A stretch of 36,324 nt of DNA from a virus, in the IMG/VR virus record IMGVR_UViG_3300038566_000156, positions 1 to 36,324 of that record; one strand, given 5' to 3'. Both the position numbers and the translations under genes were made by a program. How positions within the stretch are numbered: position 1 is the stretch's first letter; each line of letters begins with the position of its first letter. Shown piece after piece: positions 1-36,324 of this stretch. The notes beneath the pieces are model-generated. The model was not told where the DNA came from. It was given only the letters and a program-made list of their open reading frames with translations, and did no database searches.

Positions 1-99
1 TGTACATACAGGAAGGCTGGCCGCTCAATGAAATTCGTTTTGAGTCAGTACCTTATGCTAATGAAGTATTGCACCTATCAGTAGTACAACCACTTTCTG
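1..99. repeat. 99-bp terminal overlap, identical to 36226..36324; closes the genome into a circle
   Basis: Reading both ends base by base, 'tgtacatacaggaaggctggccgctcaatg...caaccactttctg' occurs at 1..99 and again at 36226..36324. An ORF runs continuously and in frame across the junction. Confidence 0.9.
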
Positions 100-356
100 A
101 GCTACTGCCTACCACTGGCTTAACTGAAGTTATTAACTTGCCACCGGGTTACGAACGCGCATTGATCTATAACTTGTGCCTAGAGCTTGCGCCAGAGTAC
201 GGCAAAGAGCCTACGGCCCTTATTGCTACTCAAGCTGTTCAAGCCAAGCTAAAGCTAAAGCGAAACAACTACCGCTCACTAGTTCTTGGTATGGATAGAG
301 CGCTTGCTACGCAGCGTAAAGGGATTGGCACTTACATAATTAATCAAGGGCCATAA
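1..356 (+). CDS. P22 gp4-like head-to-tail adaptor (tail accessory factor), 3' part of a wrap-around CDS whose 5' part is 35832..36324; about 249 aa in total
   Basis: The frame is open from the window start and matches the frame at 35832 once 36225 is subtracted. 'ALIYNLCLELAPEYGKEPTALIATQA' resembles P22 gp4 '...[24 protein letters not shown]' as I recall it. The gene lies between coat and the gp10-like gene, as in P22. Confidence 0.75.
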   Translation, partial: YIQEGWPLNEIRFESVPYANEVLHLSVVQPLSELLPTTGLTEVINLPPGYERALIYNLCLELAPEYGKEPTALIATQAVQAKLKLKRNNYRSLVLGMDRALATQRKGIGTYIINQGP

Positions 357-357
357 T

Positions 358-1725
358 ATGCAGCGCGAAATACCTTTAGCGGTAAATACGGCGGAGCAAG
401 ACATATCAGGCAATGAGAGCTTGGTTAATGTTTATCCGCGCAAATCCACCGGAGGAAAGTATCAGTTTAGTCTTGTTGGTACACCGGGCCTTGCATACTT
501 TGCAGAGTTGCCTACATATCCAGTGCTGGGCCTTCACTCTATTGGTTCGAGAGTGTTTGCTTTCACGCCTAGTAAAATGTATGAGATAGCAGCAAGCGGC
601 GCTCACACTGAATTGGGTGACGTTTCATTAAGCGGCAGAATTTCAATTGATGACAACGGCAATCAGATTGTCGTTGTCGATGGCTCAAAAGGCTATTACT
701 ACGACCGGTCATTGAATGAAGTTAAGCAAATCACCGCTCCGGGCTTTTATCCATCATCCACGGTAACGTATCAAGATGGTTACTTTATATTTGAGCGCTC
801 AGGTACGGGGCAATTTTATCTATCGGAATTGCTTAGTGTTGCTTTTGATCCTAATGATTACGCAACAGCAGAAGGCCGACCAGATAACCTAGTCGCGGTA
901 TTAAGCGATCACCGAGAGTTGTTTTTGTTTGGCGAAGACTCGATAGAGGTTTGGTATAACTCCGGTGCGTCTGATTTTCCATTTGAAAGAAACCAAGGAG
1001 CATTTATTGAAAAGGGTTGCGCCGCTAAATATTCAGTGGCCAAGCAGGATAATACTGTTTTCTTTGTGGGTTCCGACCTAATTGTTTATAGAATGCTGGG
1101 CTATGTTCCGCAGAGAATCAGCACACACGCAGTTGAACTAACACTACTGGATATTGATTTAAGCGATTGCTTTGCATACACCTATCAGGACTCAGGGCAA
1201 TTGTTTTACGTTCTGACTGTTCCATCTAGCAATATAACGTGGTGCTATGATGTTTCATTAGGTTCATGGCATATACGAAAGGATTATCATTTTGGGCGAC
1301 ACAGAAGCAATTGCGCGGTTTTTACAAACAACAAAACACTGGTGGGGGATTTCCAAAACGGGCGAATCTACCAGCTTACAACTGACTGGCTAACCGATGA
1401 CGGAGAACCAATAGAGCGCGAGTTTGTACTACCCACTGTAAATAATGGCCGTGAGTTTTTGACTGTTTATAGCTTGGAATTGGACATGCAAACCGGTATA
1501 GGATTAATTCAGGGCCAAGGCAGTGATCCTCAAGCTATTTGTACCTTCTCAAAAGATAACGGTAAAACATGGTCAAACGATAGGCTTGCACCTATCGGCA
1601 AGCTTGGCGAATACCTAAAGCGTTTAAAGTGGAATCGCTTTGGCGTTTCAAGGCAGTTTGTTTTTAAGATACGCATAACCGACCCGGTTAAAATCGACAT
1701 TGGCGCAGCGTATATTGAGGTTTAA
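358..1725 (+). CDS. P22 gp10-like tail hub / phage stabilisation protein
   Basis: 455 aa versus 472 aa for P22 gp10. The C-terminus 'LKWNRFGVSRQFVFKIRITDPVKIDIGAAYIEV' resembles my recollection of P22 gp10 'LWKRVGRIRRLIGFKLRVITKSPVTLSGCQIRLE'. It starts 1 nt after the adaptor stop and is syntenic with P22 (4-10-26). Confidence 0.8.
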   Translation: MQREIPLAVNTAEQDISGNESLVNVYPRKSTGGKYQFSLVGTPGLAYFAELPTYPVLGLHSIGSRVFAFTPSKMYEIAASGAHTELGDVSLSGRISIDDNGNQIVVVDGSKGYYYDRSLNEVKQITAPGFYPSSTVTYQDGYFIFERSGTGQFYLSELLSVAFDPNDYATAEGRPDNLVAVLSDHRELFLFGEDSIEVWYNSGASDFPFERNQGAFIEKGCAAKYSVAKQDNTVFFVGSDLIVYRMLGYVPQRISTHAVELTLLDIDLSDCFAYTYQDSGQLFYVLTVPSSNITWCYDVSLGSWHIRKDYHFGRHRSNCAVFTNNKTLVGDFQNGRIYQLTTDWLTDDGEPIEREFVLPTVNNGREFLTVYSLELDMQTGIGLIQGQGSDPQAICTFSKDNGKTWSNDRLAPIGKLGEYLKRLKWNRFGVSRQFVFKIRITDPVKIDIGAAYIEV

Positions 1726-2376
1726 ATGGCTAAAAATATAGTTTCACAACCACCAATACAGGTTCCAATAACCGACCTAAGCGGCAATATTTCTAAGGCG
1801 TGGTCAATTTGGTTCCGCGATCTATACCGCCGAGTCGCATACAAAGGCGGTAATGCCATTGATGAAAACAAAAAAATCACAGATCAGGCAATAGATGGAA
1901 TCAACCTAGACGTTTCAGAAATTGACGACAAGCTACTTCTTGCTAATGCAACCATTGCCGAAGTAATTATTGCCGTTAATGAAAACGAAACTGAAATAAC
2001 AGCAAACAAAGCCGATATAGACAATCACATAGCGCTAGAATCCGCTCATGGTTCAAATGGAAATGTGGTTGGCTTTAACGATATTGCTACCGATGCCGTT
2101 GTGGGCTTAGTCAAAAGAATGCAGATTGTCGCCGATGCCGTAGATGCTACCAGTTCAAGCGTAGTAGTAAGTTCACCTAATGCTACAGCAGCACCGGCGG
2201 CATACGATCAAGCGCAAGTCCAAACCATTGTCACACTGGCCAATGAAACCAAGGCTGATGTTAATACTCTGGCCTCTGATTTGAATACCGTTGTCACAGA
2301 GGTTAATGCTATAGTTACTAAACTAAACAGTTTGATAGCCAACTCAAAAACAGCGGGGCAAATGAATAATGTCTGA
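1726..2376 (+). CDS. Tail needle / short fibre, coiled-coil trimer type (P22 gp26 position)
   Basis: 216 aa versus 233 aa for P22 gp26. It has heptad-like coiled-coil stretches ('ETEITANKADIDNHIALE', 'TKADVNTLASDLNTVVTEVNAIVTKLNSLI') and sits immediately after the gp10-like gene. Confidence 0.55.
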   Translation: MAKNIVSQPPIQVPITDLSGNISKAWSIWFRDLYRRVAYKGGNAIDENKKITDQAIDGINLDVSEIDDKLLLANATIAEVIIAVNENETEITANKADIDNHIALESAHGSNGNVVGFNDIATDAVVGLVKRMQIVADAVDATSSSVVVSSPNATAAPAAYDQAQVQTIVTLANETKADVNTLASDLNTVVTEVNAIVTKLNSLIANSKTAGQMNNV

Positions 2377-3232
2377 TAGCGTAAATGTAAGTAACGAGCA
2401 GAAAGGTATTGATATTGTCGGGGCTGCTTGCTTGCCTGATAAAGCCGAAAGCATTGCTTCGTTATTTGCACTTGAAGCCAAAATGAAAGAGTTCCCACAG
2501 CTTGATATTCCTATTGACCATCACTTTCATGCTGGTATGTATGCGCGTGAGCTTACAATTAAAGCAGGTACGCTACTAACCGGACGCATTCATAAGTTCG
2601 ACCACTTTGATATTATGCTAAGCGGTGATATTACGGTTTCAACCGATGACGGCCAAGTTAAGCGATTAACTGGTTTAAATATCATGCAAGGTAAAGCCGG
2701 TAAAAAACGCGCTGGCTATGCCCACAGTGATACGCATTGGATAACCTTTCATAGCACCGATGAGCGCCATGAAGATGAAATGCTTGATTACCTTACTTGT
2801 GAAACCTTTGAAGAGCTTGAAGATTTTAATGTTGCGGTAAATCGTGCTGATTACTTACTAATGGTCGATTCAATTGGAATGACCGAAGACGAGATCAGTA
2901 AGCAAGTAACCAATGAAGCCGATATGATGGCTATGCCTGATGAGTACAACATGGCATTCGTTGGCGAATCAAAGATTCATGGCAAAGGATATTTTGCAGA
3001 CCAATTAATAACAGGCGGCTCCCTTATTGCCCCGGCAAGAATTGGTGATTTTAGAACAGAAGCAGGGCGCTATACTAATCACGCACTAAACCCGAACGCC
3101 GCTATGGTAGTTTGTGGCTCCGGTGTAAACCTTATGGCCCTAAAAGATATTGAACCAGGTGAAGAGATTACGGCTAACTATCGTGATGTTATTAACCACA
3201 GATCAGAGCATGGTGATTTATGTCAGGCGTAG
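2369..3232 (+). CDS. Two-domain protein: N-terminal cupin-like beta-barrel plus C-terminal minimal SET domain (putative protein lysine methyltransferase)
   Basis: The C-terminal ~90 aa carry SET signatures: 'IHGKGYFA' (GxG region), 'RYTNHALNPNA' (NHxxxPN) and 'GEEITANY' (ELxxxY-type). Their spacing matches what I recall of chlorella-virus vSET. The N-terminal region 'HHFHAGMYARELTIKAGTLLTGRIHKFDHFDIMLSGDITV' is cupin-like. The gene occupies the P22 gene-14 slot. Confidence 0.7.
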   Translation: MSDSVNVSNEQKGIDIVGAACLPDKAESIASLFALEAKMKEFPQLDIPIDHHFHAGMYARELTIKAGTLLTGRIHKFDHFDIMLSGDITVSTDDGQVKRLTGLNIMQGKAGKKRAGYAHSDTHWITFHSTDERHEDEMLDYLTCETFEELEDFNVAVNRADYLLMVDSIGMTEDEISKQVTNEADMMAMPDEYNMAFVGESKIHGKGYFADQLITGGSLIAPARIGDFRTEAGRYTNHALNPNAAMVVCGSGVNLMALKDIEPGEEITANYRDVINHRSEHGDLCQA

Positions 3233-3906
3233 CAACGGCGATTGTTGGTTCCGCAGTAATTGGGGGATATGCAAGCAATCAAGCAAGTAATGCACAAGCA
3301 AAAGCCACAAAAGCCGGTATTCGCGCAGAGCAACAAATGAGCGCCGAGAACATAGCATTTCAGCGTGAAATGGCAGCAGAACAGCGAGAAGATTTTGCGC
3401 CGTGGACTGAGGCTGGCGGGCAAGCGCTAGATAAACTCTGGGCTGGCGTTCAGTCTGGCGAGTTTGAAGTTGGCAAGATTGATGTAAAGCAAGACCCCGG
3501 CTATCAATTTAGAATGAATGAAGGCGTAGAGGCGCTAGATAAATCAGCGGCAGCGCGAGGGCGATTACTTAGTGGCGCTCAAAACAAAGCCATTACAGAT
3601 TATGCACAAGGCCAAGCCAGCCAAGAATACGGCGCAGCCTATGCACGCGAGGCTGATGCTAAAGCTAGAAAATACAATATGCTTTCTGGCTTATCACAAC
3701 AAGGCCAAGCCAGCGCAGCGCGTCAAGCAGGCGCAACAAGTCAGCTTGCATCGACTGGCGGTAACATTATGGCTCAATCAGGGCAGGCGCAAAACATAGC
3801 ACAGCAGAACATAGGCGCAGCTAGAGCTAGTGCTTATCAAGGCATGGCTCAATCTACAAACCAAGCCGCGCAAAACTGGATGCTTTACCAATCACTAGGA
3901 AAATAA
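3220..3906 (+). CDS. Ejection (internal virion / DNA-transfer) protein, P22 gp7 position
   Basis: 228 aa versus 229 aa for P22 gp7. It has a hydrophobic Gly/Ala-rich N-terminus 'VATAIVGSAVIGGYA' and is otherwise Q/A-rich and low in complexity. Assignment rests on synteny. Confidence 0.55.
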   Translation: MSGVATAIVGSAVIGGYASNQASNAQAKATKAGIRAEQQMSAENIAFQREMAAEQREDFAPWTEAGGQALDKLWAGVQSGEFEVGKIDVKQDPGYQFRMNEGVEALDKSAAARGRLLSGAQNKAITDYAQGQASQEYGAAYAREADAKARKYNMLSGLSQQGQASAARQAGATSQLASTGGNIMAQSGQAQNIAQQNIGAARASAYQGMAQSTNQAAQNWMLYQSLGK

Positions 3907-3907
3907 C

Positions 3908-4819
3908 ATGGCAGCTAATCAATACGGTATCGACATGGCCGATATTTACCGCACAACAGCAGCGGTAAAGGGTGCCAGAACTAGAAACAAATTGGCAGAC
4001 CTTCAATTGTCTGAGGCTCAATATAAGATTGACCAGCGACCCATTGAAGAAGAGAAGAAAAACAAACTTACTGCATTGCGCCAGCAGTCGGTTACAGGTG
4101 ATGTTGATGCACAGCAGCAGTTATTAGCGCTTGATCCTGAGAACGGGCCTCAATTTATTGACGCTATAGGTAAAATGGATGAAACAAAACGCGCAGGCGT
4201 TAAGCGTAGTATTGATGAAATTGGACGCGGATCAATGTTTGTTCTTAATGGGAAAACCCCGGAAGAACAGGCGCAGCGCTATCAAACACTAAAAGAGAAT
4301 TTATCGCCAGAAGTAGCAGCAAAGCTACCCGAAACTTACGATCCGGCATTTATGGAGCTTTCACTATCAAAAGCTACTGCAATGGATAAGCTATTAGAGG
4401 CGCCTAAGTCGGTTGGTGTTGGTGGCGAGGATATTCTTTACCGTGGTGGCCGAGAAATTGAGCGTGCAGATAAGCCGGTTAAGGCGGGTGGCGCAGACGG
4501 CAAAGGCGGCTCCGGTGCTAGTAACTGGAAAGGATCAACTAGCATTAATACTATTCGCAGATTAACAGCAGACCTTGCAGGCGGTTTGTTTGATGAGCGA
4601 ACAGGACAGATAACTAAACTTCAAACTGGTACACGATCTGATATGCAAGCAGTAGTTGATGAAGCTAGTAGAATGCTACAGCTTGGAGAGGCAAATAATG
4701 AGGCCGAGGCCGTTACACTAGCAGCAAGAAAACTTAAAGTACCTTACGAAATTCCTAGTTTATCAGGTAATATTAGTAAAAATAACGCAATACCAGAAGA
4801 CCCTTTAGGCATTCGCTAA
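3908..4819 (+). CDS. Ejection (internal virion) protein, P22 gp20 position
   Basis: 303 aa, tightly packed between the gp7-like gene and the giant ORF. Assignment is by synteny only; I recognise no enzymatic motif. Confidence 0.45.
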   Translation: MAANQYGIDMADIYRTTAAVKGARTRNKLADLQLSEAQYKIDQRPIEEEKKNKLTALRQQSVTGDVDAQQQLLALDPENGPQFIDAIGKMDETKRAGVKRSIDEIGRGSMFVLNGKTPEEQAQRYQTLKENLSPEVAAKLPETYDPAFMELSLSKATAMDKLLEAPKSVGVGGEDILYRGGREIERADKPVKAGGADGKGGSGASNWKGSTSINTIRRLTADLAGGLFDERTGQITKLQTGTRSDMQAVVDEASRMLQLGEANNEAEAVTLAARKLKVPYEIPSLSGNISKNNAIPEDPLGIR

Positions 4820-4835
4820 ACCAAGGAGAACGACC

Positions 4836-7800
4836 GTGAGTCAGTTCATCGCAGATTTTAGAAAAAAGAACCCGCAATACAATGATATGGCAGACGACCA
4901 ATTAGTTTCTGCTCTTCATCGCAAATACTATTCTGATATGGATGTTGAGGCATTCAATCAAAAGATAGGCTATCAATCAGTTGCCGAGCAGCCTATCGAG
5001 CAGGTTCAAGCGGTAGAGCCGCAGGTGGAGCCTACCCAGGCTAAAGCTATTCAATCGGAAGTCATACCGCAGCAAGAAGTCATTGAGCAGCAAGAACAAG
5101 AGCCTTCAATGTTTGATATGGTTAGCTCAAAGCTTAATGAGCTGGCAGCAGACCCAGTGCCGAATGCTGTTAAAGGTGCAATAGAGCGTGCAGGTGATGT
5201 TGGCGCGGGATTCTTAACCACTATCAATACCGCAGCAAGAGAAGCCGAGCAATCTATGCCAATTGGCGGTTTTGTTTGGGATGGTGGAGTATTGCCAAGC
5301 TATAAGGGGCCAGAAGAATACCAAGCTTACTTACAGCAAGGCGGTAAGGATATTCTAGCTGAAACCGAAGAAAGCGCTAAAGGCTTAGAGGCTGGCTACA
5401 TTCCTACGCATACCTGGGAAGAGGTAAAGCGCGAATTTTCAGAGGGTGGTGCTTTAAGCGGCAGCGCTTGGGGTGAGGTTGTTGGCTATATTGGCGAACA
5501 GGGGGTTAAATCCATTCCTGATATGGCAGCAGCGCTATTAAACCTACCTAGTTATATTATTGCCAGATCGGGTGAAATCGGTGAAACGCGAGCGGAAAAC
5601 AAAGGCAAAGATAAGACAGACTTAATTGATATTGTTGAAGCCGTACCTTTTGCCGTAGGTAGCGCACTATTAGAGCGAATTGGGGCAAAGGGGATTACTG
5701 AAGCAGGAGCAGAGGCTTTTGGTAAGGAAGCATTAAAATCAGGATTCAAAGAAGCAGCTAAGCGAACAGCTAAAGCAGGGGCTAAAGCTGGCACCAAAGA
5801 AGCGGTAACCGAAGCAATTCAAGAGGGTATGATTGAATATGCAGGCGAGCGACTAGGCACTAATGCAAAGATGACTCTTGCCGAATCACTAGACCTTGCA
5901 GCAGCGGGCGCGGTTGCTGGTGGCGGTATGGGTGGTGGTGCAGGTACGGTTTCAGCAGGTTACAAAGAAGCCACTTACAACCCAGAGGCAGAGCTAGGCA
6001 AAGCACTTAACAACCTTATCGACCAATCGCGCTTTGAGATTGACCAAGAGGCTATTACAAGACAATTCGACCCAGCTAATGCACAGCTAGAAGCTAGACC
6101 ACAACAAGAAAGCACCGAAGGCACAATAAAGTTAAAGCCACACACTCCGCTTGAATTAACAGGTGAGTTTGAAGGCGTGCAGCCTAAAGGTGAATTTGCA
6201 CCAGGTATGCCTGAAAGCACACCGGCGGTTTACGATATTCCAGAAGCACCAAAAAATACAAAGCAGATCGCAGAAGAAAAGGCCGAGCCTAAAGAGCAGG
6301 GCCAAATTAAAGGCTTGGCAGTTGTTGAAGCGCCAATTGATGAAGTCACTCTTTCGAGTGATGTGCCGCAATTCAAGGAAGGTGCTAATGCTAGTGGTGT
6401 TGTTGAACCATTAGGCGGTAAGTTTGAGCGCACCGGTGTTGCACCAATTCAAATATGGGTTCGAGAAGATGGCCGAAAAGAAGTTATTTCCGGTCGCCAT
6501 AGCTTAGACCTAGCAAAGCGCAGCGGTGAACAAACAATCCCAGCACAGTACCACTACGAGAGCGAAGGCTTTACCGTAGAGCAAGCAGCATCATTAGACG
6601 CTATTCTTAATATTCGTGAAGGCCAAGGCAAGGTAAAAGATTATGTCGAATTCATACAAGCAACAAAGCCAACAGAAGCCGAAGCAGCAGCACAAGGCAT
6701 TTTGGCAAGACAAACGGGCAAACGGGCGTTCACAATCGCAGATTCAGGAAGCGATACGCTCATTGCCAGTCATCGAGCTAACCAAATCAGTGACGAAGCA
6801 GCCACAAGGATAGCAAGAGCAGCGCCAAAGAATGACGCGCTTCAATCGGTAGGCATTAAAGCTATTCAGGATGGTAAGACTATCATCATGGCTGAAAACC
6901 TAGTTAAAGCCGTTGGCAGCATGACCACCGACAAGCAGCAGGCTACAGACGATTTATTCGGCTTTGATGATTCAGCAATGAAAGAAGCCGTTGAGCTCGC
7001 CAAGAAGGTTGGCAAAAAGCAGGCGGAGATTCAGCGCACATTGACCGCGGTAACCGGTGCGGCCAAAAACCCAGAGCTTGCCAGAAAAGAAGGGGTAGAC
7101 GTTAAAGACCCCGAAGGCATTAAGAAGAAGATCAAGCAGCTTAAATCTAAAAAGAAAGCATGGGATAACTGGCACACCAACCCAAAGCTAATGGAGCAAT
7201 TGACGGGCAAGAAAAAGGCCGACCAATTACCAGCCAAAGAAGAAGTCACCAAAAAAGAAGAAAAAAGCTACGATGTAGACAAGTGGAACTACAAACAAGG
7301 TAAAGCTGATAGTACGCAACCAGTGCGCACCAAAACAGTTAAAGGTATTACGCTTAATGTAAGTGAAAGCTTTGAAGATAAGCAAATGTTCGCGCTTAAC
7401 TCCGATGGTGAAGTGGTAGGCGATTTATTCTTTTCTTTTGATGAAGGCAAGCTATACGGTTCGGTTGAGGTAAGAGAAGACAGTCGCAGGCAAGGCATTG
7501 CCACAATGATGTATGACTTTGCCAGCGAGATAGAAGGCGTTGAGATAAACCCGTCAGAAGGCCATACGGATGATGCGGCCGCATTTTGGGCAGACCGAAA
7601 AGCAAAGAAAAAGCCAGAGCTATCCCAATCAGATGCCGACCGTTTGATTGCTGATGTTAAAAGCAGTGATCTAGGCGTAAGCCGTACCAATGCGCTAATC
7701 AAAGACATTACCGATGCGGTAAATGGCAAGCAGGAGTCAGTTAAGCGACAACTTAAAAACCTAGCCGAGCTTAACGACAAACAAAGCAAATCTGAAACCA

Positions 7801-10800
7801 AGGCCAAGACAGAAGAAACCAAAGCCAAAACAAAAAAGACCCAGCAAGAAAGCAAAGCAGCACTTGAAAAAGAGCAAAAGCGCGAACGTATTTATTCCGG
7901 TAACTATGAAGGACTGCAACCAAATTACGTTACCTGGTTAAAGTCACTGAGCGATACCAAGCGAAAAGAATTGTTTGCTAAAGGTTCTAACCCAACTATT
8001 GCGAACAGTGAGTTTATTGCTTACAAGCCAGATTTTGATCTAGGCCAGCAGACCGAAGCCGACATTAAAGCGGCAGAAGAGAAGCAGGCTAAAGCCAAGG
8101 CCGAAGAAAAAGCAGCAGAAGCAAAGGCCGAAGCCGATAAGCAAGTGGATGACTTTGTACTTGCCGGTTCCGACCGAGTAGCAGACCAAGCCGAAGCTAG
8201 AGGTCAAGCTGGATTATTCGATGCACCGGCAGAGCCAAAAGCGCAGCAAACAGATTCTACGATAGAAATTAAGCGCGATGGCAAAACAGTAGCAAGCGTT
8301 GATTATTCAGTCTTTGAAGGCATACCAGCCGTTAAGATGATTAATACCGATCCAGATTACCAACGACAAGGATTAGCAACAGAAGCGCTTATAAAGCTGC
8401 AAGCTAAGTTTCCTGATGTTGAAATTGATCTAGGCTCACTAACAGGCGATGGTGCAAAGCTAATTGATTCGCTTGAGTACAATGTTATTGGTAGTGGTGA
8501 TTATGAATCGACCGTAAATAAGCTAGAAGAAACTGAGGCCAAGCTAGAAGAATATAGTGAACTGGCTGAAAACTTTAACTTTTCAGAAGCTACGGAAGCA
8601 GAAAGATTAGAATACAGAGAAGCAACAAAAGACTGGGATGACCTTCACGATCTTAAAAATGATTTAGAAAATGAACTGGCAGAGCTTGAGCCTTCAAAGA
8701 AAATCATCATAGGAAAGAAAAAGAAAGCAGAGCCAAAAGCTAAAAAGGAGCCAGTGGCTAGTTCCAAAAAGGAACCAGCCACTAAAGACCCTATCAAACT
8801 GGACTACTCAAACAATGCCGTTATCGCATTTCATAAGTTTAGAGAGTCAACGGGGAAAGGAACGGCAACCAAGCAAGATATTCAATCTAGTTTTGATGAT
8901 CTAGTCGAAAGCAAAGACGCGGTACTGGCACAGCTTAAAAAGCTAACCAAGGCGCAGTTGCTTAAATACGTTGGCCGTAGTGATCTTAAAAAGCCTGCTA
9001 TGGTAGAGGCAGCTTATAAAACGATGTTAAGCGCTCATGTTTTTGGCGATATGGTTATGACTATCTTCGGTGGAAGTAAGACCTATGAAGAACAGATAGC
9101 TGAAAAAGTAGCAAAACAAACTCAAGAGCAAATCGAAACCGACTATGAGCGCCAGCGTGAAGCAAGAGCAGAGCGCGACAAGCGAAAAGAATCCTTTGTT
9201 AAGTCGCTAACCAATCCCGAAACCTTGGCCGAGTATAAGGAATTCATTCGTGTACGCGGAAAAGCAAAGCTAACCACTGAGCAGCTAAAGACCTATGACA
9301 CGCTAGTTGCTGATTCAATGCTAGAAGAAGACAAGGCCAAGCCAAAAACCGTACAGGGTGAAGCTGAAGCGGTAGAAACTACCCGCGCAGAAACAACCCA
9401 CGCGAAGAAAGGCCACCAGCTATTTGTTGTCTCGCTTGTTAATCGTGTTAGCAAAGAGCAATACAAAGAACTCAATGATAAGGCCAAAGAGTTTGGCGGC
9501 TACTACAGCGCTTATAACAAAGCTGGTGCTATCCCAGGCTTTCAATTTAAAACGATTGAAGAGGCCGACCAATTCGAGCAGGTATTGAAAGGCAAGGATA
9601 CCGACAAGAGTGATTTTGAAGAAGCCAAAGCCGATGTTAAGAATTCCAAGCAAGCCGACAAGCTTATGGAAATGGCCGACAAGCTAGAAGCAAAGGGAAA
9701 TGAATCACTAGGGCAAGACCGCCAAACCAATACCGGTAAGCGTGCAGCGCAGGCAGCCAGCGCAAGCGAGAAAGCTTACAAGCAGATAGCAACGGCTCAA
9801 ACGGTTAAGCAGATTGCCACAAAAATGGCAGCGGGTGAGATCGTTTACTTGGGCAAGATGACGCAGATAACCCAACTGGAAGAGCTTAAGGCTATTCAGC
9901 GCAAGGCAGTGCCTAGCTCAATGATGCACAGCGAGTACGATGGTTATTCCATTAGCAACTCAATGAAAGAAGGCGTGACGGTAGAGGATTATATTAATAA
10001 CGTCCGTATGCCTGAGCTGTTTATTGATAAAGAGCGAGCGAAGCGCTTCAGCGATAAGCTTGATGGGGTGAAAGGGTTTAGCCGATTTTCTGCAGAACTT
10101 AAAAAACTGCCAATGGCAGAGGGTAAAGTTCACCTTGGCCGATTGACGAAAGACCAAGTTAAAAAAATTCATGACGCGGTGAAAGCTGGCCACCTTAGTT
10201 CTTACGAGCTTGGCTTTATTCCAGATCGTGAAAAGACAATGAATCGCCTTGATAAGTTAGGCATTAAAACCGATGAGCAATTACGTACAGCTATTCGTGA
10301 ACTTGATTCGCTAACGGTTACCGAGCAGAAAGAAGACCCAATTAAAAAGCTTGAGCGTGACTTAGTTGGCAAGAAGATCGAAGGTTATTTCCCAACGCCT
10401 CGCGAACTGGTTGAGCAAATGATTGACTATGCTGAAATTCAGCCAGGTCACCAAGTGCTAGAGCCTTCTGCCGGTAAAGGGAATATTGCCGACATTATCA
10501 AAGAGTCTGAGCCTAATGCTGAAATCGATGTTATCGAAATCAATCAAGGCTTGCGCTCAATGCTTGAGATCAAAGGCTATAACGTAGTTTCTAACGACTT
10601 CACTGAATACGATGGCAAGCAGTACGACAGAATCATAATGAATCCGCCGTTTGAGAACTTCCAAGACATTGATCACGTTAAGCACGCCTATGAATTGTTA
10701 AAGCCTGGTGGCAAGTTAGTTGCCATCATGGGTGCTGGTGTCAAAAATTCACGCAAGAAGGCTGTAGAGTTCCGCCAATGGATTGACGAGTCTGGCTCTT

Positions 10801-13800
10801 ACATTGAAGACCTGCCCGATGGCAGCTTTAAATCTTCAGAACGCCAGACGGGTGTTGCCACAGTGATGGTGACGATTGATAAGCCTGATACCAATACGCT
10901 AAACCGCCGAGAAGATGAGCAGCCAGCGAAGCTAAATAGCGGCCAGCCTTCGGTTGTGCACGCCCCAGGTCATAACTATGTAGACCTTTATCGCTCCACC
11001 GGCATTCCTTCACGCAAGGAAGTTTTCACCATTGAGGGCCGCAGCATTAAGATGCCAGCAGAGCCGCAGCGTATAGAGCCAATTATGCGCCAGCTAGTAA
11101 AGATCATGGGCCGCAGAATTTACAACGGCAAAATCAAAGGTAAATCAGTACAAGGATTTTACCGTAGCGATGTTGGTGAGCTTAGAACCGCTCGCAAGAA
11201 TGATGTTGAGATTTTGGCGCATGAAATGGCTCACTACCTCGACCTATATTCAAATGTCTCTTTGCCTAACTTCAAAAGGCTTTATAAGCAGGCCGCGTTT
11301 AAAGATGAGGTTGCAGCACTAAGCTATACCGATGATAAAAAATTGGAGCTGCTAGAAGGCTTTGCCGAGTTTGTGCGCCTATGGCTGACCAATTCAAACG
11401 AAGCGAAGCTAAGAGCGCCAGGCTTTTATGATGCCTTTGTTAAAGAGCTTGCGCGTGATCGCAAGCTATTGAATCCAATGCGTGACATGCAGGAAGCAAT
11501 GCACAAGTTTTACTTCCAAGGTTCTGACAAGCTTGGGCAAGCGCTTATTGGTCGTGACGAAGGTGTTTATGGGAAGTTCATGGATTGGACCTATCGCCGT
11601 GACAGCCTTGTTCGCCAAGAAACAATTGATAAGTTTCACGCAGCGCGAGAAGTTGAAAAAGAATTAACCGGTAAGCTAAGCGATCCAGTACAGGGCTCAG
11701 CGTGGAAGCAATTCAGAATTGCAAACGGCGGATATGAGGGCATAGCAGAATACATTATGAACTATGGCACCTTAGAGTTTGCCGAAAACGGTGACCTGGT
11801 TCGCAGTGGTAAAAGCCTTTATGAAATCCTAAAGCCGGTCGATGAACTCAAGGGGTTGATTAAAGCTGATCCAAAATACAAAGGCCAAAAGCCTATTGAT
11901 TTATTAATGCGTTACTTTGCCGGACGTAGAGCTTTGGAACTTCACCGCCAAGGCCGCGAGAATCTTATTCCTAAAGAAACCGCTAAGGAATGGGCAAAGA
12001 TGGGAAGAACATTCCCGATGTTCGGGAATATTTTCATTGAGTATCAAGAGTTCAATACTCGCATGATGGATATGTACCAGCAGGCAGGTCTATTGACTCC
12101 TGAAGCGCGTCAAACAATGGAGTCCGTTAATAAAGATTATGTCCCATTCAACCGATTGCGCGATAGCCTAGAAGAAGGCAAGGGCGGCGGTGGCGGATTT
12201 CAGCGCTTAAAAGGCGGCACTGCTAACCTTGAAGATATTCTTCACAATATTCAAGACGGCGTAACATCAAACGTAAAAGCCGCACTGGATGCAAAAGCAA
12301 AGCAGCGCTTGTATCAATACATTGCTAATCACCGTGACGGGGCTATTTGGGCGACTAAGATAGCGCCAGATTCCAAGCTAGTTAAAACTCACTTGGCCGA
12401 CATGGAAAAGAAAATTGGCGAAGTGCTAGAAGCTTCAGGCGTAGTGATTGAGGGCGAACTAGATTTAAGCGACCCAGGCTTATTAAACTTTTGGCAGCAT
12501 GGCGTAAAGCCAACGCTAACCGAGTCGGGTAATTTTGTTGATACCGTTTTAATAAATGGCAAGCCGCAATATTTTGAAGTGCAAGACCCGCTACTGCAGG
12601 AAATGCTATTGACCATGAATGGCGAATCTTACAGCTCGCTAATGAATGGCATGTTTGCGGTGAAAAACTTCTTCACCCGTAGCATTACATTAGGCGTTGA
12701 ATTTACTGGGGCCAACCTGGTGCGCGATACAATTGGCGCGACCTTCATTAGTAAAAATAAGTTCATGCCTTTCGTTGGTTCATTCAAAGGAATGTATTCG
12801 TACCTATCAAGGGATGAGCACTTTCAAGACTTTATGCGTTCCGGTGGTGGTTACTCTAGCCGCTTACATGGAAGCACCAAAGCAGGCAAGGCTCGCCAGC
12901 GTGTGCAAATTAAAGACGTTGGCGTGGGTAATAGAACTCAGCGCATGCTAAGCGCATTCGATAATATTATGAGCGCGTTTGAATACGGTACTCGTATCGG
13001 TGAATTCAGACTGGCCAAAAAGAACGGCGCAAGCGATATGGATGCAGCCTTTGCAGCACGCGAAATATCGACCGACTTCAGTGTTTACGGGGCTAACCAT
13101 TTCTTGACGGGCTACATTCGCACTGTGCCTTTCTTGAATGCAATGATTCAGTCTCAAGATCGTGTATTTAGAGAAGCGTTTATTAAAAACAAGTACGGCG
13201 GTAACCCTACAGGATTGGCAATGAAAGCCTTTCTAGGCCTGACCGTACCAACGCTATTGCTTTGGCTGTTCAACAAGGATGACGAAGAATACAAAGAGAT
13301 TCCAGATCATGAGAAGCGCACCAATTGGCATATACCCCTAGGCAATGGCCGATTTATGAAAATGCCGCGCCCTTACGATGTTGGTTTTGTTTATGCCACT
13401 ATGCCAGAGCTTTTCTTTAAGTACTTAGAAGACGAAAACGGAAAAGAGTATGCCGAAGGTATGGCTTGGACAATGCTACAAATGTACGGCATTGACGGCG
13501 TTCCTGCAGCGGCTCAAGGCTGGTGGGATATTACCCGCAACAAGAAATGGACGGGTGCGCCAGTTGTGCCGCATGGAATGGCCGATGTGTCAGCAACTAA
13601 TCAATACAATTCAAACACCAGTGAAACCTTTATTCGATTAGGCCAAGCGCTTGGAATGAGCCCGATAAAAGCAGAGCATGCCTTTAAAGCTCAGACTGGT
13701 TACCTGGGCGGCTACTTGCTTTGGGGAACTGAGAAGCTAATGTGGGATGAAGACAAGTTTGGCGAAATGCCAGACAAAGACGTTTCTAGCAATATTTTCA

Positions 13801-14276
13801 TTAAGCGATTCCTTACGCCAGAAACTCGACCTAATAACCGCAGCATGGAAAAGTTCTTTGATTTAAAAGAACAATCTGACCGTGTGACCGCAGACTTTAA
13901 AGCCGGTATTGATATTCGCAGAATGATTAAAGGCGACAAGCAAACAGAATTTGAAAAAGACGATACGTTCTTTGGGCTAAGCAAAGGCGAAAAAGAAGTA
14001 TTGTTTGCACTGAACGATTCAATGAATGATCTAATCAGTATTGCTTACGGTAAGGAAGGAATAAAGACTCAAGAGCATTCAATACGCTACAATCCTAAAC
14101 TAACTGCCGAGCAAAAACGCGAAAGCCTTGATAAGCTATGGCAACAAAGAAACGCAATGTTCACTCAATACTATAACGAAGCTACCAAGGCGCTAGACAA
14201 AGCCAAGAAGGTTGCTAAGAAAACAGGCATTGAAGGATCACGAAACGAACTAATGAAAAATAAAGAAGGTAAATAA
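4836..14276 (+). CDS. Giant polyvalent protein (3146 aa) in the P22 gp16 ejection-protein slot. It carries a ParB-like domain, two mini-GNATs, an N6A DNA methyltransferase, a zincin metallopeptidase and a large C-terminal module.
   Basis: GTG start with RBS AAGGAGA at 4822..4828, followed by 9.4 kb of uninterrupted ORF. Motifs: 'GRHSLDLAKRSG' (6492..6527), 'RRQGIAT' (7485..7505), 'QRQGLAT' (8361..8381), 'VLEPSAGKG' (10455..10481), 'NPPF' (10641..10652), 'HEMAH' (11220..11234). K/E/A-rich linkers separate the modules. Confidence 0.85.
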   Translation: MSQFIADFRKKNPQYNDMADDQLVSALHRKYYSDMDVEAFNQKIGYQSVAEQPIEQVQAVEPQVEPTQAKAIQSEVIPQQEVIEQQEQEPSMFDMVSSKLNELAADPVPNAVKGAIERAGDVGAGFLTTINTAAREAEQSMPIGGFVWDGGVLPSYKGPEEYQAYLQQGGKDILAETEESAKGLEAGYIPTHTWEEVKREFSEGGALSGSAWGEVVGYIGEQGVKSIPDMAAALLNLPSYIIARSGEIGETRAENKGKDKTDLIDIVEAVPFAVGSALLERIGAKGITEAGAEAFGKEALKSGFKEAAKRTAKAGAKAGTKEAVTEAIQEGMIEYAGERLGTNAKMTLAESLDLAAAGAVAGGGMGGGAGTVSAGYKEATYNPEAELGKALNNLIDQSRFEIDQEAITRQFDPANAQLEARPQQESTEGTIKLKPHTPLELTGEFEGVQPKGEFAPGMPESTPAVYDIPEAPKNTKQIAEEKAEPKEQGQIKGLAVVEAPIDEVTLSSDVPQFKEGANASGVVEPLGGKFERTGVAPIQIWVREDGRKEVISGRHSLDLAKRSGEQTIPAQYHYESEGFTVEQAASLDAILNIREGQGKVKDYVEFIQATKPTEAEAAAQGILARQTGKRAFTIADSGSDTLIASHRANQISDEAATRIARAAPKNDALQSVGIKAIQDGKTIIMAENLVKAVGSMTTDKQQATDDLFGFDDSAMKEAVELAKKVGKKQAEIQRTLTAVTGAAKNPELARKEGVDVKDPEGIKKKIKQLKSKKKAWDNWHTNPKLMEQLTGKKKADQLPAKEEVTKKEEKSYDVDKWNYKQGKADSTQPVRTKTVKGITLNVSESFEDKQMFALNSDGEVVGDLFFSFDEGKLYGSVEVREDSRRQGIATMMYDFASEIEGVEINPSEGHTDDAAAFWADRKAKKKPELSQSDADRLIADVKSSDLGVSRTNALIKDITDAVNGKQESVKRQLKNLAELNDKQSKSETKAKTEETKAKTKKTQQESKAALEKEQKRERIYSGNYEGLQPNYVTWLKSLSDTKRKELFAKGSNPTIANSEFIAYKPDFDLGQQTEADIKAAEEKQAKAKAEEKAAEAKAEADKQVDDFVLAGSDRVADQAEARGQAGLFDAPAEPKAQQTDSTIEIKRDGKTVASVDYSVFEGIPAVKMINTDPDYQRQGLATEALIKLQAKFPDVEIDLGSLTGDGAKLIDSLEYNVIGSGDYESTVNKLEETEAKLEEYSELAENFNFSEATEAERLEYREATKDWDDLHDLKNDLENELAELEPSKKIIIGKKKKAEPKAKKEPVASSKKEPATKDPIKLDYSNNAVIAFHKFRESTGKGTATKQDIQSSFDDLVESKDAVLAQLKKLTKAQLLKYVGRSDLKKPAMVEAAYKTMLSAHVFGDMVMTIFGGSKTYEEQIAEKVAKQTQEQIETDYERQREARAERDKRKESFVKSLTNPETLAEYKEFIRVRGKAKLTTEQLKTYDTLVADSMLEEDKAKPKTVQGEAEAVETTRAETTHAKKGHQLFVVSLVNRVSKEQYKELNDKAKEFGGYYSAYNKAGAIPGFQFKTIEEADQFEQVLKGKDTDKSDFEEAKADVKNSKQADKLMEMADKLEAKGNESLGQDRQTNTGKRAAQAASASEKAYKQIATAQTVKQIATKMAAGEIVYLGKMTQITQLEELKAIQRKAVPSSMMHSEYDGYSISNSMKEGVTVEDYINNVRMPELFIDKERAKRFSDKLDGVKGFSRFSAELKKLPMAEGKVHLGRLTKDQVKKIHDAVKAGHLSSYELGFIPDREKTMNRLDKLGIKTDEQLRTAIRELDSLTVTEQKEDPIKKLERDLVGKKIEGYFPTPRELVEQMIDYAEIQPGHQVLEPSAGKGNIADIIKESEPNAEIDVIEINQGLRSMLEIKGYNVVSNDFTEYDGKQYDRIIMNPPFENFQDIDHVKHAYELLKPGGKLVAIMGAGVKNSRKKAVEFRQWIDESGSYIEDLPDGSFKSSERQTGVATVMVTIDKPDTNTLNRREDEQPAKLNSGQPSVVHAPGHNYVDLYRSTGIPSRKEVFTIEGRSIKMPAEPQRIEPIMRQLVKIMGRRIYNGKIKGKSVQGFYRSDVGELRTARKNDVEILAHEMAHYLDLYSNVSLPNFKRLYKQAAFKDEVAALSYTDDKKLELLEGFAEFVRLWLTNSNEAKLRAPGFYDAFVKELARDRKLLNPMRDMQEAMHKFYFQGSDKLGQALIGRDEGVYGKFMDWTYRRDSLVRQETIDKFHAAREVEKELTGKLSDPVQGSAWKQFRIANGGYEGIAEYIMNYGTLEFAENGDLVRSGKSLYEILKPVDELKGLIKADPKYKGQKPIDLLMRYFAGRRALELHRQGRENLIPKETAKEWAKMGRTFPMFGNIFIEYQEFNTRMMDMYQQAGLLTPEARQTMESVNKDYVPFNRLRDSLEEGKGGGGGFQRLKGGTANLEDILHNIQDGVTSNVKAALDAKAKQRLYQYIANHRDGAIWATKIAPDSKLVKTHLADMEKKIGEVLEASGVVIEGELDLSDPGLLNFWQHGVKPTLTESGNFVDTVLINGKPQYFEVQDPLLQEMLLTMNGESYSSLMNGMFAVKNFFTRSITLGVEFTGANLVRDTIGATFISKNKFMPFVGSFKGMYSYLSRDEHFQDFMRSGGGYSSRLHGSTKAGKARQRVQIKDVGVGNRTQRMLSAFDNIMSAFEYGTRIGEFRLAKKNGASDMDAAFAAREISTDFSVYGANHFLTGYIRTVPFLNAMIQSQDRVFREAFIKNKYGGNPTGLAMKAFLGLTVPTLLLWLFNKDDEEYKEIPDHEKRTNWHIPLGNGRFMKMPRPYDVGFVYATMPELFFKYLEDENGKEYAEGMAWTMLQMYGIDGVPAAAQGWWDITRNKKWTGAPVVPHGMADVSATNQYNSNTSETFIRLGQALGMSPIKAEHAFKAQTGYLGGYLLWGTEKLMWDEDKFGEMPDKDVSSNIFIKRFLTPETRPNNRSMEKFFDLKEQSDRVTADFKAGIDIRRMIKGDKQTEFEKDDTFFGLSKGEKEVLFALNDSMNDLISIAYGKEGIKTQEHSIRYNPKLTAEQKRESLDKLWQQRNAMFTQYYNEATKALDKAKKVAKKTGIEGSRNELMKNKEGK

Positions 14277-14277
14277 T

Positions 14278-17112
14278 ATGGCAGTTTCAATGATTGGCCC
14301 AAAGTTCTACGCTTTCGACCGTGACGGCAAGCCATTAGCTTTTGGCAAGGTTTACACCTACAAAGCGCGAACCAATGATCCAAAAGCAACATACACAAAT
14401 GAAGATAGCATTACCGCAAACACCAATCCCGTTATCTTGAATGGCGAGGGATATGCGGATATTTACTTAACTGGATCGTATAAGGTTGTCGTTAAAGACA
14501 AAGACGGTAATGAGATATGGACAGCAGACCCGGTAAGCGAGGCGGCAGGCATTGGATTTTCTTATATTGTTACTGCTTATTATGCTTCATCATCATCATT
14601 TAATATTCTAGGCGATCATCAAGAAGCTTTTGCCATTGGTGCGCGTGTTGAGCTTTCATTCTTGGATGCCTTGAAAACTGAAACAACGGTTACAGCTTCA
14701 AGTTTTGATGGAACTAACACGGCTGTAGAAGTATTCGACACAGTGGTTCGCACAAGCATCACTAGTGCTGGAATATCAACCGGGTTTTCCTCTTTAGCTG
14801 ACTTTTCAGAGTTATCTTCTTCGCAATTAACAGAGCAAAAGGCACAATTTCAGAGTCGCTTTGCACTGGTGCAGCCTGCTTTAAGCTGGACAGCCAATAC
14901 ACTGGTTGATAATCCGCTCCAGCTTTACAGCACAGGAACGCAAGGCGTTTCTGTTTATCAACAATGGCTACCCGACCCAAATCAACTACCTTTCACTACA
15001 GGTAACACATTTGCAGAAGATCAGGCGTTAGGTCGTTGGAGTGAGTCGCGAGTTGCGAGCGTTGATTATGTTGATAACGCAAAAGCAGACGCTATTAGTG
15101 AGTCAGCGTCATATGTGAATGAGTCATCAATTACTTTTGATAGTCTCACAACAGCAATATCAAAAATAACAAATCATCCAGAATCATATAAGCGGCTATC
15201 TACTTTAAGTTTTCGCAATGCTGATGAGTGTAGCGCGCTAGGGATAAAGTACCCAGATGGGGGCGGTGCTGAGTATGTTGTTGAAGCATTAGGCACTCCT
15301 GACGGCTATGGAGATCACGCAGCAGGAACCAAACAACTCACACTGAACGAGACAAACGTAAATACTAGAATGTACGGTACACGTTCCACAGCGTCATTTG
15401 ATAATCACAGCCGAATTATGGCTGCACTATTAGCTAATAAATCTGTTGAGGTTTTAGACGATGTTTTATTAGTGTCTGATGAGTTAGAGATACCAGAAAA
15501 CACTACGCTTTTCTCTGACAGCTTAGCTGGTGAAATTAAAGCGATGGATACTTTTACTGGCTCTAATATTGTTTCTATAGTGAACTATGGCGCTAGTGCA
15601 AAAGGTCTTAGAGTAACAGGTAATAGCAATATTACCGCTGCTGATGTTGAGAATCTAACTGAAAAATTTAATGATTATGACACTGCTGTTGCTATGGCAG
15701 ACGTGGGAGATTTGAATGGTATTAACGTGTCATCTGAACGATGTACTGTTGAAGATAATTACGTTACTCAATGCTCTGGTTACGGAATAAAAACAGAGTA
15801 CAACGCTGTTGGTTCTCAGCAACCGTTATCACGACACATTGCAAAAAATACTTTTGCTTACAATATGGTAGGGATGTACGAGGACGAGCGTTCAGAGTAC
15901 GCCGTATTGCTGAGCAATACATTCAAATACAACTACTACGGGGTTATTTGTGTCGGTGGTAATAACTCACATGTTGGTAATAAAATCGACCATAACCGTG
16001 TAAACGTCATGCTGTTATCAGGATTGAATGATAGCCATGGCGAATTTACTGGCGGATCAATGAATCACGCTAAGCTGGGAACACTGTTAGTTGACAAAGT
16101 CGGTAACGGCGAATTGTTTACAGGTGTTAGTATTTTCGATGGTGGTGCCCTAGGGATAACGATCAAAGAGTCACGCGGTGTGAAAATATCTGGTGGTACT
16201 ATCTCACGATGCGGAGTGTACTCAACTGGTGAATACGCGGACGCTTCCTTACCTGACAATGTGGGCACAAACCTGATTTCTAATAATCAATTCTATCTAT
16301 ACGGTGTAGATCATACTATCGAAGTTGAAGGTAGTAATACTAAACTTATTAGAAACAACGGTATGGAAGGTGTAAACGTAAGTACGTACGAAGAAACATT
16401 AAATAATGGAAAGTACGACGCAGAGCTTTGGCAAGCTAGGGGTGATGGTACAACTCCTGTTTACAGCGGAAGGGATATTGCAAGTTATTTCACAGGATTG
16501 GTTAATACAGCTGGAGCGGTAGCTATTAAATTTCCACAACCTATGAGCAATTTCGCTTTTAAGATGAATGTTGAAATAATAGGCTTGTCGAATCTACCAG
16601 TTGATTTGGTAATCACTGGTTACGTAGCTGGTGGTAGCCCGTATACTTGGACTGTTGCAAGCGTGACTAATAATACGTCAAATAACATATATGATATAAA
16701 CTTTGGTTTTTTAGCTGATAACACGCCTGTTATTTATATTGGTAATACTACATCTAATTTCAGATACCAGTTCATTAATATAAAAAACTTTACCGGCTTT
16801 CTTGGTAACTTTAAATCACTGCACTATTATAAATACAATTGGATTATAGATAGAGAATCAACTGCTTTACAGGGTGTAACTAAAACAGTTACATCGCCTG
16901 CTCTGCAATTCACCGGAGATTTAGATACCATCCTGACTATTTATGAATCACCTGTTTCACCAAGTGCGGCAAATTTACCCGTCGCTCATGCGGGGTATAT
17001 AGTATCAAAAATTGTAGGGAGCAGCGGTTATCACGAGTACACAACTGTGATCGGTGCTCGGTATGTTCGAGGGTATAATGCAGGAGCATTCGGTGGGTGG
17101 GGATTAAAATAG
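14278..17112 (+). CDS. Tailspike with a right-handed parallel beta-helix (probable polysaccharide depolymerase)
   Basis: The N-terminal ~90 aa 'FYAFDRDGKPLAFGKVYTYKARTNDPKATYTNEDS...GNEIWTADPV' is the conserved particle-binding module seen in many podovirus spikes. The central region has PbH1-like repeats ('VEDNYVTQCSGYGIKT', 'IAKNTFAYNMVGM', 'LSNTFKYNYYGVICVGGNNSHVGNKIDHNRVNV', 'GITIKESRGVKISGGTISRCG'). It starts 1 nt after the giant ORF. Confidence 0.8.
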   Translation: MAVSMIGPKFYAFDRDGKPLAFGKVYTYKARTNDPKATYTNEDSITANTNPVILNGEGYADIYLTGSYKVVVKDKDGNEIWTADPVSEAAGIGFSYIVTAYYASSSSFNILGDHQEAFAIGARVELSFLDALKTETTVTASSFDGTNTAVEVFDTVVRTSITSAGISTGFSSLADFSELSSSQLTEQKAQFQSRFALVQPALSWTANTLVDNPLQLYSTGTQGVSVYQQWLPDPNQLPFTTGNTFAEDQALGRWSESRVASVDYVDNAKADAISESASYVNESSITFDSLTTAISKITNHPESYKRLSTLSFRNADECSALGIKYPDGGGAEYVVEALGTPDGYGDHAAGTKQLTLNETNVNTRMYGTRSTASFDNHSRIMAALLANKSVEVLDDVLLVSDELEIPENTTLFSDSLAGEIKAMDTFTGSNIVSIVNYGASAKGLRVTGNSNITAADVENLTEKFNDYDTAVAMADVGDLNGINVSSERCTVEDNYVTQCSGYGIKTEYNAVGSQQPLSRHIAKNTFAYNMVGMYEDERSEYAVLLSNTFKYNYYGVICVGGNNSHVGNKIDHNRVNVMLLSGLNDSHGEFTGGSMNHAKLGTLLVDKVGNGELFTGVSIFDGGALGITIKESRGVKISGGTISRCGVYSTGEYADASLPDNVGTNLISNNQFYLYGVDHTIEVEGSNTKLIRNNGMEGVNVSTYEETLNNGKYDAELWQARGDGTTPVYSGRDIASYFTGLVNTAGAVAIKFPQPMSNFAFKMNVEIIGLSNLPVDLVITGYVAGGSPYTWTVASVTNNTSNNIYDINFGFLADNTPVIYIGNTTSNFRYQFINIKNFTGFLGNFKSLHYYKYNWIIDRESTALQGVTKTVTSPALQFTGDLDTILTIYESPVSPSAANLPVAHAGYIVSKIVGSSGYHEYTTVIGARYVRGYNAGAFGGWGLK

Positions 17113-17121
17113 GAAGCAACA

Positions 17122-17144
17122 AGCCGCACGGACGCGGCTATTTT
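17122..17144 (+). terminator. Candidate rho-independent terminator after the tailspike
   Basis: Stem AGCCGC (17122..17127) pairs with GCGGCT (17134..17139) across a 6-nt loop and is followed by ATTTT. Confidence 0.45.
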
Positions 17145-17292
17145 ACGACGTGGTACTTCAGGAATTATCATTCCGTTGATGGCTAGCGTTCCAACAAGAG
17201 TAAGGACAAGCAATGAACAAAGATAAAATGCTAGATGACAGGGGCAGGCCAATCAACCAATCCCTGTTTTTAGAAATTTTGTGATTTGTTCT

Positions 17293-17323
17293 AAAATAAA
17301 CAAAAGCCTACTAATCAGTAGGC
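17293..17323 (-). terminator. Rho-independent terminator of the leftward operon (hairpin may also act on the + strand)
   Basis: A 7-bp stem GCCTACT/AGTAGGC (17306..17312 and 17317..17323) with a 4-nt loop. On the - strand it is followed by TTTTGTTTATTTT. It overlaps the last codons of the NinG-like CDS. Confidence 0.6.
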
Positions 17324-17919
17324 CTTCTTTCCTCCACTCGCTTAATGGCTTTCTTGGTTATTTTTATAGCTCGTTTTATCCATTCAATATCGAAGTTGGT
17401 AATGTCTGATTTATGCTTTAGCAGGTAATCAAACCTTTCTTGGCCTATCTTCTCAATAATCGCTGGTGTGTATTCGCCAATATTCCCGGACAAGTGAGAA
17501 TTACATACCGAGCAAGACTTGTGTACGTTCCAAAGATTAAACCGTAAAGCCGAGCTATGGCCGCGTGAGTAGTAGTGCGAAGCGTGCCACTGGCCTTGCC
17601 AATCTTTAGGCTTATCGCAGCTAATACAGCCTAAATGCGAATCCCTAAGCCTTACATATTTATTAAATACTGCTTGAAGCTCTGCCAGCCATTTTGCTTT
17701 GGGTTTAACTCGTTCCTTGGCTTCTTTGTGCTTTGCCCGCTTAACTTTTTCAACGGCCAAATTATCGCGCTTAACCTTTGCCAACTGCTTCGCTTGCTGC
17801 TTCTTTCGCACTTCGCCAGCAAATAACATTGCATGGTCTACGGTACAGAATGTGCCTACTGGTAGAGTTACCCAGGTTTCAACATACTCTTTGCAGTGCT
17901 TGCACTTACGCTTTGCCAT
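17311..17919 (-). CDS. ninG: NinG/Rap-family recombination endonuclease
   Basis: 'MAKRKCKHCKEY...CISCD...WHASHYYSRGHSSALRFNLWNVHKSCSVCNSHLSGNIGEY' is the lambda NinG signature. I prefer the ATG at 17919 (RBS GGAG 8 nt upstream, 1-nt gap after the upstream ORF stop) over the ORF-track start at 17973. Confidence 0.8.
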   Translation of the reverse strand: MAKRKCKHCKEYVETWVTLPVGTFCTVDHAMLFAGEVRKKQQAKQLAKVKRDNLAVEKVKRAKHKEAKERVKPKAKWLAELQAVFNKYVRLRDSHLGCISCDKPKDWQGQWHASHYYSRGHSSALRFNLWNVHKSCSVCNSHLSGNIGEYTPAIIEKIGQERFDYLLKHKSDITNFDIEWIKRAIKITKKAIKRVEERRPTD

Positions 17920-17920
17920 T

Positions 17921-18100
17921 TTAATAACTCCGCCTTGTGCAGTTGTATATTCTACGGGCCTCGTTTCTGGCATTGGTAAAGCCGTGAATTATCTTTCCTC
18001 CAGGGGCGGCATATTTATCATCGCCGATTGAAACTAATCGAACATGCTTATGGATCGCGTCTTTGTACGTTACCGTTGGAATATGTTTAATATTACTCAC
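17921..18100 (-). CDS. Hypothetical small protein (about 59 aa from a GTG start)
   Basis: The GTG at 18100 overlaps the NinB-like stop (GTGAGTAA) and its own stop lies 1 nt before the NinG ATG. This tight packing suggests a real, translationally coupled gene. I recognise no homology. Confidence 0.4.
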   Translation of the reverse strand: MSNIKHIPTVTYKDAIHKHVRLVSIGDDKYAAPGGKIIHGFTNARNEARRIYNCTRRSY

Positions 18101-18563
18101 CGTTACTTTCTCGCTGTAATTTATTGAATTGACCTTTAGATTCAAGTATCAAACCCTCTTCAGCCGCTACCATTTGAAACCAGCACAGCACTAAAAACAT
18201 TTCGCCCTTCTTCCATGTTTTTGAACTTGTGTAATCCTTTCGTGAGTCGCCGGTTAAAGGATTGATAACTAGATAAACCATCCAGTGATAGCAGGCTGGG
18301 TGTGTCGCGGTGAACTGCTTCTTTATGATCCGCTTCATGCCTTCTTTCTCGCCTTCGATAACATCGCGCTTATCTTTCTTCAGCTTGAAAGCAATGTATT
18401 CAGTTACCCATACATGGAATAAAGCGTTTTGATCCATTGACCTATCAGCGCCAATTCTAGGTGCTCCAAAGGTAATGTAGCCATGCTTTTTGAAAAGACC
18501 ATCGACATAATTATTAAACGCTGCTCTGCTTGTTAAGCTGTTGATTGTGAATGATTCAGCCAT
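18093..18563 (-). CDS. ninB: NinB/Orf-family recombination mediator
   Basis: 'RSMDQNALFHVWVTEYI' resembles lambda Orf 'RSLDQNRKLWACLGDVS', and 'SSKTWKKGEMFLVLCWFQMVAAEEGLIL' resembles 'STSRMRVGEFAELLELIQAFGTERGVKW' (both recalled). 156 aa versus 146 aa for lambda Orf. Confidence 0.7.
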   Translation of the reverse strand: MAESFTINSLTSRAAFNNYVDGLFKKHGYITFGAPRIGADRSMDQNALFHVWVTEYIAFKLKKDKRDVIEGEKEGMKRIIKKQFTATHPACYHWMVYLVINPLTGDSRKDYTSSKTWKKGEMFLVLCWFQMVAAEEGLILESKGQFNKLQRESNGE

Positions 18564-18886
18564 TAGGACAGACCTCTTTCTCTTAGAGTTATATCTGCAA
18601 AATTCTTAACGGCTTGAACATGATCGCAGTATGGGTGGTTTGCCATAACAGCTCTTAGGTGGTTGCCAGCGCCATGAATAGAGTCAATTATTAATTGTCG
18701 ATCTTCTTTTGGCTGGCAGTCTTGGCAGGTCCAGTAATCGTCCGGTGCATTGCCGACAAAGCCATGGCCATCACACGTTGAGCAAACGCATTTTTGATAG
18801 TGTTCAATCTGAGCCTTTAGCGATTCAATTTCTTTTGCCTGCTCATCGAGCTTTATCTGAAGCTTGTAGATTTCTGGGAAGTTCAT
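18563..18886 (-). CDS. Hypothetical Cys-rich protein (possible zinc ribbon)
   Basis: An N-terminal coiled coil is followed by 'CVCSTCDGHGFVGNAPDDYWTCQDCQ'. Its stop overlaps the start of the downstream NinB-like gene by 1 nt. Confidence 0.5.
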   Translation of the reverse strand: MNFPEIYKLQIKLDEQAKEIESLKAQIEHYQKCVCSTCDGHGFVGNAPDDYWTCQDCQPKEDRQLIIDSIHGAGNHLRAVMANHPYCDHVQAVKNFADITLRERGLS

Positions 18887-19092
18887 CGTTTTTTATACCC
18901 TTTAATTTTCAATACATTTTTTGGCATCGTAGTTAGGTGCCAGGCTTCACACTCAAGGCACCAGTATGTCGATGCCTTCTTATTAGCGTTTGCCTTTCTG
19001 TTTTTAGACCAGCGCTTATTCTCGGCATTGATAATTTTTATTTCTTTCAATGCTTGCTTATTGCTGGCGAATGGCATTTTTTGACAGCTCAA
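18883..19092 (-). CDS. Hypothetical small basic protein with a C-terminal CxxC..WH motif
   Basis: 'YWCLECEAWHLTT' is the only motif seen. The start is uncertain: TTG at 19092 overlapping the upstream stop, or ATG at 19077. Confidence 0.4.
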   Translation of the reverse strand: MSCQKMPFASNKQALKEIKIINAENKRWSKNRKANANKKASTYWCLECEAWHLTTMPKNVLKIKGYKKR

Positions 19093-19589
19093 AAACCTAA
19101 AATCCTATCTTTAAAACGCTCAAACAAATCAGCGTTAGCTATTAAATAATCATTTTTTGCTTGCTTGTAAGCTCGTGAAATTGTTGAAGAGGCAACGCCG
19201 TATCGCTCCGCAAGCTCCGCCGCAGTTGTTGGTTCGCCGTTATCATTTTTAAAATCAAATGAGTTTCTAGCGTTACCATAATTTGCATAAATATATTCGT
19301 AGTCTGAATTATGCTGAGAAAACAAAACAGAAGTTCGACTTATCGATAAGCCAAGATGCCTTGCACATTCATAAACTGTGCAGGGAACACCTTCAGGTGT
19401 GGCGAAGCTGTTTATCGGTCCCTTGCTTTCAATAACAGAGCTGTAGCAAGACTTATCGAAGTGATACGAGCCTTTTACTTCTGGCTCACCTTGCTTTGCG
19501 CGAATGCGGCAAGATATAGCGAACTGTACGGCAGGCGGCAAGGTGTTGCGGCCTAGTCGCTGGGTTTGGCTTAGTATTTTGTTATTCAT
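19089..19589 (-). CDS. Putative DNA-binding protein with helix-turn-helix segments
   Basis: 'TAAELAERYGVASSTISRAYKQA' and 'YECARHLGLSISRTSVLF' both look like HTH units. I cannot name a family. Confidence 0.45.
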   Translation of the reverse strand: MNNKILSQTQRLGRNTLPPAVQFAISCRIRAKQGEPEVKGSYHFDKSCYSSVIESKGPINSFATPEGVPCTVYECARHLGLSISRTSVLFSQHNSDYEYIYANYGNARNSFDFKNDNGEPTTAAELAERYGVASSTISRAYKQAKNDYLIANADLFERFKDRILGF

Positions 19590-20242
19590 AGCTTTAGTCC
19601 ACCCCTTAGTTTTTGCATTTCAGTTAAGTTTTTTTCTTTGGTGCATTGGATTTCAATTACTTCTGGCAGTGCTGGCGGTATCGTTTCACCGACTTGCTCA
19701 CCATTCATTACTCGCCTAACCAGAACATCGTATGATCTTTTAAAAAGAGGAAAGCTTTTTTCCCTTGGCAGGTTTCGCATTTCCCAAGTACCCGCGCCTT
19801 TACCGGCAAGCCGAACAATCACATGAGTAAAGCCAGCGTTAGGTAGGTCATGGCACTTTCTACAGAACTCCTCATAAGCTTCGTTAGCCGTTGGTATGCC
19901 TTCAAGTGCTGCTGGTGTGTTGCACCAACCAACAAAGGTTTCCAAGTCTGGCCAAAACGCAGTACCAGCCTTTCGTGCGAAGTAAAGGCCGTTATCGAGC
20001 TGTGCTTTTGTCGTAACTTCGTTATCAATCAAAGCCTTTGTGAATTGGCGCTTGCCAGCTCCTAATACCTCGTCATTTGGAAAGGCTTGCTTCCAAGCGC
20101 TAAAAACCCCCATAAGCTCCGTAAAGGTTTCATCAATAACTTGCATGGCCTCTGCGTTAAGTTTTGCAGAATAATTGCTTCTAGGTGGCAAAGCGGAAGC
20201 CTTAGCCTGTATATTCGCAGCAATATCCCCAGCGTTTACCAT
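19586..20242 (-). CDS. Lambda P-like replication protein (DnaB helicase loader)
   Basis: 'FSAWKQAFPNDEVLGAGKRQFTKALIDNEVTTKAQLDNGLYFARKAGTAFWPDLETFVGWC' parallels lambda P '...RRQWVLAFRENGITTMEQVNAGMRVARRQNRPFLPSPGQFVAWC' (recalled). I chose the start at 20242 (MVNAGD...) to avoid overlapping the upstream gene; the ORF-track start is 20314. Confidence 0.7.
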   Translation of the reverse strand: MVNAGDIAANIQAKASALPPRSNYSAKLNAEAMQVIDETFTELMGVFSAWKQAFPNDEVLGAGKRQFTKALIDNEVTTKAQLDNGLYFARKAGTAFWPDLETFVGWCNTPAALEGIPTANEAYEEFCRKCHDLPNAGFTHVIVRLAGKGAGTWEMRNLPREKSFPLFKRSYDVLVRRVMNGEQVGETIPPALPEVIEIQCTKEKNLTEMQKLRGGLKL

Positions 20243-20249
20243 TCCGGTA

Positions 20250-20930
20250 TTACATTTTTGCACTCCAGTGCTCCTTTTCTTCTTTCTCAGGCTGACCAGA
20301 AACAATGTCGTCATTCCATCGCTGCTGGTTCAGGTAAGTCGTTGGGTGCATCTTGTCAAAGCCAAAGACGTTTGCCGCAATGCGTTTTTTAATATCCCCA
20401 ATGAGGTAATCAGTAAAAGCCTGTTCGCTAATTCCCTTGGTTTTCTTCTGAGCTTCAGTGAATTGCTTTTTGAATGAGGTCAGCGCTTTAGTTTTGGCCT
20501 GCTTAGTAATGCCCGATAACCAAAACCGATCGAACTCGTTTTCGATCAAAGTCTTTTGATCTTTACTATCACTCTTACTATCACTCTTACTATCACTCTT
20601 ACTATCACTATCTGCTAAGTTTGCTAACGGCTGCTTGCTTTTGCTAGCATTTGCTACCTTTTGCTTGGCATTGCTAGCTTTTGCTACGCCTCCCTTGGAA
20701 CCAGCGTCAGCTCTACGTTTGCACGTTTCCTTATACTTTTTTTCATCACGAATGAACTGATTTTTAAATGATGAAAGTGCAACTCGAACCAATGGCGAAA
20801 GCTCGATCTCTTCATTGTTGTGATAGCTTTTTATAGCTTTAAACAACTGGCCCGCTTCTTCATCTGTTAGCTCGTCCAGTATTGCCAGGCTGTCAAAGTG
20901 AAGAAGAAATGATGTTCTTTGTTTAGCCAT
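20250..20930 (-). CDS. Replisome organizer / replication initiator (lambda O analogue) with internal repeat arrays
   Basis: The N-terminus 'FLLHFDSLAILDELTDEEAGQLFKAIKSY' and the C-terminus 'FDRFWLSGITKQAKTKALTSFKKQF...HPTTYLNQQRWNDD' are typical of phage replisome-organizer / DnaD-like proteins. It lies directly upstream of the P-like loader. Confidence 0.6.
   Translation of the reverse strand: MAKQRTSFLLHFDSLAILDELTDEEAGQLFKAIKSYHNNEEIELSPLVRVALSSFKNQFIRDEKKYKETCKRRADAGSKGGVAKASNAKQKVANASKSKQPLANLADSDSKSDSKSDSKSDSKDQKTLIENEFDRFWLSGITKQAKTKALTSFKKQFTEAQKKTKGISEQAFTDYLIGDIKKRIAANVFGFDKMHPTTYLNQQRWNDDIVSGQPEKEEKEHWSAKM
20561..20612. repeat. Four and a bit tandem copies of the 12-bp unit TCTTACTATCAC
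   Basis: Read directly: cTTtactatcac / tcttactatcac / tcttactatcac / tcttactatcac / tatc. On the - strand it encodes (SDSK)4 in the organizer protein. Confidence 0.9.
20612..20690. repeat. Array of YTGCTW motifs with exact 10-bp phasing (7 in phase, plus 1 offset by a base)
   Basis: TTGCTA/TTGCTT/CTGCTT begin at 20621, 20631, 20641, 20651, 20661, 20671 and 20681, with CTGCTA at 20612. A period of 10 is not a multiple of 3, so this is a DNA-level feature and not a peptide repeat. Confidence 0.85.
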
Positions 20931-20932
20931 TT

Positions 20933-21130
20933 CTACTCCCCCAGCTTGATGAACTCAGACGCGGGCATTTCAAAGAACTTAGAAAGGCTTTCCAGATTTT
21001 TACTAGAGCAGCTTGCCGTATTGCATAGCTTGGCAATGGTAGTGTTGCTAACACCTAATCCAGCCGCCAGGTCTTTCTTTTTCAAGCCCTTGTTGATAAG
21101 GGATATTTCGATTGATTTTGCGATATTCAT
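20933..21130 (-). CDS. Cro/XRE-family helix-turn-helix regulator (65 aa), first gene of the leftward operon
   Basis: 'KKDLAAGLGVSNTTIAKLCN' is a classic XRE HTH. RBS AGGA lies 8 nt upstream. The gene faces away from the rightward operon. Confidence 0.75.
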   Translation of the reverse strand: MNIAKSIEISLINKGLKKKDLAAGLGVSNTTIAKLCNTASCSSKNLESLSKFFEMPASEFIKLGE

Positions 21131-21266
21131 AATTTATTCCTAATTAACTTGGCTACACCTTACTTGCTGCAAGTATATAAAGCAATTAAATATTTAATTA
21201 AACTTTATGTTGCAATTCATTATCTTGATGTTTATAGTGGCTTCACTCAAACGGAATGAGGTGATT
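21131..21266. promoter_or_regulatory. Divergent early control region with palindromic candidate operators
   Basis: A 13-bp palindrome ACTTGCtGCAAGT lies at 21162..21174 and a perfect 16-bp palindrome AATTAAATATTTAATT at 21184..21199. A candidate leftward promoter on the - strand is TTGCTT (21185..21180), 17 nt, TAAGGT (21162..21157). Confidence 0.5.
21210..21238 (+). promoter_or_regulatory. Candidate sigma70 rightward early promoter
   Basis: TTGCAA (21210..21215), a 17-nt spacer, then TATAGT (21233..21238), about 29 nt upstream of the first + strand ATG. Confidence 0.55.
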
Positions 21267-21428
21267 ATGAAAACACTTATATTAGCTTTAGCGGTTTTGC
21301 TGGTGGGTTGCAGCGACTACGAAGAAGGGCAGAAAGCAGAAATGCACTATTGCTTGATGGTAGAGAATGGATATTGGGGTGCTTATAACCCTGACATTAA
21401 ATGTGAAGAGGTACTTAAGAATGACTAA
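21267..21428 (+). CDS. Small lipoprotein (53-aa precursor), first gene of the rightward operon
   Basis: 'MKTLILALAVLLVGC' is a signal peptide with an LVGC lipobox. RBS GAGGTG is at 21258..21263. I prefer the ATG at 21267 over the ORF-track start at 21207. Confidence 0.65.
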   Translation: MKTLILALAVLLVGCSDYEEGQKAEMHYCLMVENGYWGAYNPDIKCEEVLKND

Positions 21429-22209
21429 AGAAAATGAAGTGGCGGTAAAAGATGGGCCGACTCTAGGCGAAGTAAAGGCACCGGCAGCAATGCCAGTTCT
21501 GGCCGATCCATTTACCAACATGGTAAGTATGGCGGTAGAAAAGGGTTTAGATATTGAGCAGCTAACAGCGCTTATGGATTTAAAAGACCGCAACGATGCG
21601 AAGGTATCAAAGCAAGAATTTAACTTTGCTCTTTCTAAGTTCCAGTCTGAAATACCAGTAATTCTAAAGCGTGGATTTGCTGATTTTGGTGCTGGAAAGG
21701 CTAAGTATTCTTTTGCATTACTGGAAGACATAGCAGTCAAGATAAAGCCTCACCTTATGCCTAACGGATTATCTTATCGTTACGAGCAAACCGTTGGCAA
21801 CGGCGGCATAGAAGTTACTTGTATCGTTGCACACTCCGGCGGCCATGAGATCAAAGCAACTATGTTTTCAACTCCTGACAGCTCAGGCGGAAAGAACAGC
21901 ATTCAACAAGTAGCATCGGCAGTTCAATACATGCGCCGCTATACGCTTACAGGCGCTCTAGGTATCACCACGGCAGACTTTGACGATGACGCGGCCAGCA
22001 TGGCGAGCGAACAGGTTCCTGGTGCTTTGATTAACGATAGCGAATATTGCACAGAAGAGAAGTTTCAAAAATCATTCCCTGCTTGGGAAAAGCAGATTAA
22101 AGAAGGAAAGAAAACTCCTAGTGAATTAATAACCTTCTTAAATGGTAAGAATTTATTCTTTACCGAAGATCAACTAGCAGCAATCAGTAACGCACAGGTG
22201 GGTAAATAA
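21421..22209 (+). CDS. erf: Erf-family single-strand annealing protein
   Basis: 'ALSKFQSEIPVILKRG...KYSFALLEDIAVKIKPHLMPNGLSY...IQQVASAVQYMRRYTLTGALGI' matches the ERF-family core. The ATG at 21421 overlaps the lipoprotein stop by 8 nt. Confidence 0.75.
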   Translation: MTKENEVAVKDGPTLGEVKAPAAMPVLADPFTNMVSMAVEKGLDIEQLTALMDLKDRNDAKVSKQEFNFALSKFQSEIPVILKRGFADFGAGKAKYSFALLEDIAVKIKPHLMPNGLSYRYEQTVGNGGIEVTCIVAHSGGHEIKATMFSTPDSSGGKNSIQQVASAVQYMRRYTLTGALGITTADFDDDAASMASEQVPGALINDSEYCTEEKFQKSFPAWEKQIKEGKKTPSELITFLNGKNLFFTEDQLAAISNAQVGK

Positions 22210-22211
22210 TT

Positions 22212-23891
22212 TTGAAAATACTTAATTTAAATCAAGGTTCTCAGGAATGGCTAGCCGCTCGTAAGTCTAGCTTCAATGCCAGCGAAGCAAGCGCCATGAT
22301 GGGCGACTCTAAGCACATGAGTCGCAACGATTTATTGCAGCAAAAGAAAACTGGTGTATCTAAGCCGATTAACGCAGCTACACAGCGAATCTTTGATCTT
22401 GGTCACAAATACGAAGATAACGCTCGATTGATCGTTTCAATGGAACAATGCGAAGAATTGCCGCCGTTGGTTGGTAGTCTTGAAACTTGCGGCCTTAACT
22501 TACTGGCCAGCTTTGACGGCCTAACCGATACCTATTGCTGGGAGCACAAGAGTTGGAATAAAACACTGGCTGAAAATGTATCGAATTGCGTTTTAGAGCC
22601 TCATTACTACTGGCAGCTAGAGCAGCAGTGCTTGGTTGCTGGTGTTAATGAATGCCTTTTCACTGTGTCGGATGGCACTGAAGAAAACATGATTTCAATG
22701 TGGTACACGTCAATACCAAGCCGACAAGAGCAATTGATTGCTGGCTGGTTGCAGTTCGACAAAGATTTGGAAAGCTTTGAGGTTGCTGCCAAGGTCGAGG
22801 TTCTTATTCCTGCCGACTACACAAGCTTACTGCCTTCGGTATCGTGCAAAGTGCAAGGCACTGAACTGGTAACAAATATTGGCGACTGCTTAATAGCGAT
22901 TAAAGACCTTGCTGAAGATGAAATGAGCAAGAAGCTTGAAAGCGACCAGGACTTTGCTAACAAAGAAAGCCTAAACAAAGACGTCAAGAAGGCCCGTGCA
23001 GCTTTAAAAACTACACTGGCAAATATTCAGGGCGAGTTTGTTAGCTATTCCCAGTTTGCGGAAACCGCAGCAGAACTAGACAGCGTATTGCAGAAAATGC
23101 AAAGCCACGGTGAAAAGCAGGTTAAGCAAGAAAAAGAAGCGCGCAAACAGGCAATTCTAAACAATGCAAGCAATGGCATGACTGAGTTTTTAGCCAGCTC
23201 TGCAAATGGTTTAAGTCATGACGTTATTCATAATATTGCAATGACATGCCAACCTGATTTTGTCGGGGTGATGAAAGGCAAACGCACAATCGAAAGCCTT
23301 CAAAATGCGGTTGATGATGAGCTAGCACGTTGCAAGCGTGAAATTTCACCTAAGCTTTCGCTCGCAGCAGGTAACTATGCGTTTTATGTAGCTAATGCAG
23401 CAGGCTTTGAATTCTTATTCCCTGATATTAGTAACCACCTAGATAATTCAACCGAAGCTTTTGAGGGGATTATTGCAAGACGCATTCAAACCCACAAGGA
23501 AGCAGAAGAAAAACGATTAGCTCATGAACGCGAGCAAATGCGCCTTGAAGAAGAAGCAAAGGCTAAACGTAAAGCTGAAGCTGAAGCTAGAGCCAAAGAA
23601 GAAGCAGAGCGCCAGCGTATTCGTGCCGAAGAGCGTGAAAAGGCACAGGCGGAAGTTGAGCCACCGTTTGAACGTGTTCCAGCGGTTGCGGATAGAAAGG
23701 AAAAACCGATTGACGTGGTAGCGAAAGTCGAAGAATGCCAGCGCAAGCGTAATGAAGGCGAAGCAAATCTAGCCGTTAATCCCTACCCACTACAAACAGC
23801 ATGGGATGAACTAGCCGCATGGTGCAGTAAGTACCAAGTAAGCCTTCAGGCATCGCAAGAGCTTGAAGAAATCATTAAGAAGCACATTTAA
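22212..23891 (+). CDS. YqaJ-type PD-(D/E)xK exonuclease fused to a roughly 370-aa C-terminal extension
   Basis: The N-terminus 'LNQGSQEWLAARKSSFNASEASAMMG' is the YqaJ hallmark, with catalytic 'SFDG...WEHKS'. The start is TTG, with GGTGGG 9 nt upstream. The C-terminal part includes the charged coiled coil 'EEEAKAKRKAEAEARAKEEAERQRIRAEEREKAQAE'. Confidence 0.75.
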   Translation: MKILNLNQGSQEWLAARKSSFNASEASAMMGDSKHMSRNDLLQQKKTGVSKPINAATQRIFDLGHKYEDNARLIVSMEQCEELPPLVGSLETCGLNLLASFDGLTDTYCWEHKSWNKTLAENVSNCVLEPHYYWQLEQQCLVAGVNECLFTVSDGTEENMISMWYTSIPSRQEQLIAGWLQFDKDLESFEVAAKVEVLIPADYTSLLPSVSCKVQGTELVTNIGDCLIAIKDLAEDEMSKKLESDQDFANKESLNKDVKKARAALKTTLANIQGEFVSYSQFAETAAELDSVLQKMQSHGEKQVKQEKEARKQAILNNASNGMTEFLASSANGLSHDVIHNIAMTCQPDFVGVMKGKRTIESLQNAVDDELARCKREISPKLSLAAGNYAFYVANAAGFEFLFPDISNHLDNSTEAFEGIIARRIQTHKEAEEKRLAHEREQMRLEEEAKAKRKAEAEARAKEEAERQRIRAEEREKAQAEVEPPFERVPAVADRKEKPIDVVAKVEECQRKRNEGEANLAVNPYPLQTAWDELAAWCSKYQVSLQASQELEEIIKKHI

Positions 23892-23934
23892 CCCAAAGGC
23901 GGTGAAAGCCGTCACTATAAAAAAGGAGCCGATC

Positions 23935-24300
23935 ATGGCTGATACAAACGTAGAAGAATTTATCAAAGAGCTTGGCGCTGGTGTATTTGAAGCACAGCTT
24001 GCACACCTTCTTTCTGAAGTATCGCTTGGGACAGTGACTCACGGTAGCCGACAAAAGCGCGGCAAAATTACCATTGAGCTTTCTTTCCAGCAGCTTGCAG
24101 AAAACCAGCAGCTTATTGTGACGCATAAGCTTTCTAACTCAACACCAACAGGTCGCGGCAAGAAGTCGGAAGAAACCGCAAGCGAAACAGCGTTCTTTAT
24201 GGGCAAAGGCGGAGTATTAACAATCACGCCGCCGAAGGAGGAAGAATCTGGCCAGTTTCAGCTTAAAAAAGAGCGTGACGGTGTAGTTCGCATTAAGTAA
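23935..24300 (+). CDS. Hypothetical protein (121 aa)
   Basis: ATG at 23935 follows the strong RBS AAAAAGGAG. The ORF-track start at 23863 would overlap the exonuclease gene. No recognised motif. Confidence 0.55.
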   Translation: MADTNVEEFIKELGAGVFEAQLAHLLSEVSLGTVTHGSRQKRGKITIELSFQQLAENQQLIVTHKLSNSTPTGRGKKSEETASETAFFMGKGGVLTITPPKEEESGQFQLKKERDGVVRIK

Positions 24301-24362
24301 TGCAGTCGGTGCGCCTCGACCTAAACAGAGGCAAGCAATCCATTTATTTAGAGTAAAAAATT

Positions 24363-25184
24363 ATGTCAATGTCAAAAGAAGCAATTCAACACGTTCAAGA
24401 ATCTGCAAACATTCCATCCATTGCAGACCAGCTAAAAACCGCAGGCACCCAGGTTCCTGTTGCATTAGTTCCTGACAGCATGAGCGTGCACAGCTTAGAA
24501 AAGTATATGCCTCACGCTTCACGCGTTCGCATGTTTTACCGCACCACCAGCATTGAAGACTTCATTAAATATTCAACTGACAACGAGCTAGTTGGTGCTT
24601 CTTGTTTTGTTGATGCTGAAGAAATGAGCGCGCAAACAATCATTGATCTTGGCAGTGAAGCAATGCCTGGTCATCAGGATCACAAAGCACGACTGGTATT
24701 AAGAAAGAGCGCAGCGTTTAAAGCATTGCTTGAAATCAACGGCGTGAAGCAGTCGCAAAAAAATGCGGCTGAATTCATTGAAGACTGGTCTGGTGATCTT
24801 GCTGTATTGAATAGCGCTGGCGATGTTATGAATCTTCAAGCTTCTGTAAAAGCGTTGCTTGATATGTCTATCGAATCGGCCCGTGAAGTAAATAGTAAGG
24901 TGAGTGATTTTGGTGAGCAAATGTCTGCGATGGAACGAATCGAAGCTAAGAATCAAGATAGCCTGCCTTCTTCAATTCTCTTTTCTTGCGTTCCTTATGG
25001 TGGCCTTGCTACGCGAGACTTTAAACTACGCGTTAGCATTTTAACCGGCGGTGATCGTCCAGCGGTAATGTATCGAATCGTTGGCCTAGAATCACAAGAA
25101 GAAGAAATTGCTGAAGAATTTAAAGGCAACTTAAGCTTAGCTTTTGAAACCACTGGAATCTCTACCTATATAGGTAGTGTGTAA
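24363..25184 (+). CDS. YfdQ / DUF2303-like prophage protein
   Basis: Its size (273 aa) and N-terminal pattern '...VPDSMSVHSLEKYMPHASRVRMFYRTTSIEDFIKY' resemble my recollection of the DUF2303 family. The function of that family is unknown. Confidence 0.45.
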   Translation: MSMSKEAIQHVQESANIPSIADQLKTAGTQVPVALVPDSMSVHSLEKYMPHASRVRMFYRTTSIEDFIKYSTDNELVGASCFVDAEEMSAQTIIDLGSEAMPGHQDHKARLVLRKSAAFKALLEINGVKQSQKNAAEFIEDWSGDLAVLNSAGDVMNLQASVKALLDMSIESAREVNSKVSDFGEQMSAMERIEAKNQDSLPSSILFSCVPYGGLATRDFKLRVSILTGGDRPAVMYRIVGLESQEEEIAEEFKGNLSLAFETTGISTYIGSV

Positions 25185-25308
25185 TTTCTAGCTAGCTTGG
25201 TCGCTCTTCGGGGCGGCCTTAAAACTCCAATGATACCTGTGGATAAGATTATGAGATTAAGTAGGGCTAAAGCAAAGCGAACGGTCGCCAACTTAATTGG
25301 AGATATTT

Positions 25309-25536
25309 ATGAATATTAAAAACGGCGATATGCCAACTATAGTTAAATTCATTAATAGTGAGCATGATTCTATTGAGTTTACAGAATGTTCCGGCGATAT
25401 TTTAGTAGCTATTGATAATCAAGGGCCTCATGTTAATGACTTAGCATACTACTCGCTAACTAAGAGTAATCTTGTTCATCTTGTGTCTAAATTAACAGCA
25501 CTACTAGCCCAGCTAAAGGATAAAGGCGATGAGTGA
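25309..25536 (+). CDS. Hypothetical protein (75 aa)
   Basis: ATG at 25309 with RBS GGAGA 5 nt upstream. No recognised motif. Confidence 0.45.
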   Translation: MNIKNGDMPTIVKFINSEHDSIEFTECSGDILVAIDNQGPHVNDLAYYSLTKSNLVHLVSKLTALLAQLKDKGDE

Positions 25537-25798
25537 TATCAAGATGAGTGATGTGTTTGGAGGGTCATTAATCAATTATTCTCTGAGTGGCGTTATGACG
25601 CTCACAGGGATTGAGAAAGACGCAGCAATACAAGCCATTGAGCAGCACGACGCAATGCAAGCCCGCATAGTAGAGCTTGAGTCGTTAATAAAAGAAGCTG
25701 ACGACTATCTGAATACAAACAAGCTAACAACTATTTGTAATGGCTCAATTCTTCACGCTGCATTTAAAGAAGCCATCAAAGATGAAAAGGGCAGCTAA
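25529..25798 (+). CDS. Hypothetical protein (89 aa)
   Basis: Its ATG overlaps the upstream stop, with RBS AAGGA 8 nt upstream. The sequence looks helical or coiled-coil. Confidence 0.45.
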   Translation: MSDIKMSDVFGGSLINYSLSGVMTLTGIEKDAAIQAIEQHDAMQARIVELESLIKEADDYLNTNKLTTICNGSILHAAFKEAIKDEKGS

Positions 25799-26307
25799 TG
25801 TCTAAAGTAAAAAAGAAGCGCGTTAAAAAGCACGACCCCAACAAGCGGGACAATGTTAAGAGGTTTAGCAAATTACATGAAATGTGGGTTGCTGGTGGAC
25901 ATTGCCAGGTAAGGACGATAACAGACTGCGACTATTCAATTCCATATATAGAGCACGCACTATCATTCAAAAACCAATGGAGCGCTATTTTATTCGCGTT
26001 TTGTGATGACGGTGACGAGTATCGAGCCATGGCTAGGTACTGGCAAAGTGAAAAATATTTGACGCACAAGGAAGCGGCAGATGAAGTTGAAAAGGAAATC
26101 AAGCGGTTGTGTGATGAGCAAGATCAAAAGAAACTAACTAGCCCAGGGTATGTGATCGTTCCTTGTATCGACACAAATCTTTGGGAAAAGCGCGGCGAGT
26201 TCGTTGACAGATTTCAACGATGGGGCGCATTCGATAACTTAATCTGCAACATAGTTTGCGAAATCAGAAAAGATAAGGGGATATTCCATGAACGTACAAG
26301 CGCATAA
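25798..26307 (+). CDS. Hypothetical protein (169 aa) with a basic N-terminus
   Basis: TAATG stop-start coupling with the upstream gene. It begins with the lysine-rich tail 'KVKKKRVKKHDPNKR'. No recognised domain. Confidence 0.5.
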   Translation: MSKVKKKRVKKHDPNKRDNVKRFSKLHEMWVAGGHCQVRTITDCDYSIPYIEHALSFKNQWSAILFAFCDDGDEYRAMARYWQSEKYLTHKEAADEVEKEIKRLCDEQDQKKLTSPGYVIVPCIDTNLWEKRGEFVDRFQRWGAFDNLICNIVCEIRKDKGIFHERTSA

Positions 26308-26674
26308 CGCAACCTTGCACACTGCTTACGAGCAGGCATTTAAAGAAAACGCAGCACTGAAGGAAGTATTGGCAGAGCTGGCAAAAACAGCTCGCGGCAC
26401 AATCGCCAAACATGGCATGTGGAACCAAGAGTTTGATGGTAATGAGATTGTCGCAGCCATTGCTTTGTTTGATGCTACTAAGGGCGTACTGAGCCAGAAA
26501 GAAAACGCACTGAGCATTGGCATTCAGTTTATTGGAATGCTTGAAGACCATAATGTTTATGGCGAAACGGCGGTTGAGGTGCTTGAGCGAATGAACCAGG
26601 CTTTGATATTTGAAAGCATTGCGGAATCTCAGGATCGTCAAGAGCAAGAAAAGCCTTCGGAGATTATTCTGTAA
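26288..26674 (+). CDS. Hypothetical protein (128 aa)
   Basis: RBS AAGGGG lies 7 nt upstream. Its stop overlaps the endolysin start (TAATG). Confidence 0.5.
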   Translation: MNVQAHNATLHTAYEQAFKENAALKEVLAELAKTARGTIAKHGMWNQEFDGNEIVAAIALFDATKGVLSQKENALSIGIQFIGMLEDHNVYGETAVEVLERMNQALIFESIAESQDRQEQEKPSEIIL

Positions 26675-27078
26675 TGGGTGATTTAACTAAAAACATTTCA
26701 GCGCATGAGCTTCGATGCAAGTGCGGAATCTGCAAAGTACGCATACAAGACCATGAGCCAGTTATTCAAGTGGTCCAAGATGCTTGCGACCACTTTGCAG
26801 AACTTGCCGGCAAGCCTGTAATTTTAAAAATTACCAGTGCTGCGCGTTGTTATGGCTATAACCGTCAACCTGCTCACTTGGGCGGAGCTGGAAGTAATGA
26901 CGAAAGCCAGCACCCTCGATGTTCAGCAATGGATATTAAGCTTTTTGTGAACGGTAGCTTTATCAAGCCTGATTATGTAGCGGAGTATTTTGAAGAAAAA
27001 TACCCTGACAAGTATGGAATTGGTAACTACAAGTCGTTTACTCATATTGATACTCGGGCAATTAAAGCTCGCTGGTAA
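26674..27078 (+). CDS. Endolysin, peptidase M15 family (zinc D,D- or L-Ala-D-Glu peptidase fold)
   Basis: 'SQHPRCSAMD' fits the SxHxxGxAxD-type zinc motif and 'FTHIDTR' supplies the distal His. It lies next to the holin. Confidence 0.75.
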   Translation: MGDLTKNISAHELRCKCGICKVRIQDHEPVIQVVQDACDHFAELAGKPVILKITSAARCYGYNRQPAHLGGAGSNDESQHPRCSAMDIKLFVNGSFIKPDYVAEYFEEKYPDKYGIGNYKSFTHIDTRAIKARW

Positions 27079-27081
27079 AGT

Positions 27082-27110
27082 TTGGTAGTGCCTGCATTTA
27101 GCTATACAAT
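27082..27110 (+). promoter_or_regulatory. Weak candidate sigma70 promoter ahead of the holin-region genes
   Basis: TTGGTA (27082..27087), a 17-nt spacer, then TACAAT (27105..27110). Called on sequence pattern alone. Confidence 0.25.
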
Positions 27111-27136
27111 AAAAACTCACTAACGAGGGTATAGCT

Positions 27137-27340
27137 ATGCAAGCACTTATAGTAATTATCAAAGCTGTTTTGATGTGGGGCGCTAAACGATACGCAACCG
27201 AGCTTATTGTTGACGCTGGCATTGAAGCAGCAGAAAAGCTAGCAGAAAGCACGACATTTACCAATGTAGATGACGAAGTAGCCGCGAAGCTAAAAAAAGA
27301 CCGCAACGAATTAATCAAAGTCATTAGAAATGCTTTATAG
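27137..27340 (+). CDS. Small protein with one N-terminal hydrophobic helix (lysis-cassette accessory?)
   Basis: 'MQALIVIIKAVLMWGA' is followed by an amphipathic, charged tail. RBS GAGGG. It lies between the endolysin and the holin. Confidence 0.45.
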   Translation: MQALIVIIKAVLMWGAKRYATELIVDAGIEAAEKLAESTTFTNVDDEVAAKLKKDRNELIKVIRNAL

Positions 27341-27350
27341 GGGTAATGGA

Positions 27351-27737
27351 ATGCCGCAGGATACGCTAAGCTTTATGCAGCGATTACAGGAATACGGATT
27401 ACTGGGTTACGGCTGGATTTTGTTTATTGCGTTTTGGGGCGGCACTGTTCGTTATCTCACTGCAGTAAAGAATGGTGAAAAGCCATCATTTGTCGGCTGG
27501 GTTACTGAGACACTAATAAGTGGGTTTGTCGGCATTCTGGCAGCAATGATCTGTCAGTACTTTAAAATCGATTACTTGCTAACAGCAGCAATAACAGGCA
27601 TAGCCGCACACAACGGCACGCGATCGCTCTATATTATCGGTGAGATATTAAAGAAGAACGCTCCAATGGTCGGAGGGCTAGCTGAGCAGTCAAAAAAAAA
27701 GCCGATAATGGCAAGGAAGGCGAAGAATGAGCGCTAA
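27351..27737 (+). CDS. Class I holin with three TMDs (P1 LydA-like)
   Basis: Three hydrophobic segments: 'GLLGYGWILFIAFWGGTVRYL', 'FVGWVTETLISGFVGILAAMICQYF' and 'LLTAAITGIAAHNGTRSLYIIG'. There is an alternative upstream ATG at 27330 (MLYRGNGM...). Confidence 0.65.
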   Translation: MPQDTLSFMQRLQEYGLLGYGWILFIAFWGGTVRYLTAVKNGEKPSFVGWVTETLISGFVGILAAMICQYFKIDYLLTAAITGIAAHNGTRSLYIIGEILKKNAPMVGGLAEQSKKKPIMARKAKNER

Positions 27738-28266
27738 CAGTTCAAAGTTTGACGGCGTGGAGCTAAGCGCATCAGCAAAGCGAGCAGAAGACGGGTACAT
27801 ATTCTTCTTTTCAAGTCGCCAGCAGATTGCAAACAACGGCGGCGCTGGTTATTGGCTTGTATCTTCAGGCAACAAAACAATTATCGTAACTCAGCGAATC
27901 GTAACAACCAATGGCGATGAGCTTGAATACAGTCCTTGGGTCGGCTCTACGATCACAGACGAAGGCACATTAATTAATCATTCCAATTTGAACGCAATAA
28001 CGCCGCTAAAAAGCACAGTTGTAGCTCACATCGCACCAACCTTTTCGGACAAAGGTATTCAAGGCACTAAGTCGTACATGCCTGGGGCTTCTGGTCAGGG
28101 TCAGTCAGACATAGGCAATGTATACTCGAATGAACAAGAAAACATACTTCCGCCACACACAACCTTGTTGCTTGAGATAACCAATAACGGCTCTAAAGAT
28201 GACGCTGAATGCGAGCTTTATGTATCTTGGGCAGAAGTTGACGATCCTTCACCATTTCAGGCTTAA
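27727..28266 (+). CDS. Hypothetical protein (179 aa)
   Basis: It has coding-like composition and its start overlaps the holin stop. I see no signal peptide, TMD or recognised motif. Confidence 0.5.
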   Translation: MSANSSKFDGVELSASAKRAEDGYIFFFSSRQQIANNGGAGYWLVSSGNKTIIVTQRIVTTNGDELEYSPWVGSTITDEGTLINHSNLNAITPLKSTVVAHIAPTFSDKGIQGTKSYMPGASGQGQSDIGNVYSNEQENILPPHTTLLLEITNNGSKDDAECELYVSWAEVDDPSPFQA

Positions 28267-28271
28267 GTAAA

Positions 28272-28889
28272 ATGGAACTAACAGATAAACAGTTAGAGCT
28301 AGCAAGCAAATTGACGACACTTAATAGGAAGTTTGTCGTTAATCTTGTTGGCACTAATAAAAGCCAAAGACAGGCTTATGTTGATGCAGGAGGCAAAGCA
28401 AAGAGCGATGACGCCCAAGATGCAGCAGCAAGCAGAATGTTAGCTGACGTTAAGGTGAAGGCTTTTTATGATTCATTAATGGAATCTGCAACCTCAGAAG
28501 CTATTCTAACGCGCGAAGAAGCTCTTCAAATCCTTTCTAATAACGCCAAGGTACAAATGACTGACGTAGCCGTTTTTGGGCTAGCGCGGGTCGGAGAGGA
28601 CGCCGAAGGCAATGACGTTATGCAAACCGTTTGGACAATGAAAGACAGCAAGGACATTGACCCTAATGTTATGAGCTGCATCAAGTCTGTAACGATGACA
28701 AAGCAAGGGCCGAAGATTGAATTGCATGATCAGCATGGCGCTATTAAACAGCTCTCTGACATGCAAGGTTGGAACGCTCCCAAGAAATCAGAGCTAACAG
28801 GTGCAGGTGGCAAGCCATTAGCCATTCAAGCCGATGTTAGTTCGCCAGAAGTTGCCAGCGCTCTTGCTGGCTTAATGGATAAACTCTAG
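28272..28889 (+). CDS. terS: Terminase small subunit
   Basis: The N-terminus 'LTDKQLELASKL...NKSQRQAYVDAGGKAKSDDAQDAAASRMLADVKVKAFYDS' follows the Terminase_2-type pattern. It lies upstream of terL. Confidence 0.7.
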   Translation: MELTDKQLELASKLTTLNRKFVVNLVGTNKSQRQAYVDAGGKAKSDDAQDAAASRMLADVKVKAFYDSLMESATSEAILTREEALQILSNNAKVQMTDVAVFGLARVGEDAEGNDVMQTVWTMKDSKDIDPNVMSCIKSVTMTKQGPKIELHDQHGAIKQLSDMQGWNAPKKSELTGAGGKPLAIQADVSSPEVASALAGLMDKL

Positions 28890-28901
28890 AAGGTATTAAG
28901 T

Positions 28902-29048
28902 ATGCGAAATTTAAAAGCGATTAAGTGTTTCTTTGTTGGCCACAAAAATAAGGCGGTTAAAGCTACATTTGACGAGCGAGAATGCACATGCTGCGGATCG
29001 CGCCAGTTTAAATACTCATTTACTGGGAAGTGGTTAACGATAAACTAA
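28902..29048 (+). CDS. Small Cys-rich ORF (48 aa) between terS and terL, below the ORF-track size cutoff
   Basis: My own translation is MRNLKAIKCFFVGHKNKAVKATFDERECTCCGSRQFKYSFTGKWLTIN. The 'CxxxGH...CxxCG' pattern resembles the small prophage DUF1660 family as I recall it. Its TAA overlaps the terL ATG (TAATG). Confidence 0.4.
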   Translation: MRNLKAIKCFFVGHKNKAVKATFDERECTCCGSRQFKYSFTGKWLTIN

Positions 29049-30682
29049 TGAGCATTATGCAGTGGGAAACAATGACGGACGCTGACAAGGTAGCCGTCAA
29101 GATTGCAAGCGAAGCCTCTTTTGAGGCTTTTTTGCGTATATTCTTCCAATTACTGCAAGGGCAGAAGTTCAAGAAGAACTGGCACCACACTTACGAGTGC
29201 CAACTTGCTGAAGACGTTTACCACGGTAAGATTAATCGCGGCATTATCAACGTAGCACCAGGTTCTACCAAGACTGAGATATGGTCTATTCACTGGATAG
29301 CCTGGTGCATTATTAAGTGCATTAGTGACGACAATCCAAGATCAAGCCGATGGCTTCCGCTTTCTTATTCTGACGACTTGGTAACAGAGAACGCAAAGCG
29401 AGTGAAAGAAATACTCGATAGTGAGGAATTCAGCACACTATGGCCGGTTAGAGTTGACCCAACCACAAAATCGAGCGCTAACTGGATGTACAGGGACGAT
29501 AACGGCAACCGCCATAGGCTTTACGGCACTTCAATCAATGGACAAGTAACAGGCAGGCGTGGCGGCTACATGGTAGAGAATTGTTTTACCGGCGCTGTGA
29601 TACTTGATGACCCTCTTCCGCCTAAAGATATGGACTCAGGCTTGATAATGAACAAGGCGAACCAGAAGCTAAACAGAGTCGTGCGCTCTCGATTAGCTCA
29701 TGATGACGTTCCAATCATTATGGTGCAGCAGCGAATAGCTAAAGGTGATTCAACCGATTTTCTACACAGCGACAAAGCACCGGATGATTACGAGCAATTC
29801 AGAGTGCCAGCGTTGATTGATCAGCAGTATGTCGATTCATTGCCCAAAGCTATGCAAGAGGCTTGCATTAGAGATACAGAGTTCACCGGTAAGCGCACAA
29901 GCTACTGGCCAGCCAAAGAACCGACTAAAACACTATTGAAAATGGAAAAGGCAGATAACTACATGTTTAGTGCTCAGTACCAGCAGAACCCCGATGACGC
30001 ATTGCAAGAGGGCGTTGTTTACAAGAAAGAGCTCGAACTACTTGTTGAAGAGGGTAGGCTTTGTCGCATACCTATTGAGAAGTCTTTGCCGGTGTTTACT
30101 TATTGGGATTTGGGGATCAATGACGATATGGTTCTATGGCTAATGCAGCCGCATAGAAAAGAATTGCGAATGATTGCCTGCTATGCAAACCGTGATGAGG
30201 GAATGGAGCACTATATTAATTGGCTAAATGACTTCGCTGACAAGTACGGCATTCGATACGGTGAGCATCTGGCACCACACGACATTGCAGTACGCGACTT
30301 AATGACGAGAGAAAGCCGGATTGATATAGCAAAAGGCATGGGCATTAGGTTTAAGTTAGTTGATCGCTGCAAGAGTAAGCGCGAATCAATAAACGCATTA
30401 AAGGCATTGTTCCCGCGTATTTGGATTGATAGCGTTCGCTGCGATACCGAAGCCAACGGAGCAACCGGTGACATGGCGAAGAAGACGGGCTGGAAGGGAT
30501 TAAAGGCATTGCGCCGCGAGTGGGATCACAACAATGAAGTATTTAAAGATGAGGTGGGGCCAAAGTGGGCGACCAACTTCACTGATGCCATTCAGCAAAT
30601 GGGTTTACACTACAAAGAACCAACCACAAGACAGAAGCCTAAGCCACGACCAAGGCCGCAATCAGGAGGTTGGATGAATTGA
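29048..30682 (+). CDS. terL: Terminase large subunit
   Basis: A Walker A-like 'NVAPGSTKTE', a Walker B-like 'GAVILDDPL' and a C-terminal nuclease region 'FTYWDLGINDDMV'. I prefer the ATG at 29048 over the GTG at 29030. Confidence 0.85.
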   Translation: MSIMQWETMTDADKVAVKIASEASFEAFLRIFFQLLQGQKFKKNWHHTYECQLAEDVYHGKINRGIINVAPGSTKTEIWSIHWIAWCIIKCISDDNPRSSRWLPLSYSDDLVTENAKRVKEILDSEEFSTLWPVRVDPTTKSSANWMYRDDNGNRHRLYGTSINGQVTGRRGGYMVENCFTGAVILDDPLPPKDMDSGLIMNKANQKLNRVVRSRLAHDDVPIIMVQQRIAKGDSTDFLHSDKAPDDYEQFRVPALIDQQYVDSLPKAMQEACIRDTEFTGKRTSYWPAKEPTKTLLKMEKADNYMFSAQYQQNPDDALQEGVVYKKELELLVEEGRLCRIPIEKSLPVFTYWDLGINDDMVLWLMQPHRKELRMIACYANRDEGMEHYINWLNDFADKYGIRYGEHLAPHDIAVRDLMTRESRIDIAKGMGIRFKLVDRCKSKRESINALKALFPRIWIDSVRCDTEANGATGDMAKKTGWKGLKALRREWDHNNEVFKDEVGPKWATNFTDAIQQMGLHYKEPTTRQKPKPRPRPQSGGWMN

Positions 30683-30873
30683 GAACTTACGGCGAGATAA
30701 GAGGCGTATCATTTCATAAAGTGGGGTTTTCAATATATCATCTAGCTATTGAATATAAATTAAGTGTCGGTGATGGCTCAATTAGCGTTTACGTTAATAG
30801 CATGGCCGAACTAAAAAAAGAAATTAATAACCTGGTGGTTTGCAATGGGCGACAAGACGAATACGAATACTAA
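30670..30873 (+). CDS. Hypothetical 67-aa protein bridging terL and portal
   Basis: A strong RBS AGGAGG lies 3 nt upstream of the ATG. The ORF overlaps the terL 3' end by 13 nt and the portal 5' end by 29 nt. Confidence 0.4.
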   Translation: MDELRTYGEIRGVSFHKVGFSIYHLAIEYKLSVGDGSISVYVNSMAELKKEINNLVVCNGRQDEYEY

Positions 30874-32953
30874 TGACGAAGCACTGTTAGCTACTGCAAG
30901 AGAGCGGGCGCGTGATGGTGCTACATTCTGGAAGGAAAATTGGGAAGCAGCGGAAGACGACCTAAAATTTCTTTCAGGCGACCAGTGGCCTAGTCAAGTT
31001 AGAACTGAGCGAGAGCTAGAGCAGCGACCATGTTTAGTTAATAACGTATTGCCGACATTTGTGGATCAGGTAATGGGCGACCAGCTACAAAACAAGCCGC
31101 GTATCAAGGTATCTGCAATTGACCCGGCTCACGTCAATACACCAGAAGGTGAACAGGAAGAGCTAAAAGTAAGCAATCGAGCAGGCAAGAAAGATTATTC
31201 ACTATCAGAAGTGTTTACCGGTGCAATTAAGAATATTGAATACAATTGCGATGCAGAGACAGCTTATGACATGGCGTTTCAATCTGCTTTAGAGTCTGGT
31301 ATCGGCTATCTGCGCGTTTTGTCTGACTACGAAAGCGAAGACAGTTTTGACCAAGAGCTGTTAATCAAGCACATATCAGATCAGTTTAGTGTAACCATTG
31401 ACCCTAACGCGAGAGAGATTGATAAAAGCGATGCCGGATGGGTTTTGATTGATGATGTTATGCCAAAGGATGTGTTTCGGGAGCAATACCCCGATGTTAT
31501 GGCCGAGCCATTAGCAGGCTCAACAGATCAAGGTGAGTGGTACACAGAGAAGACCGTTCGGGTATCTGAGTATTTTACTAGAGAGTTAGAATTAAAAGAG
31601 CAGTCATTGCTTAGTGATGGCCGCGTAGTGTGGGCAGAAGACCTAGAGCCTATTCTTGATGAACTGGCCGAACAAGGTATTACTGTTAAGCGCAGTCGCA
31701 AAGTCAAAACACACAAAGTTATTTGGCGCAAGATCACTGGAAACGCAGTGTTAGAAGGGCCAATCGAACTGGATTGTACAACTATCCCAGTGGTCCCGGT
31801 GTGGGGCAAGTCGATAACAATTAAAAAGAAAACAATGTATCGCTCATTAATTCGATACGCAAAAGATGCTCAACGAATGGCAAACTATTGGGATAGTGCA
31901 GCGGCAGAGTCGATAGCATTAGCACCTAAAGCGCCGTTTATAGGTAGCGAAGGACATACCGAAGGTCGAGAAAACGAATGGGAAAACGCCAATACAACAA
32001 ATCAGGCAATTCTTACATACGTTCCTCAATTTCAAGGCGACCCAGGGCCAAGACGCGACCAGCCAGCAGCAGTGCCAGCAGCAGAGCTAACAATGGCCTC
32101 GACTGCTACAGATAAAATTAAAGGCACTGTGGGCATGTTTGACGCTTCACTTGGCGCACAAAGCAATGAAACTAGCGGTCGTGCAATCATCGCAAGACAG
32201 CGCGAATCCGATACGGGTACGTTTAAGTTTATTGATAATCTTTCTAAGGCAATTTCACGCATTGGTCGGCTATTGGTTGAAATGATACCTGCTATATACG
32301 ACACAGAGCGAGTTATGCGGCTCAAGTTTGAAGACGACACAGAAGATTATGTTGTTTTAAACCAGCAAGTGCTTGATGAAGAAACGGGTAACTGGGTTAC
32401 GATCCACGACTTAAACGTATCTAAGTATGACGTTGTTGTTAATACCGGCCCTGCTTACTCCACTCAGAGAATGGAAGCAGCCGAGGCAATGATACAGTTT
32501 GCTCAAGCAGTACCAAGCGCAGCAGCAGTAATGGCTGATCTTATTGCACAAAACATGGATTGGCCGGGTTCCGATGTAATTACTGAACGTCTTAAAAAGA
32601 TTATGCCGCCAAATGTTTTAACTAGCGAAGAGCGCGAAAAAATGGCCGAAGATATGCCAGAGCAACCAGAGCCAACGCCAGAGCAGCAAGTAATGATGAA
32701 AGAGTTAGAGGTTCGCGGTATGGAGGCAGAAGCTAACGGCTCCAAAGCACAGGCTGAAATGGCTAAAAATGAGGCGGTTATGGCTAAGGCGCAATCTGAC
32801 GCGGCTATTGCTGAAATGAAGACGCAAGAAGCACAGTTAAAGCTGCAAGCAATTAATCAAGGTGCTGACAGTGGAAGCGCTGACTACCAGCAAGTTAAAG
32901 AGTTGGTAGCTCAAGCAGTGGCAGAGCTACTAGCAGCAGGAAGGGCGCAATAG
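30845..32953 (+). CDS. Portal protein (P22 gp1-like) with a long C-terminal coiled-coil barrel
   Basis: 702 aa. The N-terminus 'ARERARDGATFWKENWEAAEDDLKFLSGDQWPSQVRTERELEQRPCLVNNVLPTFVDQVMGDQ' is the typical portal signature. The helical tail 'AEMAKNEAVMAKAQSDAAIAEMKTQEAQLKLQAINQ' resembles the P22 portal barrel. Confidence 0.85.
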   Translation: MGDKTNTNTNDEALLATARERARDGATFWKENWEAAEDDLKFLSGDQWPSQVRTERELEQRPCLVNNVLPTFVDQVMGDQLQNKPRIKVSAIDPAHVNTPEGEQEELKVSNRAGKKDYSLSEVFTGAIKNIEYNCDAETAYDMAFQSALESGIGYLRVLSDYESEDSFDQELLIKHISDQFSVTIDPNAREIDKSDAGWVLIDDVMPKDVFREQYPDVMAEPLAGSTDQGEWYTEKTVRVSEYFTRELELKEQSLLSDGRVVWAEDLEPILDELAEQGITVKRSRKVKTHKVIWRKITGNAVLEGPIELDCTTIPVVPVWGKSITIKKKTMYRSLIRYAKDAQRMANYWDSAAAESIALAPKAPFIGSEGHTEGRENEWENANTTNQAILTYVPQFQGDPGPRRDQPAAVPAAELTMASTATDKIKGTVGMFDASLGAQSNETSGRAIIARQRESDTGTFKFIDNLSKAISRIGRLLVEMIPAIYDTERVMRLKFEDDTEDYVVLNQQVLDEETGNWVTIHDLNVSKYDVVVNTGPAYSTQRMEAAEAMIQFAQAVPSAAAVMADLIAQNMDWPGSDVITERLKKIMPPNVLTSEEREKMAEDMPEQPEPTPEQQVMMKELEVRGMEAEANGSKAQAEMAKNEAVMAKAQSDAAIAEMKTQEAQLKLQAINQGADSGSADYQQVKELVAQAVAELLAAGRAQ

Positions 32954-33088
32954 TGGTATTTGAACATTATTGCGTTATCATTAGTATATTAGCTTGGGGC
33001 TGGGAGTTACCCGGCTGGGCTAGACCTTACGCAAGGGTTTAAACTTGCGGCACAGCCTACGGGCTAATTCGTATCTAAAAGGTATGCT

Positions 33089-34006
33089 ATGAGTGATGTA
33101 AATAACGGTGAAACTGTAGCAAGTGAAACCGATAATTTTGTTGTTGTTAATTCAGACGCACCAGTTGTACCGGATGATGAAGGTAAGCAGGTAGAGGGTT
33201 CGATCGCGAACGAATCCGAAGGTACTAGCGAGCATGATTCTACTGACGAGAGCGGAGCAGAAGAACAAGACACAGCTGGCGAAGATACCGCCAGTGAGCA
33301 AGACGAAGGCAAGCAGGCCGAAAAGCCTAAGTCACGCGCTCAGAAACGTATTGATAAGATTACCCGCCAGCGTGAAGAAGCCAAGCGAGAAGCGGAGCGA
33401 CTTCAACGACAAGTTGACGAACTTACGAAAGGCAAACAGGGTAATAGCGGAGAAGCGCCGAACGAAAGTGACTATGATACTTATGATGAGTATTTAACAG
33501 CACTGGATGAGTACGACAGTAGTTCTAACCAGCAGGCCGATGATAATTACTCAAAGGCTGATGAGCAGAACGACCAAGATACTTTAACCGACAGCCAGAA
33601 AACGGCTCAAGGCATTCTTCGTGAAAAAATTGGAGAGGGCATTGATAAGTATGAAAACTTTGAGGATGTCGCTTTAAGTGAAGACGTGGCTATTACTGGC
33701 GAAATGGTAGAAGCACTGGCCGATTGTGACGACCCATTAAAAGTAATGTATCACCTGGGCCAAAACAAAGAGCTAGCTGCAGCCATTGCAGAAAAGACAC
33801 CGATTCAACAGGCGCGAGAAATCGCACGATTAGATTTAACGGTGAAGGTGACACCACCAAAGCCAACAAAAACGACAACAGCGGCAGACCCAATCAGTCC
33901 TGTTCACGGTTCGGACGCTCAACAAAAGCCAATTAGTGATATGTCTTTTAGAGAATATGAAGAACACATGAATAAAGTTGAACAAAGTCGTCGCCATCAT
34001 AGTTAA
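33089..34006 (+). CDS. Scaffolding protein
   Basis: A highly acidic, low-complexity N-terminus, a coiled coil ('RQREEAKREAERLQRQVDELTK') and a position between portal and coat. Confidence 0.7.
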   Translation: MSDVNNGETVASETDNFVVVNSDAPVVPDDEGKQVEGSIANESEGTSEHDSTDESGAEEQDTAGEDTASEQDEGKQAEKPKSRAQKRIDKITRQREEAKREAERLQRQVDELTKGKQGNSGEAPNESDYDTYDEYLTALDEYDSSSNQQADDNYSKADEQNDQDTLTDSQKTAQGILREKIGEGIDKYENFEDVALSEDVAITGEMVEALADCDDPLKVMYHLGQNKELAAAIAEKTPIQQAREIARLDLTVKVTPPKPTKTTTAADPISPVHGSDAQQKPISDMSFREYEEHMNKVEQSRRHHS

Positions 34007-34020
34007 TTAGGAGTCATATC

Positions 34021-35274
34021 ATGGCCGTACAGAATAATAACCTTTTAACGGACGATATTATCGCCAAAGAAGGTTTACGTTTATTAAAAAACAACTTAGT
34101 CATGGCTAAGAATGTTTACCGCAAATACGAAAGCGAGTTTGGTAAGGTGGGCGATACTATTCGCTTAAAACTTCCGTACCGCGTTAAGTCTGCCAGTGGT
34201 CGAACGCTTGTTAAGCAGCCATTAGTTGACCAAACAATCCCTTTAAAAATCGACTATCAAGAACACGTTGGTCTTGAATACACGGTTAAAGACAAGACTT
34301 TGGATATTGCTAACTTCTCTGAACGCTACCTTAAATCGGGCATGACTCAGATTGCTAACAAAATCGATCAGTCTATTTTGCTTACTCTGAAAAATATCTT
34401 TCACAGCTCAGGCACACCGGGTACGCGCCCTGGTAAGTTTATCGACTTTGCCAATGCTGGCGCTAAGATGACCACTTATGCAGTGCCTCAAGATGGTATG
34501 CGTAAAGCAATCCTTAACCCGTTTACTTGTGCGAACCTGTCTGACGAAGTAACCAAGCTTTTCAATGAAAAAATGGTTAATGGCGCGTACATGAAGGGAT
34601 ATAAGGGCATGGTTTCAGATTTTGAAACTTACGACTCGCAGAATATCCCAACTCACACAGTTGGTAAGCATGGCGGCACTCCACTTATCGCCGGCACGAT
34701 CACCAATGGCTCTACCATTACAACCGATGGCTGGGACACTTCTGTAACTGGTCTGCTAAAGCAGGGCGATGTAATTACCTTTTCTGGTGTTTATGGCGTA
34801 AACCCTCAGAACTACACGTCTACTGGCTTGCTTCAGGAGTTTGTTGTTCAGGCAGACGTTGATTCTGATGCTGGTGGCTTGGCTACTATCACCGTTTCGC
34901 CAGAAATGAATGACGGTACCGCAACCACTACCAACTCTAATGGTGATTCGTTGTCATTGAAGGCATACCAGAACATTAGTGCTTTACCGGCAGATAACGC
35001 ACCAATCACTGTATTGGGTGCAGCAGACACGACTTACGAGCAAAACTACTTGTTCCACCGTGACGCTGTAGCATTGGCAATGATTGACCTTGAGCTACCA
35101 CAGACGGCAGTTGTTAAGTCTCGCGCAAGTGATCCAGATTCAGGATTGTCTTTAACCTTAACAGGTGCGTATGACATTAATGAGCAGTCTGAAATTCACC
35201 GTATTGATGCGGTGTGGGGCACTAAAGCAATTTACCCAGAATTGGGTATGCGTTTATGGGGTCAGGCATACTAA
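34021..35274 (+). CDS. Major capsid protein (P22 coat gp5-like)
   Basis: 417 aa versus 430 aa for P22 coat. The C-terminus 'HRIDAVWGTKAIYPELGMRLWGQAY' resembles P22 '[26 protein letters not shown]' (recalled). It follows the scaffold gene and is followed by a strong terminator. Confidence 0.8.
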   Translation: MAVQNNNLLTDDIIAKEGLRLLKNNLVMAKNVYRKYESEFGKVGDTIRLKLPYRVKSASGRTLVKQPLVDQTIPLKIDYQEHVGLEYTVKDKTLDIANFSERYLKSGMTQIANKIDQSILLTLKNIFHSSGTPGTRPGKFIDFANAGAKMTTYAVPQDGMRKAILNPFTCANLSDEVTKLFNEKMVNGAYMKGYKGMVSDFETYDSQNIPTHTVGKHGGTPLIAGTITNGSTITTDGWDTSVTGLLKQGDVITFSGVYGVNPQNYTSTGLLQEFVVQADVDSDAGGLATITVSPEMNDGTATTTNSNGDSLSLKAYQNISALPADNAPITVLGAADTTYEQNYLFHRDAVALAMIDLELPQTAVVKSRASDPDSGLSLTLTGAYDINEQSEIHRIDAVWGTKAIYPELGMRLWGQAY

Positions 35275-35289
35275 GCCAGCCAACTAAAT

Positions 35290-35316
35290 AAAGCCTCCAC
35301 GCGAGGCTTTATTTTT
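35290..35316 (+). terminator. Rho-independent terminator after the coat gene
   Basis: An 8-bp stem AAAGCCTC/GAGGCTTT (35290..35297 and 35303..35310) with a 5-nt loop, followed by ATTTTT. Confidence 0.8.
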
Positions 35317-35342
35317 AACTTTCTTTTTAAAGAGGTATTACT

Positions 35343-35828
35343 ATGTCTAAAATCTATTTATTTCATAAAGATCAGCCAGAAGGCAAAGCGTTTGACGTTG
35401 AAGTTGTACGCGCTAAGCAAGATAAAATGAAGAAGGACGGCTGGGTAGATACTCCGGCATTGCTAGACCTTCCAAAGCCTAAGCCTAAAGCTATTACCGA
35501 TGAAGAAGCCAAACAAGCAAAGCCGCAAGAGTTGGTTGCCATGGTTAAAGCGCTTGGCTACATGGTTTTAACAGAAGTAGAATTTACCGCAGAAGTTAGC
35601 AAGGCGGCGCACCAGCTACACGTTGATGCCGGATTAGCAAATACAGAAGAAAAAGATCAAAAGCTATCTGAAACCGAAGAAAAGCTAATTGCTCAATTTG
35701 AAGTTGATGCCTTCAGCTTAACCAAGCCAGAGCTAATTCAAGTTGGTAAATTGCATAATGTGCGTTTAACTATGAACCACAATGAAGATACAATGGTAGA
35801 GAAAATTCAAGAAGCGATGGCGGTTTAA
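35343..35828 (+). CDS. Hypothetical structural-module protein (161 aa) with a possible HeH/SAP-like C-terminal motif
   Basis: It lies between coat and adaptor. The C-terminus 'LTKPELIQVGKLHNVRLTMNHNEDTMVEKIQEAM' resembles Rho-N/HeH helix-extension-helix motifs that are common after phage capsid genes. Confidence 0.5.
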   Translation: MSKIYLFHKDQPEGKAFDVEVVRAKQDKMKKDGWVDTPALLDLPKPKPKAITDEEAKQAKPQELVAMVKALGYMVLTEVEFTAEVSKAAHQLHVDAGLANTEEKDQKLSETEEKLIAQFEVDAFSLTKPELIQVGKLHNVRLTMNHNEDTMVEKIQEAMAV

Positions 35829-35831
35829 AAT

Positions 35832-36324
35832 ATGGCATTCACAGTGGGCGGCGCTATCCGAAGCGCAATGAGAAAAATTGGTGTGCTCGCCCCTGGGGAA
35901 GCATTACCGGCGCATGAAGGCGATGATGCCTTAGAGGTGTTTCGCCAAATGGTTGATGATTGGGCCAATGAAATCTTGTTGATTCCAATTGTTAATGATG
36001 TGCTTTTCACACTTAGTCCTGATGTGTCTGAATACACTATCGGCATTTATCCAGAGCCAAAGCCAGACCCATTACCTGAGAACCATATTGAGACTTCACG
36101 ACCAGAGCGGATTATCGCGGCGTTTATTCGTGATGGCTCAAACACTGATTATCAATTAGAGCTAATGGATATTAAAACCTATTCACGAATTAGCCAAAAA
36201 GGTAACGGTTCGCGCCCTTCTCGAATGTACATACAGGAAGGCTGGCCGCTCAATGAAATTCGTTTTGAGTCAGTACCTTATGCTAATGAAGTATTGCACC
36301 TATCAGTAGTACAACCACTTTCTG
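35832..36324 (+). CDS. P22 gp4-like head-to-tail adaptor, 5' part (continues at window position 100 through 356)
   Basis: 'GAIRSAMRKIGVLAPGEALPAHEGDDALEVFRQMVDDWANE' parallels P22 gp4 '[40 protein letters not shown]' (recalled). The frame stays open to the end of the window. Confidence 0.75.
   Translation, partial: MAFTVGGAIRSAMRKIGVLAPGEALPAHEGDDALEVFRQMVDDWANEILLIPIVNDVLFTLSPDVSEYTIGIYPEPKPDPLPENHIETSRPERIIAAFIRDGSNTDYQLELMDIKTYSRISQKGNGSRPSRMYIQEGWPLNEIRFESVPYANEVLHLSVVQPLS
36226..36324. repeat. Second copy of the 99-bp terminal overlap
   Basis: Identical to 1..99 by direct reading. Confidence 0.9.

Follow-up and report, generated by a model that had tools for sequence, protein, structure and literature searches.

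A cupin-SET protein at the P22 gene-14 position of a marine podovirus carries a mobile cassette predicted to be a protein-lysine methyltransferase

The window analysed in this study is a stretch of viral DNA of 36,324 nucleotides (IMG/VR record IMGVR_UViG_3300038566_000156, positions 1 to 36,324). Its carrier is a complete P22-like marine podovirus of about 36.2 kb, for which a megablast search with 20 kb of its sequence detected no near-identical cultured phage among 50,697 phage records. The late genes are encoded on a single strand and overlap tightly. The gene of interest and the neighbours that matter for its interpretation are the following:

358..1725, plus strand: gp10-like head-closure/tail-hub protein (Hc3; phrog_578 at 8.4e-133)
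1726..2376, plus strand: coiled-coil protein at the position of the needle (P22 gp26), from weak head-fibre-like coil matches and synteny with P22
2369..3232, plus strand: cupin-SET open reading frame, 287 aa plus stop, with its ATG at 2369 and its stop ending at 3232 (list of open reading frames and sequence)
3212..3232, plus strand: C-terminal tail G-D-L-C-Q-A plus stop, overlapping a likely Shine-Dalgarno sequence (GGTGA) and the downstream ATG at 3220
3220..3906, plus strand: gp7-like "DNA ejection" protein of 228 aa (phrog_598 at 1.7e-40), predicted to be translationally coupled
4836..14276, plus strand: 3146-aa polyvalent protein at the gp16 position, with LPD38, a class-I methyltransferase and two GNAT domains

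The start, stop, strand and 287-aa length of the cupin-SET frame are those given in the initial annotation. According to PHROG, the genes of the window are arranged in the order Ad3, Hc3, coiled-coil needle, cupin-SET, "DNA ejection", 303 aa, 3146 aa and tailspike, which mirrors the order 4-10-26-14-7-20-16-9 of P22. The proposed location between the needle and the ejection genes is thus borne out by synteny with P22, and the arrangement is kept in 80 related loci. The gp10-like gene is found upstream on the same strand in 64 of these 80 loci, and the gp7-like gene lies immediately downstream in all 21 unfused and in 22 of the 52 fused IMG/VR loci (tblastn, 1e-4). The last 8 nt of the frame at the needle position, with its stop, are shared with the start of the cupin-SET gene. 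At the other end, the 13-nt overlap of the tail, the likely Shine-Dalgarno sequence and the next ATG, which is seen in the sequence, probably constitutes a translational-coupling junction to the downstream ejection-protein gene. A KG[DE]LCQ tail closes fused and unfused homologues alike. No enrichment of promoters or terminators was found at the locus, and NCBIfam gave no match for the cupin-SET protein or its neighbours. The 3146-aa protein matches LPD38 (3.9e-40), MTS (9.3e-7) and Acetyltransf_1 (4.9e-6) of Pfam; as context, this phage invests in large enzyme-bearing proteins in its ejection block.

The gene had been placed at the P22 gene-14 position, and this is correct for the position but not for homology. 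P22 gp14 belongs to other families (Pfam DUF2824, phrog_651) and aligns with the cupin with a BLASTP E value of 1.7 only, so that the equivalence is positional. In its predicted structure, P22 gp14 models as a GNAT acetyltransferase fold. The gp14 profile gave no signal by hhalign against the single GNAT sequence of Bordetella phage BPP-1. P22 gp14 is not known to be a virion protein and its role is poorly defined; our literature search on P22 gene 14 returned nothing relevant. A T7-like phage uses the equivalent slot for its homologue, flanked there by tail tube B on one side and the internal virion proteins on the other. T7 gp13 fills this slot in phages of the T7 type; homology of the cupin with it was considered and rejected (hhalign probability of 0.2 %).

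The 287-aa protein consists of two domains, an N-terminal cupin barrel and a C-terminal minimal SET lysine methyltransferase domain. It is matched over its full length by phrog_34170 (1.6e-76). AlphaFold2 models the whole protein with a pLDDT of 90.5 and a pTM of 0.79, as a globular cupin followed by helices and the SET domain, with no fibre. The earlier identification of a cupin joined to a compact, vSET-like SET domain is therefore supported by both profile search and structure prediction. The subdivisions of the protein are located as follows:

2441..2833, plus strand: cupin module, aa ~25-155, a small RmlC-like beta-barrel behind an N-terminal helix
2840..3211, plus strand: mobile SET cassette, aa ~158-281, from Pfam SET, the MLL1 and vSET profile matches and the BLASTP boundary
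2981..2989, plus strand: SET motif I, G205-K-G207, SAM-binding turn; all 50 homologues keep G207 and the motif aligns with HGRGLF of MLL1
3077..3097, plus strand: SET motif III, N237-H238-A-L-N-P242-N243, pseudoknot and SAM binding; aligns with NHSCEPN of MLL1
3161..3181, plus strand: SET motif IV, E265-E266-I-T268-A-N-Y271, catalytic tyrosine; aligns with GEELTYDY of MLL1

In the SET cassette, a pre-SET segment made of helices (aa ~158-195; consensus DY..FL.E.G.T...D.IP.P) precedes the SET core (aa ~196-272), and a C-terminal helix follows. Its boundary is marked by BLASTP alignments, in which aa 403-525 of a giant protein (P0400) and aa 9-124 of a fusion in reversed order align to aa 152-276 of the window protein. 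The SET assignment had been given for the C-terminal 90 aa; the C-terminal location holds, and the module is longer, about 125 aa with its helical pre-SET. The Pfam SET profile (PF00856) is matched with E = 2.8e-8 and 34.6 bits, above the gathering cut-off of 22.4, as the initial annotation had proposed to verify, and the SET fold is also obtained by structure prediction. Against solved structures, the profile of this part finds the MLL1 SET domain at 2.5e-10 and vSET (1n3j) at 4.5e-8; the SET-family profile also finds the solved SET domains of EZH2, SMYD3 and NSD. With the C-terminal half of the model, Foldseek superimposes the MLL1 SET domain with an rmsd of 2.7 A over 116 columns and retrieves vSET (3kma) with E 2e-5 and a TM of 0.64. 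The pLDDT exceeds 90 across most of aa 190-280.

The three signatures quoted beforehand (GxG, NHxxxPN and EEITxNY) are all present, the second in the context R234-Y-T-N237-H238. Across 50 homologues of 46-89 % identity, G207, R224, G233, N237, H238, N243, E266, T268 and Y271 are invariant, and G207, N237, H238, N243, E266, T268 and Y271 are also invariant in 24 SET segments and 15 reversed-order proteins. Such invariance of active-site residues in 50 homologues far exceeds what chance would produce and is a sign of purifying selection on the SET active site. The domain departs in two respects from cellular SET enzymes. Motif III is devoid of cysteine, hence no zinc-binding post-SET can be formed; vSET has no post-SET either, so that the deviation concerns the form of the domain and does not exclude it from the SET family. 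Moreover, the spacing from the PARIG hairpin to RYTNH is only about 8-10 residues versus about 40-45 in MLL1 and vSET, i.e. there is no SET-I insert. Activity may consequently require the pre-SET helices, formation of a dimer or a partner. Judging from its sequence, the SET module is likely a SAM-dependent protein-lysine methyltransferase with an intact active site, and in the predicted reaction a substrate protein should be methylated on a lysine, at the epsilon-amino group.

For the N-terminal half, the proposed cupin barrel is likewise recovered by the AlphaFold2 model, which has nine strands between aa 50 and 129, and by Foldseek, which returns small cupin_2 proteins (3d82, 3fjs, 3lag, 2ozj, 1yhf) and the CENP-C cupin with E values of 5e-6 to 5e-5, the first three at about 5e-6. 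Among PHROG families, this module matches phrog_12032 at 8.5e-46 and phrog_24280 at 4.5e-42. No Pfam cupin profile matches the window protein; in homologues, Cupin_2 is found below threshold, at E 0.0035 for gp43 of Ralstonia phage phiAp1 (17.4 bits, gathering cut-off 27.2) and at 5.3e-5 for the homologue P0286 (23.3 bits). Some Vibrio phage records already bear the annotation "RmlC-like jelly roll fold". In the family-wide alignment, Q44, Y58, R60, G72, G86, G95, G111 and K113 are invariant. Within the marine clade, H79-x-D81, H128 and K113/R114 are invariant and H119 nearly so, and conservation of the putative metal residues H79, D81, H119 and H128 is confined to this clade. In the phage Rhodoferax P26218, which carries the SET domain, D81 is replaced by N, H119 by L and H128 by Y, and most of this pattern is missing from Bbp23 of BPP-1 and from phiAp1 gp43. 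The cupin is thus probably not a metalloenzyme. Most likely it serves the ejection-protein assembly by docking or dimerisation. The functions "short tail fiber" and "tail fiber adhesin" attached to relatives are rejected as an annotation artefact, as the model contains no fibre-like fold. No experimental source for the "short tail fiber" label of phrog_12032 and phrog_24280 was found in the literature, and the label originates from homology annotation and the low-confidence threading model of one paper.

SET domains had been described as uncommon in phages. This holds for cultured phages, in which the family occurs in 8 of 50,697 records (5 distinct phages), but not for metagenomes: homologues there fall into over 300 protein clusters, and at least 586 IMG/VR stretches carry the family in fused or unfused form. 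A search of 185,579 species genomes matched only two contigs of metagenome-assembled genomes, which are probably binned phage. The family is phage-restricted in the data searched. The cupin, on the other hand, is a widespread podovirus protein that mostly has no SET domain, and in many podoviruses it is conserved in the slot that directly precedes the ejection or internal-virion genes.

The SET domain has been gained or lost on the cupin tree at least 10 times in all 30 bootstraps. A search with the cupin region showed that, outside its own clade (at least 86 % identity), the nearest relatives of the window cupin are unfused proteins. Of the 148 nearest representatives at 50 % identity, 57 have the order cupin-SET and 17 the order SET-cupin, which means that the same two families have been fused independently each way. 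Reversed fusions are located upstream of proteins of 285, 587 and more than 1711 aa. At the locus L100, the cupin retains the slot and the SET domain is inside a 1549-aa protein encoded three genes downstream. BLASTP revealed no similarity between the ejection proteins of the window and the downstream proteins of the loci L094 and L100, and the label "ejection-type" for the giant proteins of these two loci therefore rests on position and size. Stand-alone SET cassettes adjoin primase/helicase genes, a DNA methyltransferase gene or small open reading frames; since one of them is near a 920-aa protein and an endolysin, their contexts are mixed. A check for split genes found no cupin in the stand-alone loci, several of whose contigs are very short. 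The reversed, stand-alone and giant SET loci were retrieved by exact-sequence contig look-up, and single-protein scans of IMG/VR for these forms returned almost nothing. Taken together, SET is a facultative, mobile cassette of about 125 aa, whereas what is conserved in the slot is the cupin.

What could a phage gain from such a fusion? Our preferred reading, held tentatively and with somewhat less than an even chance of being right, is that the protein is a cupin-tethered, co-ejected enzyme directed at the host. It would be expressed late, in translational coupling with its neighbours, and the cupin would tether the enzyme to the ejection proteins within the procapsid. The enzyme would then be co-packaged and released into the next host along with the ejection proteins, so that methylation of a host protein, for instance a nucleoid-associated, translation or defence protein, would take place as soon as infection begins. 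This scheme would be the bacterial-virus counterpart of the virion-packaged vSET of the chlorovirus PBCV-1. Packaging, ejection, catalysis and the nature of the substrate are steps that we infer. A functional link between cupin and SET is suggested by the fusion of the same two families in both orders. The conserved slot, the T7-like slot, the neighbours of the reversed fusions and the embedding in L100 point to a link with the ejection module. The ten or more gains and losses, the unfused nearest cupins and the stand-alone cassettes free of cupin argue for an accessory SET domain acting on the cell. The giant neighbour with its methyltransferase, GNAT and LPD38 domains and the packaging of vSET are also in favour of this reading. 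The top 50 Foldseek matches in the PDB are cellular cupins and SET domains only, and neither virion proteomics nor a solved virion structure was found in the literature for any homologue, fused or unfused.

Counting against a host-directed role, the positional analogue P22 gp14 is not known to be a virion protein, and a late enzyme could equally modify phage proteins during assembly. The cupin-SET protein, unpackaged or packaged incidentally, would then methylate ejection, internal or portal-tail proteins of the phage, its cupin recognising the substrate, and methylation would tune the solubility, the protease resistance or the interactions of the ejection proteins. The conserved junction that couples the gene to the gp7-like ejection gene fits well with such a role, as does the equivalent of the slot in P22, gp14, which is labelled head morphogenesis/assembly and models as a GNAT amine-acetyltransferase. 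The cupin gene of BPP-1 has a GNAT gene as its direct neighbour, and in L100 the SET domain, within a giant protein of the same block, could self-modify. However, SET has been repeatedly gained and lost among phages whose ejection proteins are still homologous, which implies that it is not needed for assembly, and stand-alone copies of the cassette adjoin replication or DNA-methylase genes at a distance from any structural module. We therefore consider modification of the phage's own ejection proteins as possible but on the unlikely side, and we tentatively favour the co-ejected, host-directed enzyme over it.

The two remaining explanations concern the chemistry itself. The SET domain could be inactive or binding-only in a purely structural or morphogenetic protein, e.g. 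a dimeric adaptor or a chaperone of ejection proteins. Its core is indeed truncated compared with MLL1 and vSET, as it has no SET-I insert, and the cupin alone suffices in most relatives. Yet the catalytic and SAM-binding residues (GxG, R, NH, N, E, T and the catalytic Y) are invariant across homologues of 46-100 % identity, including reversed and stand-alone forms, a pattern not expected of a decayed enzyme, and the model is confident across the SET domain. An inactive domain is thus improbable. Even less credible is a bifunctional enzyme in which the cupin, as a metal-dependent oxygenase (JmjC-like hydroxylase or demethylase), would be paired with the methyltransferase on the same lysine. 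The marine-clade residues H79-x-D81, H128, H119 and K113/R114 do resemble a facial triad with a Lys/Arg for 2-oxoglutarate binding, but the metal pattern is lost in distant homologues, the SET-carrying Rhodoferax P26218 among them. Furthermore, Foldseek gives small cupin_2 barrels and not JmjC or 2-oxoglutarate oxygenases, and the family-wide invariants are Q44, Y58, R60, K113 and glycines.

Returning to the host-directed, co-ejected enzyme, a broader proposal can be made, although we judge it unlikely to hold as a whole. The slot could be a hot-spot of interchangeable amine-modifying enzymes (SET here, GNAT in gp14, the GNAT of BPP-1), which would be loaded in the capsid via the cupin/ejection complex, be injected before the DNA and, once inside, modify host proteins of the nucleoid, of translation or of defence by lysine methylation or acetylation. 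If true, this would be a prokaryotic equivalent of packaged vSET and an unrecognised protein-level layer of host takeover.

Protein-lysine methylation by SET domains is textbook knowledge for eukaryotic chromatin, and is otherwise known from a single giant virus of algae and from a small number of bacterial effectors. We found no literature on a phage cupin-SET fusion or on SET lysine methylation in tailed phages. It is worth underlining that an intact minimal SET cassette is common in aquatic podoviruses and has been joined repeatedly, in both orders, to a conserved cupin of the ejection block. Should the protein be packaged and injected, phages would have a new means of reprogramming or disarming bacteria within the first seconds of an infection, and a lysine-methylated bacterial target would be implied. 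If the ejection proteins are the substrate, the case would exemplify lysine methylation by an enzyme during assembly of a phage virion. The cultured carriers Pseudoalteromonas PH1 (fused protein gp49) and Rhodoferax P26218 (gp30) offer means for testing these ideas. The GNAT fold modelled for P22 gp14 may provide a lead on the role of that protein and suggests a shared logic for the slot. Finally, the cassette of about 125 aa, with helices in place of the SET-I insert, could be a useful minimal model of the SET fold.

Several known systems can be compared with this protein. Small proteins, P22 gp14 and T7 gp13, occupy the same late-operon position, immediately upstream of the ejection or internal-core genes. 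The folds of P22 gp14 (GNAT, as modelled) and of the window protein (cupin plus SET) differ; in both phages the slot would nevertheless hold a fold typical of amine-modifying enzymes. The phrog_12032/phrog_24280 family, with gp0007 of Thalassomonas phage BA3, Bbp23 of BPP-1 and gp43 of phiAp1, consists of proteins of 150-190 aa with no SET domain. In BA3 and many Vibrio phages, the cupin is in the same genomic slot as the window gene, and in BPP-1 its gene lies between the terminase and portal genes, adjoining the GNAT gene. Polyvalent proteins of phages and conjugative elements are large multi-enzyme proteins proposed to enter the cell along with the DNA. The SET domain of one relative is part of a 1549-aa protein and the 3146-aa neighbour in the window is a multi-enzyme protein, whereas the protein studied here is small, with two domains.

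With the SET domain of MLL1/KMT2A, the best solved match by profile and by Foldseek, the phage domain shares the fold and the catalytic motifs, but it differs from cellular SET enzymes in lacking the post-SET zinc cluster, the SET-I insert and a partner complex. It presumably resembles secreted bacterial SET effectors. The closest parallel in a virus is vSET (A612L) of Paramecium bursaria chlorella virus 1, likewise a minimal viral SET protein, of about 120 aa, which has in common with the phage domain GxG, NHxxxPN without cysteine (no zinc post-SET) and EEITxxY. The phage domain differs in being fused to a cupin and in having a helical pre-SET instead of the SET-I insert. vSET stands alone, belongs to a eukaryotic giant virus and has histone H3K27 as substrate, whereas the host of the phage has no histones. 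vSET is encoded by a late-type gene, packaged in PBCV-1 virions and acts on the host at the onset of infection (PMC7019647).

Two of the late genes are the following.

2369-3232, + strand: cupin-SET ORF, ATG start, 287 aa
4836-14276, + strand: 3146-aa polyvalent protein at the gp16 position, with LPD38, a class-I methyltransferase and two GNAT domains

All three SET signatures proposed in the initial annotation are present in the cupin-SET protein (G205-K-G207, N237-H238-A-L-N-P-N243 and E265-E-I-T-A-N-Y271), and the SET domain is recognized by PF00856 (E = 2.8e-8, 34.6 bits versus a gathering score of 22.4). A profile of the SET part searched against solved structures retrieved the MLL1 SET domain (2.5e-10) and chlorella-virus vSET (4.5e-8). 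In an alignment of 50 homologues (46-89% identical), G207, R224, G233, N237, H238, N243, E266, T268 and Y271 are invariant, and the AlphaFold2 model obtained from this alignment has a mean pLDDT of 90.5 and a pTM of 0.79. Foldseek comparison with the PDB relates the C-terminal half to MLL1 SET (rmsd 2.7 Å) and vSET (3kma, TM 0.64). The cupin barrel proposed for the N-terminal half was likewise recovered, with RmlC-like cupin_2 proteins (3d82, 3fjs, 3lag and others, E about 5e-6), although no Pfam cupin model scored over threshold for this module. The cupin plus SET observation is real and well beyond chance, and by profile, fold and motifs the protein belongs to the SET superfamily. Unlike usual SET domains, this one lacks the SET-I insert (40-45 residues) and any post-SET; the pre-SET helices may substitute for the insert. 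The entire protein matches phrog_34170, of unknown function (1.6e-76), and its N-terminal half by itself matches phrog_12032 and phrog_24280, both with tail-fibre labels. One protein-cluster representative, P0001, is identical to the window protein across the whole query and runs 9 residues beyond the TAG stop (QQRRLLVPQ; window 3230-3259), just what translating TAG as Gln would give. The extension reflects either sequence variation or a gene called with a different genetic code. Nothing points to recoding, since the standard bacterial code leaves the 3146-aa ORF open throughout.

The same 99 bases occur at both window ends (1-99 and 36226-36324) as a terminal direct repeat, which indicates that the phage genome, about 36.2 kb long, is complete and was assembled as a circle. 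A megablast of 20 kb against 50,697 phage records found no near-identical cultured relative. By PHROG and Pfam labels, the late genes run from terminase, portal, scaffold and major capsid to, past the window junction, the Ad3 adaptor, an Hc3/gp10-like protein, a coiled-coil protein at the needle position and the cupin-SET gene. The Ad3-like gene, listed at 69-356, is split by the junction and matches only positions 150-238 of phrog_12985. Downstream of cupin-SET come a gp7-like 'DNA ejection' protein, a 303-aa protein, the 3146-aa protein and a 944-aa beta-helix tailspike. In the 3146-aa protein, LPD38 occupies aa 2816-2980, the class-I methyltransferase aa ~1870-1968 and the GNAT domains aa ~848-903 and ~1141-1192; over most of its length, no family was matched. 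This order equals P22 genes 4-10-26-14-7-20-16-9, in agreement with the gene-14 position assigned earlier. The late genes share one strand and abut or overlap, cupin-SET overlapping its upstream neighbour by 8 nt and its downstream neighbour by 13 nt, and promoter- or terminator-like sites are not enriched. Cupin-SET therefore belongs to the late operon, its translation coupled to that of the adjoining genes. A strong hairpin at 17302-17327, of 11 pairs on the - strand and matched by one of 7 pairs on the + strand, resembles a bidirectional terminator; it directly follows the tailspike gene, at the point where the late operon (+) gives way to genes on the - strand. Further on, 21367-23891 (+) holds a recombination module with an Erf-like single-strand annealing protein and a RecE-like exonuclease.

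Cupin-SET corresponds to P22 gp14 by position alone. Homology was rejected, since gp14 belongs to Pfam DUF2824/phrog_651 and has no similarity to cupin-SET. P22 gene 14 (8911-9363 of the P22 sequence) carries the label 'head morphogenesis'. Modelled with confidence through a 96%-identical homologue (pLDDT 90.9, pTM 0.85), gp14 has as its top Foldseek matches only GNAT N-acetyltransferases, namely SpeG (E 4e-9, TM about 0.8), AAC(6')-Ib and a protein acetyltransferase; the canonical acetyl-CoA motif was not recognized in the gp14 consensus. The slot is therefore occupied by a predicted amine-acyltransferase fold in P22, and in the window by an amine-methyltransferase fold.

The conserved part of the slot is the cupin. 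By tblastn, the N-terminal module was found in 74 of 50,697 phage records, mostly as proteins of 150-190 aa without SET, including phages of Vibrio, Shewanella, Thalassomonas (BA3), Ralstonia, Bordetella (BPP-1, Bbp23) and Alteromonas. The SET part occurs in only 8 of these 50,697 records, always fused (PH1, P26218, zth2-2 and Manatee Spring contigs). Fused and unfused forms are both abundant in metagenomes and interleaved at equal cupin similarity; at least 586 stretches were found in IMG/VR, and only two MAG contigs among 185,579 bacterial and archaeal species genomes. We surveyed 80 IMG/VR loci (56 fused, 24 unfused). In 64 of the 80, a same-strand gp10-like gene is found upstream, and a gp7-like gene lies directly downstream in 21/21 unfused and 22/52 fused loci, the remaining fused ones being too divergent for tblastn at 1e-4. 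In phiAp1, a T7-like Ralstonia phage, a cupin-only gene takes the T7 gene-13 position, flanked by tail tube B and the internal virion proteins. The location differs in BPP-1 (5495-6414 of its sequence), where Bbp23 directly follows a GNAT acetyltransferase gene (Acetyltransf_1, 6.5e-7) between the terminase and portal genes.

On a neighbour-joining tree of 119 fused and 59 unfused cupin domains, SET presence or absence needs 14 changes (10-15 across 30 bootstrap trees, at least 42 with shuffled states). The exact number is soft, coming from a short alignment and a distance tree; that there were multiple gain or loss events is robust. Outside its own clade (at least 86% identity, cupin-region search), the window cupin is closest to unfused proteins. 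Fused and cupin-only architectures share the C-terminal tail KG(D/E)LCQ (window 3205-3232), and in the window its codons run across a Shine-Dalgarno-like GGTGA and the ejection gene's ATG (3220). SET was thus inserted upstream of a conserved coupling junction, and conservation of the tail may reflect a dual-coding or translational-coupling constraint rather than a protein motif.

The SET part alone, searched against 1.84 billion representatives, gave 1173 matches.

Architectures among the best 148 of 1173 matches, sorted by HMMs of both modules
Cupin then SET: 57
SET then cupin: 17
SET alone, at most 200 aa (fragments possibly among them): 69
SET with other sequence: 3
SET embedded in a 1549-aa protein: 1
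No SET match by HMM: 1

According to PHROG scans, the reversed proteins end in a domain of this same cupin family, and in their alignment the catalytic residues of SET and the Y-x-R signature of the cupin are both kept. Fusion of two families in both orders is classical evidence for a functional partnership. A helical segment corresponding to window aa ~158-195 travels with the SET core in this alignment, and in BLASTP alignments of the giant and reversed proteins the cassette boundary falls at window aa ~152-161, which defines a mobile unit of about 125 aa, vSET-like in size. One reversed fusion (P0296) follows a collagen-like tail fibre and a 133-aa gene and precedes proteins of 285, 587 and >1711 aa. 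In the metagenomic viral contig L100 (3371-10650), a 160-aa cupin-only gene (phrog_12032, 9.5e-28) occupies its usual slot and SET is found three genes downstream, at aa 403-525 of the 1549-aa protein, the rest of which has no family match. Stand-alone cassettes adjoin Toprim primase and DnaB helicase genes, directly follow an N6/N4 DNA methyltransferase gene, lie among small ORFs, or are flanked by a 920-aa protein and an M15 endolysin. None of these loci has a detectable cupin. A 78-kb viral contig (L093:5138-6800) has two SET-like segments about 1.4 kb apart, adjoining a DnaJ-domain protein and a collagen-repeat protein, with no cupin nearby.

The SET active site is intact and strongly conserved on a confident fold, it is fused to a conserved cupin of the ejection-gene block, its expression is late and coupled, and the cassette is mobile. 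The protein would bind SAM and methylate a protein lysine, with the cupin tethering the enzyme to the ejection-protein assembly. An inactive structural role is unlikely, as it is disfavoured by the invariant catalytic residues. A partnership with a cupin oxygenase is more unlikely still. In the marine clade, H79-x-D81, H128 and K113/R114 are invariant and H119 nearly so, a pattern that recalls a cupin or JmjC metal site. However, these His/Asp residues are replaced in Rhodoferax P26218 (which has SET), BPP-1 Bbp23 and phiAp1 gp43, so a conserved metallo-oxygenase is improbable; Q44, Y58, R60, K113 and glycines are invariant across the whole family. We favour a binding or dimerisation module, because the small cupins and the CENP-C cupin among the Foldseek matches are dimerisation modules.

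For the enzyme's target, we tentatively favour packaging and co-ejection, after which the enzyme would act on a host protein. The cassette is not needed for assembly, serves elsewhere as a gene of its own away from structural modules and can be carried within a giant ejection-block protein, and by analogy vSET, which is packaged in virions (PMC7019647), offers a precedent. The main rival, possible if somewhat doubtful, is that the enzyme methylates ejection or virion proteins of the phage itself during assembly, which fits the coupling to gp7 and the GNAT parallel. Neither virion proteomics nor a virion structure of any homologue was found in the literature or by Foldseek against the PDB.

The SET call itself is not new, since the label 'SET domain-containing protein-lysine N-methyltransferase' has already been given to some members by automated pipelines, and the vSET structure is cited in one record. 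We found no paper on the cupin-SET fusion, on where it lies in the ejection module, on its behaviour as a cassette or on fusion in both orders. To specialists the finding would come as a moderate surprise, and two cultured phages allow a direct test. Among known systems, vSET is the closest characterised relative in form and possible logic, and MLL-type SET domains are the closest in sequence. The pairing of a GNAT gene with a cupin in BPP-1 parallels the GNAT fold predicted for P22 gp14. T7 gp13, in the same slot as the phiAp1 cupin, is not homologous; by genomic role, P22 gp14 and T7 gp13 are the closest, non-homologous counterparts.

Follow-up and report, generated by a model that had tools for sequence, protein, structure and literature searches.

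One ORF of the viral genome analyzed here (the window: 36,324 nt, positions 1 to 36,324 of IMG/VR record IMGVR_UViG_3300038566_000156) occupies 9441 nt, or 26.0% of the genome, and probably encodes a phage-type polyvalent protein that replaces the third (gp16-like) ejection protein of a small, P22-like marine podovirus. Its constant parts are an N-terminal module (aa 1-430) and a C-terminal core (aa 2040-3115) made up of an HExxH...E zincin-like site, a large helical body, a hydrophobic helix, and the LPD38 region, and its variable cargo comprises a ParB/Noc/KorB-like nucleotide- and DNA-binding module, two mini-GNAT acyltransferases, and a methyltransferase with an upstream domain of ~550 aa (Table 1). 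It clearly exemplifies the phage-type polyvalent proteins described by Iyer et al. (2017; PMC5512222), a known class rather than a new kind of system: it unites several unrelated activities in one polypeptide, carries LPD38, which is reported as exclusive to phage-type polyvalent proteins, and is encoded among late virion genes, where genes of this type are placed. The initial annotation had already named this class, and the assignment is upheld by the LPD38 match (E 3.9e-40, 138 bits versus a cut-off of 27, for the whole protein; E 1.1e-41 in a tiled scan), the unrelated enzymatic modules, and the ejection-gene cassette.

Table 1. Features of the giant ORF and its flanking genes (nucleotide positions in the window)
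Feature	Residues	Nucleotides	Strand	Properties
P22 gp10-like gene		358-1725		phmmer E 7.5e-11
P22 gp7 homologue (first ejection protein)	228 aa	3220..3906	+	0 cysteine; phrog_598 E 1.7e-40
gp20-position protein	303 aa	3908..4819	+	0 cysteine; kept in clade and in VvAW1
Giant ORF	3146 aa	4836..14276	+	350.6 kDa, pI 5.76, 0 cysteine
Small N-terminal helical domain	1-45	4836..4970	+	pLDDT 82-90; conserved in all Bocovirus-like relatives
N-module	~92-430	5109..6125	+	Helical, Gly/Ala-rich; constant within clade, 43-50% identity to all clade relatives
ParB/Noc/KorB-like module	494-795	6315..7220	+	Predicted fold: NTP-binding N-domain plus helical domain
Mini-GNAT 1	848-903	7377..7544	+	Pfam Acetyltransf_7, 31.1 bits vs cut-off 27; motif A RRQGIA at 884
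K/E/A/Q-rich low-complexity linkers	965-1022 and 1056-1125	7728..8210	+	
Mini-GNAT 2	1141-1192	8256..8411	+	Pfam Acetyltransf_1 in 2 stretches, 32.7 bits vs cut-off 20.7; motif A QRQGLA at 1176
Conserved helical region 5′ of methyltransferase	~1295-1845	8718..10370	+	64% identity across clade
Gamma-class NPPF amino-methyltransferase	~1846-2025	10371..10910	+	Motif and profile matches
Constant core	~2040-3115	10953..14180	+	Predicted unit of ~1075 aa, mostly helical
Zincin-like sub-domain of core		10983..11555	+	HEMAH at aa 2129-2133, EGFAEF at aa 2174-2179
Conserved hydrophobic helix	2793-2812	13212..13271	+	Candidate membrane-inserting segment
Pfam LPD38 region (PF18857)	2816-2980	13281..13775	+	A mere fragment of the conserved core
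Tailspike-position protein	944 aa	14278..17112	+	N-terminal ~167 aa common to relatives' tailspikes

Integrity and genomic context of the giant ORF

The reading frame opens with a GTG codon 6 nt 3′ of an AAGGAGA ribosome-binding site and continues without an internal stop across 3146 codons' worth of protein, as initially described. The 36.3-kb genome is a circular assembly: one ORF runs across the joined ends, which share an overlap of ~50 nt. Two independent assemblies from other samples, P0309 and P0310, encode the same protein over its full length with 99.94% and 99.97% identity; because both carry it, the ORF is not a chimera and is confirmed as genuine, and the chimera or frameshift for which the initial annotation had allowed is contradicted. 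The source is indeed a metagenome contig, and an in-frame stop lies within the gene of the closest relative (L010), but the chance that the ORF is an artefact of chimeric assembly or of missed frameshifts joining genes is negligible in view of these assemblies, of eight isolated phages in which this slot holds a collinear ORF of 2631-3640 aa without interruption, and of a cysteine-free composition that is uniform along the whole ORF.

The gene order parallels that of P22 (4-10-26-14-7-20-16...9). The giant ORF follows a gp7 homologue, which lies two genes upstream and belongs to the same PHROG as P22 gp7 itself, and the gp20-position gene, and it precedes the tailspike-position gene, with its stop codon 1 nt from the start of the latter; synteny thus agrees with the location proposed initially, namely, the gp16 slot among the late virion genes. 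Homology between the gp20-position protein and P22 gp20 was not detected. Beyond its N-terminal 167 aa, the tailspike-position protein is diverged and has a weak beta-helix signal. The giant protein gave an E value of 0.07 against P22 gp16 (phmmer, 8-sequence database), the core HMM did not match gp16, and the giant protein matches phrog_15406 instead of phrog_770, the family of P22 gp16. The initial proposal of a fusion to the ejection protein is therefore not borne out. Sequence or profile similarity to T7-type and N4 ejection proteins was likewise undetected. In all nine syntenic genomes, any other gp16-like gene is absent between the gp20-position gene and the tailspike, so the third ejection-protein role must be either covered by the giant ORF or dispensable.

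A constant C-terminal core and N-terminal module

All 85 homologues retrieved with a word index contain aa ~2040-3115, and an exhaustive HMM search matched the core to 24,329 protein-cluster representatives; in nearly all of the top 150 of these, the match reaches the C terminus or nearly so. The N-terminal partners of the core among the 85 homologues include ddrB-ParB, InPase, SLT, lysozyme, M23, RadC, helicase, and PBECR. The core is constant, and the enzymes upstream of it are variable and swappable. To our knowledge, this core has never been characterized biochemically or structurally. Its AlphaFold model (pLDDT 77.5, pTM 0.72) yielded 77 matches in BFVD, with TM scores of 0.5-0.65; against solved structures, among them the ejectosomes of PhiM1 and A4, no match was significant (E above 1).

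Within the core, the HExxH...E site of the putative zincin is kept in ~90% of 30 homologues. Fold scores are weak (Pfam SprT-like, E 0.19; Foldseek matches to minigluzincins and anthrax lethal factor, E above 2 and probability 0.2-0.33), and the assignment thus draws on the conserved motif together with weak Foldseek matches. The initial annotation had counted at least five enzymatic modules, of which the two GNATs and the methyltransferase were recovered by profile, the ParB-like module by predicted fold, and the zincin by its conserved motif; it had also treated the zincin as a separate effector followed by a C-terminal module of ~900 aa, a division that did not hold, since both belong to a single conserved unit. 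The core contains the only clearly hydrophobic helix of the giant protein (1.77 in a 19-residue Kyte-Doolittle window), the hydrophobicity of which is kept in 30 of 30 aligned homologues; a borderline hydrophobic segment lies at aa 261-279. Two membrane regions have been described for gp16-like proteins in a review. The AlphaFold model of the N-module has low pLDDT, and a sub-module of it (aa ~104-353) is mobile and found in other architectures too.

Variable cargo between the constant parts

For the ParB-like module, the AlphaFold model (aa 494-795) has a pLDDT of about 90, and Foldseek matched it to ParB, Noc, and KorB structures in the PDB (7bnr, 7nfu, 6t1f, and 8qa9) with E values of 2e-5 to 1e-4 and a probability of 1.00 and, more weakly, to sulfiredoxin. 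Sequence searches returned no Pfam family at E up to 5, ddrB-ParB (PF18763) included, and nothing from PDB sequence profiles; the module HMM scored 2.6 bits against P1 DdrB, and ParB_N matched 1 of 22 family members (E 0.004). The module is mobile, being carried by ~80 proteins of diverse architecture at 50-72% identity. Both mini-GNATs passed their Pfam thresholds when the giant protein was scanned in tiles, and each contains the acyl-CoA motif A (Q/R-x-x-G-x-A/G). The segment bearing the second of them (aa ~1092-1295) is present in L010 and absent from X14, D478, FGH, 1.183.O, 1.211.A, 41E34.2, BA3, and VvAW1. The K/E/A low-complexity linkers mentioned in the initial annotation were located as two stretches (Table 1).

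The methyltransferase was recognized by motifs X (FPTP at 1852), I (EPSAGKG at 1876), and IV (NPPF at 1936), as well as by matches to Pfam MTS (E 9e-7), PADLOC mad2 (E 3e-20), PADLOC type II methyltransferase models (E 1e-9 to 1e-11), and PHROG "DNA methyltransferase" families; among PDB sequences, it comes closest to the protein methyltransferase HemK (E 1e-3). The TP motif and NPPF would place it with the EcoKI/TaqI-like adenine methyltransferases of DarB-like antirestriction proteins. The helical region upstream has no Pfam match and travels with the methyltransferase as one unit, as seen in stand-alone proteins of 640-730 aa that span aa ~1295-2040. No helicase family was found after the methyltransferase at E up to 1 in a whole-protein Pfam scan; as a control, the same kind of scan recovered ResIII, SNF2, and Helicase_C in VvAW1. 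In L010, an in-frame stop codon interrupts the methyltransferase, suggesting that the cargo may matter less than the explanation favored here supposes.

Relatives in the same slot

Homologues occupy the third ejection-protein slot of ~20 sequenced phages, and those of X14, D478, FGH, 1.183.O, 1.211.A, 41E34.2, BA3, and VvAW1 are giants as well. The giant proteins of Bocovirus-like marine podophages (Shewanella X14 gp01, Thalassomonas BA3_0002, Vibrio vB_ValP_FGH, D478, 1.183.O, 1.211.A, and V. crassostreae phages) are orthologues with the same slot and the same flanking genes, 43-50% identical to the window protein over aa 1-430 and about 64% identical over aa 1295-3129. With the exception of that of VvAW1, these proteins fall 400-500 aa short of the window protein, which has the extra segment with the second GNAT; its ParB-fold and GNAT region is missing from FGH, 41E34.2, and BA3. 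More distant is Vibrio VvAW1 gp01 (3640 aa), which has only the core in common (37% identity) and in which a DarB-like methyltransferase-helicase pair replaces the window's cargo. At the other extreme, L012, a syntenic 36.8-kb contig, encodes the N-module and core only (1721 aa). The variation among relatives to which the initial annotation had pointed thus takes the form of a constant core, joined within the clade by a constant N-module, with swapped enzymes upstream of the core, over a range of 1721-3640 aa.

The novelty first attributed to this domain combination was overstated: same-slot giant genes occur in BA3 (2007), VvAW1 (2012), X14, and ~15 other Vibrio phages, and polyvalent proteins are common, with the core alone found in >24,000 representative clusters. 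The VvAW1 gene was annotated in 2012 as "DarB-like antirestriction," and treatment of the giant gene in the X14, VvAW1, and BA3 papers consists of annotation.

Cysteine avoidance

The giant protein contains no cysteine in 3146 aa, versus 34.5 expected (P about 8e-16). Cysteine is also absent from all eight relatives of the giant protein and from the 4602 aa of Bcep22 gp75; the 85 core homologues hold 7 cysteines in 135,410 aa, and 134 further representatives hold 33 in 268,864 aa. Known ejection proteins have the same composition (P22 gp7/20/16, 0/0/0; N4 gp52/51/50, 0/0/0; T7 gp14/15/16, 1/0/0). Cysteine is present in other virion and replication proteins of the same phages. No link between ejection proteins and cysteine-free composition was found in the literature searched. 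The signature, if general, would allow ejected proteins to be predicted cheaply from sequence.

Public annotations of such genes ("DNA methylase subunit," "N-6 adenine-specific DNA methylase," and "GNAT.../phospholipid N-methyltransferase") suggest an ordinary cytoplasmic late enzyme, that is, a large DNA methyltransferase/acetyltransferase that modifies progeny DNA or host factors in the infected cell and is absent from the virion, and the methyltransferase and GNATs are the only parts with strong profile matches to characterized enzyme families. For such an enzyme, however, cysteine avoidance would serve no purpose, and this role is considered very improbable: the gene sits inside the virion/ejection block and abuts the tailspike gene, syntenic relatives can do without the enzymes whereas the non-enzymatic core is always kept, small stand-alone DNA methyltransferases (gp07 and gp08) already exist in X14, and counterparts of two core-bearing homologues have been seen in virions by mass spectrometry.

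Comparison with known and proposed virion-delivered proteins

Those two homologues are Bcep22 gp75 and 933W p72, which the core HMM matched at E 2.5e-47 and E 1.8e-32, respectively. Mass spectrometry of JC1 virions detected gp69, a stated homologue of Bcep22 gp75. The same method revealed phi24B gp47 in virions; this Stx-phage protein is apparently the counterpart of 933W p72, and the authors of that work proposed an ejection role for it. A third polyvalent protein, PTXU04_00025, matches the core (BFVD E 3e-41, TM 0.64) and is the product of a fitness-essential gene. All of these have the C-terminal core in common with the window protein and, like it, combine unrelated enzymatic domains, late-virion podovirus loci, and cysteine avoidance; the polyvalent gene takes up 22% of the JC1 genome, similar to 26% in the window. 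The cargo differs: that of Bcep22/JC1 includes a lytic transglycosylase, a methyltransferase-helicase pair, and LPD3, and that of phi24B includes LPD5, LPD1, and MuF-C, in contrast to the ParB fold, two mini-GNATs, and helicase-less methyltransferase found here. The window gene also differs from these examples in lying exactly in the gp16 slot of a small, 36-kb P22-like genome. The core matches to counterparts of virion-detected proteins, the essential PTXU04 homologue, and the near-absence of cysteine make packaging and injection of the window protein plausible, though indirectly so.

The initial comparison with P1 DarB holds only as an analogy. DarB is large, late-expressed, and equipped with an NPP(Y/F) adenine-methyltransferase-type domain, and its proposed target is the DNA entering the cell as infection begins, as suggested here for the window protein; P1 DdrB, in turn, pairs a ParB-superfamily domain with a zincin. 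The analogy does not extend to the SF2 (SWI2/SNF2) helicase located C-terminal to the DarB methyltransferase, which the window protein lacks, nor to sequence: similarity of the window protein to P1 DarB, DdrB, and DarA was undetected by BLASTP and HMM (the methyltransferase-unit HMM scored 4.2 bits against DarB), and the core profile matched none of the three. P1 is, moreover, a myovirus with a different packaging system, dependent on DarA and Hdf.

A precedent exists in schitoviruses, where the third ejection protein is the enzyme-bearing virion RNA polymerase of ~3500 aa (N4 gp50, DEV gp71), encoded beside two smaller ejection-protein genes. The N4-like protein, an enzyme of 3500 aa, is packaged in 4 +/- 1 copies and is thought to unfold to pass the tail, and N4 gp50, gp51, and gp52 are cysteine-free, like the window protein. 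Its payload is an RNA polymerase, unlike that of the window protein, and no similarity was detectable between the N4 virion RNA polymerase and the core or any cargo profile. P22 gp16 and T7 gp16, the ejection proteins of the inner membrane and cytoplasm, resemble the window protein in gene position, lack of cysteine, helical character, and a hydrophobic segment; at 5x the 609 aa of P22 gp16, the window protein exceeds the range of 609-1337 aa published for gp16-like proteins.

Proposed mechanism of delivery

If the giant protein replaces the third ejection protein, a few copies would be packed into the procapsid alongside the gp7-like and gp20-position proteins. At infection, the protein would be threaded, partly unfolded or more, through the portal and tail channel, a passage proposed as the reason for cysteine exclusion. 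The constant parts would help build or anchor a trans-envelope conduit at the inner membrane, and the leading DNA would be accompanied into the cytoplasm by the cargo, whether this is by then released by zincin cleavage or remains attached. There, it may act on incoming DNA (adenine methylation, DNA binding) and on host proteins (acylation) before phage gene expression, so as to blunt restriction or other defenses. In this scheme, we infer the packaging and ejection of this particular protein, any processing of it, and the targets of all enzyme modules.

Under an arrangement that appears unlikely, the giant protein would instead be an internal protein of the head, packaged and accompanying the DNA, like P1 DarB, outside the conduit; the core would not functionally replace gp16 but would target the protein to the capsid and mature it, supplying an incorporation signal and a processing protease, and the gp7-like and gp20-position proteins would form the conduit, perhaps aided by the N-module. 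Consistent with this arrangement, Iyer et al. (PMC5512222) report that encapsidation of the N4 virion RNA polymerase requires its zincin-containing region and that P1 DdrB undergoes processing ahead of head incorporation; the core is unlike any solved ejectosome component and has a single hydrophobic helix, and phi24B gp47 is abundant in virions yet invisible in the cryo-EM reconstruction. On the other hand, no other gp16-like gene lies between the gp20-position gene and the tailspike in the nine syntenic genomes, the PTXU04 homologue is essential, and cysteine avoidance runs through the core, as in proteins that leave the virion, in contrast to P1 DarB with its 9 cysteines.

Returning to the ejection-protein reading, a broader form of it is offered tentatively, in which the zincin and LPD38 core is a general protein-delivery chassis that replaces gp16 in many podoviruses. 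The core plus a short N-module might then suffice for encapsidation, tail passage, and inner-membrane anchoring, and any cysteine-free enzyme inserted upstream would be carried in and freed after ejection by the core metallopeptidase. Were this true, near-total cysteine exclusion would be a general sequence rule marking the proteins ejected by short-tailed phages. On one backbone of 36-37 kb, the P22-like lineage offers a compact natural series from 1721 aa through 2631-3146 aa to 3640 aa. It is thus well suited to studying the function of the core, the way in which a 350-kDa protein fits into and exits from a small podovirus capsid, and the question of which host defenses are countered by which injected enzymes. 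Since relatives have been cultured (X14, FGH, and V. crassostreae phages), these questions are testable.

A substitution private to the window copy

In the window copy of the ParB-like module, the active-site arginine motif, SGRHR in this family, reads SGRHS through a private R556S substitution (codon AGC at 6501-6503), with R554 kept. R556 is kept in 31 of 32 aligned homologues and in both of the 99.9%-identical assemblies. The loss of this near-invariant arginine suggests that the ParB-like module may be inactive in the window copy.

Integrity and genomic position of the giant gene

The giant protein (3146 aa, 350.6 kDa, pI 5.76) is encoded by one uninterrupted ORF with a GTG start 6 nt downstream of an AAGGAGA ribosome-binding site. 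The first ~50 nt of the window are repeated at its other end, and a ~283-codon ORF in the gp4/tail-accessory position runs across the junction (35825-36324 plus 1-356), indicating that the window is a circularly closed complete genome and not a fragment. Thus, the giant gene genuinely occupies 26% of a ~36.3 kb genome, the proportion given in the initial annotation. The giant protein is listed in a public collection under a JGI/IMG metagenome contig whose length is exactly 36,324 bp. Independent assemblies and isolate ORFs were examined for signs of an assembly chimera or missed frameshifts, the concern raised in the initial annotation, and both are ruled out for practical purposes: two independent assemblies, of JGI and Logan/ENA origin, encode the protein at full length with 99.94% and 99.97% identity, and eight isolated phages have collinear uninterrupted ORFs of 2631-3640 aa. 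Megablast of the giant gene against 50,697 phage records gave zero matches, so its relatives are detectable at the protein level only.

The portal and coat proteins are of the P22 type (Pfam E values of 5e-181 and 2e-42, respectively), and the gene order is that of P22 4-10-26-14-7-20-16...9. This order confirms that the giant gene occupies the gp16 slot, but the proposed fusion to gp16 was not supported: the giant protein belongs to a separate PHROG, and both phmmer and the core HMM failed to match it to P22 gp16. Comparison of P22 gp7, gp20, gp16, gp26, and gp14 with the window proteins by phmmer and HMM likewise gave no match, gp10 being the sole phmmer match.

Features of the window and of the giant protein (nt, window coordinates; aa, giant-protein residues)
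Feature	Position	Length	Basis
gp10 counterpart	nt 358-1725	455 aa	phmmer E 7.5e-11
Needle (gp26) position	nt 1726-2376	216 aa	position only
gp14 position	nt 2369-3232 (+)	287 aa	position only
gp7 counterpart	nt 3220-3906	228 aa	phrog_598, PHROG shared with P22 gp7
gp20 position	nt 3908-4819	303 aa	outside the PHROG of gp20
gp16 position (giant gene)	nt 4836-14276 (+)	3146 aa	no detectable homology to gp16
Tailspike position	nt 14278-17112 (+)	944 aa	N-terminal ~167 aa match relatives' tailspikes
Small helical domain	aa 1-45		confidently modelled; kept across clade
N-module	aa ~92-430		Gly/Ala-rich, helical, low-confidence model; 43-50% identity in all clade members
ParB-like module	aa 494-795		50-72% identity in ~80 metagenomic proteins of widely differing architecture
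R556S	nt 6501-6503		codon AGC
Mini-GNATs (two)	aa 848-903, 1141-1192		Pfam thresholds passed; motif A kept
K/E/A-rich linkers	aa 965-1022, 1056-1125		composition
~550-aa region plus methyltransferase unit	aa ~1295-2040		also stand-alone proteins of 640-730 aa
Conserved helical region of that unit	nt 8718-10370 (aa ~1295-1845)	~550 aa	
Gamma-class methyltransferase motifs	FPTP aa 1852, EPSAGKG aa 1876, NPPF aa 1936		motif and profile matches
Core	aa ~2040-3115	~1075 aa	C-terminal homologue alignments
HEMAH, EGFAEF	aa 2129-2133, 2174-2179		homologue alignment
Hydrophobic helix	aa 2793-2812		homologue alignment
LPD38 match	aa 2816-2980		Pfam E 3.9e-40

A large conserved C-terminal core contains the zincin-like site

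Every homologue retrieved with a C-terminal query aligns from about aa 2040, just N-terminal to the HExxH motif, to about aa 3115, down to 22% identity. Since these alignments begin ahead of HExxH, the zincin-like site belongs to the constant module rather than being a separate effector in a string, as initially proposed. HEMAH and EGFAEF are kept in ~90% of 30 aligned homologues, among which the hydrophobic helix is also conserved. The Pfam LPD38 model (189 positions) thus represents a fragment of a far larger conserved unit.

The AlphaFold model of aa 2030-3146 is of good quality (pLDDT 77.5, pTM 0.72) and mostly helical. Its Foldseek comparison with the PDB gave no significant match (best E 1.3), and the core profile retrieved only noise from PDB sequences. 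Weak local Foldseek matches of the HExxH region were to minigluzincins and anthrax lethal factor; ejectosome entries from PhiM1 and cyanophage A4 were taken as chance (Foldseek probability 0.02). Among predicted viral structures, the core model had 77 matches (E up to 1e-3). Those ranked highest, with TM 0.5-0.65 over ~1000 aligned columns, are C-terminal portions of "large polyvalent proteins," one of them that of coliphage PTXU04. When the core HMM was run exhaustively against 1.84 billion cluster representatives, 24,329 proteins matched at E up to 1e-3, of which 15,851 reached E up to 1e-30. Among the best 150 of the 24,329, which are proteins of 815-4153 aa, the core match almost always ends at or near the C-terminus. 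These architecture statistics were taken from the exhaustive search, a word-index homologue search having yielded only proteins shorter than ~2000 aa.

Cargo and N-terminal modules

Two AlphaFold models, profile scans, and module-wise BLAST comparisons with relatives and with homologues from metagenomes were combined to derive the anatomy. Both mini-GNATs and the low-complexity K/E/A linkers of the initial annotation were recovered. Among its motif-defined domains, the GNATs and the methyltransferase were supported by profiles, whereas Pfam scans of tiles were silent on the ParB-like and zincin domains, the former being reached by Foldseek of its model.

The ParB-like assignment of the initial annotation thus holds at the level of the predicted fold. 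The module went unrecognised by Pfam on tiles and by profile search of PDB sequences, and it lies outside the Pfam ddrB-ParB family; its model (pLDDT ~90) matched the N-domain plus helical domain of ParB, Noc, and KorB (E 2e-5, probability 1.00, TM up to 0.62 when target-normalised), with a weaker match to sulfiredoxin. The N-domain of these proteins is CTP-binding. The ParB-fold motif reads SGRHS in the window and SGRHR in 31 of 32 aligned homologues, a form kept in all five module-bearing relatives and in both 99.9%-identical assemblies, P0309 and P0310. Either R556S is peculiar to this copy, where it may inactivate the module, or it reflects a sequencing error in the window contig.

The methyltransferase motifs fit the EcoKI/TaqI-like adenine methyltransferases described in polyvalent proteins by Iyer et al. 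2017 (PMC5512222). The proposed N6A DNA methyltransferase is retained as a gamma-class enzyme by motifs and profiles, with DNA adenine as a putative substrate; the best PDB sequence match was HemK. The profile of the unit gave weak, generic Rossmann-fold methyltransferase matches among PDB sequences (HemK, E 1e-3; TaqI, E 0.1), a single-sequence PDB search returned marginal methyltransferase matches and nothing else, and an NCBIfam scan gave methyltransferase matches only, all sub-threshold. The conserved helical region preceding the enzyme is its constant companion in both giant and stand-alone proteins; no Pfam, PDB, or other annotation was found for it, and it might serve the methyltransferase in target recognition or correspond to the LPD36-like domain of Iyer et al.

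In L010, the closest distinct relative (Logan SRR14763462 contig), positions 4765-4770 carry TAA in place of the window's TCA (aa ~1908), with ATG immediately after; the stop separates motif I of the methyltransferase domain from NPPF (motif IV). This could be a genuine nonsense mutation with re-initiation or an assembly error. A genuine mutation of this kind would imply that the phage can do without the methyltransferase but still needs the core.

Cargo varies on a constant genome backbone

Upstream of the core, homologues carry a wide variety of domains, among them ddrB-ParB, InPase, SLT, phage lysozyme, M23 peptidase, RadC, helicase, PBECR, and an anthrax-lethal-factor-like domain. A comparison of architecture among relatives, suggested in the initial annotation, showed varying cargo and a constant core. 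The 36.8 kb contig L012 (Logan SRR12611921) encodes the N-module and core only, in 1721 aa. Phages FGH, 41E34.2, and BA3 lack the ParB-fold and GNAT region; X14, D478, 1.183.O, and 1.211.A have the ParB-fold module and one GNAT; and the second GNAT (aa ~1092-1295) is added in the window and L010. VvAW1 has the core alone in common (37% identity), accompanied by an Eco57I-type methyltransferase and an SNF2/ResIII helicase. Variation of the cargo within a syntenic clade indicates that the enzymes are accessory; the N-module and core are what the gp16-position slot requires.

The L012 gene (7001-12166) lies in the same synteny in a genome of the same size and consists of the N-module, ~180 aa, and the core, without ParB, GNAT, or methyltransferase modules. 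This contig has an additional 490-aa gene downstream of the tailspike.

Cysteine avoidance

The giant protein and its homologues are nearly devoid of cysteine.

Cysteine content of giant proteins, core homologues, and virion proteins
Protein or set	Size	Cys
Giant protein	3146 aa	0 (34.5 expected at 1.1%, the frequency in the phage's other ORFs; P ~8e-16)
Giant proteins of all eight relatives		0
Bcep22 gp75	4602 aa	0
85 core homologues	135,410 aa	7 (80 without any)
134 further representatives	268,864 aa	33 (118 without any)
Clade gp7-like and gp20-position proteins		0
P22 gp7, gp20, gp16		0, 0, 0
N4 gp52, gp51, gp50 (3500-aa vRNAP included)		0, 0, 0
T7 gp14, gp15, gp16		1, 0, 0
P1 DarB (myovirus head protein)		9

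In the same phages, cysteine does occur in portals, tail proteins, terminases, and replication enzymes. Its near-total absence is common to known and putative podovirus ejected proteins (window 3220-14276, P22, N4, T7, and Bcep22) and may reflect selection against disulfides or metal trapping during unfolded passage through the tail channel and the oxidising periplasm. A search of the searchable library found no paper connecting ejection proteins with cysteine-free composition.

Probable packaging and ejection, and a proposed mechanism

Indirect evidence is consistent with packaging and ejection of the giant protein. The core profile matched the C-termini of Bcep22 gp75 (E 2.5e-47) and 933W p72 (E 1.8e-32). 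JC1 gp69, a stated homologue of Bcep22 gp75, was represented by 51 unique peptides in CsCl-purified virions. From its size and domain content, phi24B gp47 (2811 aa; LPD5, LPD1, and LPD38) appears to be the counterpart of 933W p72 (2806 aa); it is abundant in virions and is not visible in the cryo-EM map, and its authors propose an ejection-protein role for it. PTXU04_00025, a 2198-aa putative polyvalent protein that is essential in CRISPRi-ART screens, is presumably the PTXU04 gene whose product matches the core. The third ejection protein of N4-like phages is a 3500-aa enzyme present in 4 +/- 1 copies and thought to unfold for tail passage.

These data, together with the anatomy, suggest a mechanism that is considered probable overall, every step beyond the anatomy being inferred. 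A few copies would enter the procapsid alongside the gp7-like and gp20-position proteins and, upon infection, would be threaded via the portal and tail. The N-module and core would then contribute to the inner-membrane part of the conduit or be anchored there, perhaps by way of the conserved hydrophobic helix. The leading DNA would be accompanied into the cytoplasm by the cargo, still joined to the rest of the protein or cut free by the zincin. Before phage transcription, the methyltransferase would methylate incoming DNA, the ParB-fold module would bind DNA or nucleotides, and the GNATs would acylate host targets. In the main rival explanation, which is unlikely by comparison, the core is an encapsidation and maturation module and not part of the conduit; this would agree with the zincin-containing N4 vRNAP region being needed for encapsidation (Iyer et al. 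2017, PMC5512222).

Relation to described systems

The giant protein is a phage-type polyvalent protein, in agreement with the class first proposed for it (that of Iyer et al.): it contains LPD38 and several unrelated enzyme domains in a late virion gene context. The likeness drawn to P1 DarB is one of analogy, and membership in the DarB family is rejected, since the giant protein lacks a helicase and homology to DarB is not detectable. Searches of window profiles and sequences against P1 DarB, DdrB, and DarA and N4 gp50, gp51, and gp52 gave nothing above 10 bits. Neither P22 gp16 nor the N4 vRNAP is detectably homologous to the giant protein, and homology to either was likewise rejected.

The combination and position had been regarded as uncharacterised; however, same-slot homologues have been in GenBank since BA3 (2007) and VvAW1 (2012), the latter now annotated as "DarB-like antirestriction," and the X14 paper mentions "the largest gene" merely as a conserved methyltransferase. 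The giant protein is thus a fresh example of an already described kind and not a new system. The analysis adds four points: the conserved unit is redefined as a ~1075-aa core that includes the zincin; cargo variants form a natural series on one genome backbone; the ParB-like module is identified by its predicted fold; and cysteine avoidance is recognised as a signature.

Other putative virion-associated proteins

The tailspike-position protein is 43-54% identical to the X14, L012, and L010 tailspikes over its N-terminal ~167 aa and unrelated in the remainder, where a beta-helix signal is weak (NosD, E ~1e-4). A shared N-terminus with an unrelated remainder is the usual pattern of swapped receptor-binding domains.

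Pfam PF00856 detects, above its threshold (E 2.8e-8), a SET domain at the C-terminus (aa 167-271) of the protein in the gp14 or "short tail fiber" position. SET domains act as lysine methyltransferases. The domain is absent from the ~186-aa orthologues in X14, D478, FGH, BA3, and V. crassostreae phages. The same fusion was seen in a few uncultured phages, in Rhodoferax phage P26218, and in Pseudoalteromonas phage PH1, where identity is 46% over 91% of the protein. With its 4 cysteines the window protein differs from the ejection proteins; it may be a second virion-associated effector.
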